A stretch of 64,000 nucleotides of DNA from a plasmid, in the sequence record OW967251.1; one strand, given 5' to 3'. The notes under the pieces were generated by a model that saw nothing but the letters and a program-made list of their open reading frames with translations, was not told the DNA's origin and did no database searches. Numbering within the stretch: the stretch's first letter is position 1; each line of letters starts with the position of its first letter. The position numbers were made by a program, and so were the translations under genes. Shown in pieces: positions 1 to 64,000 of the stretch.

Positions 1-1116
1 CCGACTGACCTCGCGGATGTCAGTGGCTACACCTACACCTATCTCATGAACGGGCAGGCCCCGCTGAAAAACTGGACCGGACTGTTCCGTCCCGGTGAAA
101 AGATACGCTTACGGTTTATCAACGGCTCGGCAATGACCTATTTCGATATCCGTATCCCCGGGCTGAAAATGACGGTCGTGGCTGCAGATGGCCAGTATGT
201 AAACCCGGTTACCGTTGACGAATTCAGGATTGCCGTTGCCGAAACCTATGATGTCATTGTGGAGCCTCAGGGTGAGGCCTATACCATCTTCGCACAATCC
301 ATGGACAGGACCGGTTACGCTCGAGGGACACTGGCCACGAGAGAAGGGTTAAGTGCTGCCGTTCCCCCCCTCGATCCCCGTCCTCTGTTGACCATGGAAG
401 ATATGGGTATGGGGGGAATGGGACATGATATGGCAGGAATGGACCACAGCCAGATGGGAGGCATGGATAACAGCGGAGAGATGATGTCTATGGACGGTGC
501 TGACCTTCCGGATAGCGGGACATCCTCCGCGCCCATGGATCACAGCAGCATGGCCGGTATGGATCATTCCCGGATGGCCGGAATGCCGGGTATGCAAAGT
601 CATCCTGCGTCAGAAACGGATAACCCACTGGTTGATATGCAGGCGATGAGCGTCTCTCCGAAATTAAATGATCCGGGTATTGGTCTTCGAAATAACGGAA
701 GAAAGGTTCTCACGTACGCGGATTTGAAAAGCCGCTTTGAGGATCCTGACGGACGTGAACCTGGCCGTACCATAGAACTGCATTTAACCGGCCACATGGA
801 AAAGTTTGCCTGGTCATTTAACGGAATCAAGTTTTCAGATGCCGCACCGGTGCTGCTGAAATACGGTGAGCGGCTCAGGATCACGCTGATCAACGATACC
901 ATGATGACTCACCCCATTCACCTGCATGGTATGTGGAGCGATCTGGAAGATGAAAACGGTAATTTCATGGTTCGTAAACACACAATAGATGTTCCCCCTG
1001 GTACAAAACGCAGTTACAGAGTGACAGCAGATGCGCTTGGCCGCTGGGCGTATCACTGCCATTTGCTCTATCACATGGAAATGGGAATGTTTCGTGAAGT
1101 CCGGGTGGAGGAATGA
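1..1116 (+). CDS. pcoA: multicopper oxidase PcoA, C-terminal portion (5' end lies outside window)
   Basis: Frame is open from base 1. Contains the C-terminal type-1 copper site motif [12 protein letters not shown] and Met/His-rich MGGM/MDHS repeats typical of PcoA/CopA. Followed by pcoBCDRSE. Confidence 0.9.
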
Positions 1117-2012
1117 TGCGAATGAAGAGAAATTTGAAGGCCATACCTGTTCTGGTCGCCGGTTTGTTTACCTCACAGCTTTCTATTGCGGCGGGCTCCG
1201 TCTCTGCAGATCCCCACGCCGGGCACGACATGTCTGCCATGCAGATGCCAGCAGATGAGAATTTCACTGAGATGACGTCAATGGAGCCCATTGTAACTGA
1301 GAGCAGAACGCCAATTCCGCCTGTTACCGATGCCGACCGGAAGGCTGCATTCGGCAATTTACAGGGGCATGCGATTCACGACAGTGCGATTAATTATCTG
1401 GTTCTGCTGGATCAACTGGAATGGCAACGGTCGGATAACACCAACAATTTCAGCTGGAGTGTTAACAGCTGGATTGGAGGCGACACAGATCGGATTTGGC
1501 TAAAGAGTGAAGGTGAACGAAGCAATGGGGAAACGGAGGCGGCTGAAGCGCAGTTACTCTGGGGACATGCGGTTGGCCCATGGTGGGATTTGGTTGCGGG
1601 TGTCAGGCAGGATTTCAGACCTGCTTCTGCCCGGACCTGGGCTGCTGTCGGTTTTCAGGGGCTGGCACTCTATAATTTTGAGTCTGAAATTACGGGTTTT
1701 GTCAGTAATGGCGGAAAAGCAGCCCTTCGTCTGGGAGGAGAATACGACGTTTTACTGACTAACCGGCTCATACTCCAGCCATCCTATGAGGTGAATTTCT
1801 ACAGTCAGGATGATGAATCGCGGGGTCGCGGCAGGGGACTGACTGACACAGAGCTGGGGCTCCGGCTGCGCTATGAAATACGCCGTGAGTTTGCACCCTA
1901 TATAGGCGTTTCCTGGAATCAACTTTACGGGAAAACATCCGATATGGCGAAAAGAGAAGGTGAGAAAGACCATCAGGTAGTATTCCTGGCGGGAGCCAGA
2001 ATCTGGTTTTAA
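1113..2012 (+). CDS. pcoB: copper resistance outer membrane protein PcoB
   Basis: Signal peptide [19 protein letters not shown], Met/His-rich N-terminal region and C-terminal beta-barrel-like sequence ending in F. ATGA overlap with the pcoA stop. Confidence 0.9.
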
Positions 2013-2051
2013 CGCACTGATATAAAACACTCAACTAAACAGGTAAATAAA

Positions 2052-2432
2052 ATGTCGATTTTAAATAAAGCCATTCTTACAGGTGGCCTCGTTATGGGCG
2101 TTGCTTTCTCTGCTATGGCCCATCCGGAATTAAAAAGCTCTGTGCCACAGGCTGATTCAGCCGTAGCGGCCCCGGAAAAGATTCAGCTTAATTTCTCGGA
2201 AAATCTGACCGTGAAATTCTCAGGTGCAAAATTAACGATGACGGGTATGAAAGGCATGTCATCACATTCTCCGATGCCGGTCGCGGCAAAAGTGGCGCCA
2301 GGCGCTGACCCTAAATCGATGGTCATTATTCCGCGAGAGCCTTTACCCGCTGGCACTTATCGTGTTGACTGGCGCGCGGTTTCTTCAGATACGCACCCTA
2401 TTACCGGTAATTACACCTTTACAGTGAAGTAA
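2052..2432 (+). CDS. pcoC: periplasmic copper-binding protein PcoC
   Basis: 126 aa with signal peptide and a Met-rich loop [13 protein letters not shown]. Classic PcoC/CopC size and position. Confidence 0.9.
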
Positions 2433-2436
2433 TATT

Positions 2437-3366
2437 ATGAACGACCTGATTATGATTGTTATTCGTTTTCTTCTTTATCTGGATTTGATGGTAATATTTG
2501 GATTGCCATTTTTTCAGATATATGGAATAAGCGGTGTCAGACATGAAACCTATAACCTGACTAATTTCAGGTCGTTTATAACCTTTGCTGTTGTTACAGG
2601 CATCATTCTTACTGGCATTAATATGCTCCTGGTATCTAATGCCATGAGTGGAGTAACTGACCTCAGAGAATTATCCATCCATGTTATCGAGATGGTGATA
2701 GAAGAAACTGATGTGGGTATTAGCTGGATTGTCAGACTCTGTGCCCTGTTTACCACACTCGGTGCTTTGTTCCTTTACACTAATAAGAGAGTATTGTCCT
2801 GCCTGCTGATGACGATGAGTGGGGGCGTGGCGCTGGCTACACTTGCCTGGGGAGGACACGCCGTTATGCATGACGGTCTGCATTACTATCTCCATTTACT
2901 GAGCGATCTGACCCATCTCGGCGCTGCAGGTGCCTGGACAGGTGCTCTGGTTGCATTTGCTATCCTGCTGATGCGCAGAAACGAGCATAATGCACAGAGC
3001 GTCATTGTGATATCTGACTCCCTGGCAAAATTTGCCACGGCAGGAACGGTGATTGTTGTAGCCCTGATCCTGAGTGCGCTGGTCAACTATCTGTATATTG
3101 CTGAGGGTAACTTAACTCCCTTATTCAACAGTTCCTGGGGGAGGATATTGCTTGCCAAGACGGCTCTGTTTGTTCTGATGCTTCTTCTGGCTGCAGCAAA
3201 CCGGTTTCACCTGGGTCCCCGGCTTGAAGTTATGGTCAGGGAAGGGAATTATGATCGCAGCGTTGCCCTGATGCGAAACAGCATCCTGACAGAATTCGTT
3301 GTTGCGATTATCATTCTGGGCGCCGTAGCGTGGCTTGGAATGCTTGCTCCGTCTCAGATCAGCTAG
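2437..3366 (+). CDS. pcoD: inner membrane copper resistance protein PcoD
   Basis: 309 aa, highly hydrophobic with multiple TM segments. Immediately downstream of pcoC. Confidence 0.85.
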
Positions 3367-3420
3367 GGGACAGCCAAAGCTCATGCGTGAGATTTTTACT
3401 TTCATATCAGCGAGTTGACC

Positions 3421-4101
3421 ATGCAGCGTATTTTAATCGTTGAAGACGAACAAAAAACAGGTCGTTACCTGCAGCAGGGACTGGTTGAGGAAGGCTATCA
3501 GGCCGATCTCTTTAATAATGGCCGCGATGGTCTCGGGGCCGCGTCGAAGGGACAGTATGATTTGATAATACTGGACGTGATGCTGCCTTTCCTCGACGGG
3601 TGGCAAATCATCAGCGCACTGAGGGAGTCCGGGCACGAAGAACCGGTCCTGTTTTTAACCGCAAAGGACAACGTGCGGGACAAAGTGAAAGGACTGGAGC
3701 TTGGCGCAGATGACTACCTGATTAAGCCCTTTGATTTTACGGAGCTGGTTGCACGTGTAAGAACCCTACTGCGCCGGGCACGCTCGCAGGCCGCAACAGT
3801 CTGCACCATCGCCGATATGACCGTTGATATGGTGCGCCGGACCGTGATCCGTTCGGGGAAGAAGATCCATCTCACCGGTAAAGAATACGTTCTGCTTGAG
3901 TTGCTGCTGCAACGCACCGGAGAAGTGTTACCCAGGAGTCTTATCTCGTCCCTGGTCTGGAACATGAATTTTGACAGTGATACGAATGTGATTGATGTCG
4001 CCGTGAGACGTCTGAGAAGTAAAATTGATGATGACTTTGAGCCAAAACTGATCCATACCGTTCGCGGTGCCGGATATGTCCTGGAGATCAGAGAAGAGTG
4101 A
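3421..4101 (+). CDS. pcoR: OmpR-family response regulator PcoR
   Basis: [10 protein letters not shown] receiver-domain start, D-box, and a C-terminal winged-helix (TVRGAGYVL). ATG at 3421 is preferred over the TTG at 3415 used by the ORF track. Confidence 0.9.
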
Positions 4102-5498
4102 GGTTCAAAATTTCCCTGACCACACGCCTGAGCCTGATTTTTTCTGCGGTGATGCTTACGGTATGGTGGTTATCAAGTTTTATCCTGATTAGCACCCTGA
4201 ATGGCTATTTCGATAATCAGGACCGCGATTTTCTGACAGGTAAACTTCAGCTCACCGAAGAGTTTCTTAAAACAGAGACGTTCAGGAACAAAACGGATAT
4301 TAAGTCATTATCAGAAAAAATAAACGATGCGATGGTGGGGCACAATGGCTTATTCATTTCTATAAAAAACATGGAAAATGAAAAAATTGTTGAACTCTAT
4401 GCCAAAAATTCTGTTGTTCCAGCGGTCCTGCTTAATAAGTCGGGTGATATTCTCGACTATATGATCCAGACGGAAGAAAATAACACCGTGTACCGCAGTA
4501 TCTCGCGGCGGGTTGCCGTGACGCCGGAACAGGGTAAAAGCAAACATGTCATCATTACGGTTGCCACGGATACTGGGTATCACACCCTGTTTATGGACAA
4601 ACTCAGTACCTGGCTGTTCTGGTTCAATATCGGTCTGGTCTTTATTTCTGTTTTTCTGGGCTGGCTGACCACACGTATTGGTCTGAAACCGCTACGGGAA
4701 ATGACCAGTCTGGCTTCCTCCATGACCGTACACAGCCTGGATCAGCGTCTAAATCCCGATCTGGCTCCGCCGGAAATCTCTGAGACCATGCAGGAGTTCA
4801 ATAATATGTTTGATCGCCTGGAGGGGGCATTCCGGAAACTGTCAGATTTCTCGTCTGACATCGCGCATGAGCTGCGCACACCAGTCAGTAATCTGATGAT
4901 GCAGACGCAGTTTGCACTGGCTAAGGAAAGGGATGTTTCGCATTACCGCGAAATTTTATTCGCTAACCTGGAAGAACTGAAAAGGTTGTCACGAATGACC
5001 AGTGACATGCTTTTTCTGGCACGTTCAGAGCATGGTCTGCTGCGGCTGGATAAACATGATGTGGATCTGGCAGCCGAACTGAATGAATTACGTGAGTTGT
5101 TCGAGCCCCTGGCAGACGAAACAGGAAAGACAATCACGGTTGAAGGAGAGGGCGTTGTTGCCGGAGACAGCGATATGCTCCGACGTGCTTTCAGTAACCT
5201 GCTTTCCAATGCAATCAAGTATTCTCCCGATAACACCTGTACAGCGATACACATTGAGCGTGACAGTGACTGTGTGAACGTGATGATTACGAATACGATG
5301 TCCGGCCAGGTTCCCGCTAATCTGGAACGTTTGTTTGACCGGTTCTATCGCGCAGACTCATCAAGGTTCTACAACACGGAAGGCGCGGGGCTGGGATTAT
5401 CAATTACAAGGTCGATCATTCATGCTCACGGCGGCGAGCTGTCAGCAGAACAGCAGGGGCGGGAAATTGTGTTCAGTGTGCGTCTGTTAATGGATTAA
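4098..5498 (+). CDS. pcoS: sensor histidine kinase PcoS
   Basis: GTG start overlaps the pcoR stop. Two TM segments, an H-box ([10 protein letters not shown]) and G-box motifs (GLGLSI). Confidence 0.85.
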
Positions 5499-5525
5499 TA
5501 CCGTTATTCAGGAGAAACCCGGAAG

Positions 5526-5541
5526 GTGACAAAAATGTCAT
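5526..5541. promoter_or_regulatory. candidate copper box (CusR/PcoR-type palindrome TGACAAAAATGTCAT) upstream of pcoE
   Basis: Inverted repeat GTGACAAAAATGTCAT lies about 175 bp upstream of the pcoE start. It resembles the TGACAA/TTGTCA half-sites of copper boxes. Assigned by resemblance only. Confidence 0.35.
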
Positions 5542-5714
5542 CGTTCAGTCACGCGATAAACAGAGGCGGTTTTTTATAATCAGCCATAAATCAGGACAGC
5601 GTGATAATTCAATCGCCCGGTTCCTGGCGTGATGATCAACCAGCCCTGAGATCAAATGCTTTCTCTGTTATAAGCCGTTGATTGTTTGGGTATGAAAACA
5701 CCGGAGACCCAACC

Positions 5715-6149
5715 ATGAAAAAGATCCTTGTATCATTTGTTGCCATTATGGCTGTCGCTTCATCCGCCATGGCTGCAGAGACAATGAACATGCATGACCA
5801 GGTAAATAATGCCCAGGCACCCGCCCATCAGATGCAGTCAACCTCTGAAAAAAGCGCTGTTCAGGGAGACAGTATGACAATGATGGATATGAGTGGTCAC
5901 GATCAGGCTGCAATGACCCATGAAATGATGCAAAACGGCAACGCTTCTGCCCATCAGGACATGGCTGAAATGCATAAAAAAATGATGAAATCCAAGCCAG
6001 CAGCTTCTAACGAAACAGCAAAATCATTTTCCGAAATGAACGAGCATGAGAAAGCCGCTGTTGTACACGAGAAGGCGAATAATGGTCAGTCTTCAGTGAT
6101 TCATCAGCAGCAGGCTGAAAAGCATCGCAGCCAGATCACCCAGAATTAA
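5715..6149 (+). CDS. pcoE: periplasmic copper-binding protein PcoE (SilE family)
   Basis: MKKILVSFVAIMAVASSAMA signal peptide followed by a His/Met-rich low-complexity sequence (HDQ, MxxM repeats). Start chosen at the MKK codon rather than the upstream ATG of the ORF track. Confidence 0.85.
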   Translation: MKKILVSFVAIMAVASSAMAAETMNMHDQVNNAQAPAHQMQSTSEKSAVQGDSMTMMDMSGHDQAAMTHEMMQNGNASAHQDMAEMHKKMMKSKPAASNETAKSFSEMNEHEKAAVVHEKANNGQSSVIHQQQAEKHRSQITQN

Positions 6150-6201
6150 CCCGCAGCTCCACTTGTCAGACCCTCATTTGACGCCGAAGTCACTGGCTTA
6201 C

Positions 6202-6226
6202 GCTCCCGCCGGGAGCGTTTTTTTTC
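6202..6226 (+). terminator. rho-independent terminator after pcoE
   Basis: GCTCCCGCCGGGAGC hairpin followed by a T8 run. Confidence 0.5.
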
Positions 6227-6591
6227 GTAATTAATAAGTGTCATCAAAAGCATCCATCACCATTATCATAATTGGCCCTGATCAAATAAAATTTAACTTA
6301 TGTTGCGCGAGAATTCAGTTCATGAAAAAAATATCAGTATCATATTGTTTTTAATTATTATTTTCGTTCCCGGTTATATCCTATATCCAGGGTTCATGCC
6401 GCGCCGTATCCTGAGACTGGCTGAGAATACGAATGATCGTAACCACCGAATGTGATGACACAAAATAGATCATGTGCTGTTCCACCGGCAGCGAGCAGAT
6501 ATTGTCTCCCAGCTCCGCGCGATGCGTGCCTATGTCATGCATGGCCAGAACGTCAAACACCGCTGCTATACTGTTACCAACGGTGCAAAAC

Positions 6592-8316
6592 TGGGTCTTC
6601 CGCAACTTAGGTGGAGTTGTTTAAGCCAGAGGGCTCATGACTCGTCGTCGCAGTAACTCGAAGCCAGCTCGACCGTACATCTGCCGTTTCAGCATCTTCA
6701 GGCGGTTTACATGGCCTTCCACAACGCCATTACTCCATCTGCTGCTTATCGCTTCGTGTATTGCTGTTGCATCCGCTTCCATACCGGCCGCAACACGCTG
6801 AAGGTCAATGAGCCCACTTTGACTGACGTCAGAGAACCATTGATTTAACTGCGATTTATTCTTCGTTTTCAACATTCGATAGAAGTCGAGCGACAGCTGT
6901 TGCGCCATTTTCAGTTGCGGTTCTTTCTGGCACATCGATTCGATGAAGCGGGATGCATAGTTTTCTTCTCCTCTGATCATTCGCCAGGGCATTAACCAGC
7001 GGCTTACTCTGGATGCTGAGGGGAGTCGAACTGGGGCGATAACGGGACTGTTAACCTGCTTACGCCACTTAGCCACAGCATCCCTGACCGTCGTTTCGCT
7101 CCCGGTGAAGCCAGCATTTACCATCTCCCGCCATAGCTGCCCGGCATTATGGTTACCGTTTATCCGTTGTTCTTCCAGCCATTCCTGCCATGGTTCAAGT
7201 AACCCGGGTCTGGGTGGCTTAGTTGATATTTCAGGGAACGCTTTTGACTGTATCCACCGGCGAACCGTCACCCGGGACAGTCCGGTGATACGCGATATTT
7301 CTCTTATCCCACAACCCTTTTTATGAAGAGAGTCTACCTCAGCCCAGCGCTGATACCGTTTGTCACGTTGCTCTCGTTTAATACGTTCAGGGCGACGTAA
7401 CGTTGACGTTGGCACCAAAGACGCTTCAGCATTCTGTTTTTTGGGGGGATAACTCGGTGGCCACCAGTCGTATCAATGGCATGTGTCTGTACATCATGCG
7501 CTCCAGCGCATCACCAATATTCTTCAGCAGATGCCAGCGATCGGCCACCTGTATTGCCTGCGGTGCACCATCGCGAGCAGCTAACGCATAGATCCCCCCA
7601 CGATCGCGTGAGACGACCTGTATTTCTGGGTATTTTTTGAACCATGCCGCCAGAGTGCGTTGCTCCCGGCCTGGCAGTAACACCAGGGGGCGATGGGTAT
7701 CAAGATTTACGATCAGTGTGCCGTACCTGTGGCCCCGATGCCATGCCCACTCGTCAATACCAACATGCCTGGTCCGGTTCTCTGTTTGTTCCGGAGCTTG
7801 AACCACTCTGCGCAGTAAAGTATCCGCGCTGATCTGTATTCCTGAAGCTACTGCAGCTCGTCTCCCTGCTTCACCACCTGCGATAAGCCCCAGCTGATGC
7901 TGCAGATTTTTCAGCAATGCAGAAGACTGCTGCTGCGGGCCTGCAAAGGGAGCAAGCGATTCAGCAAAAATTTTACGTGAACAGGAAGGGTTACGACAGT
8001 ACCAGTGCCGGATGGCGAAGACTAACCAGAGGGCCTGGCCTGAGCATGGAAGATGCTGTACTCGCCTCCGCCGGCAACTATGAACAGAATGACTGTGCGT
8101 GAGGCACTCAGGACATGATGCCGTTTTACGTGTGGCGCGGAGATGGAGGGTTATTCCATCAGTACCAGTAATCTGTCGGCAGGTTTGCCACCCGCGCGGT
8201 AGCTGTAAAAGTCTCTTAAGTGAGGCCATTTTGTTATACATAACTTAAAACAGCTTAGATCCTTGTTAACTAAAAAGTTTCATCAATTTTTGTCCACCTA
8301 AGTTGCGGAAGACCCA
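6592..8316 (-). mobile_element. ISL3-family insertion sequence (about 1.7 kb) with a disrupted transposase
   Basis: Perfect 24-bp terminal inverted repeats TGGGTCTTCCGCAACTTAGGTGGA at 6592-6615 and, reverse-complemented, at 8293-8316. They enclose two consecutive minus-strand ORFs with ISL3-type transposase sequence. No matching target-site duplication was found. Confidence 0.75.
6621..8241 (-). pseudogene. ISL3-family transposase split into two ORFs (7426..8241 N-terminal part, 6621..7418 C-terminal part)
   Basis: Total about 536 aa, split between 7418 and 7426. N-terminal zinc-ribbon/HTH region and C-terminal DDE region typical of ISL3 transposases. Could instead be a sequencing error. Confidence 0.65.
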
Positions 8317-8812
8317 CTTTTTACCCGTTGTTGACAGCGGAGCACACCTTAACCCCGTGGTAAGCCTGATTTTTTATCTGATCGGGGCCTGCTCTTTCAG
8401 GGCAACCATGAATTACATCGTGGCTCAGTTGTTAGGGGCCGGCGCTGCTGCACTGTGCCTGAAGGCTGTCTTTGGCCACTCCCTGCTGGCCGGGGTGACC
8501 CGGGTCCATATGGGGGTATCACTGTACAATGCCTTTTTCATCGAAGGTGTCATGACTTTTATTCTGATTATGAGCATCCTAACGACCAGAAACCCCGCGA
8601 TTATCAGCATTGCTGTTTTTCTTGATGCTTTTATTGGCGGGCCGCTGACGGGGGCAAGCATGAACCCGGCCCGTAGCTTCGGGCCGGCATTGGCCATGGG
8701 ATACTGGGATAATCAGTGGCTGTACTGGGCCGCTCCGCTGTCTGGCGGGCTTGCAGCTGTTGCGTGCTGCCAGCTGTTTATGCCGCAACTGAAGTCACCC
8801 TCACCGGAATAA
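8317..8812 (+). pseudogene. MIP-family aquaglyceroporin (AqpS/GlpF-like) lacking its N-terminal ~55 residues
   Basis: Both MIP signature boxes are present (SGAHLNPVVS and SMNPARSFGPA), but the first box sits only ~15 aa from the ISL3 right IR. The ORF-track start lies inside the IS inverted repeat. No N-terminal continuation was found on the other side of the IS. Confidence 0.6.
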
Positions 8813-8828
8813 AGTCCCTTCCAGGACA

Positions 8829-8862
8829 GAATGCCTCTGATGAACAGAGGCATTCTTTTTTT
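8829..8862. terminator. bidirectional rho-independent terminator between the aquaporin fragment and the convergent GNAT gene
   Basis: GAATGCCTCTG/CAGAGGCATTC hairpin followed by T7. Confidence 0.45.
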
Positions 8863-9389
8863 CAGCAACCCACTGTCCGGCTACGCCTTTCCAGAATGAG
8901 AACATCTCTCCATTTTCCGTTCATTTCACCCACATTTTCCCGGCAGCCGACTTCCCTGAATCCCTGGCTGCGATGTAAAGCAACACTGGCCTGGTTTTCC
9001 GGAAAGATGCCAGCAAGTAGCGTCCAGAAACCCGCACTTTCCGAGCCCTTTATCAGCCCGGAGAGCAAAGCCCTGCCCGCGCCTTTTCCCTGAAAATGAG
9101 TACTGACATAAATGCTCAGCTCTGCGACACCGCGGTATGCATGCCGGCGGGAAAAAGGAGATAGCGCAGCCCATCCCACCACTCTGTTATCAACAGTGGC
9201 GACGTAGCGGCAGTCCTGAAGATGCCCTTCATTCCATTCCAGCCACTCAGGTGCTGCGGTCTGAAAGGTGGCGTTCCCTGTTGCAATTCCTTCCTGATAA
9301 ATTTCCCTGACTGCACACCAGTCCTCTTCGTGCATTTTTCTAATGATGATCTCTGCCATTTCTCTGTACCGTATGTTTGCTGTATTCAT
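8862..9389 (-). CDS. GNAT N-acetyltransferase, phosphinothricin-acetyltransferase/ArsN1-like
   Basis: 175 aa. PAT-family motifs (RHAYRGVAE, QGKGAGRALL, WRDVLILER) are shared with the second GNAT at 13616. Located in an ars context. Confidence 0.6.
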   Translation of the reverse strand: MNTANIRYREMAEIIIRKMHEEDWCAVREIYQEGIATGNATFQTAAPEWLEWNEGHLQDCRYVATVDNRVVGWAALSPFSRRHAYRGVAELSIYVSTHFQGKGAGRALLSGLIKGSESAGFWTLLAGIFPENQASVALHRSQGFREVGCRENVGEMNGKWRDVLILERRSRTVGC

Positions 9390-9690
9390 AGGCAGTCAGA
9401 AAACGAGCCTGCCTGGGCTTCCCGGCGGCGGGACATAATGCGCCCGTCAGCAAAGGATGAAGGTCATTTTATTTTTAGCGGGAATCGGTTTCTACTGTGA
9501 CGGATTCATATGCATTTTTCCATATATATTGTGACGTACCTCATTTCTGAGAGGTATAAACACCGATCATGTTTTCTCCATGCCGCGTAAGTGTAAGGCC
9601 CCGGAGATGGAGTCATATTATGGACGTGGTTGCGCTCACTATATATTTCTATTATTCTGGAAATATAGAAATAAAATTACGAGGAATGGG

Positions 9691-10017
9691 ATGGAGCTGA
9701 AAATCGCCGCGATGGTGCTGAAAGAACTTGGCCACACCACTCGTCTCGATATTTACAAAACACTCGTTAAGGCCGGACGTCAGGGACTGCCCGTGGGGGA
9801 ACTGCAGCAACATCTCGCCATTCCGGCCTCGACCCTGAGTCATCATCTTTCATCGCTGATATCCGTCTCACTGGTTCGCCAGGAAAGGCAGGGGAGAACA
9901 CTGTTCTGCCACGCCTGTTATGACAACCTTGCTGCATTGATTGCCTTTCTGACAGAAGAGTGCTGTGCAGACGAATATGCCCCGCCTGGTTTTATGTCAC
10001 CACCGGAGAAAAAATGA
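9691..10017 (+). CDS. arsR: ArsR/SmtB-family metalloregulator, atypical (no CVC in the DNA-binding helix; C-terminal Cys cluster)
   Basis: HTH ArsR fold ([13 protein letters not shown]...LSHHLSSL). Cysteines sit near the C-terminus (CHACYD, EECCADE) rather than in the ELCVCD position. RBS AGGAA lies before the ATG at 9691. The ORF-track start at 9580 is probably spurious. Confidence 0.7.
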
Positions 10018-10727
10018 TTGCTGAACTGAAAAATGTTGTTCCTGAGCTGTTTGATACAGGTCGCACCGGGGTCCGCCTGGGTGTAAAGACAGTTGACCAT
10101 CCTCCCCGGATCCTGATGTTGTACGGTTCCGTTCGAGAGCGGTCCTACAGCCGTCTGGCCACCGAAGAGGCTGCCCGGCTTCTTACCGCCATGGGTGCGG
10201 ATGTCCGCATCTTTAATCCTTCCGGTCTCCCTCTGCCGGATGATGCAGCGGATACGCATCCCAGGGTTATGGAACTTCGCGAAATGGTGCGCTGGTCTGA
10301 AGGGATGGTATGGTGCTCTCCTGAACGTCATGGTGCGATGACCGGCATTATGAAAGCCCAGATTGACTGGATACCACTATCAGAGGGCGCAGTACGCCCT
10401 TCTCAGGGAAAAACCCTGGCCGTCATGCAGGTCTGCGGAGGCTCCCAGTCTTTCAATGCGGTAAACCAGATGCGTATTCTTGGCCGCTGGATGCGAATGA
10501 TTACTATACCTAATCAATCCTCGGTAGCGAAAGCCTGGCAGGAGTTTGATGAAGACGGACGGATGAAACCATCCCCGTACTACGACCGTATTGTGGATGT
10601 AATGGAAGAGCTGATGAAGTTTACCCTGCTGACCCGGGAGTATGCAGCGTATCTCGTCGATCGCTACAGTGAACGTAAAGAGTCGGCAGAAGCACTTTCC
10701 CGGCGGGTGAATCAGAGCAAAATCTGA
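10014..10727 (+). CDS. arsH: NADPH-dependent FMN reductase ArsH (organoarsenical oxidase)
   Basis: Conserved [15 protein letters not shown] and [12 protein letters not shown] motifs of ArsH. ATGA overlap with the arsR stop. Confidence 0.85.
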
Positions 10728-10735
10728 GGGCTGGT

Positions 10736-11281
10736 ATGAGTGATGTAACGGCATTCAACAACTGCATGAGCGTGTTCTGGCAACAGCATGAAGCAGAGCT
10801 CTCCCGTTTTCTGGCATCAAGGACAGGCGATCGGGAGCAGGCAGCCGATCTGCTTCAGGAAGTCTTCCTGCGCGCCCGGGCCTGTGCAGACCGCTTCTGT
10901 GAAATGGAGAACCCGCGGGCCTGGCTGTACCGGACGGCGAGGAATCTGCTGACGGATGAGTACCGTGCCGCCAGAGACGTCGTGGTGCTGGAAGACGAGA
11001 TCCCGCTGCCTGACGCCTTCCATGAGGCGGTTTCAACGCTGGAGATTTGCCTGCCTGAAACCCTGCAGGCCTTACCTGACGAGGAAAGATGGCTGATAGA
11101 AGAGGCCGATCTGAACCGGCGTCCCCAGCAGCGCCTGGCCGACGAGCTGGGGATCACGCTGACGGCGTTTAAGTCGCGCCTGCTTCGCGCCCGGAAACAT
11201 CTGAAGAAGACGATGACGGAACTCTGCCAGGTGGAAGTGGATGATGCGTCTTCCGTCTGCTGCCATAAAAAAATGGATTAA
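10736..11281 (+). CDS. ECF (sigma-70 family, group IV) sigma factor with a short Cys-containing C-terminal tail
   Basis: Sigma region 2 (DLLQEVFLRA...WLYRTARNLLTDEYR) and region 4 (LPDEERWLIEEADLNRRPQQRLADELGITLTAFKSRLLRARKHL) are recognisable. C-terminal tail is ...CQVEVDDASSVCCHKKMD. No adjacent anti-sigma ORF. Confidence 0.7.
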   Translation: MSDVTAFNNCMSVFWQQHEAELSRFLASRTGDREQAADLLQEVFLRARACADRFCEMENPRAWLYRTARNLLTDEYRAARDVVVLEDEIPLPDAFHEAVSTLEICLPETLQALPDEERWLIEEADLNRRPQQRLADELGITLTAFKSRLLRARKHLKKTMTELCQVEVDDASSVCCHKKMD

Positions 11282-11356
11282 CCGCGCATCTTTTTCCCGC
11301 CTCACTCGTTTACCTCAGTGTAAAGCCCCATCATTCAACACTGAGGTAAACAGTCC

Positions 11357-11719
11357 ATGTCAAAAATTGAGATCTTTGAAGCCGCAGGCTGCTGTGCGAC
11401 CAGCAGCGTCGTGGTCAGCGATGAAGCCGTCAAATGGAACGCCAGCGCCGAATGGGCGAAAAAGCATGGTGTGAATATTCAGCGTTACAGCCTGGCAAAG
11501 AACCCGCAGCAGTTCCTGAATACGCCCGTCATCAGGGCCTTCCTGAACACGTCAGGAATGGAGTCCCTTCCCGCTACCCTGCTTGACGGCCAGCTGGTGA
11601 TGGCGGGCAAGCTCCCGTCCCGGGAAGATATCGCCCGCTGGGCCGGTATTTCCCTCACGCAGGACTGGAATGAAGACAGCACGCAGCCGCGCTGCTGCAG
11701 CATTCCCCGTATGCCTTAA
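11357..11719 (+). CDS. arsD: ArsD-like arsenic metallochaperone/repressor, divergent
   Basis: Aligns with the canonical ArsD at 17729 (FEAAGCCATSS vs FDPAMCCSTGVC; LPATLLDGQLVMAGKLPSREDIARW vs LPLLLLDGETVMAGRYPKRAELARW). The third Cys (Cys18) is missing. Confidence 0.65.
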   Translation: MSKIEIFEAAGCCATSSVVVSDEAVKWNASAEWAKKHGVNIQRYSLAKNPQQFLNTPVIRAFLNTSGMESLPATLLDGQLVMAGKLPSREDIARWAGISLTQDWNEDSTQPRCCSIPRMP

Positions 11720-11737
11720 TCCCGGAGGAGCTCAACA

Positions 11738-13494
11738 ATGACGATGCCATTTTTACAGAATATCCCCCCGTTTATCTTCTTCACCGGCAAAGGCGGCGTG
11801 GGGAAAACCTCTCTGGCCTGCGCGACGGCGGTATGGCTGGCTGACCAGGGCCGGAGAACGCTTCTGGTCAGTACCGATCCGGCCTCCAATGTCGGTCAGG
11901 TCTTCAGCCAGACTGTGGGCCACCGGATCACTGGTATCCGCACCGTGGAAAACCTTGCGGCAATGGAAGTTGACCCGATGGCGGCCGCGCAGGCTTACCG
12001 CGATCGCGTGCTCGATCCTGTTCGTGAACTGATGCCTGCCGATGTCATCAGCAACATTGAAGAACAGCTTTCCGGTTCATGTACCACGGAGATCGCGGCG
12101 TTTGATGAATTTACCGCGCTGCTGACCAGTCATGAACTGCGCGAAAAATATGATCATATCGTCTTTGATACTGCACCAACCGGACACACCATCCGTATGC
12201 TTGAGCTGCCGGGCGCCTGGAGCGGGTACCTCGATGCACATCCTGATGCTGCGGCGAACCTCGGCCCTCTGGTGGGGCTGGAGAAACAACAGGACCAGTA
12301 CGCTGACGCAGTGAAAGCCCTCTCTGATACGGCACTCACGCGACTGGTTCTGGTTGCCCGCGCACAGGCGTCGACCCTGAAAGAGGTCTCCCATACCCAC
12401 GAGGAGCTGTCGGCTATCGGTCTGCAGCATCAGCACCTTGCCATCAATGGCGTGCTGCCTCCCTTTGCCGGTGAACAGGATCCGCTGGCGCACAGTATTC
12501 TGGCGCGGGAGGAACGGGCCTTACGGGCCATGCCTGAAAACCTCGCGCATCTTCCCCGGTCGATGCTGTATCTGAAGCCTTTTAATCTGGTTGGTCTGGA
12601 AGCCCTGAGGGCGCTGTTTACAGAGAGCACACTTGTTCTGCCGGATCCGGGAGCCACGCTCACGACGGTCGATTTACCGGAGCTTGCCTCCCTGGTGGAG
12701 GACCTCAGCCGAGCGGGAAAAGGGCTGGTCATGACGATGGGAAAAGGGGGCGTGGGGAAAACCACGGTGGCGGCTGCGGTCGCGGTCTCGCTGGCCAGAC
12801 GCGGTCATAAAGTCCACCTGACCACCTCCGATCCGGCAGCCACCTGTCTTACACCCTGGATGGCTCGCTGCCAGGCCTTCAGGTCAGCCGTATCGATCCA
12901 AAAGCAGAGACTGAGCGCTATCGTCGCTTTGTGCTGGAAAATCAGGGAAAAGGTCTGGATGAAGAGGGACTGGCGGTACTGGAGGAAGATCTCCGTTCCC
13001 CCTGCACCGAAGAGATTGCCGTGTTTCAGGCATTCTCCCGGATCATCAAAGAGGCCAACGACCATTTTGTCATTATAGACACTGCGCCCACCGGGCATAC
13101 GCTGCTGTTGCTGGATGCAACCGGGGCCTATCACCGGGAAATGGTGCGCCAGATGGGGCAGGCTCACGATCACGTGATAACGCCAATGATGCAGCTGCAG
13201 GATCCGGAGAAGACCAGAGTCATTATCGTGACGCTTGCCGAAACCACGCCGGTACTGGAAGCGGCCGGGCTGCAGCAGGACTTACGCCGGGCCGGGATTG
13301 AACCCTGGGCGTGGGTCATCAATAACAGCCTCGCGGCCGCGAAGCCGTCCTCCCCGTTCCTGGTCACCCGTGCCCGTCGCGAACTGCCGCTGATCGACGA
13401 CGTTGCCGGGCATTATGCACAGCGCATTGCCCTGACGCCACTGCTGAAGGACGACCCGGTAGGCGTGGACCTGCTGGCTGAAATGGCGGGCTGA
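11738..13494 (+). pseudogene. arsA: arsenite-stimulated ATPase ArsA with a frameshift near 12841
   Basis: Two Walker A motifs (GKGGVGKTS, GKGGVGKTT) and DTAPTGHT signature motifs. Reading frame switches at GATCCGGCAGCCACCTG; one extra C would restore ...DPAAHLSYTLDGSL..., matching the intact ArsA at 15960. Split into ORFs 11738..13078 and 12931..13494. Confidence 0.75.
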
Positions 13495-13615
13495 CAGGTG
13501 GGGCGACGCCCTACCTCCACTTAAAACATTTCCTTATACAGGTCATAAGATGAAGCGCTTAATCTGCCGTCGCGAATTCCGGTAGTGTGTCAGTCAACGT
13601 CACAGGAGTCATACA

Positions 13616-14152
13616 ATGCACATTATCAATGCTGAAGAGCAGCACATTCCCGCCATACGGCGCATTTACGCCCATCATGTCCTGCACGGCACAGGCAGCT
13701 TCGAGACGGAACCCCCGGACACGCAGGAAATGCTTGCCCGGGTGAAAAATGTTCAGTCACGTGGATTTCCCTGGTATATCGCCCTGCAGGGGGAGACGGT
13801 CATCGGCTACTGTTATCTCTCCCGCTACCGCGAACGCCATGCCTACCGGTTTACGGTTGAAAATTCGGTGTACATCGATCCGGCTTATCAGCGGCAGGGG
13901 GGCGGAAAAGCCTTACTCGATCATGCCTTAACATGGGCCCGGTCTCAGGGATACCGCCAGATGATAGCGGTTGTGGGGGACAGTGCGAACGTCGCGTCTG
14001 TAGCGCTGCATCTTCGCGCCGGATTTACTGAAATCGGCACGCTGAAGGACATCGGTTTCAAGCATGGCCGCTGGCTGGACACGGTGTTGCTGCAGCGTCA
14101 GCTGGGAAAAGGGAGCTGTACGCTGCCGGACAGTCCGGTACCCGGACGCTGA
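13616..14152 (+). CDS. GNAT N-acetyltransferase, ArsN1/phosphinothricin-acetyltransferase-like
   Basis: 178 aa. PAT-family motifs (RHAYRFTVENSVYIDP, QRQGGGKALL) match the paralogue at 8862. Position at the end of the ars operon is typical for arsN1. Confidence 0.6.
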   Translation: MHIINAEEQHIPAIRRIYAHHVLHGTGSFETEPPDTQEMLARVKNVQSRGFPWYIALQGETVIGYCYLSRYRERHAYRFTVENSVYIDPAYQRQGGGKALLDHALTWARSQGYRQMIAVVGDSANVASVALHLRAGFTEIGTLKDIGFKHGRWLDTVLLQRQLGKGSCTLPDSPVPGR

Positions 14153-14159
14153 GGCAGGA

Positions 14160-14182
14160 GAAAGGGGGCATCGCCCCCTTTC
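14160..14182. terminator. bidirectional terminator between the two convergent ars clusters
   Basis: AAAGGGGGCATCGCCCCCTTTC perfect hairpin. Confidence 0.5.
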
Positions 14183-14184
14183 GG

Positions 14185-14610
14185 TTATTTCAGCCGTTTC
14201 CCTGCCTCATCTACTACTTTCTCGCCGTCTTCCTTAGCAAATGCGCCTTTTTGCGCATCCGGAAGAATATCCAGTACCACTTCGGAAGGGCGGCACAGAC
14301 GCGTTCCCAACGGTGTCACCACAATCGGACGGTTAATCAGGATCGGATGCTGAAGCATAAAATCGATTAACTGATCGTCAGTAAACTTATCTTCCTCAAG
14401 CCCCAGTTCTTCATAAGGCTCGACGTTTTTGCGCAGCAAAGCCCGGACTGAAATGCCCATATCTGCAATGAGTTTGACCAGCTCATCGCGTGACGGTGGA
14501 TTTTCAAGGTAATGAATAACGGTCGGTTCATTACCACTGTTGCGGATCATCTCCAGCGTATTACGCGACGTGCCGCAGGCCGGGTTGTGATAAATGGTGA
14601 TGTTGCTCAT
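14185..14610 (-). CDS. arsC: arsenate reductase ArsC (glutaredoxin-coupled, R773 type)
   Basis: MSNITIYHNPACGTSRNTL N-terminus with catalytic Cys12. 141 aa. Confidence 0.9.
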   Translation of the reverse strand: MSNITIYHNPACGTSRNTLEMIRNSGNEPTVIHYLENPPSRDELVKLIADMGISVRALLRKNVEPYEELGLEEDKFTDDQLIDFMLQHPILINRPIVVTPLGTRLCRPSEVVLDILPDAQKGAFAKEDGEKVVDEAGKRLK

Positions 14611-14622
14611 ATCAGTATCTCA

Positions 14623-15912
14623 TTACAAAGTGAAAGAGAGACGTAGCGCCAGCGCTGCCAGCGTTACAAACAGCACAGGCAGAGTCATGACGATCCCGGT
14701 GCGGAAATAGTATCCCCAGGTGATGGTCATATTCTTCTGTGAAAGGACATGCAGCCAGAGCAGCGTTGCCAGGCTACCAATAGGTGTAATTTTAGGTCCC
14801 AGATCGCAGCCAATCACGTTGGCGTAGATCATCGCTTCTTTGATAACGCCTGTTGCGGTGCTTCCATCGATAGAAAGAGCGCCAACCAGCACGGTAGGCA
14901 TGTTGTTCATGATGGAAGACAGGAAAGCCGTCAGGAAGCCAGTACCCAGCGTTGCAGCCCAGAGTCCTTTATCCGCAAGTACATTCAGCACACCTGAAAG
15001 GTATTCGGTTAGCCCGGCGTTGCGCAGACCGTAGACCACCAGGTACATCCCCAATGAGAAGATGACGATCTGCCATGGCGCACCGCGCAGCACTTTGCCA
15101 GTTTTAATGGCATGGCCTCGTTTAGCTACTGCAAACAGGATCACAGCTCCAACAGCCGCAATCGCGCTAACGGGAATACCAAGCGGCTCAAGGACAAAGA
15201 ACCCAACCAGCAGAAGTATTAAAACTATCCAGCCGGTTCTGAAGGTTGCCAGATCTTTAATCGCTTTTGCCGGTGCTTTCAGAAGAGCCAGGTCGTAAGT
15301 CGGTGGGATATCCTTGCGGAAGAACAAATGCAGCATAACCAACGTGGCAACAATGGCTGCAATATCCACCGGCACCATTACCGACGCATACTCGGTGAAG
15401 CCCAGTCCAAAGAAGTCTGCAGAAACGATGTTAACCAGGTTGGACACGATAAGCGGCAGGCTGGCTGTATCGGCAATAAACCCGGCAGCCATGACGAATG
15501 CCAGTGTCGTGCCTTTGCTGAACCCTAATGCCAGCAGCATGGCGATGACTATCGGCGTCAGAATAAGTGCCGCACCATCGTTGGCAAACAGTGCCGCCAC
15601 CGCTGCACCAAGCAGAACGATATACGTAAAGAGCAAACGGCCACGACCGTTACCCCAGCGCGAAACATGCAATGCCGCCCATTCGAAAAAGCCGGACTCA
15701 TCAAGCAGCAGGCTGATAATAATCACGGCAATAAAGGTCGCCGTCGCGTTCCAGACGATATTCCACACCACCGGAATATCGCCCACATGCACAACGCCAG
15801 ATATCAGAGCCAGTCCCGCGCCCAGCATTGCACTCCAGCCGATCCCTAATCCCTTTGGTTGCCAGATAACCAAAACAATGGTCAGGACAAAAATAGCGCC
15901 TGCCAGTAACAT
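14623..15912 (-). CDS. arsB: arsenite efflux permease ArsB
   Basis: 429 aa polytopic membrane protein with ArsB-family sequence. Sits between arsA and arsC. Confidence 0.9.
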
Positions 15913-15959
15913 AAAACCTCCTGACAGGGCGACTTTGTCGCCCTGTAGATGTCAAAAAA

Positions 15960-17711
15960 TTAACTCATCAACTCTCTGAGCTTTTCAATACCGGCGGGCT
16001 CTGACGCCAGCACCGGAACAAGCGCTATACGGTCAGCATGCTGATTCTTAACAGCCTCAATCTGAGGCAGTTCCTGTTGAGCACGCTGACAAAGCAACGG
16101 AGAACGCGTATCCGCAATGGAAAGGCTGTTATTGATAATCCAGCCCCACGGATGAATCCCCGCTCTTTCAAGGTCAGCCTGCAGGTTTGCCGCTTCCAGC
16201 ACCGGTGTGGTTTCAGGAAGCGTAACCAGCAGAACTTTGGTTCTATCCGGGTCCTGAAGCTGCATCATGGGGGTAGTAAAATGACCTTTACTCCCCATTT
16301 TTTTGGCAATCTCTCGGTGATAAGCCCCGGTCGCATCCAGCAACAGCAGCGTGTGTCCGGTAGGGGCGGTATCCATGACAACAAAGCGCTTACCCGCTTC
16401 ACGAATCACACGGGAGAAGGCCTGAAACACGGCAATTTCTTCAGTACAGGGAGAGCGTAAATCCTCTTCCAGTAACCGTTTCCCTGCTTCGTCCAGATCT
16501 CTTCCCTTCGTCTCAAGAACATGCTGGCGATAGCGTTCGGTTTCATCGTGAGGGTTGATGCGGCTGACCTGCAGGTTTTTGAGGCTGCCGTTCAGCGTTG
16601 TACTCAGGTGCGCAGCAGGATCAGAGGTCGTGAGATGCACGTCAAATCCCATGTCGGCCAGCCTGACGGCGATGGCGGCAGCCATCGTGGTTTTCCCTAC
16701 ACCACCTTTGCCCATCAGCATAATCAGGCCGTGTTCACTGCGAGCGATATCATCGACCAGGCCAGAGAGTGATAAGTTTTCAGGCGTGTACAGGATGTTC
16801 GTTACCGGGAGCGGTAATGCCTCAGAACGGGTAGCCAGCAGTCCCTTCAATGCTGAAACACCAACCATATTGACTGGCTGGAGTAACAGGGTATCTGTCG
16901 GTAGCTCAGATAAACCGGCAGGAAGATTTGCCAGTGCCTCCTGCTCACGTTGCCATATCGCCGCGGCCAGGGCGTCATGTTCAGCTTCGGCTTCAGGCAG
17001 CACACCATTAATCACCAGATATTGATTTTTCAGGCCAATCTCAGCCAGTTCCTCATGAGTGCGGGCGACTTCCTGCAGCGTAGAATTTTGCAGTCGTGCA
17101 ACCAGAACCAAGCGGGTACGTTCAGGGTCGGATAACGCCTCTACCGCATGAGCATACTGCTCACGCTGCTTTTCCAGCCCGGCCATCGGGCCAAGACAGG
17201 AGGCACCATCTGGATTGCTTTCAATAAAGCTACTCCAGGCACCAGGAAGCTGGAGAAGGCGAATCGTGTGGCCCGTCGGCGCGGTATCAAAAATGATGTG
17301 ATCGAAACGGGTCAGCAGGGAAGCGTCTGTCAATAAGCCGGTGAACTCATCAAACGCCGCAATCTCAGTGGTGCAGGCTCCTGAAAGCTGCTCGCTGATA
17401 CTGTTAACAACGTCATCAGGCAGAAGACCTTTGATAGGATCAACGATTCTGGCCCGATATTGCCGGGCGGCTTCCTGCGGGTCAATCTCCAGAGCAGAAA
17501 GCCCAGGAACTGCTGTCACAGGGCGAATCGTGTTACCGATAGCCAGATCGAATACCTGACCGACATTGGAGGCCGGGTCGGTACTGACCAGCAAAACCCG
17601 CTTACCCTGTTCGGCAAGGTGGATAGCCGTCGCGCAGGAAATGGAAGTTTTTCCTACACCACCCTTGCCAGTAAAAAACAGGTAAGGCGGGATATTCTGT
17701 AATAATTTCAT
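15960..17711 (-). CDS. arsA: arsenite-stimulated ATPase ArsA (intact)
   Basis: 583 aa from MKLLQNIPPY. Duplicated Walker A/DTAPTGHT halves and Cys113/Cys172/Cys422 equivalents. Confidence 0.9.
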   Translation of the reverse strand: MKLLQNIPPYLFFTGKGGVGKTSISCATAIHLAEQGKRVLLVSTDPASNVGQVFDLAIGNTIRPVTAVPGLSALEIDPQEAARQYRARIVDPIKGLLPDDVVNSISEQLSGACTTEIAAFDEFTGLLTDASLLTRFDHIIFDTAPTGHTIRLLQLPGAWSSFIESNPDGASCLGPMAGLEKQREQYAHAVEALSDPERTRLVLVARLQNSTLQEVARTHEELAEIGLKNQYLVINGVLPEAEAEHDALAAAIWQREQEALANLPAGLSELPTDTLLLQPVNMVGVSALKGLLATRSEALPLPVTNILYTPENLSLSGLVDDIARSEHGLIMLMGKGGVGKTTMAAAIAVRLADMGFDVHLTTSDPAAHLSTTLNGSLKNLQVSRINPHDETERYRQHVLETKGRDLDEAGKRLLEEDLRSPCTEEIAVFQAFSRVIREAGKRFVVMDTAPTGHTLLLLDATGAYHREIAKKMGSKGHFTTPMMQLQDPDRTKVLLVTLPETTPVLEAANLQADLERAGIHPWGWIINNSLSIADTRSPLLCQRAQQELPQIEAVKNQHADRIALVPVLASEPAGIEKLRELMS

Positions 17712-17728
17712 ATGTCCTCCTGACATAT

Positions 17729-18091
17729 TCAGCAACAGGAAGTATTACCACCACAGCAACTGGTGGGAGCTAACCCTACCTTCTCCAGCGGAATACCGAA
17801 CCAGCGAGCCAGCTCAGCGCGTTTTGGGTATCGCCCAGCCATCACCGTTTCGCCGTCCAGCAACAGCAGCGGAAGCCCTTCTGCGCCGGATGCATCGAGG
17901 AAGGCTTTCGCTTTCTCATTGTGAACAAAGCTCATGGGCTGCTGCGCCAGGTTGTAACGTTCAACCTGTACGCCACGTCCTTTCAGCCACTGCATATCAG
18001 CAGAAAAATCAACCAGAACCTGATCGACATCTGAACCACATACACCGGTACTGCAGCACATTGCCGGGTCAAACACCGTTAACGTCTTCAT
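17729..18091 (-). CDS. arsD: arsenic metallochaperone/repressor ArsD
   Basis: MKTLTVFDPAMCCSTGVCG ... C-terminal CCGGNTSCC. Canonical 120 aa ArsD. Confidence 0.9.
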   Translation of the reverse strand: MKTLTVFDPAMCCSTGVCGSDVDQVLVDFSADMQWLKGRGVQVERYNLAQQPMSFVHNEKAKAFLDASGAEGLPLLLLDGETVMAGRYPKRAELARWFGIPLEKVGLAPTSCCGGNTSCC

Positions 18092-18140
18092 TCTGAATAC
18101 CTCATACATTCGAAAAAACACATATGTTCAGGCAAATTTT

Positions 18141-18491
18141 TTAGATGCAAACAGCCTTACCGCTACCAGAGCAGTTTGCCGATGCCAGCTTACGGGCGAT
18201 GGCCTGTACGTCGTCCTGTTGGCTTAACCAGGCCTGCTCAATCACCTGAGCAGCCCAGGAAGGAATATGCGGGGATAAGCGATAATGAACCCATTTCCCC
18301 TGCTTGCGATCCAGCAATAGACCGCTTTCCCGGAGCATTGCCAGATGACGGGAGATCTTGGGCTGGGACTCATCCAGCGCCGTGCAGAAATCGCAGACGC
18401 ACAGTTCTCCCAGCTCCCTGAGCAGCAGGACAATACCCAGACGGGTTTCATCGGACAGGTTTTTGAAAAGCTTAAGGGCTGTAAGGGGCAT
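18141..18491 (-). CDS. arsR: ArsR repressor, R773 type
   Basis: MPLTALKLFKNLSDETRLGIVLLL...ELCVCDFCTAL arsenite-binding motif. Start chosen at MPLT rather than the upstream ATG of the ORF track. Confidence 0.85.
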   Translation of the reverse strand: MPLTALKLFKNLSDETRLGIVLLLRELGELCVCDFCTALDESQPKISRHLAMLRESGLLLDRKQGKWVHYRLSPHIPSWAAQVIEQAWLSQQDDVQAIARKLASANCSGSGKAVCI

Positions 18492-18690
18492 TATTCCTCC
18501 TGTTCGGTTGCGTAAAGCATACGCCCGAAGACAAAAAAAACAACCATATATTCGGAAAATCGAATGTGTGAAAGTGTCAGATGACGCTGTCACGCTGGTA
18601 TACGTCCATTACTTTCCGGGGAAAATACATGTGTGTTACAGAGATCCGACTTAGCCAGAAATCGGATCTGCGCGGCGGGAAACCGGTAAG

Positions 18691-18809
18691 TGATATGATA
18701 ATTAAGTCACACTCACAAAATCATACTTGATATGATATTTATCATTAACCGCATAATAATATCTGATATGATGTTTAAATGATGAATAACAAATCATATA
18801 TGATATGAT
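18691..18809. repeat. array of four TGATATGAT 9-mers at 36-37 bp spacing, three forming ATCATA-NN-TGATATGAT palindromes
   Basis: TGATATGAT occurs at 18691, 18728, 18764 and 18801. Copies 2 and 4 are preceded by AATCATA, giving inverted-repeat arms ATCATA/TATGAT; copy 3 has the degenerate AATAATATC. AT-rich context immediately upstream of the ORF at 18849. Confidence 0.6.
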
Positions 18810-18848
18810 TTATCTTCTTTAATCACATAATCAGACGGAGCGTGCAGG

Positions 18849-19118
18849 ATGGATGAGAAAGTATTCTTTCACCTGAGTTATGAAACCATGCTTGGCGACA
18901 CGGAAGATTTTATTAACGCGTGTCTTGAACGGGCAAACCGTGCGGACTGCAATGATGCCGATGCGGAGATTGCCCGGGCACGCAGCGCGATCGAACTCTG
19001 GTACCACCTGGCGATGGCGGGCCGTGCCCCGGAAGACGTCGCCGACAGGGACCATCTGCGCCTCACCGGAATGCTCCTGCGCGCTCCCACAGCAGAACAA
19101 CGTTCATGGCAGCAGTAA
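18849..19118 (+). CDS. hypothetical small acidic protein (89 aa)
   Basis: ORF with RBS-like GGAG 8 bp upstream. GC-rich. Overlaps the next ORF by 13 nt. Confidence 0.45.
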   Translation: MDEKVFFHLSYETMLGDTEDFINACLERANRADCNDADAEIARARSAIELWYHLAMAGRAPEDVADRDHLRLTGMLLRAPTAEQRSWQQ

Positions 19119-19681
19119 CAACCTCCCGCAGGCCGTCGCCGCTGCAGCGACGGGTACTGATTGTGCTGGCCGCCCTCGATGCGAAACGTCCGGGGCCGGT
19201 GGCGACGCGGGATATCGAGCGGGTGCTGGAGCAGGGCGGGGACGCCCCGGTGTACGGACCGAACCTGCGCGCCTCCTGCCGGCGCATGGAAGCCGCGGGC
19301 TGGCTGCGCACCCTGCGCGCGCCGAACCTGCAGCTGGCCGTCGAGCTGACGGAGGCCGGTCGCGGCATTGCAGAACCGCTCTTCCAGGCAGAACGCGAGG
19401 CTGAAACGGCACGACAACGACTGACCGACGTCCGGCGTCTGCCGTTACGCCAGACGGCTGCCGGTGACGCGGTGGAGCTGCAGCTGGGTGACGGCCATTA
19501 CACCATCAGGGAAGCGGCCTACGTGATCCGTCTGGACGGTACCACCTGCCTGCAGCTGACGGATGCCGGCGGCATACGCCGGATAAAAGAGGGCGATCCC
19601 CTGCAGGTGGCCAGCTGGTATCAGGCCTGTTTTGATGCAGGCCTGCCGGTCATCGTTCAGGTGAATGAGAGCCGGGACTGA
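19106..19681 (+). CDS. hypothetical protein with N-terminal winged-helix (MarR/PadR-like) region
   Basis: N-terminal LQRRVLIVLAAL...ATRDIERVLEQ...CRRMEAAGWLRTL resembles a wHTH. The C-terminal ~100 aa are unassigned. Translationally coupled to the upstream ORF. Confidence 0.45.
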   Translation: MAAVTTSRRPSPLQRRVLIVLAALDAKRPGPVATRDIERVLEQGGDAPVYGPNLRASCRRMEAAGWLRTLRAPNLQLAVELTEAGRGIAEPLFQAEREAETARQRLTDVRRLPLRQTAAGDAVELQLGDGHYTIREAAYVIRLDGTTCLQLTDAGGIRRIKEGDPLQVASWYQACFDAGLPVIVQVNESRD

Positions 19682-19711
19682 TCGCCACCACACAAGGAAC
19701 AGGAGCATAAA

Positions 19712-20206
19712 ATGAAAGTCACTGAACCCGGACTGAATACGCTGATCGATAACCTGAACACCCTGATTTGTGAGGACAGCCTGCTCACGCGCCAGGAGCG
19801 TGAAACCCTGGTGCGGGCCGTGGCGGCCATCGGCGCCATGAAAGCACGCGTCAGCATGAAAAAAGGCGAAGCGCCGACCGTTGCCAGACGGGAAAAAAGG
19901 GAGAAAAAAGACCGCCAGCCTGATCCGCGTTTTCCGCGAGCCGGTCATCCCTGGCAGGAAGACGAAAAAACCTTACTGAGTGATGCGCTTGAACCGGTCC
20001 CGGATGAAGAGATCGGTACGCATCTTTTCTGGCTTTCCGAGAAACTGGGCAGAACGCCTTTCAGTGTTGCTTTCCAGATCGCGGCAATCAGGGAGCTGCA
20101 GGACGGCTGGGAGGAGCAGTTCAGGGAGATTTCGGATAAAATTCGCTTGTCCGGCCTGAGCATCAGTGATTATCTGAAGCAGAACGGCACGGGCCATAAC
20201 GCCTGA
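19712..20206 (+). CDS. hypothetical protein with SANT/Myb-like putative DNA-binding segment
   Basis: The segment HPWQEDEKTLLSDALE...THLFWLSEKLGRTPFSVAFQIAAI has the W/acidic/GRT spacing of Myb/SANT-like helices. It is preceded by a Lys/Arg-rich linker. Confidence 0.4.
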   Translation: MKVTEPGLNTLIDNLNTLICEDSLLTRQERETLVRAVAAIGAMKARVSMKKGEAPTVARREKREKKDRQPDPRFPRAGHPWQEDEKTLLSDALEPVPDEEIGTHLFWLSEKLGRTPFSVAFQIAAIRELQDGWEEQFREISDKIRLSGLSISDYLKQNGTGHNA

Positions 20207-20246
20207 AGAAATTTGCGTTACAGAAAAATTATATAACTGAGGGGCA

Positions 20247-20618
20247 GTGATGAAAACAGCGATATGGGTGGTGGTGTATTTCACGATGTGTTTTCTGCTT
20301 TTCACAGGCTGGATTTTCGCCTTTGCGCAGTATGCGCCCTATAACGGGCAGGAACACGCGTTTTCTCTGACGTATCTGCTTAATTTATTTTTTCTTCATG
20401 TAGTGATGGTACCTTACTACGAGTTTTTTCAGACTGAAATATACAGCAATGTATTAATGAGTCTGGCAGATGAATCCGGTCAGATGATACGTTTTCATCA
20501 CGTGGTACCTGTTCTAGGGATATATAGTCTGTCCGCACTCTTAACTTTTGTAGGTTACATCATATATGCAAAATGGTTCACTCATAACCGGCTGAAAGGA
20601 AATCTTCTTCCAAAATGA
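20247..20618 (+). CDS. hypothetical small membrane protein (123 aa, 3-4 TM)
   Basis: Hydrophobic segments. AT-rich, in contrast to the three upstream GC-rich ORFs. Confidence 0.4.
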   Translation: MMKTAIWVVVYFTMCFLLFTGWIFAFAQYAPYNGQEHAFSLTYLLNLFFLHVVMVPYYEFFQTEIYSNVLMSLADESGQMIRFHHVVPVLGIYSLSALLTFVGYIIYAKWFTHNRLKGNLLPK

Positions 20619-20698
20619 AATTACCGGGACACCTCAGGATATAAAAAACCAATGACGAAACAGGAATGGATTTTAAGACTACGCCGCTGTACATCTAA

Positions 20699-21894
<1,196 letters not shown>

Positions 21895-22103
21895 CTAAGG
21901 AAACTCTGGAAAGGATAATAGAAAAAAATAAATATTCCCTGACGGATGACGAACTTGAGCACTTTAATGCCGCAGTGGATCACCGGCTGGCGGAAATGGC
22001 AATGGGGAAGTTTTATGATAAAATTCCTGCAGGCGTCTGGAAATATGTTAAATAAAACAGCCAGCATCAGTCTGTTCGCAGTTATCTCACCTGGAGCGCA
22101 ATC

Positions 22104-22361
22104 ATGAATATGATATTTGAACTGATTGGATTGTTACTTGTAGTCGGATGCGCATTCTTCACCACTTTTTTCTTAGCCGCAGTAGCAGGCACTATGGTAG
22201 TTATTTTTGGGTGGGGAATTTCTATTGTCACCCCGAAGTTGGTTACCTGTACTAATGATTGCATCACTACTGTTTTTGATGCCAAACCCTTTGGCTGGCT
22301 TCTGATTGTGTTTTCATTAACCATGATGTTCTTTATTATCAGAGGTATGATTAAACGTTAG
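22104..22361 (+). CDS. hypothetical small membrane protein (85 aa, 2 TM)
   Basis: Two long hydrophobic stretches. Good spacing to the following ORF. Confidence 0.35.
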   Translation: MNMIFELIGLLLVVGCAFFTTFFLAAVAGTMVVIFGWGISIVTPKLVTCTNDCITTVFDAKPFGWLLIVFSLTMMFFIIRGMIKR

Positions 22362-22418
22362 ATTGCCTTTAGTGTGTAGTTAAATCATCATCATAACAGC
22401 GTTAATCTGAAACTGATA

Positions 22419-22691
22419 TTGCCGGAGGGGATCATCATGACGGGAAGAGGCATTAACACAGTACGTATCGGCGATGAAGTGAAGCACATCACCGAGCTCG
22501 ATGCACTAACACTCATGCATGAATGGTCAAAGCTTAAAAAAGAAAATGCAGACCTGTATGACTATAACGGTCAGGTTAACCGGGGGTGGCGCGGCTTTAT
22601 TCTTCGCATGATGGGTATCCATTTGCCTGATAACGACCGTGTTCGTCTTCAGGGCATTAATGCCAGAAAAGACTCCATCTATCCAGAATGA
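22419..22691 (+). CDS. hypothetical protein (start may be the ATG at 22437)
   Basis: ORF with GGAGGGG RBS-like sequence upstream. No recognisable motif. Confidence 0.35.
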   Translation: MPEGIIMTGRGINTVRIGDEVKHITELDALTLMHEWSKLKKENADLYDYNGQVNRGWRGFILRMMGIHLPDNDRVRLQGINARKDSIYPE

Positions 22692-22832
22692 AGCCACGCC
22701 TGCAGCGATAATGAGCTGACTATTGCAGAAGATCAGCCATCATTTTTCATTAAATGTATGATATTTAACATAAAACGCATTATCGGTACTTTGAAGTGTA
22801 TAGCATTTGCTATACGTTCGTGTTGTGTTATT

Positions 22833-22856
22833 CTTGTATATCAATTGCTATACAAG
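22833..22856. promoter_or_regulatory. palindromic operator candidate CTTGTATA-TCAATTGC-TATACAAG upstream of the antitoxin gene
   Basis: Perfect 8-bp inverted arms with a near-palindromic centre. A partial repeat TTGCTATAC lies ~20 bp upstream. 11 bp before the antitoxin ATG. Confidence 0.4.
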
Positions 22857-22866
22857 AGAGGTGTGT

Positions 22867-23603
<737 letters not shown>

Positions 23604-23802
23604 CTGGTTGCTGGAATGGGAAAGTAGCTGGTTACCGTCTTAACATATTGATTTTTATGTTATTTATTTTAATATTTAACATAATCTTTGTTATGCGCAC
23701 CTGTATTGTAACTCCAATATTCTGATGTCACTTTTAACCCATTTAGTGATGTCACTTTTTCTGGCATAAAGGATCCAATCCTCAGGCCATGGAGACATCA
23801 GG

Positions 23803-25161
23803 ATGCTTGTGACCATGTCAGATAAAGAACTCAGTCGGATCAACATCATTCAGTCAGTTGTTGAAAAGCGCATGCGCCGTCGCGACGCTGCTCATCAGCT
23901 TGCTTTGACCGAACGTCAGACACAGCGTTTGATGAACCGCTTTCGTGAATCTGGTGCTGCAGGTCTGGCAAACCTTCGACGAGGACGCCCCGGTAATCAC
24001 AGACTTCCTGAGTCACTGAAGCTGCGTGTACTTTCTTTACTTCACGATCATTACAGCGACTTTGGACCAACGCTGGCCGCAGAAAAATTGCGCGAACGCC
24101 ATAACATCACGGTGTCTGTTGAAACACTGAGAAAATGGATGACGGCTGATGGACTCTGGGTCCCATACTCACGTCGCAGGCCACGTGTTCATCAACCCAG
24201 ATACCGGCGTGACTGCCTTGGAGAACTTGTTCAGATCGATGGTTCCCCGCATGACTGGTTTGAAGGACGTGCCCCCAAATGCTGCCTGCTCGTCTTCATT
24301 GATGATGCTACTGGGCGCCTGATGCACCTCCGTTTCGGCGAGACTGAATCAGCCTTTGATTACATGATGGCCACCCGCGCGTATCTTGAACAGCATGGCA
24401 AACCACTGGCGTTCTACAGCGATAAGCACGGCATTTTCAGGGTCAATAATGGTGGCACTACCACAACTGGAATCACTCAGTTCGGCCGGGTGCTTTCCGA
24501 ACTGGGGATCGAGTTGATATGCGCCAACAGCCCGCAAGCTAAAGGTCGCGTTGAGCGCGCAAACCAGACTCTTCAGGATCGACTTATCAAAGAAATGCGG
24601 CTTGAAGGCATCAGCAGCATCGAGGATGCCAATGCCTGGCTGGATTCCTTCATTATTGACTTCAATCGTCGTTTTGCCAGACCAGCAAAATATCCCAAAG
24701 ACCTGCATCGACCGGTGCTTGAAAGCTCTGAAGATCTGGATGATATCTTTGCTTGGCAGGAATCACGAAAACTCTCGAAAACACTGACTTTCCGTTACGA
24801 TAAGATGATATATCTCGTTGAACCTACGGAAGAAAATACCAGAATTGCAGGTGAAAAAATCACAGTTTACGACTACCCAAATGGTACGCTGGCGTTTAAA
24901 TATGGCTACCGATCACTCAATTATCAGGTCTTCGATAAACTGGAATGCATCGACCAGGGGCAAATCGTTGATAACAAACGGCTCGGTGCTGTACTGAAAC
25001 TGGCTCAGGACAAGATGGATGAATTGGATCGAGAGGGAAAGCGAGATAGGAGTAAAAAAATGCCCAAACGACGTGCACAAGCCCGGGTTCAGGAGCAACT
25101 CAGAGCCATCAACCCCGTACTGGCTAATCCTGAAGAGTTCCGAGCCAGTCTGAAACGCTAG
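23803..25161 (+). CDS. DDE transposase, ISNCY/IS1202-group-like (IS481-like rve integrase core)
   Basis: 452 aa. N-terminal HTH, rve core with ...DKHGIF...ANSPQAKGRVERANQTLQ..., basic C-terminus. Flanked by subterminal GTGACAT(T) repeats at ~23730-23760 and 25550-25590. Family assignment is from memory. Confidence 0.55.
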   Translation: MLVTMSDKELSRINIIQSVVEKRMRRRDAAHQLALTERQTQRLMNRFRESGAAGLANLRRGRPGNHRLPESLKLRVLSLLHDHYSDFGPTLAAEKLRERHNITVSVETLRKWMTADGLWVPYSRRRPRVHQPRYRRDCLGELVQIDGSPHDWFEGRAPKCCLLVFIDDATGRLMHLRFGETESAFDYMMATRAYLEQHGKPLAFYSDKHGIFRVNNGGTTTTGITQFGRVLSELGIELICANSPQAKGRVERANQTLQDRLIKEMRLEGISSIEDANAWLDSFIIDFNRRFARPAKYPKDLHRPVLESSEDLDDIFAWQESRKLSKTLTFRYDKMIYLVEPTEENTRIAGEKITVYDYPNGTLAFKYGYRSLNYQVFDKLECIDQGQIVDNKRLGAVLKLAQDKMDELDREGKRDRSKKMPKRRAQARVQEQLRAINPVLANPEEFRASLKR

Positions 25162-25639
25162 CCCCCTGCTCTGTTCTGTTTTTTTACCTTTAGCAGTGTG
25201 ATGGAGTGCAAGCTTCTGAAAACACGTCAGTTGGTTTTATAACCATGAACCCTCATTTCATATTTGGCATTACTGCCACAGTTCGTAAATATGAATCTGT
25301 TTGTCACTCAAGGAGATTTTTATGGGTATTAAACCTGGCCCAAAGCCGATTGCTGAATCAACTGGCAAAGAAGATAAAAGAAGGCGTGTCACTCCGGAAA
25401 ACAAGCCAAAGCATCCCGGACTGAAGGAACACGACCATAAAAAAGGGGAATAACAGCTTATTGGTATAGCCTCTCATCACAGGCATGGACGTCATTCATG
25501 CCTGCTTTCCTCTGACATAAACCAACTTCTCTCTCTTCACATCTCTTAAGGTGACATTTCTAACTGGCTGAATTTGGTGACATTTTAAGCTTGCAATAAC
25601 ATGTATTGTAGGGGCTCAATGCTAATGTCTATTAGGGGG

Positions 25640-26863
25640 CTGCGGATGTTTTCCTGGACTGTTATGTTGTGATCCCAAGATGCTGCCGGTACTTCACAGG
25701 ACTCATTGCACCTAATGATAGCTTGATACGTTTCTCGTTATACCAGCGTATGTACCTGTCCAGGAAGCAGATAAATTTTTCCAGCGTGATACCCGCCCAG
25801 TCTCTGCCATAGAACATTTCGTTTTTGATACGCCCGAAGAAGCCTTCACACGCAGCATTATCCGACGAGCATCCTTTGCGCGACATGGACCTTATAAGTC
25901 CGGAGGTGTTGATACGCTCGAGCCAGCCCGGCCACCGGTAATGGCCACCACGATCGCTGTGTATCACTGGTTTATCATGTTCGTTGAGCGTATCGAGTGC
26001 GTCATCGAGCATCGTATTCACCAGCGTCGCGTCCGGGCGTGTTCCTATCGACCAGCTTACAACCAGGCCATCAAAGCAGTCGATAACCGGCGACAGATAG
26101 ACTTTTCCAGCCGGAAGCTGGAACTCCGTAATATCGGTCAGCCACTTCTCATTTGGCCTGCAGGAACTAAAATCCCGGGCGAGTAAATTTTCCGGTGCCG
26201 GGCCGATTTCGCCACAGTAAGAGTTGTATCGTCGTCGCCTGGTGCGCTTAACAACGAGCTGCTCTTCTGCCATCAGTCTGCGGACAACCTTTTCAGAAAT
26301 AACCCTGTTGTTACCGCGAAGCATCGCGTGAAGGCGCCGATAGTCGTAACAGCGGTAATTCTCCTCAAAGATATCGGCCATGATCACGCGTATTTCCGCA
26401 TACTTATCGTACAGACGTTTTGGTAAAAATAACAGCTGCGGGCAAGTTGCAGAACGCTTAGCAACTCAGCAACGGGGTACTTTTTCTTAAGGGCATCAAC
26501 TATCAGGGTTTTCTCCCTGTTTTTCAGTTTCAGAAAGCTGACGCCCAGATCTTTTTTTATCAGTTCATTCGCCTTTGTCAGTATGTCACGTTCGAGCTGC
26601 AGCTGATGAACCTGCTTCCTGAGACGCTGGATTTCACCGAGTAAAGCATCCTGATTTTTATCCTGAGGGGCTGACTTTCGTTTGCGCATGGATTGATAAG
26701 CCTCGTCACTGATAAGGTCTTTCTTCCATTTGTACAGGACCGGGACGCTGACGCCTATGCTTTGTGCAACTTTACGCGCGGTTCCACGTCGGTTACAGAG
26801 CTCCCGGACGGCCTGAGACCTCTCTTCCGGGCTGAAGCATTTGTTTCGTGGGGACTGAACCAG
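25640..26863 (-). mobile_element. IS3-family insertion sequence (orfA/orfB with frameshift arrangement); ends approximate
   Basis: orfA (HTH, leucine zipper) and orfB (DDE: DITEF...HSDRGGHY...DNAACE) in a -1 arrangement. Left terminus TGGTTCAGTCCCCACG at ~26848-26863. Confidence 0.55.
25662..26387 (-). CDS. IS3-family transposase OrfB (DDE catalytic domain)
   Basis: DDE motifs and C-terminal SPVKYRQ. Confidence 0.75.
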   Translation of the reverse strand: MIMADIFEENYRCYDYRRLHAMLRGNNRVISEKVVRRLMAEEQLVVKRTRRRRYNSYCGEIGPAPENLLARDFSSCRPNEKWLTDITEFQLPAGKVYLSPVIDCFDGLVVSWSIGTRPDATLVNTMLDDALDTLNEHDKPVIHSDRGGHYRWPGWLERINTSGLIRSMSRKGCSSDNAACEGFFGRIKNEMFYGRDWAGITLEKFICFLDRYIRWYNEKRIKLSLGAMSPVKYRQHLGITT

Positions 26864-26890
26864 GCTTCGATGGCGGGCAGGAACTGCCAC
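26384..26890 (-). CDS. IS3-family transposase OrfA (HTH); true start probably internal (FSPEER...)
   Basis: KCFSPEERSQAVREL HTH start and a leucine-zipper region. The ORF-track start uses a GTG inside the terminal IR. Confidence 0.65.
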   Translation of the reverse strand: MAVPARHRSLVQSPRNKCFSPEERSQAVRELCNRRGTARKVAQSIGVSVPVLYKWKKDLISDEAYQSMRKRKSAPQDKNQDALLGEIQRLRKQVHQLQLERDILTKANELIKKDLGVSFLKLKNREKTLIVDALKKKYPVAELLSVLQLARSCYFYQNVCTISMRKYA

Positions 26891-27003
26891 AGCAGCATGA
26901 GTGCGGCGATGCAGCCAGTGATGACGAGCCAGCGCCGGATGAATCGATCCGGCTCCGGGCGGCTGTAGGGGTCGGGTAGGTCACGTCATTCTCCATGTTG
27001 AAA

Positions 27004-27966
27004 TCAGCGCCAAAGGCCGCCAGTGCGCCAGCGTGGCGGACGTGGTGATACGGTCACTTCGGGGTCGAAACGGGCCGATGGAAACGGCGGCATCGCGGGC
27101 GGCGGAGCTAGTTCTAGCAAGCGCTCAATGCGTTCAGCCGTCGCTGGATGCGTGCGCAACCAGGAGGGTTCCGGATTGCCCCATCCGGGCAGCAGCCAGG
27201 CGCGCCAGGAGCGGCTCACCCGCTCGATCTTGGCGAGCGCTGAGGCCAGCCCGTGCGGGTCGCCGGTCAATTCGGCAGCGAGCCGGTCGGCGTCGAATTC
27301 GCGCACCCTGGACAAGCCCAACTGAGCCAGCAAGGCCAGCTGTGGCGCGACCGCAAGTAGAAGCAACGCGGGCCAATTGACTTCCGTGACTCCAAGCAAT
27401 AGCGTTGGCAAACTGAGCACGATCGCAAGCTGCCCCAACAAGGCCAGAAGATGGGTGAGCCGGCTGATGGAATCGGCCAAGCCCATGACACGCAAATCCT
27501 CGTTCGCAATATGCGCGATTTCGTGGCCGAGCACGCCGGTCAACTCGCGGGGCGTGAGGCTACGCAGCAGGCCGTCGGTCAGCGCGATGGCCGCGTGATG
27601 CTTCGAACCGGTGGCGAAGGCGTTGACGACCCCGCTGGGCACGTAGTGCGGTACCGGCACGGTAGGCAGCCCGGCCCGCGCCGCCAGTTCGCGCAACACA
27701 GCCCAAAGATCGGGCGCTTCATCCGGGTGCAGGGGGCGTGCGCCATACAGCCGCAAGGTCAGCCCGGAGGCGGCCGCCGGTTCAAGCAGCAGGGTGAACC
27801 CCGCAGCCGCAAGCGCCAGCCAAAGCCCGCCGTCACCCAACAGCAGGCTGCCAGCGACGGCGGCAATTCCGAGCAGGGTCAGCACCAACAGCACGGTTTG
27901 CAGGCGATTGTGCCAGCGATGCCGCGCGCCGACATTCTGCGCGTGGCGCAGATCACGACTGATCAT
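27004..27966 (-). CDS. M48-family zinc metallopeptidase (HtpX-like), membrane-anchored
   Basis: HEIAHI zinc-binding motif, N-terminal TM helices and an Ala/Leu-rich membrane region. Start set at MISRD. Confidence 0.7.
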   Translation of the reverse strand: MISRDLRHAQNVGARHRWHNRLQTVLLVLTLLGIAAVAGSLLLGDGGLWLALAAAGFTLLLEPAAASGLTLRLYGARPLHPDEAPDLWAVLRELAARAGLPTVPVPHYVPSGVVNAFATGSKHHAAIALTDGLLRSLTPRELTGVLGHEIAHIANEDLRVMGLADSISRLTHLLALLGQLAIVLSLPTLLLGVTEVNWPALLLLAVAPQLALLAQLGLSRVREFDADRLAAELTGDPHGLASALAKIERVSRSWRAWLLPGWGNPEPSWLRTHPATAERIERLLELAPPPAMPPFPSARFDPEVTVSPRPPRWRTGGLWR

Positions 27967-28441
27967 CTGAGCTTTCCCCGGCTGTCCGGTCATCGCGCTC
28001 GCGCAGCAGCCAGTAAGTCGCCCCGAGGGCCAGTGTCGCGCCTGCAAGCGCCGCGACCTTGGCGGGGCCGGTCTCCGGGTCGAGGATCACGAATTTACGC
28101 GCCAGGGCGATCAGCCCGATCAGGATCACCGTCTTGACCTGGATGATGCTGTCGCGCCGCAAGGCCACCCTCACGATGGAATGCTTGAACTCCATGGCAA
28201 TGAGCAGCGTCATGATCATGCCGAACACGGTCTGGAAGACCTTGTGATCGAGCGGATTGAATGCATCAATGATCAGCAGGCTGAAGACGATCGAGATCAG
28301 CTGCAGCAGCGAGACCACGATGATAACGGCAATGATTGCGGACAGCGCGAGCGCGATCACCTGTTCAAAGCGCTCGTAGAACGTCATCACTGCCCATTGG
28401 GCGCGAAATGTTTTGATCGGGTCTGCTTGCTTTTCCTTCAT
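27953..28441 (-). CDS. PsiE-like (phosphate-starvation-inducible E family) membrane protein
   Basis: About 160 aa with 4 TM helices and the FKHSIVRVALRRDSIIQVKTVILIGLIALARKF pattern. Start at MKEKQ. Confidence 0.55.
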   Translation of the reverse strand: MKEKQADPIKTFRAQWAVMTFYERFEQVIALALSAIIAVIIVVSLLQLISIVFSLLIIDAFNPLDHKVFQTVFGMIMTLLIAMEFKHSIVRVALRRDSIIQVKTVILIGLIALARKFVILDPETGPAKVAALAGATLALGATYWLLRERDDRTAGESSDDQS

Positions 28442-28702
28442 CGCCACTCCTCTCAATTCTGAAATACTTGTGCGCCCACAACTTGGTTGCACCCTTGTCT
28501 TTTTTGCCTGGTAGAGCGCGCTGTCCGCCTGCAGCATCACCTGCTCGACAGAGTGCAAACGGGGGTCAAGGAGAGCCCCCCCCATGCTGGCGCTATAGCT
28601 GATCGACACCTCTCCACACACCACCGCTGTCGCCGCAGTGTCCTGACGAAATCGCTCCGCCCATACTTGGGCGCCTTCTATCGATGCCGCTTCCAACAAC
28701 AC
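28442..28702 (-). pseudogene. GGDEF-domain C-terminal fragment fused in frame upstream of psiE-like
   Basis: ...ISYSASMGGALLDPRLHSVEQVMLQADSALYQAKKTR resembles the end of a diguanylate cyclase domain. No N-terminal part found. Confidence 0.4.
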
Positions 28703-29136
28703 AGCGAATTCCTCCCCCCAATCCGGGCAGCCATGTCGGTTGCGCGAACATGTTCCCTCAACCGTGAAGCAAAGGGGTCGGTGATCACCATACGCAGCAA
28801 CTGCTGCTCTATTTCCTTGCGAGAAGAGATGTCGAACAGAGTACCGACTATCAGTTGCCTGCCCGCGTCACCCAGCCATGGGCCTTGTTCCTCGAAAGTC
28901 GAGTTGCCAGAGGATCAGGTGAACAGATGGGCCGCGCCGTCACGCGAACGGATGGCCAGCGAGCGGGAGGGCAGTGCCGCCGCTGATGAGCAGTCCCCAC
29001 GGCGTGGCCGACTGCTCATCACGCTTGTAGACGCCCGCGTGACCTGCGGCCACGACCGCCACCGCGATCGAGGCCAGGGAGGCTGCCCATGCCAGTGCCA
29101 GGCCGATGGGGTCGGACACGGCAGCCTCGCCCGCCA

Positions 29137-31932
29137 TCAAGATGCGTCGCTCGCCTTCGCGGCATCCGGCTGCTCCGGCTCGGCCGGGGTCTGCGGTGGC
29201 TCTTTGCGTTCGAACACCACGCGTTCGGCCTTGTCGTCCCAGCGTGCGCTGGCGTGATCGCCCTTGCCGATGCCGCCGCCGAGCATCTCGCGCGCCAGCG
29301 CAGTTTCCAGCTCGCTGCGGATCAGGCGCTTGAGTTCACGCGCACCGAACTCGGGCTTGTAGCCTTCTTCCGCGAAATGGTCGATCAGCGTCTGATCGAA
29401 AGTGAGCGTCACGCCCTGGCTGGCGGCGCTGCGCGCCACGCGATCGAGCTGCAGGCCGACGATGTGGCGGATCTCCTCCTTGCCCAGCGCATGGAAGACG
29501 ATGATCTCGTCGATGCGGTTGAGGAACTCGGGCCGGAAATGGCCGCGCAGCACGTCCATGACTCCGGCCTTGGTCTTTTCGTACTCCTCGCCGGCCGCCC
29601 CGCGCGCCTTCAGCCGTCGCTGGATGATGTCCGAACCCAGGTTGGACGTGGCGATGATGATGGTGTTGGTGAAATCCACCACCCGGCCCTTGCCGTCGGT
29701 GAGGCGACCGTCGTCGAACACTTGCAGCAGGATGTTGTATACGTCAGGGTGTGCCTTCTCGATCTCGTCGAGCAGCAGCACGCTGTAGGGCTTGCGCCGC
29801 ACCTTCTCGGTGAGCTGACCGCCTTCGTCGTAACCGACATAGCCCGGAGGCGCGCCCACCAATCGCGCCACGGTATGGCGTTCGCCATATTCCGACATGT
29901 CGATGCGCAACAGGGCGTGCTCATCGCCGTAGATCGATTCGGCCAATGCCTTGGCGAGCTCGGTCTTGCCCACCCCGGTCGGGCCCAGAAACAGGAAGGT
30001 AGCCACCGGTTTGCTGCCTTCACGCAGGCCGGCGCGGGACAGCCGCACGGCATCGGCCACGGCACGGACCGCCTCGTCTTGTCCCACCAGGCGCTCGTGC
30101 AGCCGTTGTTCCAAGTGCAGCAGCTTTTCGCGCTCTTCCACCGTCAACTCGTTGACCGGGATGCCGGTCAGGCGCGAGACGATCTGCGCCACGTGTTCCG
30201 CCTTGACCTCGGCACTGCCGGAGGCCCGCTCCCGCTCCCAGTCCTCGACGAGCTTCTTGAGCTCGGCCTCCTTGGCTTCGATGCGCTTCCCGAGCTCGGC
30301 GGCCTGGTCGTACTGCTTGCGCGCGGCCACGTAATCCTGTTCACGCCGCAGCTGGTGCAGTTCGGACTCCAGCTCCTGCACGGCCACCGGCCGGGCCGTG
30401 GCCGACAGCTTCACGCGCGCGGCCGCCTGGTCGAGCAAGTCGATCGCCTTGTCCGGCAGGAAGCGCGCCGTGATGTAGCGGTCGGACAACTCGGCCGCCG
30501 CGATGATCGCGTCCTCGGAGATGCTGACCTTGTGGTGCGCCTCGAAGGTGTCGCGCAGGCCGCGCAGAATCATGATGGCCTGGGCCACCGTCGGCTCGGG
30601 TACCGTCACCGGCTGGAAGCGCCGCTCCAGTGCGGCATCCTTCTCGATGTATTTCTGGTACTCGTTCAGCGTCGTGGCGCCGATCAGGTTGAGTTCACCG
30701 CGCGCCATCATCGGTTTGAACACGTTGGCCACGTCCAGCCCGCCTTCGCCACCGCCCTGGCCGGCACCGACGATGGTGTGCACCTCGTCGATGAACAAAA
30801 TCAGCTCGCCCTGGTGCTCGGTCACCTCCTTCAGCACCTTCTGCACGCGCTCCTCGAACTCGCCGCGATATTTGGCGCCGGCCACCATGGCGTTGATGTT
30901 GAGTTCCACCAGGCGCTTGTCGCGCAAGGTCTCGGGCACTTCACCCGCCACCATGCGCTGCGCCAGCCCTTCGACGATGGCGGTCTTGCCCACACCCGGC
31001 TCGCCGATCAGCACCGGGTTGTTCTTCTTGCGCCGGGCCAGCACCTCGATGGTGGTTTCGATCTCCTGCGCGCGGCCGATCACCGGGTCGAGCTTGCCGT
31101 CGCGCGCCATCTTGGTCAGGTCGCGCGAGTACTTGTCGAGTTCTGGCGTGTTGGTCGGCGTCTCAGCGCGGCCATCCTCGGCGCCCTTGCCGACCACCTT
31201 GCTGACCTGTTGGCGCAGCGCCTGCGGCGTCAGGCCGTAGCGGCGCAGCAGGTTGGCGGCCAGCCCTTCGCCTTCCTCAGCCAGACCGATCAGGAAATGC
31301 TCTGGACCGACATAAGAATGGCCGAGTTCATTGGAGGCCACGAAGGCGCGGCTGAGCGCATCCTTCACGCGCGGCGACACGCCGATCTCGCCCTCGAAGG
31401 GCTTGTCCCCGCGCTTGGCCTCAGACTCGATCTGCCGCTTGAGGTCATCGACCTTGATCTTGAACTGACCCAGGATGGTCTTGACCACGTCGCTGTCGGC
31501 CAGCGCCAGCAGCAGATGTTCGGTATCCACCTCGGAGCGGCCAAATTCGGCAGCGTGTTTGGCGGCCTCCTGCAGCAAGGCTTCCGACTGTTCGCTGATG
31601 CGGCTGGCCAGCCCACTGCCGCGACGGCGCGGCGCACCCGAACCTGCGGCGGCGGGCTCGCCAAACGAGGCATCGACCACGTCATCGGTATCGGCGGCAA
31701 CTGGCGTCGCGTCGTCGCCGATGCGGAAGAAGTCACTGCCGAGGAAGTCCTCGAACAGGCCGCTGCGCGAGCCGAACAAGGCTTCCAGCGGCGAAACGGT
31801 GCGCTTTTGCTGGCGCACTAATTGCCGGTAATGGTCGTCGCACAACAGCATGGTGCTGTGACGACCGTTGAGATTGGCTTCCACCCGCACGGTGGCGGGT
31901 TGGCCGCAGACCTGGCATTGTTTTCTGGCCAT
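29137..31932 (-). CDS. clpK: ClpK/ClpG-type AAA+ disaggregase (ClpB-like with N-terminal zinc-finger), heat-resistance determinant
   Basis: N-terminal CxxC...C..H zinc-ribbon ([10 protein letters not shown]...LLCDDHY). Two AAA+ modules (GEPGVGKTA; GPTGVGKTE). About 930 aa. Start at MARKQ; the upstream extension in the ORF track comes from a tandem repeat. Confidence 0.85.
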
Positions 31933-31946
31933 GCTGATGCTCCTGA

Positions 31947-31975
31947 GAAGGTTGACAAGGTTGACAAGGTTGAGG
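31947..31975. repeat. 3x tandem 9-bp repeat CAAGGTTGA immediately upstream of clpK (TCAACCTTG on the coding strand)
   Basis: GAAGGTTGACAAGGTTGACAAGGTTGAG lies 15-40 bp upstream of the clpK ATG. Confidence 0.5.
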
Positions 31976-32046
31976 CGACGAGGCATCGCGAACCGCGACT
32001 CCTCGTCTCGTGCCGGGTTTTTCTTGTGACGAACGAGCCGGCGACG

Positions 32047-32616
32047 TCAGCCGTTGATCGGGATCGAGCGTCCCTGCTTCGGCGCGCTGACCTCGCGCTT
32101 GTCGATCGTGACCGTGAGCACCCCGTTCTTGAACGATGCTTTGATCGAATCCTGGTTGGCGTCGTCAGGCAGGTTCAAGGCACGCTGAAAGCTGCCGTAG
32201 GAGCGCTCCACACGGTGGAAGCCACCTTCCTTCTTCTCCTGTTCCTGGCGCTTCTCGCCACGCACCATCAGCACGTCGTTGTCGAGAGTGATCTGGATGT
32301 CCTTCTCCTCGACACCGGGCACTTCCAGGGCAATCTTGTACTGCTTGTCGGTTTCCTGGATGTCCAGGGCCGGCTTCAGCATGCCCGACCAATCGGATGG
32401 CCACTGCGGCATGTTCAACGCCGGAAAACCGAAGCCCCGGAATGCGTCATCGAACAGCCGGTCGATTTCCCGATGCAGTTGCAGGATCGGGCTGACTGGC
32501 CCGCTCGCCGCTGGCAGGTCATTGCGCTGCACCGGCAGGGAAGAGACGGTCTGCTGCTCTTGCTGCTCGTTCTTGAACCAGTTCCAGGGAGCCAACTTCT
32601 TGAAATCGATGTCCAT
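32047..32616 (-). CDS. small heat-shock protein, Hsp20/alpha-crystallin family
   Basis: 189 aa with alpha-crystallin domain (KIALEVPGVEEKDIQITLDNDVLMVRGE...GVLTVTIDK). Confidence 0.8.
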   Translation of the reverse strand: MDIDFKKLAPWNWFKNEQQEQQTVSSLPVQRNDLPAASGPVSPILQLHREIDRLFDDAFRGFGFPALNMPQWPSDWSGMLKPALDIQETDKQYKIALEVPGVEEKDIQITLDNDVLMVRGEKRQEQEKKEGGFHRVERSYGSFQRALNLPDDANQDSIKASFKNGVLTVTIDKREVSAPKQGRSIPING

Positions 32617-32650
32617 GTCATACCTCCAGAAAAATTGGAAAACGAGTTAC

Positions 32651-32932
32651 TCAAGCCCTTTGCCTGCTGTGACGGGCAGTGCGCCCAGGCGACACGGGCT
32701 GCTCGGATGACTTCTGCTGTTCACGCTTGCGCATCACCTCCTTCTTTGCTGCGGCTCGGGTCTGATCATTGATCCACTGATCGATTTCACTTTGAGGAAA
32801 CCGCCACGTCCCGCCCACCTTGAAAGCCGGAATTTCCCCGTGCGCGGCGAGCCGATAAAGCGTCCGCTTGCCGACTTTCAAGTACGCAGCCAATTCATCG
32901 AGCGTGAAAATCACCTGTAGGTGCGCTTTCAT
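32651..32932 (-). CDS. small HTH DNA-binding protein (excisionase/MerR-like; heat-resistance locus orf1 equivalent)
   Basis: LDELAAYLKVGKRTLYRLAAHGEIPAFKVGGTWRF is a helix-turn-helix_17/excisionase-type motif. Confidence 0.6.
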   Translation of the reverse strand: MKAHLQVIFTLDELAAYLKVGKRTLYRLAAHGEIPAFKVGGTWRFPQSEIDQWINDQTRAAAKKEVMRKREQQKSSEQPVSPGRTARHSRQRA

Positions 32933-32952
32933 CCCTGTAGGTGCGCTTTCAT
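32913..32952. repeat. tandem 20-bp duplication CCTGTAGGTGCGCTTTCATC x2 spanning the orf1 start codon
   Basis: Exact direct repeat. The first copy encodes MKAHLQV on the minus strand. Confidence 0.6.
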
Positions 32953-33439
32953 CTCACCCTCTCCAATCGCGTCGCTTTGCGGTTCCGGCCAAGGAAATCC
33001 TTGTAATACTTTGTAAGATATTACGCTTACCATGACAGCCTTCAAGAGTCAATGTACAGCGTTCTCCCGCCCCATTGATGCAGGTCAACTGCTCAGGCAA
33101 GGCGCAGCGGGGCGGTCTGATCAGGCAATGGACAGCGCCTGGCTCGTCAGCCTGCGTGTACCACAGGCGCCTCGATCAAACACCGATCCTCACGTTGTAG
33201 CCGAGTGCCCGCAGCCCCTTGCTCGTCTGCATGTTCCTTGGCGGAAACTCGTCTGGGCGCGCCCAGACGACGATTTCCCCGAGGCTGCTCAGGCTAACGT
33301 GCGGAATTGCCCAGTCGTCGCTGCGGATCGCGTTCCAGAGTCGGGCCGAAACACTTCCGTTGCCCCAGACAACGTAGTTCAACAGTATCCGTCCGGCCAA
33401 CACACCTTCCCGACACCGCCGCCGAAGGCCATGGCCCAT

Positions 33440-33780
33440 CAAGCGGATTTTCCATGCGCCCTCAGCGCCGTACCTACAGCAAATCTTTCAAGGCTCAGGT
33501 CATTCAGGAGTGTTCTGAACCCGGTGCCTCCATCGCAAACATCGCCTTGGGCTACAGCCTCAATGCCAACCTCGACCACAAATGGATTCGGCTGCCTACC
33601 CAGAAAACCACGGCTATCCAGCCAGCGTTCATCCCGTTGCCTTCTCAAATGCTCGGCGTGGGTTCGCATACTCAAGCGCGCTGCTGCGATCATGAGTTTG
33701 ATCCAGTCGGCCCGTAATAATGGGCACGATCCGTATGCCTATCTCAAGGATGTGCTGACACGGTTGCCGTCCCTGTAACA
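33440..33780 (+). pseudogene. IS66-family remnant: tnpA (orf1) fragment fused to the extreme C-terminus of tnpC
   Basis: RRTYSKSFKAQVIQECSEPGASIANIALGYSLNANLDHKWIR matches the IS66 TnpA motif (GASVSAVARRHGLNANLLFKWR). The downstream MSLIQSARNNGHDPYAYLKDVLTRLPS matches the IS66 TnpC C-terminus. Confidence 0.5.
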
Positions 33781-33938
33781 GCCTGAAGTTGACCTGGGTA
33801 ATCAAATACCGGTGTAGTGATTAGGAAACAGGGCTCGGATAACATCATGGCGCAGGTCACCCTGATCTTGACCCTCCATCTCCGAACAGCTTTTGTATCT
33901 TAAGTTAACGATGTCCGCTGCCGGTATTCCCTCGGGGA

Positions 33939-34238
33939 GTGATATCCCAGCGCGCTGTGCGGGTGGCTTCCATTTCCATCAGATGTCCTTCCTGCTCCGC
34001 TACTGAAGGCGTGGTGCGTAACGGCAAAAGCACTGCCGGACATCAGCGCTATCTCTGCTCTCACTGCCGTAAAACATGGCAACTACAGTTCACTTACACC
34101 GCCTCTCAGCCCGGTACGCACCAGAAAATCATTGATATGGCCATGAATGGCGTTGGATGCCGGGCAACCGCCCGCATTATGGGCGTTGGCCTCAACACGA
34201 TTTTACGTCACTTAAAAAACTCAGACCGCAGTCGGTAA
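33939..34238 (+). CDS. insA: IS1 InsA
   Basis: [33 protein letters not shown] zinc-finger. Confidence 0.75.
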
Positions 34239-34660
34239 CCTCACGCATACAACCGGGCAGTGACGTCATTGTTTGCGCGGAAATGGACGAACAGTGGGGT
34301 TACGTCGGTGCTAAATCACGCCAGCGCTGGTTGTTTTACGCGTATGACAGGATACGGAGGACGGTTGTGGCGCACGTATTCGGTGAACGCACGTTGTCCA
34401 CGCTGGAGCGTCTTCTGGGCCTGCTGTCGGCCTTTGAGGTCGTGGTATGGATGACGGATGGCTGGCCGCTTTATGAATCACGCCTGAAGGGAGAACTGCA
34501 CGTTATCAGCAAGCGATATACGCAGCGCATTGAGCGGCATAACCTGAATCTGAGGCAGCATCTGGCAAGGCTGGGCAGGAAGTCACTGTCGTTCTCAAAA
34601 TCGGTGGAGCTGCATGACAAAGTCATCGGGCATTATCTGAACATAAAACACTATCAGTAA
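34157..34660 (+). CDS. insB: IS1 InsB' (expressed as InsAB' by frameshift)
   Basis: Typical InsB sequence ...[26 protein letters not shown]... Confidence 0.7.
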
Positions 34661-34850
34661 GTTGGAGTCATTACCTTCTTTGCCGCCGGACATTGTCCGG
34701 CGCAACACCAAACGGGTCTGGCGGGCTGAGCCAATCCCGCAGGCAAATTCAGCCCTTACCGGATGGCTCAGCCCCCTACTCATTGGAATTGGATATTCAA
34801 CTTTCAGGGGCTACTGCGCCAGACTTCAGTCTTTAAAGTGATTGACTTAG

Positions 34851-36046
<1,196 letters not shown>

Positions 36047-36364
36047 CTGTCATCGGCGGCGGTACGCTGGCTACCGTGAGCACCTACACACTCAGCTGCC
36101 TGATGAGCGCCGCTCTGGAGTTACCGCGTTGCTGCATTGTGATTGCCAACCTATCCGGCAGCTATGTGGCTCAGACCAAGGCAATTGCCGAAGCAATCTC
36201 TAACCTCCAGCAAGAAGCCAGTCGCCAAGCGAGCACCATCACCCCCGTGCAGTTGGCGGGTACCTGTTCATCCCTGGCGCCTCTCCGCCTTGATGCTGGC
36301 AGATTCAGTCTGGCCTCGCGGTTCGACCTACCGAAATATCGGCGGTTACATTGTCCCCAGAGCT

Positions 36365-37068
36365 TCAGACCCGGCTGTTACCGGCCACGCCTGTCTGGGT
36401 AGGGAACGAGTGGTGGAACAGTCGGTTCCGTCGGGCGTTAACCTGCGGAACAGAAACCCATGCGACTTTCAGGTCGCACTGCCGAAATAATACTGGTTTC
36501 CCTTCTTGGTCTGGTGCATTTCCGGGTCGCGCTTGCCGTCCTTGTTCTTGGTCGAACTGGGCGCATTGATCAGCGTTGCATCGACGATGGTGCCCTGGCG
36601 CAGCGACAGGCCGCGGTCGCCCAGAGCCATTGATGACAGCGAGGATGCCGGCCGCCAGCTCGTGTTTCTCCAGCAAGCGGCGGAAGTTGAGAATGGTGGT
36701 TTCGTCGGGGATGCGCTCCAGGTTCAGCCCGGCAAACTGGCGCAGGATCGTGGTTTCGTACAGCGCTTCCTCCATCGCTGGATCGCTGTAGCCGAACCAG
36801 TTCTGCAGCAGATGCACACGCAGCATCGCCATCAACGGGTAGGCCGGACGGCCACCTTCACCCTTCGGATAATGTGGCTCGATCAAAGCAATCAAGCCCT
36901 TCCACGGCACCACCCGATCCATCTCGATCAGGAACAACTCCTTGCGGGTTTGCTTGCGCTTGCCAGCGTACTCGGCGTCGGCGAAGGTCATCTGCTTCAT
37001 CGGGAAACTCGGTGGGTGGGGGCGCGGTATTTTGCCAAATCAGAAAGTCTTTTTCAGAGTTTCCCTAG
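36365..37068 (-). pseudogene. 5' ~700 bp of an IS5-family element (IS5 group) with frameshifted, 3'-truncated transposase
   Basis: MKQMTFADAEYAGKRKQTRKELFLIEMDRVVPWKG... follows IS5-like transposase sequence, then shifts frame after AVIN. Similarity ends after ...KKGNQYYFG. The left end (CTAGGGAAACTCTG...) is identical to the fragment at 41788. Confidence 0.6.
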
Positions 37069-37107
37069 GCTGACAAGCCAAGCGCTGGATCGCAACCATC
37101 CATCACC

Positions 37108-41513
<4,406 letters not shown>

Positions 41514-41787
41514 TTGATCACCTTTTGCAATATTGCTGGCCGCACAATTGCGGTTCGCGATGCAAAGGATAGAAATTCCTTGTTAACGCACTGTTTCTAA
41601 AGGATGACATTTCGATGAATACTTCGAATCTGCCGTAGCGGGGCGGCAAGCGAAGCCGTGGAAGAACGGGCGCAACGTAGCGTCTTTCTTCACGCGGGAT
41701 ACAGGAGGCTTTGATTGATACTGCTGCGGATTCGCTACAGTAACGTTGGGCCAGAACGTAATGCCATCCAAGCAAGAGAGCGCACAC

Positions 41788-42175
41788 TAGGGAAACTCTG
41801 AAAAAGACTTTCTGATTTGGCAAAATACCGCGCCCCCACCCACCGAGTTTCCCGATGAAGCAGATGACCTTCGCCGACGCCGAGTACGCTGGCAAGCGCA
41901 AGCAAACCCGCAAGGAGTTGTTCCTGATCGAGATGGATCGGGTGGTGCCGTGGAAGGGCTTGATTGCTTTGATCGAGCCACATTATCCGAAGGGTGAAGG
42001 TGGCCGTCCGGCCTACCCGTTGATGGCGATGCTGCGTGTGCATCTGCTGCAGAACTGGTTCGGCTACAGCGATCCAGCGATGGAGGAAGCGCTGTACGAA
42101 ACCACGATCCTGCGCCAGTTTGCCGGGCTGAACCTGGAGCGCATCCCCGACGAAACCACCATTTGTTGGCGCTGA
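41788..42175 (+). pseudogene. 5' ~380 bp of the same IS5-family element as at 36365..37068, in inverted orientation, 3'-truncated
   Basis: Identical left-end sequence and the first 105 codons of the transposase (MKQMTFADAEYAGKRKQ...DETTI), then unrelated sequence. Confidence 0.6.
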
Positions 42176-42316
42176 TGGAAAATTGACCCACCCTGCCGAT
42201 TGAAATTTGACCCAGGGCGGATTGCTGATTTTGTTACCAGCAACTGTGGATAAGTCTACCAGCGCAGCTGCTGTTGCCCCCACTCCTTCGCTAGCCCAGT
42301 TCAGTTGTTTAAGACC

Positions 42317-43136
42317 GGCACTGTTGCAAAGTTAGCGATGAGGCAGCCTTTTGTCTTATTCAAAGGCCTTACATTTCAAAAACTCTGCTTACCAGGCGCA
42401 TTTCGCCCAGGGGATCACCATAATAAAATGCTGAGGCCTGGCCTTTGCGTAGTGCACGCATCACCTCAATACCTTTGATGGTGGCGTAAGCCGTCTTCAT
42501 GGATTTAAATCCCAGCGTGGCGCCGATTATCCGTTTCAGTTTGCCATGATCGCATTCAATCACGTTGTTCCGGTACTTAATCTGTCGGTGTTCAACGTCA
42601 GACGGGCACCGGCCTTCGCGTTTGAGCAGAGCAAGCGCGCGACCATAGGCGGGCGCTTTATCCGTGTTGATGAATCGCGGGATCTGCCACTTCTTCACGT
42701 TGTTGAGGATTTTACCCAGAAACCGGTATGCAGCTTTGCTGTTACGACGGGAGGAGAGATAAAAATCGACAGTGCGGCCCCGGCTGTCGACGGCCCGGTA
42801 CAGATACGCCCAGCGGCCATTGACCTTCACGTAGGTTTCATCCATGTGCCACGGGCAAAGATCGGAAGGGTTACGCCAGTACCAGCGCAGCCGTTTTTCC
42901 ATTTCAGGCGCATAACGCTGAACCCAGCGGTAAATCGTGGAGTGATCGACATTCACTCCGCGTTCAGCCAGCATCTCCTGCAGCTCACGGTAACTGATGC
43001 CGTATTTGCAGTACCAGCGTACGGCCCACCGAATGATGTCACGCTGAAAATGCCGGCCTTTGAATGGGTTCATGTGCAGCTCCATCAGCAAAAGGGGATG
43101 ATAAGTTTATCACCACCGACTATTTGCAACAGTGCC
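42317..43136 (-). mobile_element. IS26 copy 1 (820 bp)
   Basis: 14-bp IRs GGCACTGTTGCAAA at both ends. Tnp26 ORF present. Confidence 0.9.
42369..43073 (-). CDS. tnpA: IS26 transposase Tnp26 (variant with R at the DIIRWAV position)
   Basis: 234 aa, [14 protein letters not shown]... Confidence 0.9.
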
Positions 43137-44329
43137 AAAACAATCACGTCAGACCTAAAGACAGAAAGTTGTTACTGACCACCATCCTGGCCGATGGTAT
43201 CAACCTTGGACTGACAAAAATGGCCGAATCCTGTCCGGGAACGACCAAATCGTCACTCGAGGGCATTCAGGCCTGGTACATCAGGGATGAAACCTATTCA
43301 GCTGCGCTGGCCGAGTTGGTCAATGCCCAGAAAAAAAGCCCTCTGGCGGCATTCTGGGGCGATGGAACAACGTCATCGTCTGATGGACAGAACTTTCGGG
43401 TGGGGAGTCACGGGCGTTATGCTGGTCAGGTCAATCTTAAATACGGTCAGGATCCAAGCGTGCAGATTTATACGCATATTTCGGACCAATACAGCCCGTT
43501 TTACACCAAAGTTATCAGCCGCGTGCGGGATTCAACACACGTACTTGATGGTCTGCTGTACCACGAAACTGATCTGGAAATTACAGAGCATTACACCGAC
43601 ACAGCAGGTTTCACTGAGCATGTTTTTGCGCTAATGCATCTGCTCGGATTCGCTTTTGCGCCAAGGATCCGGGATCTTCATGACAAACGGCTGTTTATTC
43701 ATGGAAAAGCTGAGTTGTATCAGGGGCTTCAGTCAATCATCTCGACAACCAGCCTGAATCTAAAGGAAATTGAAACCCACTGGCATGAGGTGCTGCGTCT
43801 GGCAAGTTCTATAAAGCAGGGAACGGTAACAGCATCACTGATGATGAAAAAGCTGGCAAGCTATCCGAAGCAGAATGGTCTGGCAAAGGCGCTGAGAGAG
43901 ATTGGCCGCATCGAAAGGTCATTGTTTATGCTGGACTGGTTCAGGGATCCTTTACTGCGTCGACGCGTACAGGCGGGGCTGAATAAAGGTGAGGCTCGCA
44001 ATGCCCTTGCGCGAGCGGTCTTTATGCATCGGCTGGGTGAAATCAGAGATCGGGGGCTGGAGAATCAGAGCTATCGAGCCAGCGGTCTGACGTTGCTGAC
44101 TGCGGCGATCTCACTGTGGAATACGGTATATATAGAAAGAGCGATAGATTCTTTGAGACGAAAAGGGATCCCGATTAATGAGCAACTGATTACCCATCTG
44201 TCACCACTGGGATGGGAACATATCAACCTGAGCGGGGATTACGTCTGGAGAACGAACCTCAAACTGGGACAGGGTAAATACCGCGCATTACGCTCAGTGA
44301 ATAGTAATATGTACAAAAAACAGGCTTAG
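43137..44329 (+). pseudogene. tnpA: Tn3-family transposase TnpA, C-terminal ~400 aa only (5' part removed at the IS26 boundary)
   Basis: Reading frame is open from the IS26 end. Sequence parallels the Tn21 TnpA C-terminal region at 60480-61649 ([25 protein letters not shown]... vs [25 protein letters not shown]...) at roughly 75% identity. Confidence 0.75.
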
Positions 44330-44362
44330 CGTAGGATAATTTCCGTTTTCCAAGCGGACCCC
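44325..44362. repeat. 38-bp Tn3-family terminal inverted repeat (GGGGTCCGCTTGGAAAACGGAAATTATCCTACGCTAAG, read on the minus strand)
   Basis: Overlaps the tnpA stop, as in Tn21-subgroup transposons. Ends in ACGCTAAG. Confidence 0.6.
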
Positions 44363-45097
44363 ATTTTCAGCGTGACATCATTCTGTGGGCCGTACGCTGG
44401 TACTGCAAATACGGCATCAGTTACCGTGAGCTGCAGGAGATGCTGGCTGAACGCGGAGTGAATGTCGATCACTCCACGATTTACCGCTGGGTTCAGCGTT
44501 ATGCGCCTGAAATGGAAAAACGGCTGCGCTGGTACTGGCGTAACCCTTCCGATCTTTGCCCGTGGCACATGGATGAAACCTACGTGAAGGTCAATGGCCG
44601 CTGGGCGTATCTGTACCGGGCCGTCGACAGCCGGGGCCGCACTGTCGATTTTTATCTCTCCTCCCGTCGTAACAGCAAAGCTGCATACCGGTTTCTGGGT
44701 AAAATCCTCAACAACGTGAAGAAGTGGCAGATCCCGCGATTCATCAACACGGATAAAGCGCCCGCCTATGGTCGCGCGCTTGCTCTGCTCAAACGCGAAG
44801 GCCGGTGCCCGTCTGACGTTGAACACCGACAGATTAAGTACCGGAACAACGTGATTGAATGCGATCATGGCAAACTGAAACGGATAATCGGCGCCACGCT
44901 GGGATTTAAATCCATGAAGACGGCTTACGCCACCATCAAAGGTATTGAGGTGATGCGTGCACTACGCAAAGGCCAGGCCTCAGCATTTTATTATGGTGAT
45001 CCCCTGGGCGAAATGCGCCTGGTAAGCAGAGTTTTTGAAATGTAAGGCCTTTGAATAAGACAAAAGGCTGCCTCATCGCTAACTTTGCAACAGTGCC
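44363..45097 (+). mobile_element. IS26 copy 2, 5'-truncated (lacks the left IR and the first ~85 bp)
   Basis: Sequence is identical to internal IS26 from ...ATTTTCAGCGTGACATC onward. The right IR TTTGCAACAGTGCC is intact at 45084-45097. Confidence 0.8.
44440..45045 (+). pseudogene. tnpA: tnp26 lacking its first 33 codons
   Basis: ORF begins at an internal Met (MLAERGVN...) of Tnp26. Confidence 0.8.
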
Positions 45098-45234
45098 AAT
45101 TTATGAGTAAAGGATTATGTCCACGATAAGCACCTGGGTCGATTCCTGGGAGGCGGCCATGAGGGTAGGGAAGCGCCGTCCCGTCAAGTCAGCGTAATGC
45201 TCTGCCAGTGTTACAACCAATTAACCAATTCTGA

Positions 45235-46050
45235 TTAGAAAAACTCATCGAGCATCAAATGAAACTGCAATTTATTCATATCAGGATTATCAATACCATA
45301 TTTTTGAAAAAGCCGTTTCTGTAATGAAGGAGAAAACTCACCGAGGCAGTTCCATAGGATGGCAAGATCCTGGTATCGGTCTGCGATTCCGACTCGTCCA
45401 ACATCAATACAACCTATTAATTTCCCCTCGTCAAAAATAAGGTTATCAAGTGAGAAATCACCATGAGTGACGACTGAATCCGGTGAGAATGGCAAAAGCT
45501 TATGCATTTCTTTCCAGACTTGTTCAACAGGCCAGCCATTACGCTCGTCATCAAAATCACTCGCATCAACCAAACCGTTATTCATTCGTGATTGCGCCTG
45601 AGCGAGACGAAATACGCGATCGCTGTTAAAAGGACAATTACAAACAGGAATCGAATGCAACCGGCGCAGGAACACTGCCAGCGCATCAACAATATTTTCA
45701 CCTGAATCAGGATATTCTTCTAATACCTGGAATGCTGTTTTCCCGGGGATCGCAGTGGTGAGTAACCATGCATCATCAGGAGTACGGATAAAATGCTTGA
45801 TGGTCGGAAGAGGCATAAATTCCGTCAGCCAGTTTAGTCTGACCATCTCATCTGTAACATCATTGGCAACGCTACCTTTGCCATGTTTCAGAAACAACTC
45901 TGGCGCATCGGGCTTCCCATACAATCGATAGATTGTCGCACCTGATTGCCCGACATTATCGCGAGCCCATTTATACCCATATAAATCAGCATCCATGTTG
46001 GAATTTAATCGCGGCCTCGAGCAAGACGTTTCCCGTTGAATATGGCTCAT
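45235..46050 (-). CDS. aph(3')-Ia: aminoglycoside 3'-phosphotransferase APH(3')-Ia
   Basis: 271 aa, MSHIQRETSCSRPRLNSNMDADLYGYKWARDNVGQSGATIYRLYGKPDAPELFLKHGKG... is the canonical Tn903/Tn4352 aphA1 sequence. Confidence 0.95.
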   Translation of the reverse strand: MSHIQRETSCSRPRLNSNMDADLYGYKWARDNVGQSGATIYRLYGKPDAPELFLKHGKGSVANDVTDEMVRLNWLTEFMPLPTIKHFIRTPDDAWLLTTAIPGKTAFQVLEEYPDSGENIVDALAVFLRRLHSIPVCNCPFNSDRVFRLAQAQSRMNNGLVDASDFDDERNGWPVEQVWKEMHKLLPFSPDSVVTHGDFSLDNLIFDEGKLIGCIDVGRVGIADRYQDLAILWNCLGEFSPSLQKRLFQKYGIDNPDMNKLQFHLMLDEFF

Positions 46051-46137
46051 AACACCCCTTGTATTACTGTTTATGTAAGCAGACAGTTTTATTGTTCATG
46101 ATGATATATTTTTATCTTGTGCAATGTAACATCAGAG

Positions 46138-46957
46138 GGCACTGTTGCAAATAGTCGGTGGTGATAAACTTATCATCCCCTTTTGCTGATGGAGCTGCAC
46201 ATGAACCCATTCAAAGGCCGGCATTTTCAGCGTGACATCATTCTGTGGGCCGTACGCTGGTACTGCAAATACGGCATCAGTTACCGTGAGCTGCAGGAGA
46301 TGCTGGCTGAACGCGGAGTGAATGTCGATCACTCCACGATTTACCGCTGGGTTCAGCGTTATGCGCCTGAAATGGAAAAACGGCTGCGCTGGTACTGGCG
46401 TAACCCTTCCGATCTTTGCCCGTGGCACATGGATGAAACCTACGTGAAGGTCAATGGCCGCTGGGCGTATCTGTACCGGGCCGTCGACAGCCGGGGCCGC
46501 ACTGTCGATTTTTATCTCTCCTCCCGTCGTAACAGCAAAGCTGCATACCGGTTTCTGGGTAAAATCCTCAACAACGTGAAGAAGTGGCAGATCCCGCGAT
46601 TCATCAACACGGATAAAGCGCCCGCCTATGGTCGCGCGCTTGCTCTGCTCAAACGCGAAGGCCGGTGCCCGTCTGACGTTGAACACCGACAGATTAAGTA
46701 CCGGAACAACGTGATTGAATGCGATCATGGCAAACTGAAACGGATAATCGGCGCCACGCTGGGATTTAAATCCATGAAGACGGCTTACGCCACCATCAAA
46801 GGTATTGAGGTGATGCGTGCACTACGCAAAGGCCAGGCCTCAGCATTTTATTATGGTGATCCCCTGGGCGAAATGCGCCTGGTAAGCAGAGTTTTTGAAA
46901 TGTAAGGCCTTTGAATAAGACAAAAGGCTGCCTCATCGCTAACTTTGCAACAGTGCC
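46138..46957 (+). mobile_element. IS26 copy 3 (820 bp, intact)
   Basis: Both 14-bp IRs present. Same orientation as copy 2. Confidence 0.9.
46201..46905 (+). CDS. tnpA: IS26 transposase Tnp26
   Basis: [21 protein letters not shown]..., 234 aa. Confidence 0.9.
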   Translation: MNPFKGRHFQRDIILWAVRWYCKYGISYRELQEMLAERGVNVDHSTIYRWVQRYAPEMEKRLRWYWRNPSDLCPWHMDETYVKVNGRWAYLYRAVDSRGRTVDFYLSSRRNSKAAYRFLGKILNNVKKWQIPRFINTDKAPAYGRALALLKREGRCPSDVEHRQIKYRNNVIECDHGKLKRIIGATLGFKSMKTAYATIKGIEVMRALRKGQASAFYYGDPLGEMRLVSRVFEM

Positions 46958-47026
46958 GGATTGAATATAACCGACGTGACTGTTACATTTAGGTGGCTAA
47001 ACCCGTCAAGCCCTCAGGAGTGAATC

Positions 47027-47932
47027 ATGACCGTAGTCACGACCGCCGATACCTCCCAACTGTACGCACTTGCAGCCCGACATGGGCTCAAGCTCCATGG
47101 CCCGCTGACTGTCAATGAGCTTGGGCTCGACTATAGGATCGTGATCGCCACCGTCGACGATGGACGTCGGTGGGTGCTGCGCATCCCGCGCCGAGCCGAG
47201 GTAAGCGCGAAGGTCGAACCAGAGGCGCGGGTGCTGGCAATGCTCAAGAATCGCCTGCCGTTCGCGGTGCCGGACTGGCGCGTGGCCAACGCCGAGCTCG
47301 TTGCCTATCCCATGCTCGAAGACTCGACTGCGATGGTCATCCAGCCTGGTTCGTCCACGCCCGACTGGGTCGTGCCGCAGGACTCGGAGGTCTTCGCGGA
47401 GAGCTTCGCGACCGCGCTCGCCGCCCTGCATGCCGTCCCCATTTCCGCCGCCGTGGATGCGGGGATGCTCATCCGTACACCGACGCAGGCCCGTCAGAAG
47501 GTGGCCGACGACGTTGACCGCGTCCGACGCGAGTTCGTGGTGAACGACAAGCGCCTCCACCGGTGGCAGCGCTGGCTCGACGACGATTCGTCGTGGCCAG
47601 ATTTCTCCGTGGTGGTGCATGGCGATCTCTACGTGGGCCATGTGCTCATCGACAACACGGAGCGCGTCAGCGGGATGATCGACTGGAGCGAGGCCCGCGT
47701 TGATGACCCTGCCATCGACATGGCCGCGCACCTTATGGTCTTTGGTGAAGAGGGGCTCGCGAAGCTCCTCCTCACGTATGAAGCGGCCGGTGGCCGGGTG
47801 TGGCCGCGGCTCGCCCACCACATCGCGGAGCGCCTTGCGTTCGGGGCGGTCACCTACGCACTCTTCGCCCTCGACTCGGGTAACGAAGAGTACCTCGCTG
47901 CGGCGAAGGCGCAGCTCGCCGCAGCGGAATGA
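47027..47932 (+). CDS. mph(A): macrolide 2'-phosphotransferase Mph(A)
   Basis: 301 aa, MTVVTTADTSQLYALAARHGLKLHG... Canonical mph(A), directly abutting the IS26 right end. Confidence 0.95.
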   Translation: MTVVTTADTSQLYALAARHGLKLHGPLTVNELGLDYRIVIATVDDGRRWVLRIPRRAEVSAKVEPEARVLAMLKNRLPFAVPDWRVANAELVAYPMLEDSTAMVIQPGSSTPDWVVPQDSEVFAESFATALAALHAVPISAAVDAGMLIRTPTQARQKVADDVDRVRREFVVNDKRLHRWQRWLDDDSSWPDFSVVVHGDLYVGHVLIDNTERVSGMIDWSEARVDDPAIDMAAHLMVFGEEGLAKLLLTYEAAGGRVWPRLAHHIAERLAFGAVTYALFALDSGNEEYLAAAKAQLAAAE

Positions 47933-49167
47933 GCGAACGTCGATATAGCCCGCTCGCGACGCTGTTCGCGGCGACCTTTCTCTTCCGGATCGGCAACGCG
48001 GTGGCGGCCCTCGCGCTTCCATGGTTCGTCCTGTCTCATACAAAGAGCGCGGCCTGGGCGGGCGCCACGGCCGCTAGCAGCGTCATCGCGACCATCATCG
48101 GCGCGTGGGTTGGTGGTGGCCTCGTCGATCGGTTCGGGCGCGCGCCCGTCGCATTGATCTCGGGTGTGGTGGGCGGCGTGGCCATGGCGAGCATCCCACT
48201 GCTCGATGCCGTTGGCGCCCTCTCGAACACTGGGCTGATCGCTTGCGTGGTGCTCGGTGCCGCGTTCGACGCACCCGGTATGGCCGCGCAGGACAGTGAG
48301 CTGCCCAAACTCGGCCACGTCGCCGGGCTCTCCGTTGAGCGCGTCTCGTCACTGAAAGCGGTGATCGGGAACGTCGCGATTCTAGGTGGCCCGGCCCTTG
48401 GGGGGGCCGCAATCGGCCTGCTTGGCGCTGCGCCAACGCTCGGGCTGACGGCGTTCTGCTCCGTCCTTGCAGGTCTGCTCGGCGCGTGGGTGCTTCCCGC
48501 GCGTGCCGCTCGGACGATGACCACGACGGCGACTCTCTCCATGCGCGCCGGCGTCGCTTTTCTCTGGAGCGAACCCCTGCTGCGCCCTCTCTTTGGTATA
48601 GTGATGATCTTCGTGGGCATCGTTGGCGCCAACGGCAGCGTCATCATGCCTGCGCTGTTTGTAGATGCAGGACGCCAAGTAGCAGAGCTCGGGCTGTTCT
48701 CCTCAATGATGGGGGCTGGTGGTCTCCTTGGCATTGCCATTCATGCGTCGGTCGGCGCCCGGATATCAGCGCAGAACTGGCTGGCGGTGGCATTTTGTGG
48801 CTCTGCGGTGGGCTCGCTTCTGCTTTCACAGTTGCCAGGCGTGCCGGTGCTGATGTTGTTGGGCGCGCTCGTGGGACTGCTGACCGGCTCAGTCTCTCCC
48901 ATTCTCAACGCTGCCATCTACAACCGCACGCCGCCAGAACTTCTCGGCCGGGTACTCGGCACGGTCTCGGCGGTGATGCTGTCAGCCTCGCCCATGGTTA
49001 TGCTTGCGGCCGGCGCGTTTGTCGACCTTGCTGGTCCGCTCCCTGGCCTCGTTGTATCGGCCGTGTTTGCGGGGCTCGTGGCTCTACTCTCGCTCCGTCT
49101 TCAATTTGCTACAATGGCGGCGGCAGCCACAGCCTCCGCCCCAACCCATACAGAAGGTGAACACTGA
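47929..49167 (+). CDS. mrx(A): MFS transporter Mrx(A)
   Basis: 412 aa, 12 TM. Overlaps the mph(A) stop as in the mph(A) operon. Confidence 0.9.
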   Translation: MSERRYSPLATLFAATFLFRIGNAVAALALPWFVLSHTKSAAWAGATAASSVIATIIGAWVGGGLVDRFGRAPVALISGVVGGVAMASIPLLDAVGALSNTGLIACVVLGAAFDAPGMAAQDSELPKLGHVAGLSVERVSSLKAVIGNVAILGGPALGGAAIGLLGAAPTLGLTAFCSVLAGLLGAWVLPARAARTMTTTATLSMRAGVAFLWSEPLLRPLFGIVMIFVGIVGANGSVIMPALFVDAGRQVAELGLFSSMMGAGGLLGIAIHASVGARISAQNWLAVAFCGSAVGSLLLSQLPGVPVLMLLGALVGLLTGSVSPILNAAIYNRTPPELLGRVLGTVSAVMLSASPMVMLAAGAFVDLAGPLPGLVVSAVFAGLVALLSLRLQFATMAAAATASAPTHTEGEH

Positions 49168-49751
49168 TGCCCCGCCCCAAGCTCAAGTCCGATGACGAGG
49201 TACTCGAGGCCGCCACCGTAGTGCTGAAGCGTTGCGGTCCCATAGAGTTCACGCTCAGCGGAGTAGCAAAGGAGGTGGGGCTCTCCCGCGCAGCGTTAAT
49301 CCAGCGCTTCACCAACCGCGATACGCTGCTGGTGAGGATGATGGAGCGCGGCGTCGAGCAGGTGCGGCATTACCTGAATGCGATACCGATAGGCGCAGGG
49401 CCGCAAGGGCTCTGGGAATTTTTGCAGGTGCTCGTTCGGAGCATGAACACTCGCAACGACTTCTCGGTGAACTATCTCATCTCCTGGTACGAGCTCCAGG
49501 TGCCGGAGCTACGCACGCTTGCGATCCAGCGGAACCGCGCGGTGGTGGAGGGGATCCGCAAGCGACTGCCCCCAGGTGCTCCTGCGGCAGCTGAGTTGCT
49601 CCTGCACTCGGTCATCGCTGGCGCGACGATGCAGTGGGCCGTCGATCCGGATGGTGAGCTAGCTGATCATGTGCTGGCTCAGATCGCTGCCATCCTGTGT
49701 TTAATGTTTCCCGAACACGACGATTTCCAACTCCTCCAGGCACATGCGTAA
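49167..49751 (+). CDS. mphR(A): TetR-family repressor MphR(A)
   Basis: 194 aa with TetR HTH (FTLSGVAKEVGLSRAALIQRF). Confidence 0.9.
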   Translation: MPRPKLKSDDEVLEAATVVLKRCGPIEFTLSGVAKEVGLSRAALIQRFTNRDTLLVRMMERGVEQVRHYLNAIPIGAGPQGLWEFLQVLVRSMNTRNDFSVNYLISWYELQVPELRTLAIQRNRAVVEGIRKRLPPGAPAAAELLLHSVIAGATMQWAVDPDGELADHVLAQIAAILCLMFPEHDDFQLLQAHA

Positions 49752-50189
49752 ACGGAGGTGTGCAGAGTCCCTGCGGCAGGCGACGAACACGACCGTCGTC
49801 GATTAGTACCGGTACGGTCGGTGGTATCGAAGTCTTGATCACCACTCAGGTCTACGGCTTACAAATGGTGACCATCCCGATACTTGCGTCAGAGCACCGG
49901 GCCGATTCTTTGACAGTGAATCACTCCCGTAAGGTTGTGCCGGTGTGGGTGTCCCGGGTCGAGACGATACTCCGCCAATGCGCCCAGCAAACAACCTGGC
50001 CATCGCAGGTGGTGGGGAGCGGTGTGGCGGATGAGTTGGACAAGTTGGTGTAGCAGCACGAGCACGGCGAGATAACATCGCAGGAGTTCGACATGCTCAA
50101 GAGACAGCTGATTGCGAATCGCGATGCAGATTCATAACCCGATTGCGGGTTGGCTTCACTCCACCATCACCGAGCAGACTAGCACGGCG

Positions 50190-51069
50190 GGCTCTGTTGC
50201 AAAGATTGGCGGCAGTCAGAGGTAGGCTGTCGCTCTGCGCCGATCAGGCGGCTGCTGCGAAATGGTGGTTGAGCATGCCCATGGCCTCCGTCAGCGCCGA
50301 GGGCCCAATGCCAAAAGCTCTCTCCACAAGGCGCACCTCGCCCCTGATGCCGGGCTGCAGGCACCAGGGGCGAGCCTGTCCTTTGCGCAGGGCTCGCATG
50401 ACTTCGAATCCCTTGATCGTGGCATAGGCCGTGGGGATCGATTTGAAACCGCGCACCGGCTTGATCAGTATCTTGAGCTTTCCGTGATCGGCCTCGATCA
50501 CGTTATTGAGATACTTCACCTGCCGGTGGGCCGTCTCCCGGTCCAGCTTTCCTTCGCGCTTCAATTCGGTGATCGCTGCACCATAGCTCGGCGCTTTGTC
50601 GGTATTGAGCGTGGCAGGCTTTTCCCAGTGCTTCAGGCCTCGCAGGGCCTTGCCCAGGAACCGCTTCGCTGCCTTGGCGCTGCGGGTCGGCGACAGGTAG
50701 AAATCGATCGTGTCGCCCCGCTTGTCGACTGCCCGGTACAGGTAGGTCCACTTGCCCCGCACCTTGACGTAGGTTTCATCCAGGCGCCAGCTCGGATCAA
50801 AGCCACGCCGCCAGAACCAGCGCAGCCGCTTCTCCATCTCCGGGGCGTAGCACTGGACCCAGCGATAGATCGTCGTATGGTCGACCGAAATGCCGCGTTC
50901 CGCCAGCATTTCCTCAAGGTCGCGATAGCTGATCGGATAGCGACAATACCAGCGCACCGCCCACAGGATCACATCACCCTGGAAATGGCGCCACTTGAAA
51001 TCCGTCATCGTTCCGTCCGTCCAATCTCCGCCAAGCATGCTCAAGCTTCACGATTTTTGCAACAGAGCC
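50190..51069 (-). mobile_element. IS6100 (880 bp)
   Basis: IRs GGCTCTGTTGCAAA at both ends. IS6-family transposase. Confidence 0.9.
50244..51008 (-). CDS. tnpA: IS6100 transposase
   Basis: 254 aa from MTDFKWRHFQGDVILWAVRWY... Confidence 0.9.
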   Translation of the reverse strand: MTDFKWRHFQGDVILWAVRWYCRYPISYRDLEEMLAERGISVDHTTIYRWVQCYAPEMEKRLRWFWRRGFDPSWRLDETYVKVRGKWTYLYRAVDKRGDTIDFYLSPTRSAKAAKRFLGKALRGLKHWEKPATLNTDKAPSYGAAITELKREGKLDRETAHRQVKYLNNVIEADHGKLKILIKPVRGFKSIPTAYATIKGFEVMRALRKGQARPWCLQPGIRGEVRLVERAFGIGPSALTEAMGMLNHHFAAAA

Positions 51070-51167
51070 CACACGAGTATTGAGCATAGTCGAGATTGGT
51101 GCAGATCACTTCTGATATTGAACTGTCAGGAGCTGGCTGCACAACAGCCATTACGCCCAATCAACTG

Positions 51168-51192
51168 GTGCAGTCGTCTTCTGAAAATGACA
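51168..51192. repeat. class 1 integron 25-bp IRt (TGTCATTTTCAGAAGACGACTGCAC, read on the minus strand)
   Basis: Matches the IRi at 57620 apart from 2 mismatches. Lies between IS6100 and padR, as in In4-type/chrA-containing integrons. Confidence 0.6.
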
Positions 51193-51234
51193 ATCCAGTT
51201 AGGGTATAGCTCAACCTGACATAGAAGCAAAAAC

Positions 51235-51540
51235 TCAACCACCTTCTACCAACTCTCCGAACAGCTCCTTGACCTTTGTTTTCGCATCAGCAAGTGCAGT
51301 TCTGCCTTGTTCAGTGATGTCATAAACACGCCGTTCACGTCGCCCGGTGCGTTCGTGGCGTGAGGTCAGATAGCCTTTTTTTTCCAGGCCGTGCAGCATC
51401 GGGTACACGGTGCCAGCGCTCATCTCGTAGCCGTGTCGGCGTAGCTCTTCGATGATCCCCAGCCCAAAGACAGGTTCCTCGGCTGCATGGTGAAGGATGT
51501 GCAGGCGGATCAAACCGCCGTAGAGGTCTTTGTCAGTCAT
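51235..51540 (-). CDS. padR: PadR-family transcriptional regulator (orf98 of the chrA module)
   Basis: 101 aa, wHTH (HILHHAAEEPVFGLGIIEELRRHGYEMSAGTVYPMLHGLEKKGYL). Confidence 0.8.
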   Translation of the reverse strand: MTDKDLYGGLIRLHILHHAAEEPVFGLGIIEELRRHGYEMSAGTVYPMLHGLEKKGYLTSRHERTGRRERRVYDITEQGRTALADAKTKVKELFGELVEGG

Positions 51541-51550
51541 TTTTTGTGCC

Positions 51551-52756
51551 TCACAGAGCGACGCTCAACAGCCACCCAGCTGCACCGCTACCGAGGACAA
51601 CCAGCCACGGCGGGAGCTTCCAGAACATAAGTGCGACAAGGGCAACTAATGCCAAGCCAAAGTCTTGCGGCTGAAAGATGGCGCTAGTCCATACAGGCTG
51701 ATACAGCGCGGCCAGCAGCAAGCCGACTACAGCGGCATTGATCCCGGCCAGCGCAGCTTGGATGCCTGTATTGCGGCGCAAACGCTCCCAAAATGGCATT
51801 GATCCGACGACCAGCAAGAACGAGGGCGCGAAGATAGCCAGCAGACACACAATGCCGCCGATCCAGCCCGACGGGGCGGTGTTCATCGAGGCACCAAGAA
51901 ACGCGGCGAACGTGAACAAAGGGCCGGGCACCGCTTGAGCTGCCCCGTACCCCGCGAGAAAGGATTCATTGTTGACCCAGCCGGAGGGCACCACTTCGGC
52001 TTGCAGTAATGGCAGCACAACGTGACCACCGCCGAACACCAGTGATCCGACACGATAGAAGGAATCCACCATTGCCATGGTTTGACTTGGCATCAGTTCG
52101 GCCAACACCGGCAGGCCAATCAGCAAGACAAAGAACAGCGAGAGCCAAAGCACGCCGGCCCGGTGACTGACCGTGATAGGTAGGGGGTCATGCTCAACAA
52201 CTTTCGCTGGCTTGAACAATAACCGGCCTGCGATGCCTGCGATAGCAATCACGCCAACCTGTCCCCACGCGGACGGCACAAGTAAAACGACGCAGGTAGC
52301 AATTGCCATGATGGTGACTCGCAGCCCATCCGTGCATAGGTTACGCGCCATGCCCCATACTGCTTGAGCGACCACGGCCACAGCCACCACTTTTAAGCCA
52401 TGCAACGCGCCCTGCGAGACGTAATCGCCATAGCTGGAGATGCCGAGCGCAAAAAGGATCAAGGCTATGGCAGACGGCAGCGTGAAGCCAGCCCAAGCAG
52501 CCAGCGCCCCGCTGTATCCAGCCCGAGACAGTCCTACCGCTATGCCGACCTGGCTGCTTGCAGGCCCTGGCAAGAACTGACAAAGCGCGACCAAGTCAGC
52601 ATAGCTCCGTTCGGAGAGCCAGCGCCGCCGTGTGACAAATTCGGCGCGGAAGTAGCCCAAGTGCGCAATGGGGCCGCCAAAAGATGTCAATCCAAGCCGC
52701 AGAAAAATAAGAAAGACCGACCATGGTCTGCTGTCATCGGTAGGGTTATTCGTCAT
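51551..52756 (-). CDS. chrA: chromate efflux transporter ChrA
   Basis: 401 aa polytopic membrane protein with duplicated CHR-family halves (GGPIAHLGY ... GGGHVVLPLL). Confidence 0.9.
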   Translation of the reverse strand: MTNNPTDDSRPWSVFLIFLRLGLTSFGGPIAHLGYFRAEFVTRRRWLSERSYADLVALCQFLPGPASSQVGIAVGLSRAGYSGALAAWAGFTLPSAIALILFALGISSYGDYVSQGALHGLKVVAVAVVAQAVWGMARNLCTDGLRVTIMAIATCVVLLVPSAWGQVGVIAIAGIAGRLLFKPAKVVEHDPLPITVSHRAGVLWLSLFFVLLIGLPVLAELMPSQTMAMVDSFYRVGSLVFGGGHVVLPLLQAEVVPSGWVNNESFLAGYGAAQAVPGPLFTFAAFLGASMNTAPSGWIGGIVCLLAIFAPSFLLVVGSMPFWERLRRNTGIQAALAGINAAVVGLLLAALYQPVWTSAIFQPQDFGLALVALVALMFWKLPPWLVVLGSGAAGWLLSVAL

Positions 52757-52900
52757 ACTTTCGCCTTCATGATCTGCAACGAGTTGATCAATAATAAGCG
52801 AAATTCGATAACGAAATTCGATATAAATCTAGAAAAAAATACCTCTATGTGTACTACGCAGTTTTAGCTGTGGCTTTCACAGGAGCACGCTTACTTACGG

Positions 52901-52938
52901 CTTAGCGTGCTTTATTTTCCGTTTTCTGAGGCGATCCC
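52901..52938. repeat. Tn21-subgroup 38-bp IR (CTTAGCGTGCTTTATTTTCCGTTTTCTGAGGCGATCCC) bounding the chrA module
   Basis: Differs at 3 positions from the Tn21 IRtnp at 61645 and lies in the same (direct) orientation. Confidence 0.6.
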
Positions 52939-53115
52939 TAGGAGCTCGGATCTCAGGACGAAGGTCTCCGCGAATGTCCGGTCGATCCGCGCGACGTCCC
53001 AGGCGGGCGTTCCCTTGGCGGACATCCACGCCGCAGCGTCGTGCATCAGCCGCACAACCTCGTCGATATCACCCGAGCAGGCGACCCGAACGTTCGGAGG
53101 CTCCTCGCTGTCCAT
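52912..53115 (-). pseudogene. orf5: 3'-CS orf5 remnant (GNAT-like)
   Basis: Short ORF downstream of sul1 with ...VVRLMHDAAAWMSAKGTPAW... It is truncated by the IR at 52901. Confidence 0.5.
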
Positions 53116-53242
53116 TCGCTCCCCTGGCGCGGTATGAACCGCCGCCTCATAGTGCAGTTTGATCCTGACGAGCCCAGCATGTCTGCGCCCACCTTCGCGG
53201 AACCTGACCAGGGTCCGCTAGCGGGCGGCCGGAAGGTGAATG

Positions 53243-54082
53243 CTAGGCATGATCTAACCCTCGGTCTCTGGCGTCGCGACTGCGAAATTTCGCGAGGGTT
53301 TCCGAGAAGGTGATTGCGCTTCGCAGATCTCCAGGCGCGTGGGTGCGGACGTAGTCAGCGCCATTGCCGATCGCGTGAAGTTCCGCCGCAAGGCTCGCTG
53401 GACCCAGATCCTTTACAGGAAGGCCAACGGTGGCGCCCAAGAAGGATTTCCGCGACACCGAGACCAATAGCGGAAGCCCCAACGCCGACTTCAGCTTTTG
53501 AAGGTTCGACAGCACGTGCAGCGATGTTTCCGGTGCGGGGCTCAAGAAAAATCCCATCCCCGGATCGAGGATGAGCCGGTCGGCAGCGACCCCGCTCCGT
53601 CGCAAGGCGGAAACCCGCGCCTCGAAGAACCGCACAATCTCGTCGAGCGCGTCTTCGGGTCGAAGGTGACCGGTGCGGGTGGCGATGCCATCCCGCTGCG
53701 CTGAGTGCATAACCACCAGCCTGCAGTCCGCCTCAGCAATATCGGGATAGAGCGCAGGGTCAGGAAATCCTTGGATATCGTTCAGGTAGCCCACGCCGCG
53801 CTTGAGCGCATAGCGCTGGGTTTCCGGTTGGAAGCTGTCGATTGAAACACGGTGCATCTGATCGGACAGGGCGTCTAAGAGCGGCGCAATACGTCTGATC
53901 TCATCGGCCGGCGATACAGGCCTCGCGTCCGGATGGCTGGCGGCCGGTCCGACATCCACGACGTCTGATCCGACTCGCAGCATTTCGATCGCCGCGGTGA
54001 CAGCGCCGGCGGGGTCTAGCCGCCGGCTCTCATCGAAGAAGGAGTCCTCGGTGAGATTCAGAATGCCGAACACCGTCACCAT
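53243..54082 (-). CDS. sul1: sulfonamide-resistant dihydropteroate synthase Sul1
   Basis: 279 aa from [28 protein letters not shown]... The ORF-track N-terminal extension is spurious. Confidence 0.95.
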
Positions 54083-54423
54083 GGCGTCGGCCTCCGCAGC
54101 GACTTCCACGATGGGGATCGGGCGAGCAAAAAGGCAGCAATTATGAGCCCCATACCTACAAAGCCCCACGCATCAAGCTTTTGCCCATGAAGCAACCAGG
54201 CAATGGCTGTAATTATGACGACGCCGAGTCCCGACCAGACTGCATAAGCAACACCGACAGGGATGGATTTCAGAACCAGAGAAAGAAAATAAAATGCGAT
54301 GCCATAACCGATTATGACAACGGCGGAAGGGGCAAGCTTAGTAAAGCCCTCGCTAGATTTTAATGCGGATGTTGCGATTACTTCGCCAACTATTGCGATA
54401 ACAAGAAAAAGCCAGCCTTTCAT
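54076..54423 (-). CDS. qacEdelta1: quaternary ammonium compound efflux SMR protein QacEdelta1
   Basis: 115 aa, [27 protein letters not shown]... Its altered C-terminus overlaps sul1. Confidence 0.9.
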
Positions 54424-54526
54424 GATATATCTCCCAATTTGTGTAGGGCTTATTATGCACGCTTAAAAATAATAAAAGCAGACTTGACCTGATAGTTTGG
54501 CTGTGAGCAATTATGTGCTTAGTGCA

Positions 54527-54586
54527 TCTAACGCCGGAGTTAAGCCGCCGCGCGTAGCGCGGTCGGCTTGAACGAATTGTTAGACA
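54527..54586 (-). other. attC recombination site of the aadA2 cassette
   Basis: Imperfect inverted repeat GTCTAAC...GTTAGAT with GC-rich centre (AAGCCGACCGCGCTACGCGCGGCGGCTTAA) between aadA2 and qacEdelta1. Confidence 0.5.
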
Positions 54587-55378
54587 TCATTTACCAACTG
54601 ACTTGATGATCTCGCCTTTCACAAAGCGAATAAATTCTTCCAAGTGATCTGCGCGTGAGGCCAAGTGATCTTCTTTTTGTCCCAGATAAGCTTGCTTAGC
54701 TTCAAGTAAGACGGGCTGATACTGGGCAGGTAGGCGTTTTATTGCCCAGTCGGCAGCGACATCCTTCGGCGCGATTTTGCCGGTTATTGCGCTGTACCAA
54801 ATGCGGGACAACGTAAGCACTACATTTCGCTCATCGCCGGCCCAGTCGGGCTGCGAGTTCCATAGCTTCAAGGTTTCCCTCAGCGCCTCGAATAGATCCT
54901 GTTCAGGAACCGGGTCAAAGAATTCCTCCGCTGCCGGACCTACCAAGGCAACGCTATGTTCTCTTGCTTTTGTAAGCAGGATAGCTAGATCAATGTCGAT
55001 CATGGCTGGCTCGAAGATACCCGCAAGAATGTCATTGCGCTGCCATTCTCCAAATTGCAGCTCGCGCTTAGCCGGATAACGCCACGGGATGATGTCGTCA
55101 TGCACGACAAGGGTGACTTCTATAGCGCGGAGCGTCTCGCTCTCGCCAGGGAAAGCCGAAGCCTCCATAAGATCATTGAGCAATGCTCGCCGCGTCGTTT
55201 CATCAAGCTTTACGGCCACAGTAACCAACAAATCAATATCGCTGTATGGCTTCAGGCCGCCATCCACTGCGGAGCCGTACAAATGCACGGCCAGCAACGT
55301 TGATTCCAGATGGCGCTCAATGACGCTTAGCACCTCTGATAGTTGGTTCGAAATTTCGATGGTCACCGCTTCCCTCAT
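54587..55378 (-). CDS. aadA2: aminoglycoside (3'')(9) adenylyltransferase AadA2
   Basis: 263 aa, MREAVTIEISNQLSEVLSVIERHLESTLLAVHLYGSAVDGGLKPYSDIDLL... is the aadA2-type sequence. Confidence 0.9.
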   Translation of the reverse strand: MREAVTIEISNQLSEVLSVIERHLESTLLAVHLYGSAVDGGLKPYSDIDLLVTVAVKLDETTRRALLNDLMEASAFPGESETLRAIEVTLVVHDDIIPWRYPAKRELQFGEWQRNDILAGIFEPAMIDIDLAILLTKAREHSVALVGPAAEEFFDPVPEQDLFEALRETLKLWNSQPDWAGDERNVVLTLSRIWYSAITGKIAPKDVAADWAIKRLPAQYQPVLLEAKQAYLGQKEDHLASRADHLEEFIRFVKGEIIKSVGK

Positions 55379-55383
55379 GATGT

Positions 55384-55674
55384 CTAACGGGCGAGGTAAG
55401 CCGACCGCAGAATGCGGGTCGGCTTGACCGAAATGTTAGAACCAGAAGCCAAAACGGATAACTTGAATTTGGCGACGGGCGCTAACCGTGAAAAAACGCT
55501 GCGCCACCGAGGCGGCACAGCACTGCAAAAACGATAGCTGCTTGCGCTTGCTACGCAAGGGCTAGAGGCCAAAAAGACTGAAAACCTGCGCAGCCCATGC
55601 AGGCGAAGCCCGGAAAAAAGGCAAAACAGGCACTGAATAACGCCTGAAAAGCTAAATGCCGTTTGAATAAACAT
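55384..55674 (-). CDS. gcuF: gene cassette ORF of unknown function between dfrA12 and aadA2 (gcuF/orfF position); ORF may run into attC
   Basis: Position corresponds to the orfF cassette of the dfrA12-orfF-aadA2 array. Its 3' end overlaps an attC-like repeat at ~55383-55440, so the exact coding extent is uncertain. Confidence 0.4.
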   Translation of the reverse strand: MFIQTAFSFSGVIQCLFCLFSGLRLHGLRRFSVFLASSPCVASASSYRFCSAVPPRWRSVFSRLAPVAKFKLSVLASGSNISVKPTRILRSAYLAR

Positions 55675-55785
55675 GAGCTAAATAAAGCTGGGTTTCAGTG
55701 GTGCTAACGTTGGACGTAACGAGAGCCGGAGCGCAGCGGAGGGAACCAAAATGCGCAGCATTTTGGCGTCCCGTTGACGGAATGG

Positions 55786-56283
55786 TTAGCCGTTTCGACG
55801 CGCATAAACGGAGTGGGTGTACGGAATTACAGCTTGAATGGTTTCGGTTGAGACAAGCTCGAATTCTGTTTCGTTGAGCATTGGGAAGAAGGCGTCACCC
55901 TCGAAGGTTTGATGTACCTCAGATAGAAACACGCCGTGGGCGTGAGGTAGTGCCAGAGTGTATATCTCAGCTCCGCCCGCGACGTAGAGTTCATTGCCGA
56001 GTTCGGATGCCAAAGCGATAGCGTGCGACAGCGTTGAAACAACTACGCAGCCAGTGGCGCGGTAGTTAGCTTGGCGTGAGATTACCAATGTGTGACGGTT
56101 CGGTAGAGGCTTGCCGATAGACTCAAAGGTCTTTCGCCCCATGACAACGACTTTTCCCTCAGTGAGTCTGCGAAAAATCTTCTGCTCACCCGGAATTTTC
56201 CAGGGGATATTAGGACCATTGCCAATAACCCGATTGGCTCCCATCGCAGCAACGAGATAAATGCGTACTGATTCCGAGTTCAT
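55786..56283 (-). CDS. dfrA12: trimethoprim-resistant dihydrofolate reductase DfrA12
   Basis: 165 aa, MNSESVRIYLVAAMGANRVIGNGPNIPWKIPGEQKIF... Confidence 0.9.
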   Translation of the reverse strand: MNSESVRIYLVAAMGANRVIGNGPNIPWKIPGEQKIFRRLTEGKVVVMGRKTFESIGKPLPNRHTLVISRQANYRATGCVVVSTLSHAIALASELGNELYVAGGAEIYTLALPHAHGVFLSEVHQTFEGDAFFPMLNETEFELVSTETIQAVIPYTHSVYARRNG

Positions 56284-56350
56284 ATGGCTAACTTTGTTTT
56301 AGGGCGACTGCCCTGCTGCGTAACATCGTTGCTGCTCCATAACATCAAAC
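56284..56350 (-). other. attI1 integration site region of the class 1 integron
   Basis: Sequence between the first cassette and intI1 (…GTTAGGGCGACTGCCCTGCTGCGTAACATCGTTGCT…) matches the attI1 context. Confidence 0.4.
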
Positions 56351-56427
56351 ATCGACCCACGGCGTAACGCGCTTGCTGCTTGGATGCCCGAGGCATAGAC
56401 TGTACAAAAAAACAGTCATAACAAGCC

Positions 56428-57441
56428 ATGAAAACCGCCACTGCGCCGTTACCACCGCTGCGTTCGGTCAAGGTTCTGGACCAGTTGCGTGAGCGCATAC
56501 GCTACTTGCATTACAGCTTACCAACCGAACAGGCTTATGTCCACTGGGTTCGTGCCTTCATCCGTTTCCACGGTGTGCGTCACCCGGCAACCTTGGGCAG
56601 CAGCGAAGTCGAGGCATTTCTGTCCTGGCTGGCGAACGAGCGCAAGGTTTCGGTCTCCACGCATCGTCAGGCATTGGCGGCCTTGCTGTTCTTCTACGGC
56701 AAGGTGCTGTGCACGGATCTGCCCTGGCTTCAGGAGATCGGAAGACCTCGGCCGTCGCGGCGCTTGCCGGTGGTGCTGACCCCGGATGAAGTGGTTCGCA
56801 TCCTCGGTTTTCTGGAAGGCGAGCATCGTTTGTTCGCCCAGCTTCTGTATGGAACGGGCATGCGGATCAGTGAGGGTTTGCAACTGCGGGTCAAGGATCT
56901 GGATTTCGATCACGGCACGATCATCGTGCGGGAGGGCAAGGGCTCCAAGGATCGGGCCTTGATGTTACCCGAGAGCTTGGCACCCAGCCTGCGCGAGCAG
57001 CTGTCGCGTGCACGGGCATGGTGGCTGAAGGACCAGGCCGAGGGCCGCAGCGGCGTTGCGCTTCCCGACGCCCTTGAGCGGAAGTATCCGCGCGCCGGGC
57101 ATTCCTGGCCGTGGTTCTGGGTTTTTGCGCAGCACACGCATTCGACCGATCCACGGAGCGGTGTCGTGCGTCGCCATCACATGTATGACCAGACCTTTCA
57201 GCGCGCCTTCAAACGTGCCGTAGAACAAGCAGGCATCACGAAGCCCGCCACACCGCACACCCTCCGCCACTCGTTCGCGACGGCCTTGCTCCGCAGCGGT
57301 TACGACATTCGAACCGTGCAGGATCTGCTCGGCCATTCCGACGTCTCTACGACGATGATTTACACGCATGTGCTGAAAGTTGGCGGTGCCGGAGTGCGCT
57401 CACCGCTTGATGCGCTGCCGCCCCTCACTAGTGAGAGGTAG
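56428..57441 (+). CDS. intI1: class 1 integron integrase IntI1
   Basis: 337 aa, [30 protein letters not shown]... with tyrosine recombinase R-H-R-Y residues. Confidence 0.95.
56515..56543 (-). promoter_or_regulatory. integron cassette promoter Pc, weak variant PcW (-35 TGGACA, 17 bp spacer, -10 TAAGCT), reading toward dfrA12
   Basis: Reverse complement of 56515-56543 reads TGGACATAAGCCTGTTCGGTTGGTAAGCT. No GGG insertion that would create P2. Confidence 0.6.
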
Positions 57442-57619
57442 GGCAGCGCAAGTCAATCCTGGCGGATTCACTACCCCTGCGCGAAGGCCATCGGTGCCGC
57501 ATCGAACGGCCGGTTGCGGAAAGTCCTCCCTGCGTCCGCTGATGGCCGGCAGCAGCCCGTCGTTGCCTGATGGATCCAACCCCTCCGCTGCTATAGTGCA
57601 GTCGGCTTCTGACGTTCAG

Positions 57620-57644
57620 TGCAGCCGTCTTCTGAAAACGACAA
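57620..57644. repeat. class 1 integron IRi (TGTCGTTTTCAGAAGACGGCTGCAC, read on the minus strand)
   Basis: Exact 25-bp IRi sequence ~180 bp beyond the intI1 stop. Confidence 0.7.
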
Positions 57645-57994
57645 TGGAGGTGGTAGCCGAGGGTGTGGAAACACCCGACTGCCTTGCGTGGTTGCGGCAG
57701 GCGGGTTGCGACACGGTGCAGGGTTTCCTGTTCGCCAGGCCGATGCCGGCGGCGGCCTTCGTCGGCTTCGTCAACCAATGGAGGAACACCACCATGAACG
57801 CCAATGAACCGAGCACCAGTTGCTGCGTGTGCTGCAAGGAAATCCCGCTCGATGCCGCCTTCACGCCGGAAGGGGCCGAGTACGTGGAGCATTTCTGCGG
57901 GCTGGAGTGCTATCAGCGCTTCCAGGCGCGGGCCAGCACTGCGACCGAAACCAGCGTCAAACCGGACGCTTGTGATTCGCCGCCGTCAGGTTGA
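57645..57994 (+). pseudogene. tnpM: Tn21 urf2/tnpM remnant (EAL-domain C-terminal fragment plus short Cys-rich ORF)
   Basis: [39 protein letters not shown] is an EAL-domain C-terminus interrupted by integron insertion. Followed by [19 protein letters not shown]... Confidence 0.5.
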
Positions 57995-58119
57995 GGCATA
58001 CCCTAACCTGATGTCAGATGCCATGTGTAAATTGCGTCAGGATAGGATTGAATTTTGAATTTATTGACATATCTCGTTGAAGGTCATAGAGTCTTCCCTG
58101 ACATTTTGCAGGGAATTCC
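57995..58119 (+). promoter_or_regulatory. Tn21 res region (resolution sites and tnpR promoter)
   Basis: 125-bp AT-richer segment between tnpM and tnpR containing TGTCA/TGACA-type half-sites (TGTCAGATGCCATGTGTAAATTGCGTCAGGATAGGATTG). Confidence 0.45.
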
Positions 58120-58680
58120 ATGACTGGACAGCGCATTGGGTATATCAGGGTCAGCACCTTCGACCAGAACCCGGAACGGCAACTGGAAGGCGTCAAGGTT
58201 GATCGCGCTTTTAGCGACAAGGCATCCGGCAAGGATGTCAAGCGTCCGCAACTGGAAGCGCTGATAAGCTTCGCCCGCACCGGCGACACCGTGGTGGTGC
58301 ATAGCATGGATCGCCTGGCGCGCAATCTCGATGATTTGCGCCGGATCGTGCAAACGCTGACACAACGCGGCGTGCATATCGAATTCGTCAAGGAACACCT
58401 CAGTTTTACTGGCGAAGACTCTCCGATGGCGAACCTGATGCTCTCGGTGATGGGCGCGTTCGCCGAGTTCGAGCGCGCCCTGATCCGCGAGCGTCAGCGC
58501 GAGGGTATTGCGCTCGCCAAGCAACGCGGGGCTTACCGTGGCAGGAAGAAATCCCTGTCGTCTGAGCGTATTGCCGAACTGCGCCAACGTGTCGAGGCTG
58601 GCGAGCAAAAGACCAAGCTTGCTCGTGAATTCGGAATCAGTCGCGAAACCCTGTATCAATACTTGAGAACGGATCAGTAA
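58120..58680 (+). CDS. tnpR: Tn21 resolvase TnpR (serine recombinase)
   Basis: [21 protein letters not shown]... with catalytic Ser. 186 aa. Confidence 0.9.
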
Positions 58681-58682
58681 AT

Positions 58683-61649
58683 ATGCCACGTCGTTCCATC
58701 CTGTCCGCCGCCGAGCGGGAAAGCCTGCTGGCGTTGCCGGACTCCAAGGACGACCTGATCCGACATTACACATTCAACGATACCGACCTCTCGATCATCC
58801 GACAGCGGCGCGGGCCAGCCAATCGGCTGGGCTTCGCGGTGCAGCTCTGTTACCTGCGCTTTCCCGGCGTCATCCTGGGCGTCGATGAACTACCGTTCCC
58901 GCCCTTGTTGAAGCTGGTCGCCGACCAGCTCAAGGTCGGCGTCGAAAGCTGGAACGAGTACGGCCAGCGGGAGCAGACCCGGCGCGAGCACCTGAGCGAG
59001 CTGCAAACCGTGTTCGGTTTCCGGCCCTTCACCATGAGCCATTACCGGCAGGCCGTCCAGATGCTGACCGAGCTGGCGATGCAAACCGACAAAGGCATCG
59101 TGCTGGCCAGCGCCTTGATCGGGCACCTGCGGCGGCAGTCGGTCATTCTGCCCGCCCTCAACGCCGTCGAGCGGGCGAGTGCCGAGGCGATCACCCGTGC
59201 TAACCGGCGCATCTACGACGCCTTGGCCGAACCACTGGCGGACGCGCATCGCCGCCGCCTCGACGATCTGCTCAAGCGCCGGGACAACGGCAAGACGACC
59301 TGGTTGGCTTGGTTGCGCCAGTCTCCGGCCAAGCCAAATTCGCGGCATATGCTGGAACACATCGAACGCCTCAAGGCATGGCAGGCACTCGATCTGCCTA
59401 CCGGCATCGAGCGGCTGGTTCACCAGAACCGCCTGCTCAAGATTGCCCGCGAGGGCGGCCAGATGACACCCGCCGACCTGGCCAAATTCGAGCCGCAACG
59501 GCGCTACGCCACTCTCGTGGCGCTGGCCACCGAGGGCATGGCCACCGTCACCGACGAAATCATCGACCTGCACGACCGCATCCTGGGTAAGCTGTTTAAC
59601 GCTGCCAAGAATAAGCATCAGCAGCAGTTCCAGGCGTCAGGCAAGGCCATCAACGCCAAGGTACGTCTGTACGGGCGCATCGGTCAGGCGCTGATCGACG
59701 CCAAGCAATCAGGCCGCGATGCGTTTGCCGCCATCGAGGCCGTCATGTCCTGGGATTCCTTTGCCGAGAGCGTCACCGAGGCGCAGAAGCTCGCGCAACC
59801 CGATGACTTCGATTTCCTGCATCGCATCGGCGAGAGCTACGCCACCCTGCGCCGCTATGCACCGGAATTCCTTGCCGTGCTCAAGCTGCGGGCCGCGCCC
59901 GCCGCCAAAAACGTGCTTGATGCCATTGAGGTGCTGCGCGGCATGAACACCGACAACGCCCGCAAGCTGCCAGCCGATGCACCGACCGGCTTCATCAAGC
60001 CGCGCTGGCAGAAACTGGTGATGACCGACGCCGGCATCGACCGGCGCTACTACGAACTGTGCGCGCTGTCCGAGTTGAAGAACTCCCTGCGCTCGGGCGA
60101 CATCTGGGTGCAGGGTTCACGCCAGTTCAAGGACTTCGAGGACTACCTGGTACCGCCCGAGAAGTTCACCAGCCTCAAGCAGTCCAGCGAATTGCCGCTG
60201 GCCGTGGCCACCGACTGCGAACAATATCTGCATGAGCGGCTGACGCTGCTGGAAGCACAACTTGCCACCGTCAACCGCATGGCGGCAGCCAACGACCTGC
60301 CGGATGCCATCATCACCGAGTCGGGCTTGAAGATCACGCCGCTGGATGCGGCGGTGCCCGACACCGCGCAGGCGCTGATAGACCAGACAGCCATGGTCCT
60401 GCCGCACGTCAAGATCACCGAACTGCTGCTCGAAGTCGATGAGTGGACGGGCTTCACCCGGCACTTCACGCACTTGAAATCGGGCGATCTGGCCAAGGAC
60501 AAGAACCTGTTGTTGACCACGATCCTGGCCGACGCGATCAACCTGGGCCTGACCAAGATGGCCGAGTCCTGCCCCGGCACGACCTACGCGAAGCTCGCTT
60601 GGCTGCAAGCCTGGCATACCCGCGACGAAACGTACTCGACAGCGTTGGCTGAACTGGTCAACGCTCAGTTTCGGCATCCCTTTGCCGGGCACTGGGGCGA
60701 TGGCACCACATCATCATCGGACGGACAGAATTTCCGAACCGCTAGCAAGGCAAAGAGCACGGGGCACATCAACCCAAAATATGGCAGCAGCCCAGGACGG
60801 ACTTTCTACACCCACATCTCCGACCAATACGCGCCATTCCACACCAAGGTGGTCAATGTCGGCCTGCGCGACTCAACCTACGTGCTCGACGGCCTGCTGT
60901 ACCACGAATCCGACCTGCGGATCGAGGAGCACTACACCGACACGGCGGGCTTCACCGATCACGTCTTCGCCCTGATGCACCTCTTGGGCTTCCGCTTCGC
61001 GCCGCGCATCCGCGACCTGGGCGACACCAAGCTCTACATCCCGAAGGGCGATGCCGCCTATGACGCGCTCAAGCCGATGATCGGCGGCACGCTCAACATC
61101 AAGCACGTCCGCGCCCATTGGGACGAAATCCTGCGGCTGGCCACCTCGATCAAGCAGGGCACGGTGACGGCCTCGCTGATGCTCAGGAAACTCGGCAGCT
61201 ACCCGCGCCAGAACGGCTTGGCCGTCGCGCTGCGCGAGTTGGGCCGCATCGAGCGCACGCTGTTCATCCTCGACTGGCTGCAAAGCGTCGAGCTACGCCG
61301 CCGCGTGCATGCCGGGCTGAACAAGGGCGAGGCGCGCAATGCGCTGGCCCGTGCCGTGTTCTTCAACCGCCTTGGTGAAATCCGTGACCGCAGTTTCGAG
61401 CAGCAGCGCTACCGGGCCAGCGGCCTCAACCTGGTGACGGCGGCCATCGTGCTGTGGAACACGGTCTACCTGGAGCGTGCGGCGCATGCGTTGCGCGGCA
61501 ATGGTCATGCCGTCGATGACTCGCTATTGCAGTACCTGTCGCCACTCGGCTGGGAGCACATCAACCTGACCGGTGATTACCTATGGCGCAGCAGCGCCAA
61601 GATCGGCGCGGGGAAGTTCAGGCCGCTACGGCCTCTGCAACCGGCTTAG
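58683..61649 (+). CDS. tnpA: Tn21-type transposase TnpA
   Basis: 988 aa, [39 protein letters not shown]... DDE transposase of the Tn3 family. Its stop overlaps the terminal IR. Confidence 0.95.
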
Positions 61650-61682
61650 CGTGCTTTATTTTCCGTTTTCTGAGACGACCCC
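61645..61682. repeat. Tn21 38-bp terminal inverted repeat (IRtnp) CTTAGCGTGCTTTATTTTCCGTTTTCTGAGACGACCCC
   Basis: Reverse complement is GGGGTCGTCTCAGAAAACGGAAAATAAAGCACGCTAAG. Confidence 0.8.
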
Positions 61683-62093
61683 TATTATGGCGAAGGTATC
61701 ATTCAGGAAGCGTTGATGAAGGATTATCTCTGTAAAAAGTTATTCAACCGGCTTTCCGGTACCCTGGTGATCAGAGCGCGCTGCGGCAATAACATTACTG
61801 GCCTGGCATGTTGCAATATTCTTTATCCCTCGCCCCGATACAGCGGTCAGCTGCATATTAAAGAGCTGTATGTTTCTCAGTGCGATCGAAATAAGGGCAC
61901 GGGTAAAGCGATAATGCGCTTTATAGCCCGGCTTGCGCTTGAACAGGAATGCCTTAGCCTTAGCTGGAACGCTGAAAAATCCAACCCCGGCGCTAACCGT
62001 TTTTATCAGGCTCTGGGAGGCAGAATAAATGATCATATCGTCAATTATTACCTCCACGGGGAGAGCCTGAGCAAACTGGCCTCAGGCATTTGA
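61683..62093 (+). pseudogene. ybjA: GNAT acetyltransferase gene truncated at its 5' end by the Tn21 insertion (ybjA-like)
   Basis: C-terminal GNAT motifs (QLHIKELYVSQCDRNKGTGKAIMRFIARLA...NPGANRFYQALGG). The reading frame continues from the Tn21 IR. Confidence 0.5.
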
Positions 62094-62293
62094 GAAGCAC
62101 ACGGTCACACTGCTTCCGGTAGTCAATAAACCGGTAAACCAGCAATAGACATAAGCGGCTATTTAACGACCCTGCCCTGAACCGACGACCGGGTCGAATT
62201 TGCTTTCGAATTTCTGCCATTCATCCGCTTATTATCACTTATTCAGGCGTAGCAACCAGGCGTTTAAGGGCACCAATAACTGCCTTAAAAAAA

Positions 62294-62953
62294 TTACGCC
62301 CCGCCCTGCCACTCATCGCAGTACTGTTGTAATTCATTAAGCATTCTGCCGACATGGAAGCCATCACAAACGGCATGATGAACCTGAATCGCCAGCGGCA
62401 TCAGCACCTTGTCGCCTTGCGTATAATATTTGCCCATGGTGAAAACGGGGGCGAAGAAGTTGTCCATATTGGCCACGTTTAAATCAAAACTGGTGAAACT
62501 CACCCAGGGATTGGCTGAGACGAAAAACATATTCTCAATAAACCCTTTAGGGAAATAGGCCAGGTTTTCACCGTAACACGCCACATCTTGCGAATATATG
62601 TGTAGAAACTGCCGGAAATCGTCGTGGTATTCACTCCAGAGCGATGAAAACGTTTCAGTTTGCTCATGGAAAACGGTGTAACAAGGGTGAACACTATCCC
62701 ATATCACCAGCTCACCGTCTTTCATTGCCATACGGAATTCCGGATGAGCATTCATCAGGCGGGCAAGAATGTGAATAAAGGCCGGATAAAACTTGTGCTT
62801 ATTTTTCTTTACGGTCTTTAAAAAGGCCGTAATATCCAGCTGAACGGTCTGGTTATAGGTACATTGAGCAACTGACTGAAATGCCTCAAAATGTTCTTTA
62901 CGATGCCATTGGGATATATCAACGGTGGTATATCCAGTGATTTTTTTCTCCAT
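62294..62953 (-). CDS. catA1: chloramphenicol acetyltransferase CatA1
   Basis: 219 aa, [45 protein letters not shown]... Tn9-type CAT. Confidence 0.95.
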
Positions 62954-63231
62954 TTTAGCTTCCTTAGCTCCTGAAAATCTCGATAACTCAAAAAATACGC
63001 CCGGTAGTGATCTTATTTCATTATGGTGAAAGTTGGAACCTCTTACGTGCCGATCAACGTCTCATTTTCGCCAAAAGTTGGCCCAGGGCTTCCCGGTATC
63101 AACAGGGACACCAGGATTTATTTATTCTGCGAAGTGATCTTCCGTCACAGGTATTTATTCGGCGCAAAGTGCGTCGGGTGATGCTGCCAACTTACTGATT
63201 TAGTGTATGATGGTGTTTTTGAGGTGCTCCA

Positions 63232-63507
63232 GTGGCTTCTGTTTCTATCAGCTGTCCCTCCTGTTCAGCTACTGACGGGGTGGTGCGTAACGGCAAAAGC
63301 ACCGCCGGACATCAGCGCTATCTCTGCTCTCACTGCCGTAAAACATGGCAACTGCAGTTCACTTACACCGCTTCTCAACCCGGTACGCACCAGAAAATCA
63401 TTGATATGGCCATGAATGGCGTTGGATGCCGGGCAACCGCCCGCATTATGGGCGTTGGCCTCAACACGATTTTCCGCCATTTAAAAAACTCAGGCCGCAG
63501 TCGGTAA
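63232..63507 (+). CDS. insA: IS1 InsA
   Basis: [40 protein letters not shown]... Confidence 0.85.
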
Positions 63508-63929
63508 CCTCGCGCATACAGCCGGGCAGTGACGTCATCGTCTGCGCGGAAATGGACGAACAGTGGGGATACGTCGGGGCTAAATCGCGCCAGCGCTGGC
63601 TGTTTTACGCGTATGACAGGCTCCGGAAGACGGTTGTTGCGCACGTATTCGGTGAACGCACTATGGCGACGCTGGGGCGTCTTATGAGCCTGCTGTCACC
63701 CTTTGACGTGGTGATATGGATGACGGATGGCTGGCCGCTGTATGAATCCCGCCTGAAGGGAAAGCTGCACGTAATCAGCAAGCGATATACGCAGCGAATT
63801 GAGCGGCATAACCTGAATCTGAGGCAGCACCTGGCACGGCTGGGACGGAAGTCGCTGTCGTTCTCAAAATCGGTGGAGCTGCATGACAAAGTCATCGGGC
63901 ATTATCTGAACATAAAACACTATCAATAA
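63426..63929 (+). CDS. insB: IS1 InsB'
   Basis: Canonical InsB sequence, expressed by -1 frameshift from insA. Confidence 0.8.
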
Positions 63930-64000
63930 GTTGGAGTCATTACCCCTATACTGGATGACTCCACTTACTCGATGGAAACTCCTTGAGGAGTTGTCCTCTT

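Follow-up and report, generated by a model that had tools for sequence, protein, structure and literature searches.

A partly decayed, mosaic arsenic island with a predicted sigma factor circuit beside the arsRDABC operon of a Klebsiella plasmid

We analyzed a 64,000-nt stretch of plasmid DNA (sequence record OW967251.1; the window), in which a second set of arsenic-related genes lies tail-to-tail with a canonical arsRDABC operon (Table 1). Every gene that the original prediction had listed at 8317-14152 was found. Within this block we detected no arsB, acr3 or arsP, and ArsB of the adjacent operon (14623-15912) is the only arsenite pump nearby. With identities of 61% between ArsA2 and ArsA1 and of 41% between ArsD2 and ArsD1, the block is a distinct, diverged module and not a recent duplicate. 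Since the whole block is identical at 100% in ~1000 Klebsiella IncF plasmid records, it is no chance assembly; intact versions are known at 80-99% identity.

Table 1 Features of the second arsenic gene block and its borders in the window.
Feature	Position	Strand	Basis
ISL3-family insertion sequence	6576..8335	-	Pfam DDE_Tnp_ISL3 and Zn_ribbon_ISL3 on both ORFs
MIP-family channel gene, 3' 72%	8336..8812	+	MIP profile positions 56-221 of 224 only
Terminator-like hairpin between convergent channel gene and GNAT-1	8828..8856	+	Sequence
GNAT-1, PAT/ArsN1-superfamily N-acetyltransferase	8862..9359	-	Nearest ArsN1 family A
Candidate ArsR2 operator/promoter region, ATATTTCTATTATTCTGGAAATATAGAAAT	9643..9672	+	Conserved upstream of arsR2
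arsR2, ArsR/SmtB repressor of AfArsR/SpArsR type	9691..10017	+	NF033788 62 bits (cut-off 55)
arsH, organoarsenical oxidase / NADPH-FMN reductase	10014..10727	+	TIGR02690 401.5 bits (cut-off 292)
ECF sigma factor, SigZ/CorE2-like (ECF238-like)	10736..11281	+	Sigma70_r2 and r4_2 domains
Predicted ECF-type promoter, ATCTTTTTCC-N9-CGTT	11288..11310	+	Conserved motif before arsD2
Hairpin before arsD2	11308..11351	+	-23.2 kcal/mol, z-score -5.85
arsD2, ArsD family	11357..11719	+	PF06953 100 bits; NF033727 80.6 bits (cut-off 90)
arsA2 pseudogene, two-domain ArsA ATPase	11738..13494	+	TIGR04291 positions 2-361 and 392-564 on two ORFs
GNAT-2, PAT/ArsN1-superfamily N-acetyltransferase	13616..14152	+	Nearest ArsN1 family B
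GC-rich hairpin terminator common to convergent GNAT-2 and arsC	14160..14182	.	Sequence
Canonical arsRDABC operon	14185..18491	-	Tail-to-tail neighbour of the block

The arsA2 gene has lost one nucleotide between 12842 and 12843 (GCAGCCA-CCTG, compared to GCAGCCAACCTG in three intact relatives), whereas an intact 585-aa orthologue reaches 909 bits. This allele, matched over an exact 61 nt, was found in 950 of 1070 plasmid copies (~89%). The break in the channel gene abuts the ISL3 element. The transposase of this element is divided between two ORFs (7426-8241 and 6621-7418), and its terminal inverted repeats, as seen in the sequence itself, are long and imperfect; a matching target-site duplication was not found at its ends. 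RefSeq annotates the channel fragment as a CDS of 151 aa from 8357. Comparison with the full-length orthologue of 220 aa on a K. michiganensis plasmid (L006) shows that the window copy lacks the first 62 residues. The gene, which has NPV and NPA boxes, had been read as an AqpS/GlpF-like aquaglyceroporin; it is indeed a truncated MIP channel, but AQP4, AQP0 and NIP outscore GlpF. According to the original prediction, finding the block elsewhere with a pump gene and a full channel would make this copy a decayed one. Such more complete versions occur: arsA2 is intact in L002, L005, L006 and L033, the channel gene is full length in L006, and the block is accompanied by an ArsP_1-family permease on a Salmonella pESI-type plasmid (L004). 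The window copy is thus a decayed copy, and its ArsA cannot power any pump.

The channel gene and GNAT-1 are homologous to the tail of a cluster on a Pantoea plasmid with the order arsL ... arsM-GTPase-MIP and a GNAT gene convergent with it. This is a biosynthetic cluster of the type that makes the arsenic antibiotic arsinothricin; its ArsL reaches 641 bits against a cut-off of 450, and its ArsM_2 reaches 341 bits against 240. The channel shows 80-85% amino acid identity to the last gene of this cluster (85% for the full-length L006 protein, upstream of whose gene a GTPase gene remnant is retained). GNAT-1, 165 aa long from the RefSeq start at 9359 (the previously given 9389 reflects a longer ORF call), is 76% identical to the convergent Pantoea GNAT. 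This neighbourhood strengthens the proposed link of GNAT-1 to arsinothricin; GNAT-1 is probably the self-resistance gene of a lost biosynthetic cluster. That the channel gene and GNAT-1 form a biosynthetic-cluster remnant had been overlooked in the original prediction.

Both acetyltransferases had been assigned to the ArsN1 class. ArsN1 is the top-scoring family for each, but both stay below the NCBIfam cut-offs (GNAT-1 against ArsN1a, 147.6 bits, curated cut-off 170; GNAT-2 against ArsN1b, 147.3 bits, cut-off 210) and are only distantly related to characterised PpArsN1 (50 and 82 bits). GNAT-2 obtains 110 bits with the PPT acetyltransferase model (cut-off 300), and its best solved-structure match is a PAT (9igk, 177 bits). 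It lies 3' of arsA2 in L002, L003, L012, L019 and L033 and is disrupted or truncated in L005 and L006. Outside the island, the genes most closely related to it stand alone on chromosomes, in surroundings unrelated to arsenic. Relatives of either GNAT at ~60% identity, and one of GNAT-2 at 69%, likewise lie in non-arsenic contexts. These data bear on the idea of a working stand-alone defence against organoarsenicals and arsinothricin, in which oxidation by ArsH and acetylation by two ArsN1 enzymes are combined with an ArsD/ArsA pair that supplies the adjacent ArsB. ArsH is bona fide by profile score, synteny with arsB is conserved, and both GNATs, besides their ArsN1 top scores, would qualify under the operational definition of ArsN1 as a PAT-related GNAT inside an ars operon (PMC6465285). 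Nevertheless, we regard such a defence as unlikely: the frameshift in arsA2 makes transfer from ArsD/ArsA to ArsB impossible in the window, the GNATs miss the curated cut-offs and are remote from PpArsN1, the near relatives of GNAT-2 resemble housekeeping genes, and the idea leaves out the sigma factor-promoter layer described below as well as the descent of the channel gene and GNAT-1 from a biosynthetic cluster. The arsinothricin and organoarsenical reading as a whole is thus partly supported, by the diverged module and the GNAT-1 link, and weakened by the decay, the GNAT cut-offs and the type of channel.

The organoarsenical theme itself is plausible in view of ArsH and the cysteine sites of ArsR2, ArsD2 and ArsA2, each of which keeps only two cysteines where the classical As(III) site has three as ligands. 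ArsR2 contains C73 and C76 (FCHACYD) as well as C91 and C92 (EECC), and its best solved-structure match is AfArsR (6j05). As originally proposed, it is AfArsR-like, with C91/C92 aligning with C95/C96 of AfArsR; however, beyond this C-terminal vicinal pair it lacks a counterpart of AfArsR Cys102. The same residue is absent from SpArsR, a protein that responds solely to MAs(III) (PMC11868830). The region at 9643..9672, which includes the inverted repeat ATTTCTAT/ATAGAAAT, is kept 5' of arsR2 in the window, L002, L003, L004, L007, L010, L013, L024 and L032, while its flanks diverge. ArsD2 has Cys12 and Cys13 and an extra C-terminal CC pair, the Cys18 region being deleted, and in ArsA2 orthologues Asn replaces Cys172; the two-cysteine patterns of both proteins are invariant in 11 orthologues. 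Compared to the three-coordinate ArsA and ArsD sites described previously (PMC12415280), the two-cysteine sites hint at organoarsenical specificity. The loss of Cys172 or Cys18 may instead only reduce As(III) affinity rather than alter specificity, and ArsD proteins without Cys18 occur in further lineages too.

The core module, arsR2-arsH-sigma-arsD2-arsA2(-GNAT-2), is under purifying selection and present in many Enterobacterales. We obtained dN/dS values of 0.05-0.14 across arsH (0.05), arsD2 (0.06), sigma (0.11), GNAT-1 (0.11), arsA2 and GNAT-2. The module is almost always tail-to-tail with an arsB operon (L002, L005-L019), a convergent layout seen in Hafnia, Enterobacter, Citrobacter, Klebsiella, Kluyvera, Cedecea and one E. 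coli chromosome. In Cedecea, sigma-arsD2-arsA2 alone accompanies arsRBC and is the sole source of ArsD/ArsA for that operon. The suggestion that the module borrows ArsB agrees with this near-constant synteny. These observations speak against functionless, decaying cargo that hitch-hikes and persists only through a young, clonal plasmid lineage. Two inactivating lesions (a frameshift in arsA2 and a truncated channel gene), the degenerate ISL3 element and the damage to GNAT-2 in L005 and L006 would fit such a remnant; identity of 100% in ~1000 plasmids would then reflect recent spread and not selection. Expression is also low when uninduced: in published RNA-seq data for the identical plasmid pBIC1a in a heterologous host, values fall from 47 for sigma to 9 for arsD2 and 4 for arsA2 (PMC6286996). 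Yet six ORFs are still intact, purifying selection on the family as a whole is strong, the module is intact in chromosomes of several genera, and the promoter and operator elements of the window are unaltered, which makes mere cargo improbable in our view.

The sigma factor is the centrepiece and presumed regulatory core of the module. It scores highest against SigZ models (138 bits, cut-off 168.6), and no anti-sigma gene is adjacent to it. The group that it resembles, ECF238, comprises SigZ and CorE2, which have a short Cys-rich C-terminal extension and act without an anti-sigma factor (PMC7826278; PMC8999054); the window protein lacks the CxC linker motif by which CorE-like ECF44 is defined (PMC4937300). 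Conserved cysteines at positions 10, 55, 105, 164, 175 and 176, with a C-terminal motif CQVxxD-x4-VCCH, are kept among homologues of as little as 38% identity; they could serve structural zinc binding or redox sensing instead of arsenic sensing. The motif [AG]TCYTTTYYY-N9-CGTY was found in 26 of 36 sequences (573 kb scanned), with a single match in each source, compared to ~0.27 matches expected by chance. Every match lies directly 5' of arsD2, ArsP_1 or Trx_3 and near a sigma homologue, and ArsP-type permease or thioredoxin-like genes preceded by the motif stand beside sigma relatives of only ~40% identity. L024 and L029, inspected only once the motif had been defined, both conform. This co-occurrence of motif and sigma family suggests that 11288-11310 is a promoter that appears to be read by the sigma factor. 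The fall in uninduced pBIC1a expression from sigma to arsD2 and arsA2, noted above, points the same way. A sigma factor as regulatory core with its own conserved promoter was absent from the original prediction.

Upstream of arsD2, in a hairpin with the arms TTTACCTCAGTGT (11309-11321) and ACACTGAGGTAAA (11338-11350), the Shine-Dalgarno GAGG of this gene (11344-11347) is base-paired with an anti-SD sequence. Across relatives 92% of cells are paired, covariation within Enterobacterales being weak (one compensatory pair), and L020 and L022 show analogous pairing with a different sequence. The palindrome could be a protein operator instead. This possibility belongs to a further explanation, in which the sigma factor is a general regulator of thiol, redox or metal stress, arsD2-arsA2 are transcribed by read-through from the ArsR2 promoter, and the element is an operator or RNA-stability hairpin. 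The short gaps on either side of sigma (8 nt to arsH, 75 nt to arsD2), the failure to find a terminator 3' of sigma, the response of ECF238 members to Cu, Cd or Zn (PMC7826278; PMC8999054), a CDF transporter gene overlapping the sigma gene in Rhodoferax, and the perfection of the palindrome as DNA are consistent with it. We give it little credence because the spacing of the -35/-10-like motif is exact even where the remaining intergenic sequence is unrelated, the motif stays with the target gene when this is apart from sigma (L021, L024, L029), and the palindrome arms, though different in sequence from lineage to lineage, contain the ribosome-binding site in every case.

Taken together, we consider it probable that two older units were joined beside the classical arsRDABC operon to form a mosaic, accessory arsenic island under sigma factor control, which is partly decayed in the window. 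Unit 1 (8336-9359) would be the end piece of a biosynthetic cluster of the arsinothricin type, with the ISL3-truncated terminal channel gene and the convergent GNAT-1, which most likely N-acetylated the glutamate-analogue antibiotic and thereby shielded the producer. Unit 2 (9643-14152) would be a conserved two-tier regulatory module. ArsR2, whose C-terminal two-cysteine site resembles that of methylarsenite-selective SpArsR, is predicted to repress arsR2-arsH-sigma via the conserved operator. An arsenical would lift this repression, so that ArsH and the sigma factor are made; ArsH may then oxidise trivalent organoarsenicals, while the sigma factor, with its cysteine-rich tail and without an anti-sigma partner, would steer RNA polymerase to 11288-11310 for transcription of arsD2-arsA2-GNAT-2. 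On read-through transcripts the hairpin would hide the arsD2 ribosome-binding site, whereas sigma-driven transcripts are predicted to begin within its 5' arm and would be translatable. ArsD2 and ArsA2 would further pass a two-coordinate (organo)arsenical to a membrane partner whose gene lies elsewhere; the putative recipient would be the convergent ArsB or, in L004, the ArsP_1-family permease. Translation gating by the hairpin, cysteine sensing and the acetyltransferase substrates are likewise proposed from sequence features.

Overall, the segment is a mosaic of older units rather than a single operon, and it holds a genuine yet partly broken second arsenic module on a plasmid that is very common in Klebsiella. 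In the window the frameshift has killed the ArsA2 arm and the channel is truncated, and the proteins still able to act there are limited to ArsR2, ArsH, ArsD2, the sigma factor and both acetyltransferases. The presence of the arsA2 pseudogene in ~89% of plasmid copies indicates that the ATPase arm is dispensable to the success of the plasmid.

Our ORF listing and profile searches recovered all genes of the second arsenic cluster at 8317-14152, and every gene named in the original prediction was thereby confirmed (see table). In the following, arsR2, arsD2 and arsA2 denote the paralogues that are distinct from the canonical arsRDABC operon (ArsD1, ArsA1), and GNAT-1 and GNAT-2 the two acetyltransferases.

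Positions of features in the window and in related loci
Sequence	Feature	Coordinates	Strand	Remark
Window	Truncated RelE/ParE toxin gene	6381-6560		180 nt, versus 297 nt in Leclercia (L002); no antitoxin
Window	ISL3-family element	~6576-8335		Transposase in two ORFs; long imperfect inverted repeats
Window	Truncated MIP channel gene	8336-8812	plus	Homology begins at 8336, abutting the ISL3 element
Window	GNAT-1	8862-9359	minus	
Window	Candidate ArsR2 operator	9643-9672		AT-rich, inverted repeat
Window	arsR2	9691-10017	plus	
Window	arsH	10014-10727	plus	
Window	ECF sigma factor	10736-11281	plus	
Window	Predicted hairpin	11308-11351		14-pair stem
Window	arsD2	11357-11719	plus	
Window	arsA2, broken	11738-13494	plus	
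Window	GNAT-2	13616-14152	plus	
Window	Strong hairpin terminator	14160-14182		Between GNAT-2 and the convergent canonical arsC-arsB-arsA-arsD-arsR
L004, Salmonella Infantis pESI-type	Divergent ArsP_1-family permease and ModE-like winged-helix gene	6354-7391, 11474-11842		In place of GNAT-2 and arsRDABC
L005, K. pneumoniae pKP062-1	GNAT-2	10967-11395		Cut to 142 aa
L006, K. michiganensis plasmid	GNAT-2	11282-11706		Disrupted
L015, Cedecea	crcB (fluoride channel family)	12817-13194		Between arsA2 and arsC
L020, Mangrovitalea	Sigma, ArsP_1 permease, small thioredoxin-like (MTH895/ArsE family) gene	7001-8938		
L021, Rhodoferax	ArsP_1, MBL and Trx_3 genes, sigma, CDF transporter gene	4530-8532		
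L022, Vibrio salinus	Sigma, ArsP_1 permease, small thioredoxin-like gene	7001-8989		
L024, metagenomic	arsR, sigma, DUF6630 gene, promoter motif, arsD	40-1969		arsR overlaps sigma; DUF6630 gene on opposite strand
L029, Niveibacterium	GNAT-1-like gene, sigma, EamA gene; Trx_3 gene nearby	5001-8650		
L032, Pantoea agglomerans plasmid (NZ_CP134747.1)	Arsinothricin-type cluster	9001-16837		

The block is found with 100% identity in ~1000 plasmid records, mostly conjugative IncFIB/IncFII Klebsiella pneumoniae plasmids with a sil/pco/ars island. In this form it is visibly decayed. Alignment with the intact arsA2 genes of L002, L005 and L006 revealed that a single A is missing between 12842 and 12843, where the window reads GCAGCCA-CCTG and the three other loci GCAGCCAACCTG. 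The resulting pieces score 575 and 280 bits on TIGR04291 (cut-off 650) and thus do not make up an intact two-domain ArsA, compared to 909 bits for the 585-aa orthologue of L005. Since 950 of the 1070 plasmid records containing the 61-nt stretch examined share the exact window allele, the frameshift is not due to sequencing error, and the main Klebsiella lineage is fixed for it. A working ArsA/ArsD hand-off to the neighbouring ArsB, as originally proposed for this copy, is therefore not supported in the window. The channel gene lacks residues 1-62, which are present in the full 220-aa gene of L006. The adjacent ISL3 element is degenerate, and a target duplication was looked for in its sequence and not found; its insertion was probably accompanied by a deletion. 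A truncated toxin gene lies to its left. Because arsA2 is intact in L005 and L006, whereas GNAT-2 is damaged in both, island copies decay at different genes.

In order to determine the distribution of the module, the sigma factor was scanned against one genome per species and the neighbourhoods were mapped by tblastn. A recurrent layout emerged, in which arsR2-arsH-sigma-arsD2-arsA2(-GNAT-2) lies tail-to-tail with arsC-arsB-arsA-arsD-arsR; it is present in Hafnia, Enterobacter, Citrobacter, Kluyvera, Cedecea davisae and one Klebsiella chromosome. A fully intact island also occurs in the chromosome of an E. coli river isolate, and sigma-arsD2-arsA2 was found in 60 of 5426 complete E. coli genomes. 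The suggestion that the set relies on a pump encoded elsewhere fits the synteny, in that the module has no pump gene of its own and lies tail-to-tail with an arsB operon across genera. On an E. cloacae plasmid, the six genes are bounded by IS elements and accompanied by an arsC fragment only, without arsB. Two Cedecea species carry sigma-arsD2-arsA2 only, adjoining crcB and arsRBC, so that the sigma-linked pair is their sole ArsD/ArsA; crcB thus lies within the arsenic locus. The Salmonella Infantis pESI-type plasmid has an extra divergent ArsP_1-family permease (PF03773, 184 bits) with a TPFCSCS motif plus a Cys/Ser-rich loop, and its ModE-like gene lies downstream of arsA2. [quoted passage not shown]

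Between diverged copies, dN/dS is 0.05-0.14 for arsH, sigma, arsD2, arsA2, GNAT-2 and GNAT-1. Judged from these comparisons, the core module is conserved and under selection. ArsA2 shares 61% identity with ArsA1 and ArsD2 41% with ArsD1, which makes them old paralogues and rules out a recent duplication of arsDA.

The original prediction listed the sigma factor among the genes of the cluster and overlooked what we consider the likely regulatory core of the ars module, namely this sigma factor together with its predicted promoter. The protein consists of Sigma70_r2 and Sigma70_r4_2 domains only and its gene is flanked by arsH and arsD2, with no anti-sigma gene adjoining it. The best-matching profiles were SigZ models, at 138.3 bits below the TIGR02959 equivalog cut-off of 168.65. 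SigZ and CorE2 belong to group ECF238, which is characterized by a short Cys-bearing C-terminal extension and the lack of an anti-sigma factor (PMC7826278, PMC8999054), and CorE2 is activated by metal binding (PMC7826278, PMC8999054, PMC4937300). The island sigma factor has the Cys-rich C-terminal extension of ECF238, with C164, C175 and C176 within its final 18 residues. C164 is invariant among the relatives and no fewer than 90% of the sequences have C105; C55 and the C175-C176 motif 'VCCH' are retained in nearly all relatives down to ~38% identity. CorE-like ECF44 factors in the strict sense are defined by a CxC motif in the sigma2-sigma4 linker (PMC4937300). The island protein has only the single Cys105 (EICLPE) there, and strict ECF44 membership is thus ruled out. 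Overall, the protein resembles CorE and CorE2 from Myxococcus xanthus and SigZ from Bacillus subtilis (ECF44 being merged into ECF238) in its minimal sigma2-sigma4 architecture, the missing anti-sigma gene, the short Cys-bearing extension plus linker Cys, and metal(loid) transport genes alongside. In contrast to these factors, it has one linker Cys instead of CxC and three tail Cys instead of six, scores below the SigZ cut-off, and has arsenic genes as neighbours (ArsD/ArsA, ArsP_1 permease, thioredoxin-like ArsE-family protein).

Sigma relatives of ~40% identity adjoin related genes in four other genera. The loci in Mangrovitalea, Rhodoferax, Vibrio salinus and Niveibacterium, whose ArsP_1 permease and small thioredoxin-like genes carry the promoter motif described below, look like parts of a wider regulon in which Cys-tailed ECF sigma factors would control thiophilic metal(loid) export. 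A full-text literature search combining sigma-factor and ars-gene terms returned no paper in which a sigma factor is given a role in ars regulation; in one pESI genomics paper, the sigma gene is simply listed beside arsH, arsD and arsA.

Additional information on the putative target of the sigma factor came from the 75-nt gap between its gene and arsD2, which contains a block that is conserved even in Cedecea. Comparison with distant loci yielded an ECF-like -35/-10 pair at fixed spacing, [AG]TCYTTTYYY-N9-CGTY, which in the window corresponds to the predicted promoter at 11288-11310. Of 36 sequences scanned (573 kb), 26 contain a single copy of this motif each, and every match is located directly 5' of arsD2, ArsP_1 or Trx_3. 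As the motif carries ~22 bits, ~0.27 chance matches are expected. L024 and L029 were looked at after the motif had been fixed and both carry it, in L029 with the target on the opposite strand and in L024 with an unrelated gene between sigma and arsD. Because this DUF6630 gene intervenes, the promoter travels with arsD and not with the sigma stop codon. On bioinformatic grounds, we consider the sigma-promoter pairing well supported but still putative. The L024 sigma factor is 59% identical to that of the island. Autoregulation of the Cedecea sigma factor via the same motif was ruled out, as the upstream look-alike is wrongly spaced, and a sigma-70 promoter scan returned nothing exceeding shuffled expectation.

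The region directly upstream of arsD2 folds into a predicted stem (-23.2 kcal/mol, z = -5.85), in which CCTC (11313-11316) pairs with the GAGG Shine-Dalgarno sequence of arsD2. This anti-Shine-Dalgarno segment follows the -10 element and precedes the expected start site, which is located ~6-9 nt 3' of CGTT. RNAs initiated by the sigma factor should therefore lack the segment, and read-through RNAs from the arsR2 promoter would contain it. The same kind of pairing with the Shine-Dalgarno sequence is found in Mangrovitalea and Vibrio, where the sequences differ. When 8200-14300 was compared with Rfam at E values up to 1, two chance-level matches were the only ones returned, neither of them at the hairpin. 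Covariation within Enterobacterales is thin, with one compensatory pair only, and we therefore treat RNA gating as inferred. In uninduced RNA-seq data of the identical plasmid pBIC1a, the values for arsR2, arsH and sigma were 21, 39 and 47, compared to 9 for arsD2, 4 and 4 for the arsA2 pieces and 12 for GNAT-2 (PMC6286996). This drop after the sigma gene fits a separate, silent downstream unit.

The repressor, the chaperone and the ATPase of the module share a feature in their cysteine sites. ArsR2 is a winged-helix ArsR/SmtB protein (NF033788, 62 bits; cut-off 55) whose best solved relative is AfArsR, with C91/C92 aligned to AfArsR C95/C96; its assignment to the AfArsR-like type thus agrees with the original reading. 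Our alignments contain no equivalent of AfArsR Cys102 in ArsR2 and no Cys after the CC pair, and absence of Cys102 is an SpArsR-like state (PMC11868830). ArsR2 therefore resembles the MAs(III)-selective repressor SpArsR from Shewanella putrefaciens both in the missing third ligand and in the linkage of its gene to arsH. It differs from SpArsR and AfArsR in two additional cysteines, C73, which is conserved, and C76; a third ligand could come from these residues. In all lineages, Pantoea included, the inverted repeat ATTTCTAT/ATAGAAAT is part of a conserved AT-rich element 20-50 nt 5' of arsR2, the likely ArsR2 operator. The element is present twice upstream of arsR2 in the pESI-type plasmid. 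ArsH scores 401.5 bits on TIGR02690, well above the equivalog cut-off of 292.

ArsD2 belongs to the ArsD family (PF06953, 100 bits; cut-off 27) and lies below the equivalog cut-off of NF033727 (80.6 versus 90 bits). In all 11 orthologues, the window copy and ten others, ArsD2 retains Cys12 and Cys13 and has lost the segment with Cys18; likewise, ArsA2 retains Cys113 and Cys422 and has Asn at position 172 in 11 of 11. The corresponding sites of canonical ArsD (Cys12/Cys13/Cys18) and ArsA (Cys113/Cys172/Cys422) are three-coordinate (PMC12415280). ArsD2 is not unique in lacking Cys18, as the best 150 representatives include ~11 other lineages without it. ArsD2 and ArsA2 share their families (PF06953, TIGR04291) with ArsD and ArsA of R773/R46-type arsRDABC, and ArsA2 has two P-loop halves. 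Besides the low identities and the missing ligands, the module differs in that the arsD2-arsA2 transcription unit has no pump gene and has an ECF sigma gene and an ECF-type promoter in front of it instead of an ArsR-controlled sigma-70 promoter. The coherent loss of one ligand in ArsR2, ArsD2 and ArsA2, together with the presence of ArsH, provides the best argument for an organoarsenical role, although it is only an argument.

GNAT-1 and GNAT-2 share 32% identity. Both match Acetyltransf_1, _3, _4 and _7 and have PAT-family proteins as best solved structures, which points to a PAT-related GNAT fold; for GNAT-2 the best match is 9igk, deposited as phosphinothricin acetyltransferase (177 bits). 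The scores of GNAT-1 and GNAT-2 were 147.6 and 90 bits on ArsN1a (cut-off 170), 88.6 and 147.3 bits on ArsN1b (cut-off 210), 81.3 and 110.4 bits on the PAT model NF040502 (cut-off 300), and 50 and 82 bits against the characterised enzyme PpArsN1. Membership in ArsN1, which had been predicted for both proteins, is thus ruled out at equivalog level by the NCBIfam cut-offs, as is membership in PAT. Relatives of the two proteins, at 131-147 bits, are likewise below the curated ArsN1 cut-offs. Under the operational definition of ArsN1 as a PAT-related GNAT encoded within an ars gene cluster (PMC6465285), both proteins would qualify, their genes being inside the island. GNAT-2 follows arsA2 in five related loci (L002, L003, L012, L019, L033). 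At 60-70% identity, its relatives in Citrobacter and Pectobacterium are chromosomal genes that stand alone in surroundings unrelated to arsenic, and GNAT-1 relatives at ~62% identity also occur outside arsenic contexts. PpArsN1 (phoN1; Pseudomonas putida ars1 operon) is likewise a PAT-related GNAT, its gene closing an ars operon, and the chemistry is likely the same, namely N-acetylation of glutamate analogues that inhibit glutamine synthetase. The island proteins differ from it in their low similarity and in scores under both ArsN1 cut-offs.

A closer homologue of GNAT-1 (76% identity) is encoded on Pantoea agglomerans plasmids, where its gene is convergent with a MIP gene alongside an arsL/arsM cluster and arsRBC. 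The Pantoea MIP protein is 85% identical to the full-length channel of L006. The operon comprises arsL, a small ORF, an ATP-grasp ligase, an MFS transporter, arsM_2, a CobW-like GTPase and the MIP gene, with arsR upstream and arsRBC and arsR2-arsH alongside. ArsL (NF040542, 641 bits; cut-off 450) and ArsM_2 (NF040539, 341 bits; cut-off 240) are above their cut-offs, which, together with the upstream arsR, is reminiscent of the arsQML cluster of Burkholderia gladioli GSRB05. The Pantoea cluster differs from arsQML in that an MFS transporter replaces the GntP-type ArsQ and in the additional ATP-grasp ligase, CobW-like GTPase, MIP channel and convergent, ArsN1a-like acetyltransferase. By analogy to bialaphos, the ligase suggests a peptide derivative. 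Six Pantoea plasmids carry this arsinothricin-type cluster, which apparently has not been described so far; our literature search found no paper linking Pantoea with arsinothricin.

The 3' end of the GTPase gene is retained 5' of the channel in L006. Based on this remnant and the homology to the Pantoea MIP and GNAT genes, the channel fragment and GNAT-1 in the window represent the stump of an arsinothricin-type biosynthetic cluster, of which no more than the final one and a half genes are left. GNAT-1 would then probably be the self-resistance gene of the lost cluster. The proposed organoarsenical and arsinothricin theme accordingly stands in part: the two-Cys sites with ArsH and the link of GNAT-1 to the Pantoea cluster speak for it, whereas the ArsN1 membership on which it had drawn does not hold at equivalog level. 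As a MIP, the channel itself is atypical. Its boxes are NPV and NPA, and in our alignment to AQP4 a Gly appears in place of the selectivity-filter His. It scores higher on AQP4, AQP0 and NIP than on GlpF or AqpZ (full-length orthologue: 95 bits for AQP4, 62 for GlpF, 50 for AqpZ), and the MIP subfamily score of the full-length orthologue is 133.6 bits, below the cut-off of 171. These scores speak against a GlpF/AqpS-type aquaglyceroporin, and that earlier label is not established.

Overall, our results suggest that the island is an ars module that includes a sigma-factor tier as well as two-Cys ArsR, ArsD and ArsA proteins and is fused to the vestige of an antibiotic cluster and has decayed in the window. 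Its proteins all belong to known superfamilies, and countless sequences of the plasmid island exist already. We tentatively extend this to a model that we regard as possible but rather doubtful. In this model, the sigma factor would be a direct arsenical sensor, whose conserved cysteines (C164, C175 and C176, with C55 and C105) would bind As(III) or a trivalent organoarsenical. ArsD2 and ArsA2, with their two-Cys sites, would join it in an ATP-driven, organoarsenical-specific branch under separate regulation, which would plug into ArsB or ArsP-type permeases encoded elsewhere. Translation would be gated by the hairpin, and only transcripts initiated by the sigma factor would escape this gating.

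If true, the island would provide the first arsenic switch at the level of a sigma factor, and ArsD2/ArsA2 would be the first ArsDA variant adapted to two-coordinate arsenicals. The block is carried by ~1000 sequenced Klebsiella resistance plasmids, by Salmonella Infantis pESI-type plasmids and by E. coli, and has been annotated only gene by gene. If our main reading of the island holds, ArsR repressors and ArsD would be joined by a third layer of control, a Cys-tailed ECF sigma factor and its defined promoter, and the two-Cys sites would suggest how ArsDA might be retuned to methylated or aromatic arsenicals. Such arsenicals matter in connection with poultry feed additives and herbicides. In addition, enterobacterial plasmids would be connected with arsinothricin biosynthesis and self-resistance. 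This link would matter should arsinothricin become a drug, given that clinical Klebsiella already widely carry ArsN1-like acetyltransferases.

Follow-up and report, generated by a model that had tools for sequence, protein, structure and literature searches.

A SigZ-related ECF sigma factor as the probable internal regulator of a second ars operon in enterobacteria

The sigma factor gene embedded in this plasmid-borne arsenic cluster probably encodes the internal regulator of a second ars operon, a probable ECF238 protein that would work independently of an anti-sigma factor; we put the probability of this reading at roughly 0.7. In the three-step circuit that we propose, arsR2, arsH and the sigma gene would be co-transcribed from a promoter guarded by a candidate ArsR2 operator, as gene spacing and a conserved palindrome suggest, and trivalent arsenicals would release ArsR2 so that the sigma factor is made. 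The sigma factor would then take RNA polymerase to a predicted promoter at 11286-11311 and turn on arsD2 and arsA2, plus arsN1b on this plasmid; we propose this step on comparative evidence, because the motif occurs just once in the window (the whole 64-kb stretch of DNA that was analyzed), is conserved in relatives and follows the target operon. Finally, conserved cysteines and the tail residues C175-C176-H177 might gate sigma activity in response to a ligand that reacts with thiols, As(III) or a trivalent organoarsenical being the likeliest, analogous to the metal activation of CorE2. Control of arsenic resistance is otherwise repressor biology, with ArsR as the repressor and ArsD as a chaperone and weak repressor. 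If correct, the circuit would add to ars operons a positive, sigma-based layer of control beside ArsR, which is absent from the literature that we searched; the same search found no functional study of this sigma factor or of arsenic- or arsP-linked ECF sigma factors. The elements of the operon are as follows.

9644-9673, no strand assigned: operator-like palindrome TATTTCTATTATTC / GAAATATAGAAATA, ~17 nt 5' of arsR2; candidate ArsR2 site
9691-10017, + strand: arsR2, 108 aa, ArsR/SmtB metalloregulator with C-terminal vicinal cysteines (EECC); first gene in the string
10014-10727, + strand: arsH, NADPH-FMN oxidoreductase type (TIGR02690, 401.5 bits; cut-off, 292)
10736-11281, + strand: ECF sigma gene, 181 aa, ATG start, SigZ/ECF238-like
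11286-11311, + strand: predicted promoter, with -35 GCATCT at 11286-11291, T-tract at 11292-11295 and -10 TCGTTT at 11306-11311
11308-11351, + strand: arsD2 leader stem-loop, arms 11308-11321 and 11338-11351, 14 bp, perfect
11357-11719, + strand: arsD2, 120 aa, ArsD family (PF06953, 100 bits)
11738-13494, + strand: arsA2, paralogue of the ArsA-type ATPase without Cys172 (TIGR04291 halves)
13616-14152, + strand: arsN1b-like GNAT acetyltransferase (NF040504, 147 bits, below the cut-off of 210)
14160-14182, + strand: terminator-like hairpin, the sole one on this strand between arsR2 and the convergent arsC

The original prediction described an ORF with sigma-70 regions 2 and 4, a cysteine-containing C-terminal tail and no anti-sigma partner, and each of these features was borne out. 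The 181-aa ORF is intact, and Pfam places Sigma70_r2 over residues 15-80 (PF04542; E=4e-13) and Sigma70_r4_2 over residues 105-156 (PF08281; E=2e-9); it finds no third domain, leaving a protein of sigma2 and sigma4 only, which ends in the tail CQVEVDDASSVCCHKKMD. TIGR02937 scores 70.6 bits, above its cut-off of 42.9, and a PDB profile search returned ECF sigma factors alone (best match, SigL, 6dv9_F, E=2e-23), all of them ordinary, with no ECF238-type structure among the matches. Starting 8 nt past arsH and ending 75 nt ahead of the ArsD-family gene, the sigma gene is surrounded by ORFs for ArsR, ArsH, ArsD, ArsA and GNAT proteins, none of which carries an anti-sigma signature. No ZAS-type anti-sigma gene (encoding an HxxxCxxC or transmembrane protein) is adjacent, and no anti-sigma-type neighbor occurs in the window or in more than 80 related loci, where ars, permease and thioredoxin genes are found instead. 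Compared with diverged copies, the sigma gene has a dN/dS of 0.09 to 0.11, indicating purifying selection; given this value and 99 to 100% identity across ~950 plasmid records, the ORF is not a chance one, and the overlapping ORFs of at least 60 aa are alternative-frame only and unconserved. The ~950 near-identical copies are clonal and for that reason uninformative on selection. A contig search with the single sigma protein returned only close enterobacterial copies and three irrelevant distant sigma factors.

The best NCBIfam match of the protein is SigZ, at 138.3 bits over residues 15-179, tail included, with the next family at 74 bits. Both SigZ equivalog models score below their cut-offs (TIGR02959, 138.3 versus 168.65 bits; NF007215, 119.4 versus 212 bits); the sigma factor is related to the SigZ family but is no SigZ equivalog. 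SigZ has no known linkage to arsenic genes. Bacillus subtilis SigZ (TIGR02959, ECF238 subgroup 9), itself an ECF sigma factor, resembles the protein described here in its small size, its C-terminal cysteines and its lack of an anti-sigma factor, and its function is not known (PMC7826278). The ECF238 group, which includes SigZ and CorE2, is characterized by a cysteine-containing C-terminal extension of ~20 aa and the lack of an anti-sigma factor (PMC7826278). In our protein the last sigma4 helix ends at C164 and is followed by a 17-residue tail with C175, C176 and H177, and no anti-sigma gene lies nearby. By sequence, then, it probably belongs to ECF238, on the ECF24-like side and with SigZ as the closest named family, the NCBIfam SigZ models serving as a proxy for group placement.

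It had also been suggested that the protein is CorE-like, and this holds in the broad sense that it probably shares ECF238 with CorE2 and has a cysteine-containing extension and no anti-sigma partner. Strict CorE-like proteins (ECF44) have a CxC that is strictly conserved between sigma2 and sigma4.2 (PMC4937300, PMC6851896) and a C-terminal Cys-rich domain of 21 to 50 aa with about six cysteines in characterized members. Among 138 family representatives none has a CxC in the sigma2-sigma4 linker; the linker of our protein has a single cysteine, C105, in EICLPE. Its tail of ~17 to 18 aa, with three cysteines and one histidine, is shorter and poorer in cysteine than the CorE-type domain, and the proposed match between the two fell through on this comparison. 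Because both the linker CxC and the six-Cys domain, 28 to 38 aa in length (PMC4937300), are absent, the sigma factor lies outside strict CorE. The likeness to CorE and CorE2 of Myxococcus xanthus (ECF44, now within ECF238) extends beyond the missing anti-sigma factor: their activity needs cysteines in the C-terminal extension and at the sigma2-sigma4 junction, where our protein also has cysteines, and they are not (fully) autoregulated and target adjacent metal-detoxification genes (PMC4937300, PMC6851896). Unlike them, the sigma factor described here has two additional conserved cysteines in sigma2 (C10 and C55) and lies among arsenic genes, where they lie among genes for Cu, Cd or Zn. OrbS of Burkholderia cenocepacia is an iron-starvation ECF sigma factor that likewise senses metal through its own Cys-rich C-terminal extension without an anti-sigma factor (PMC9023288). 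It differs in belonging to another ECF group, in having no arsenic context and in being inhibited by iron, whereas our protein would presumably be activated.

With the tail numbered correctly as C164, C175, C176 and H177, C10 and C55 fall in sigma2, C105 and C164 in sigma4, and C175-C176-H177 in the tail. Among 84 subclade sequences, C10 is conserved in 72, C55 in 73, C105 in 80 and C164 in 83, making these four the near-universal, subclade-defining cysteines. In the wider family C105 and C164 are kept in 114 and 130 of 138 sequences, respectively, and C10 and C55 are specific to the subclade tied to ars and ArsP genes. Of the two extra region 2 cysteines that had been pointed out in ARACADRFCE, C55 is the conserved one and C50 is confined to this plasmid lineage, with histidine or glutamine in its place elsewhere. 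The tail pair C175-C176 is present in 44/84 subclade sequences, and its absence from about half of the subclade argues against the pair as a universal sensor. An AlphaFold2 model from a 40-sequence alignment is confident for sigma2 and sigma4; pLDDT falls below 50 from residue 171 onward, and with a pTM of 0.44 domain packing is not confident. In ArsR sensors of the AfArsR and SpArsR types, a C-terminal Cys-Cys and a further cysteine close by make up the ligand set for As(III) or MAs(III). Like the sigma factor, these are small DNA-directed regulators in ars operons with a C-terminal Cys-Cys and a nearby cysteine; their fold and mechanism are unrelated, since our protein would recruit RNA polymerase and theirs are repressors released from DNA.

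Five base pairs past the sigma stop codon, directly 5' of arsD2, begins a motif with the consensus TGCATCCTTTT-N10-TTCGTCT (also written TGCATCC-TTTT-N10-TTCGTCT). ECF promoters are usually built in this manner: a T-tract comes behind the upstream element, and the downstream one is of the CGTC type. The exact pattern GCRTCYTT-N13-CGTY has one match in the 64-kb window, at 11286-11310, and a weight matrix, which was built from the very loci scored, gives this site 38.4 bits compared to 15.3 for the next best and a shuffle maximum of 18.3. The motif occurs in 60/86 related loci, usually once per locus, and the exact pattern in 61/100, as a single copy in 60 of those; sites of at least 20 bits number 61 in 470 kb of related loci and 0 in 10 resamplings. 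The spacing between -35 and -10 is fixed across loci, and the motif is conserved among relatives at 31 to 100% sigma identity. It also tracks the neighboring target: it faces a divergent ArsP gene in four loci (L070, L073, L076 and L081), and in three others where DNA has been inserted after the sigma gene (L020, L059 and L083) it still lies directly upstream of arsD2 or ArsP. These comparisons strongly support the prediction, new to this study, that 11286-11311 is an ECF-type promoter driving the arsD2 operon, of which arsD2 is the first gene.

The idea that the sigma factor drives part of this cluster thus gained a candidate promoter at arsD2, and none at arsN1b, at the divergent GNAT gene or at arsR2. 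Every other site in the window scores within the shuffle range, and the weight-matrix scan found no predicted ECF promoter upstream of the divergent GNAT gene. One-mismatch matches number 5 versus 2.75 expected, and two of them considered as targets, 9201-9225 (-) and 9843-9867 (+), lie inside coding regions at chance level. Given the chance-level count and the matrix scores, we rejected ECF-type promoters 5' of arsN1b, arsN1a and arsR2. A motif directly upstream of the sigma gene, as autoregulation would call for, was not found in most loci; the exceptions are L016 and L099, where the sigma gene sits downstream of its target genes.

The order arsR2-arsH-sigma-arsD2-arsA2 is kept at 57 to 82% sigma identity on unrelated plasmids and chromosomes, and this string is a conserved second ars operon, reported here as new, of many enterobacterial plasmids and chromosomes. 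Its first gene, with the start taken from RefSeq, encodes an ArsR-family protein (NF033788, 62 bits, above the cut-off of 55), so the cluster does possess a classical repressor. Ahead of arsR2, diverged loci keep no block other than the palindrome at 9644-9673, and the arsH start overlaps the arsR2 stop by 4 nt. Given that arsR2 and its operator-like palindrome head the operon, expression of the sigma factor is probably ArsR controlled. Downstream of the promoter, ArsD2 scores 80.6 bits with NF033727, under the cut-off of 90, and keeps C12-C13 without C18. Of the three cysteines that serve as As(III) ligands, ArsD2 and ArsA2 are each short of one, which suggests that this chaperone and ATPase may be specific for organoarsenicals. 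In the window arsA2 is a pseudogene, split into two ORFs by a 1-nt deletion near 12840, and it is intact (585 aa) in L006, L008 and L024; the circuit may therefore have undergone partial decay in this lineage of Klebsiella plasmids. The arsN1b gene, missing in most chromosomal versions of the operon, probably closes the transcription unit in this plasmid lineage.

The region between the sigma gene and arsD2 also encodes a conserved RNA hairpin. The 3' arm of the leader stem covers the SD sequence GAGG (11343-11346), the leader RNA folds at -23.6 kcal/mol (z = -6.2), and the core stem is kept in 9/9 distinct sequences with one compensatory pair. A scan of 9300-14300 against Rfam gave sub-threshold chance matches only and no family for the leader. 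We rejected the hairpin as a terminator because no U-tract follows it and the terminator scan made no call.

More distant relatives extend the association with arsenic. At 31 to 47% identity the motif lies 5' of an ArsP_1 permease gene with an ArsE-like thioredoxin, ArsM or ArsI, an association that we report as new, and the adjoining genes often encode ArsR, ArsD, ArsA, ArsC or ArsH (ArsD/ArsA, ArsC, ArsH or ArsR in L005, L044, L074, L075, L083, L086 and L090). In L097 the motif stands ahead of ArsM (363 bits; cut-off, 263), and in L099 it is just 5' of an ArsI/CadI-family gene (155 bits; cut-off, 116) that itself stands before the sigma gene. Modules of sigma, ArsP_1 and Thioredoxin_3 occur in Mangrovitalea, Rhodoferax and Vibrio. 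Many members, the Mangrovitalea and Vibrio copies among them, lack any ars or ArsR-family gene within ~7 kb; the Mangrovitalea copy has unrelated GntR- and LysR-family regulator genes within ~3 kb, and in members of this kind no regulator other than the sigma factor is conserved together with the module. The partner permease reaches the cut-off of no named NCBIfam family; its top matches are SaoE and a Cu/Zn efflux family. Given the same sigma-promoter pair at ArsP_1, ArsE-like, ArsM and ArsI genes, the family probably consists, as far as gene context can indicate, of sigma-factor regulators of arsenic genes, organoarsenical genes in particular. Some relatives are tied to CDF, metallo-beta-lactamase-fold, TauE or MMPL genes (L016, L061, L066, L036 and L100), and arsenic as the effector may therefore fail to hold for all members.

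How the sigma factor receives its signal is the point on which explanations diverge. Direct sensing of arsenicals by its cysteines is plausible by analogy, and a bolder version, which we hold tentatively and at somewhat less than even odds, would make this protein the founding member of a widespread group of one-component arsenical-sensing sigma factors. Trivalent arsenic, probably as methylarsenite or other organoarsenicals, would be bound by the four-Cys signature (C10, C55, C105 and C164), joined in some members by the tail Cys-Cys-His, and this binding would turn on a dedicated promoter ahead of an ArsP-type permease with ArsE, ArsM or ArsI, or ahead of ArsD2/ArsA2, a two-thiol chaperone-ATPase pair that may be MAs(III) specific. 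Set against this is a rather unlikely cascade in which ArsR2 is the only arsenic input, the sigma factor is constitutively active, its cysteines are structural (e.g., a Zn site or fold stabilizers), and the sigma step adds delay or amplification ahead of arsD2-arsA2. With ArsR encoded ahead of the sigma gene, arsenic control here could be wholly transcriptional: arsR2 and the palindrome stand at the head of the operon, no terminator separates the sigma gene from arsH 8 nt away, and in many distant loci, too, the sigma gene follows an ArsR-family gene. C105 and C164 are moreover conserved far outside the arsenic-linked subclade, as structural residues would be. This account sits poorly with the restriction of C10 and C55 to the ars/ArsP-linked subclade, with the need of CorE and CorE2 for Cys residues in metal-dependent activity (PMC4937300), and with the many relatives, L015 and L017 among them, that have no ArsR-family or ars gene near the sigma-ArsP-Trx3 module, so that the sigma factor is the only module-linked sensor (the GntR and LysR genes near L015 being unrelated).

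Less likely still is a sigma factor that responds to redox or thiol stress or to some other soft metal (Zn, Cd or Cu), with arsenicals acting indirectly and the ars linkage secondary. CorE answers to Cu, and CorE2 to Cd and Zn, via Cys-rich extensions (PMC4937300, PMC6851896); CDF cation-efflux genes are beside or co-operonic with the sigma gene in L016, L061, L066, L035 and L046; the below-cut-off resemblance of the partner permease to Cu/Zn efflux and SaoE families fits as well, and its thioredoxin-like partner suggests thiol chemistry. ArsH, ArsD, ArsA, ArsC, ArsM and ArsI nevertheless recur as neighbors or predicted targets over the whole identity range, and all neighboring genes in the window are ars related. 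That the module is an inactive relic in this plasmid lineage, riding with the sil/pco/ars island, seems improbable. The arsA2 frameshift, an adjacent aquaporin gene truncated beside transposase ORFs, other plasmids that keep sigma residues 1-38 only, and the clonality of the ~950 copies would all suit it; the sigma gene, promoter motif, arsD2, arsH, arsR2 and arsN1b are nonetheless intact, and dN/dS against diverged copies is about 0.1. We consider it very improbable that the motif serves as some other cis element, be it a sigma-70 promoter, an operator for a repressor or part of an RNA leader, with the actual regulon of the sigma factor located in trans. In the enterobacterial clade the motif does overlap the 5' arm of the conserved leader hairpin, and the promoter reading is comparative; yet the motif lacks symmetry, consists of two parts at a constant distance and includes a T-tract and a CGTC-type downstream element, it accompanies this sigma family, usually once per locus and aimed at the adjacent operon, and neither a sigma-70-like promoter at its position nor an Rfam match was found.

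If the internal-regulator reading is right, the uncharacterized SigZ-like majority of ECF238 would gain its first regulon, promoter motif and candidate ligand class, and the compact sigma-promoter pair could be turned into a biosensor part or an orthogonal expression switch, possibly one gated by arsenic. The sigma gene is carried by >1,000 sequenced plasmids of Klebsiella, Enterobacter, Salmonella and E. coli. Because it resides on such common resistance plasmids, standard hosts are suited to testing it, and it bears on co-selection by arsenicals (roxarsone-type feed additives); the plasmids that carry it also bear silver, copper and antibiotic resistance.

The 181-amino-acid open reading frame at 10736–11281 (+) proved to be genuine, with an ATG start and exactly the sequence quoted for it, and a domain search recovered Pfam Sigma70_r2 (residues 15 to 80) and Sigma70_r4_2 (residues 105 to 156) and no other domain. 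It also passed the generic ECF model of NCBIfam (70.6 bits; cutoff, 42.9), and we regard its identity as a sigma factor as practically certain. As the original prediction held, none of its neighbors is anti-sigma-like. A correction to the earlier picture is that an ArsR-family gene, arsR2 (9691–10017), starts the same gene string. Here arsR2 and arsH overlap by 4 nucleotides (nt), and the ArsD-family gene (arsD2) is followed by a second ArsA gene (arsA2) and then by a GNAT gene (arsN1b). The features of the string are as follows:

9644–9673: palindrome, ∼17 nt 5′ of arsR2
10736–11281, + strand: sigma gene, 8 nt 3′ of arsH (401 bits) and 75 nt 5′ of arsD2
11308–11321 and 11338–11351: perfect 14-bp inverted repeat between the predicted −10 element and arsD2, its 5′ arm beginning inside that element
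14160–14182, + strand: terminator-like hairpin after arsN1b, the only one between arsR2 and the convergent arsC

The palindrome is the sole conserved block of its region across diverged loci, is present twice in a Salmonella plasmid copy (L002), and is a plausible candidate for the ArsR2 operator.

Aligning, from 41 loci, the stretch that runs from the sigma stop codon to the following gene revealed a bipartite motif with near-fixed spacing. Its consensus, from 53 unique instances, is T-GCATCC-TTTT-n-C-N7-TTCGTCT-n-C: a −35 element, a T-tract, a spacer of ∼15 nt, and a CGTC-type −10 element, a layout that we take to be ECF promoter architecture. The window has a single exact match to GCRTCYTT-N13-CGTY, at 11286–11310, 5 bp beyond the sigma stop codon and 47 nt short of arsD2. 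A weight matrix scored this site at 38.4 bits, compared to 15.3 for the next best in 64 kb and up to 18.3 in shuffled windows. The exact pattern was present in 61 of 100 fetched related loci, as a single copy in 60 of those, and sites of at least 20 bits numbered 61 in 470 kb of related loci versus 0 in ten resamplings. The suggestion that the sigma factor drives part of the cluster from ECF-type promoters thus gained a candidate site upstream of arsD2, but no other exact match in the window.

Across loci, the motif follows the target operon and is not tied to where the sigma gene ends. In L070, L073, L076, and L081 it lies on the opposite strand, toward a divergent operon encoding an ArsP permease and an ArsE-like thioredoxin (Trx3); in L020, L059, and L083 it is still directly 5′ of arsD2 or ArsP despite DNA inserted after the sigma gene; and in a Rhodoferax locus (L016) it precedes an ArsP-MBL-Trx3-sigma-CDF operon (MBL, metallo-beta-lactamase fold; CDF, cation-efflux family). 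Most related loci had no copy of it immediately 5′ of the sigma gene. ECF classification has sought promoters upstream of ECF genes, with autoregulation assumed, and this could explain why a motif lying elsewhere would be overlooked. A nonpromoter role for the motif is a rival reading, to be weighed against its layout and its placement ahead of these operons. We favor a promoter, and put the probability of the promoter and regulon assignment, which was made by sequence comparison, at roughly 0.85.

In the Enterobacterales, the predicted target is arsD2-arsA2. Among relatives at 38 to 47% identity, the motif is usually followed by a PF03773 (ArsP_1) permease and then by a small thioredoxin-like protein of the MTH895/ArsE family. 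This permease falls below the cutoffs of all named NCBIfam families, its best matches being SaoE and a Cu/Zn efflux family. Arsenic-specific genes often adjoin these modules: ArsD-ArsA (L075) or ArsR-ArsC-ArsH (L086) directly upstream, ArsC (L083) or ArsA (L041, L046, L048, L074, and L090) alongside, or a complete divergent arsRCDABC operon (L005, a Klebsiella plasmid). At 33 to 34% identity, the motif lies 5′ of an arsenite methyltransferase gene in L097 (363 bits; cutoff, 263) and just 5′ of an ArsI/CadI-family enzyme gene in L099 (155 bits; cutoff, 116), itself 5′ of the sigma gene. In a minority of loci, CDF, MBL-fold, TauE, or MMPL genes take the place of ars-type targets. An MBL-fold gene stands between the permease and thioredoxin-like genes in the distant relatives L016, L061, L066, L080, and L092; since a CDF gene then follows in L016, L061, and L066, the effector may differ between sigma subgroups.

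All sigma-linked copies examined (window 11357–13494; L006, L008, L019, L024, and L029) encode an ArsA2 without Cys172 and an ArsD2 without Cys18; in ordinary operons, ArsD and ArsA retain the full set of three As(III) ligand cysteines. A two-thiol site is the expectation for a methylated trivalent arsenical. This hints that the sigma-linked chaperone and ATPase act as a pair through two thiols and are perhaps specific to organoarsenicals; taken along with ArsH, ArsP, ArsM, ArsI, and ArsN1, it would point to organoarsenicals. Upstream of arsD2, the inverted repeat folds as RNA at −23.6 kcal/mol (z = −6.2), burying the arsD2 Shine-Dalgarno sequence. All nine distinct sequences from enterobacteria keep the stem core, one of whose pairs shows a compensatory change, and the leader hairpin had no match in Rfam. 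We speculate that the stem would form fully on read-through transcripts and that sigma-initiated transcripts, starting inside the 5′ arm, would be translatable.

The top NCBIfam model for the sigma factor was SigZ (TIGR02959), which aligned residues 15 to 179, tail included, at 138 bits, below the equivalog cutoff of 168.65; the next family scored 74 bits. The ECF reclassification puts both SigZ and CorE2 in ECF238, a merger of the older ECF24 and ECF44 whose defining traits are a C-terminal extension of ∼20 amino acids that contains cysteine and the lack of any anti-sigma factor (PMC7826278). A later review emphasizes that the CorE hallmarks, notably a CxC in the linker, hold for the former ECF44 only and not for the other ∼85% of ECF238 (PMC8999054). 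CorE2 has a 28-amino-acid C-terminal domain with six cysteines and an essential CxC (PMC4937300), whereas the window protein has one linker cysteine (C105) and a three-cysteine tail (C164, C175, and C176, followed by H177), and a linker CxC was found in 0 of 138 family representatives. The CorE-like proposal therefore holds at the level of ECF238 but not for the strict CorE type, and the protein is best classed, by sequence, as SigZ/ECF24-like.

Among 84 distinct sigma sequences from related loci, four cysteines are nearly universal, with C10 present in 72, C55 in 73, C105 in 80, and C164 in 83; in the broader set of 138, C105 is present in 114 and C164 in 130. The vicinal pair C175-C176 occurs in 44 of the 84, including all enterobacterial ars-operon copies. 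Two region 2 cysteines had been singled out: C55 is conserved, but C50 is exclusive to the Klebsiella plasmid lineage. C105 and C164 are general across the family, and C10 and C55 mark a subclade of ∼30% of the 138 tied to ars and ArsP genes. The family comprises 855 representatives of 50%-identity clusters (E ≤ 1e−30). A PDB search found no solved structure for any member, the nearest being Mycobacterium tuberculosis SigL. AlphaFold modeled each of the two domains with confidence, but neither the tail nor the way the domains are arranged. The cysteines may come together in a single site that spans sigma2 and sigma4, or they may pair up within each of the two domains.

We propose a two-tier circuit in which ArsR2 would govern production of both ArsH and the sigma factor, and the sigma factor would activate the 11286–11311 promoter and so arsD2-arsA2, plus arsN1b on this plasmid. 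A thiol-reactive ligand, for which a trivalent (organo)arsenical is the likeliest candidate, would gate the sigma factor itself. Conserved cysteines, the missing anti-sigma factor, the CorE/CorE2 precedent, and stand-alone sigma-ArsP-Trx3 modules make gating plausible; we give direct arsenical sensing slightly less than an even chance. The sigma factor could instead be constitutively active, with the cascade driven purely by ArsR2; the stand-alone modules have no ars or ArsR-family gene near. It could also sense redox stress or another soft metal; CDF genes accompany it in some relatives. The module could, finally, be functionally decayed in this plasmid lineage, where a 1-nt deletion near 12840 splits arsA2 (11738–13494) into reading frames 11738–13078 and 12931–13494. 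arsA2 is a pseudogene in the Klebsiella plasmid lineage and is intact, at 585 amino acids, in chromosomal versions (L006, L008, and L024). The sigma gene, with a dN/dS of 0.09 to 0.11 (neighboring genes, 0.03 to 0.06), is under purifying selection.

ECF sigma factors that work without an anti-sigma factor and carry regulatory cysteines are a known kind. What is new in the proposed circuit is the arsenic linkage, the distinct cysteine signature, and the predicted downstream, nonautoregulatory promoter with its consensus, and the proposal is directly testable. In the literature searched, no paper addressed the function of this protein or of another ECF sigma factor encoded within an ars operon, although the ECF238 supplementary tables may already list the context; the sole mention found is made in passing, for a Cronobacter arsenic island whose listed genes include an "RNA polymerase sigma-70 subunit" (PMC12757443).

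Many Klebsiella pneumoniae IncFIB/IncFII plasmids carry segment 8300–14200 at 100% identity, and ∼1,000 plasmid records match it at 99% or better, adjoining pco/sil and arsRDABC operons; the sigma gene is annotated in all records solely as "sigma-70 family RNA polymerase sigma factor." Unrelated plasmids of Salmonella and Enterobacter, as well as Hafnia, Cedecea, Citrobacter, and Enterobacter chromosomes, have copies with 77 to 82% protein identity. Among these the order arsR2-arsH-sigma-arsD2-arsA2 is invariant, and the chromosomal string is convergent with arsC-arsB-arsA1-arsD1-arsR1. A 57 to 59% clade (Cedecea neteri and metagenomic contigs) retains sigma-arsD2-arsA2 or arsR-sigma…arsD2.

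Several plasmids of Escherichia coli, Shigella, Klebsiella, and Citrobacter (L101, hits H58 to H64) retain only codons 1 to 38 of the sigma gene, mostly beneath an annotated ArsA-type ATPase gene. In L101 (E. coli NZ_CP054225.1), a Tn3-family transposase and resolvase adjoin this remnant, and both arsD2 and the promoter motif have been lost by deletion. The Salmonella megaplasmid L002 carries an ArsP_1 (PF03773) permease at 6716–7753 (−), divergent from arsR2, a position taken in the window by arsN1a and a truncated aquaporin. That aquaporin (MIP) frame, 8303–8812, matches profile positions 65 to 219 of 222 and is thus N-terminally truncated; it adjoins two transposase-like minus-strand frames (6621–8241), which suggests that the ars island was cut at its left end when an IS inserted there. 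Two ArsN1-like GNAT acetyltransferases, at 8862–9389 (−) and 13616–14152 (+), flank the module, although most chromosomal islands of this type lack them; they score 147.6 (A-type) and 147.3 (B-type) bits, below the NCBIfam equivalog cutoffs (170 and 210). Elsewhere in the window, an identical 39-mer occurs in opposite orientations at 36783 (−) and 42034 (+), marking a repeated element, probably IS copies.
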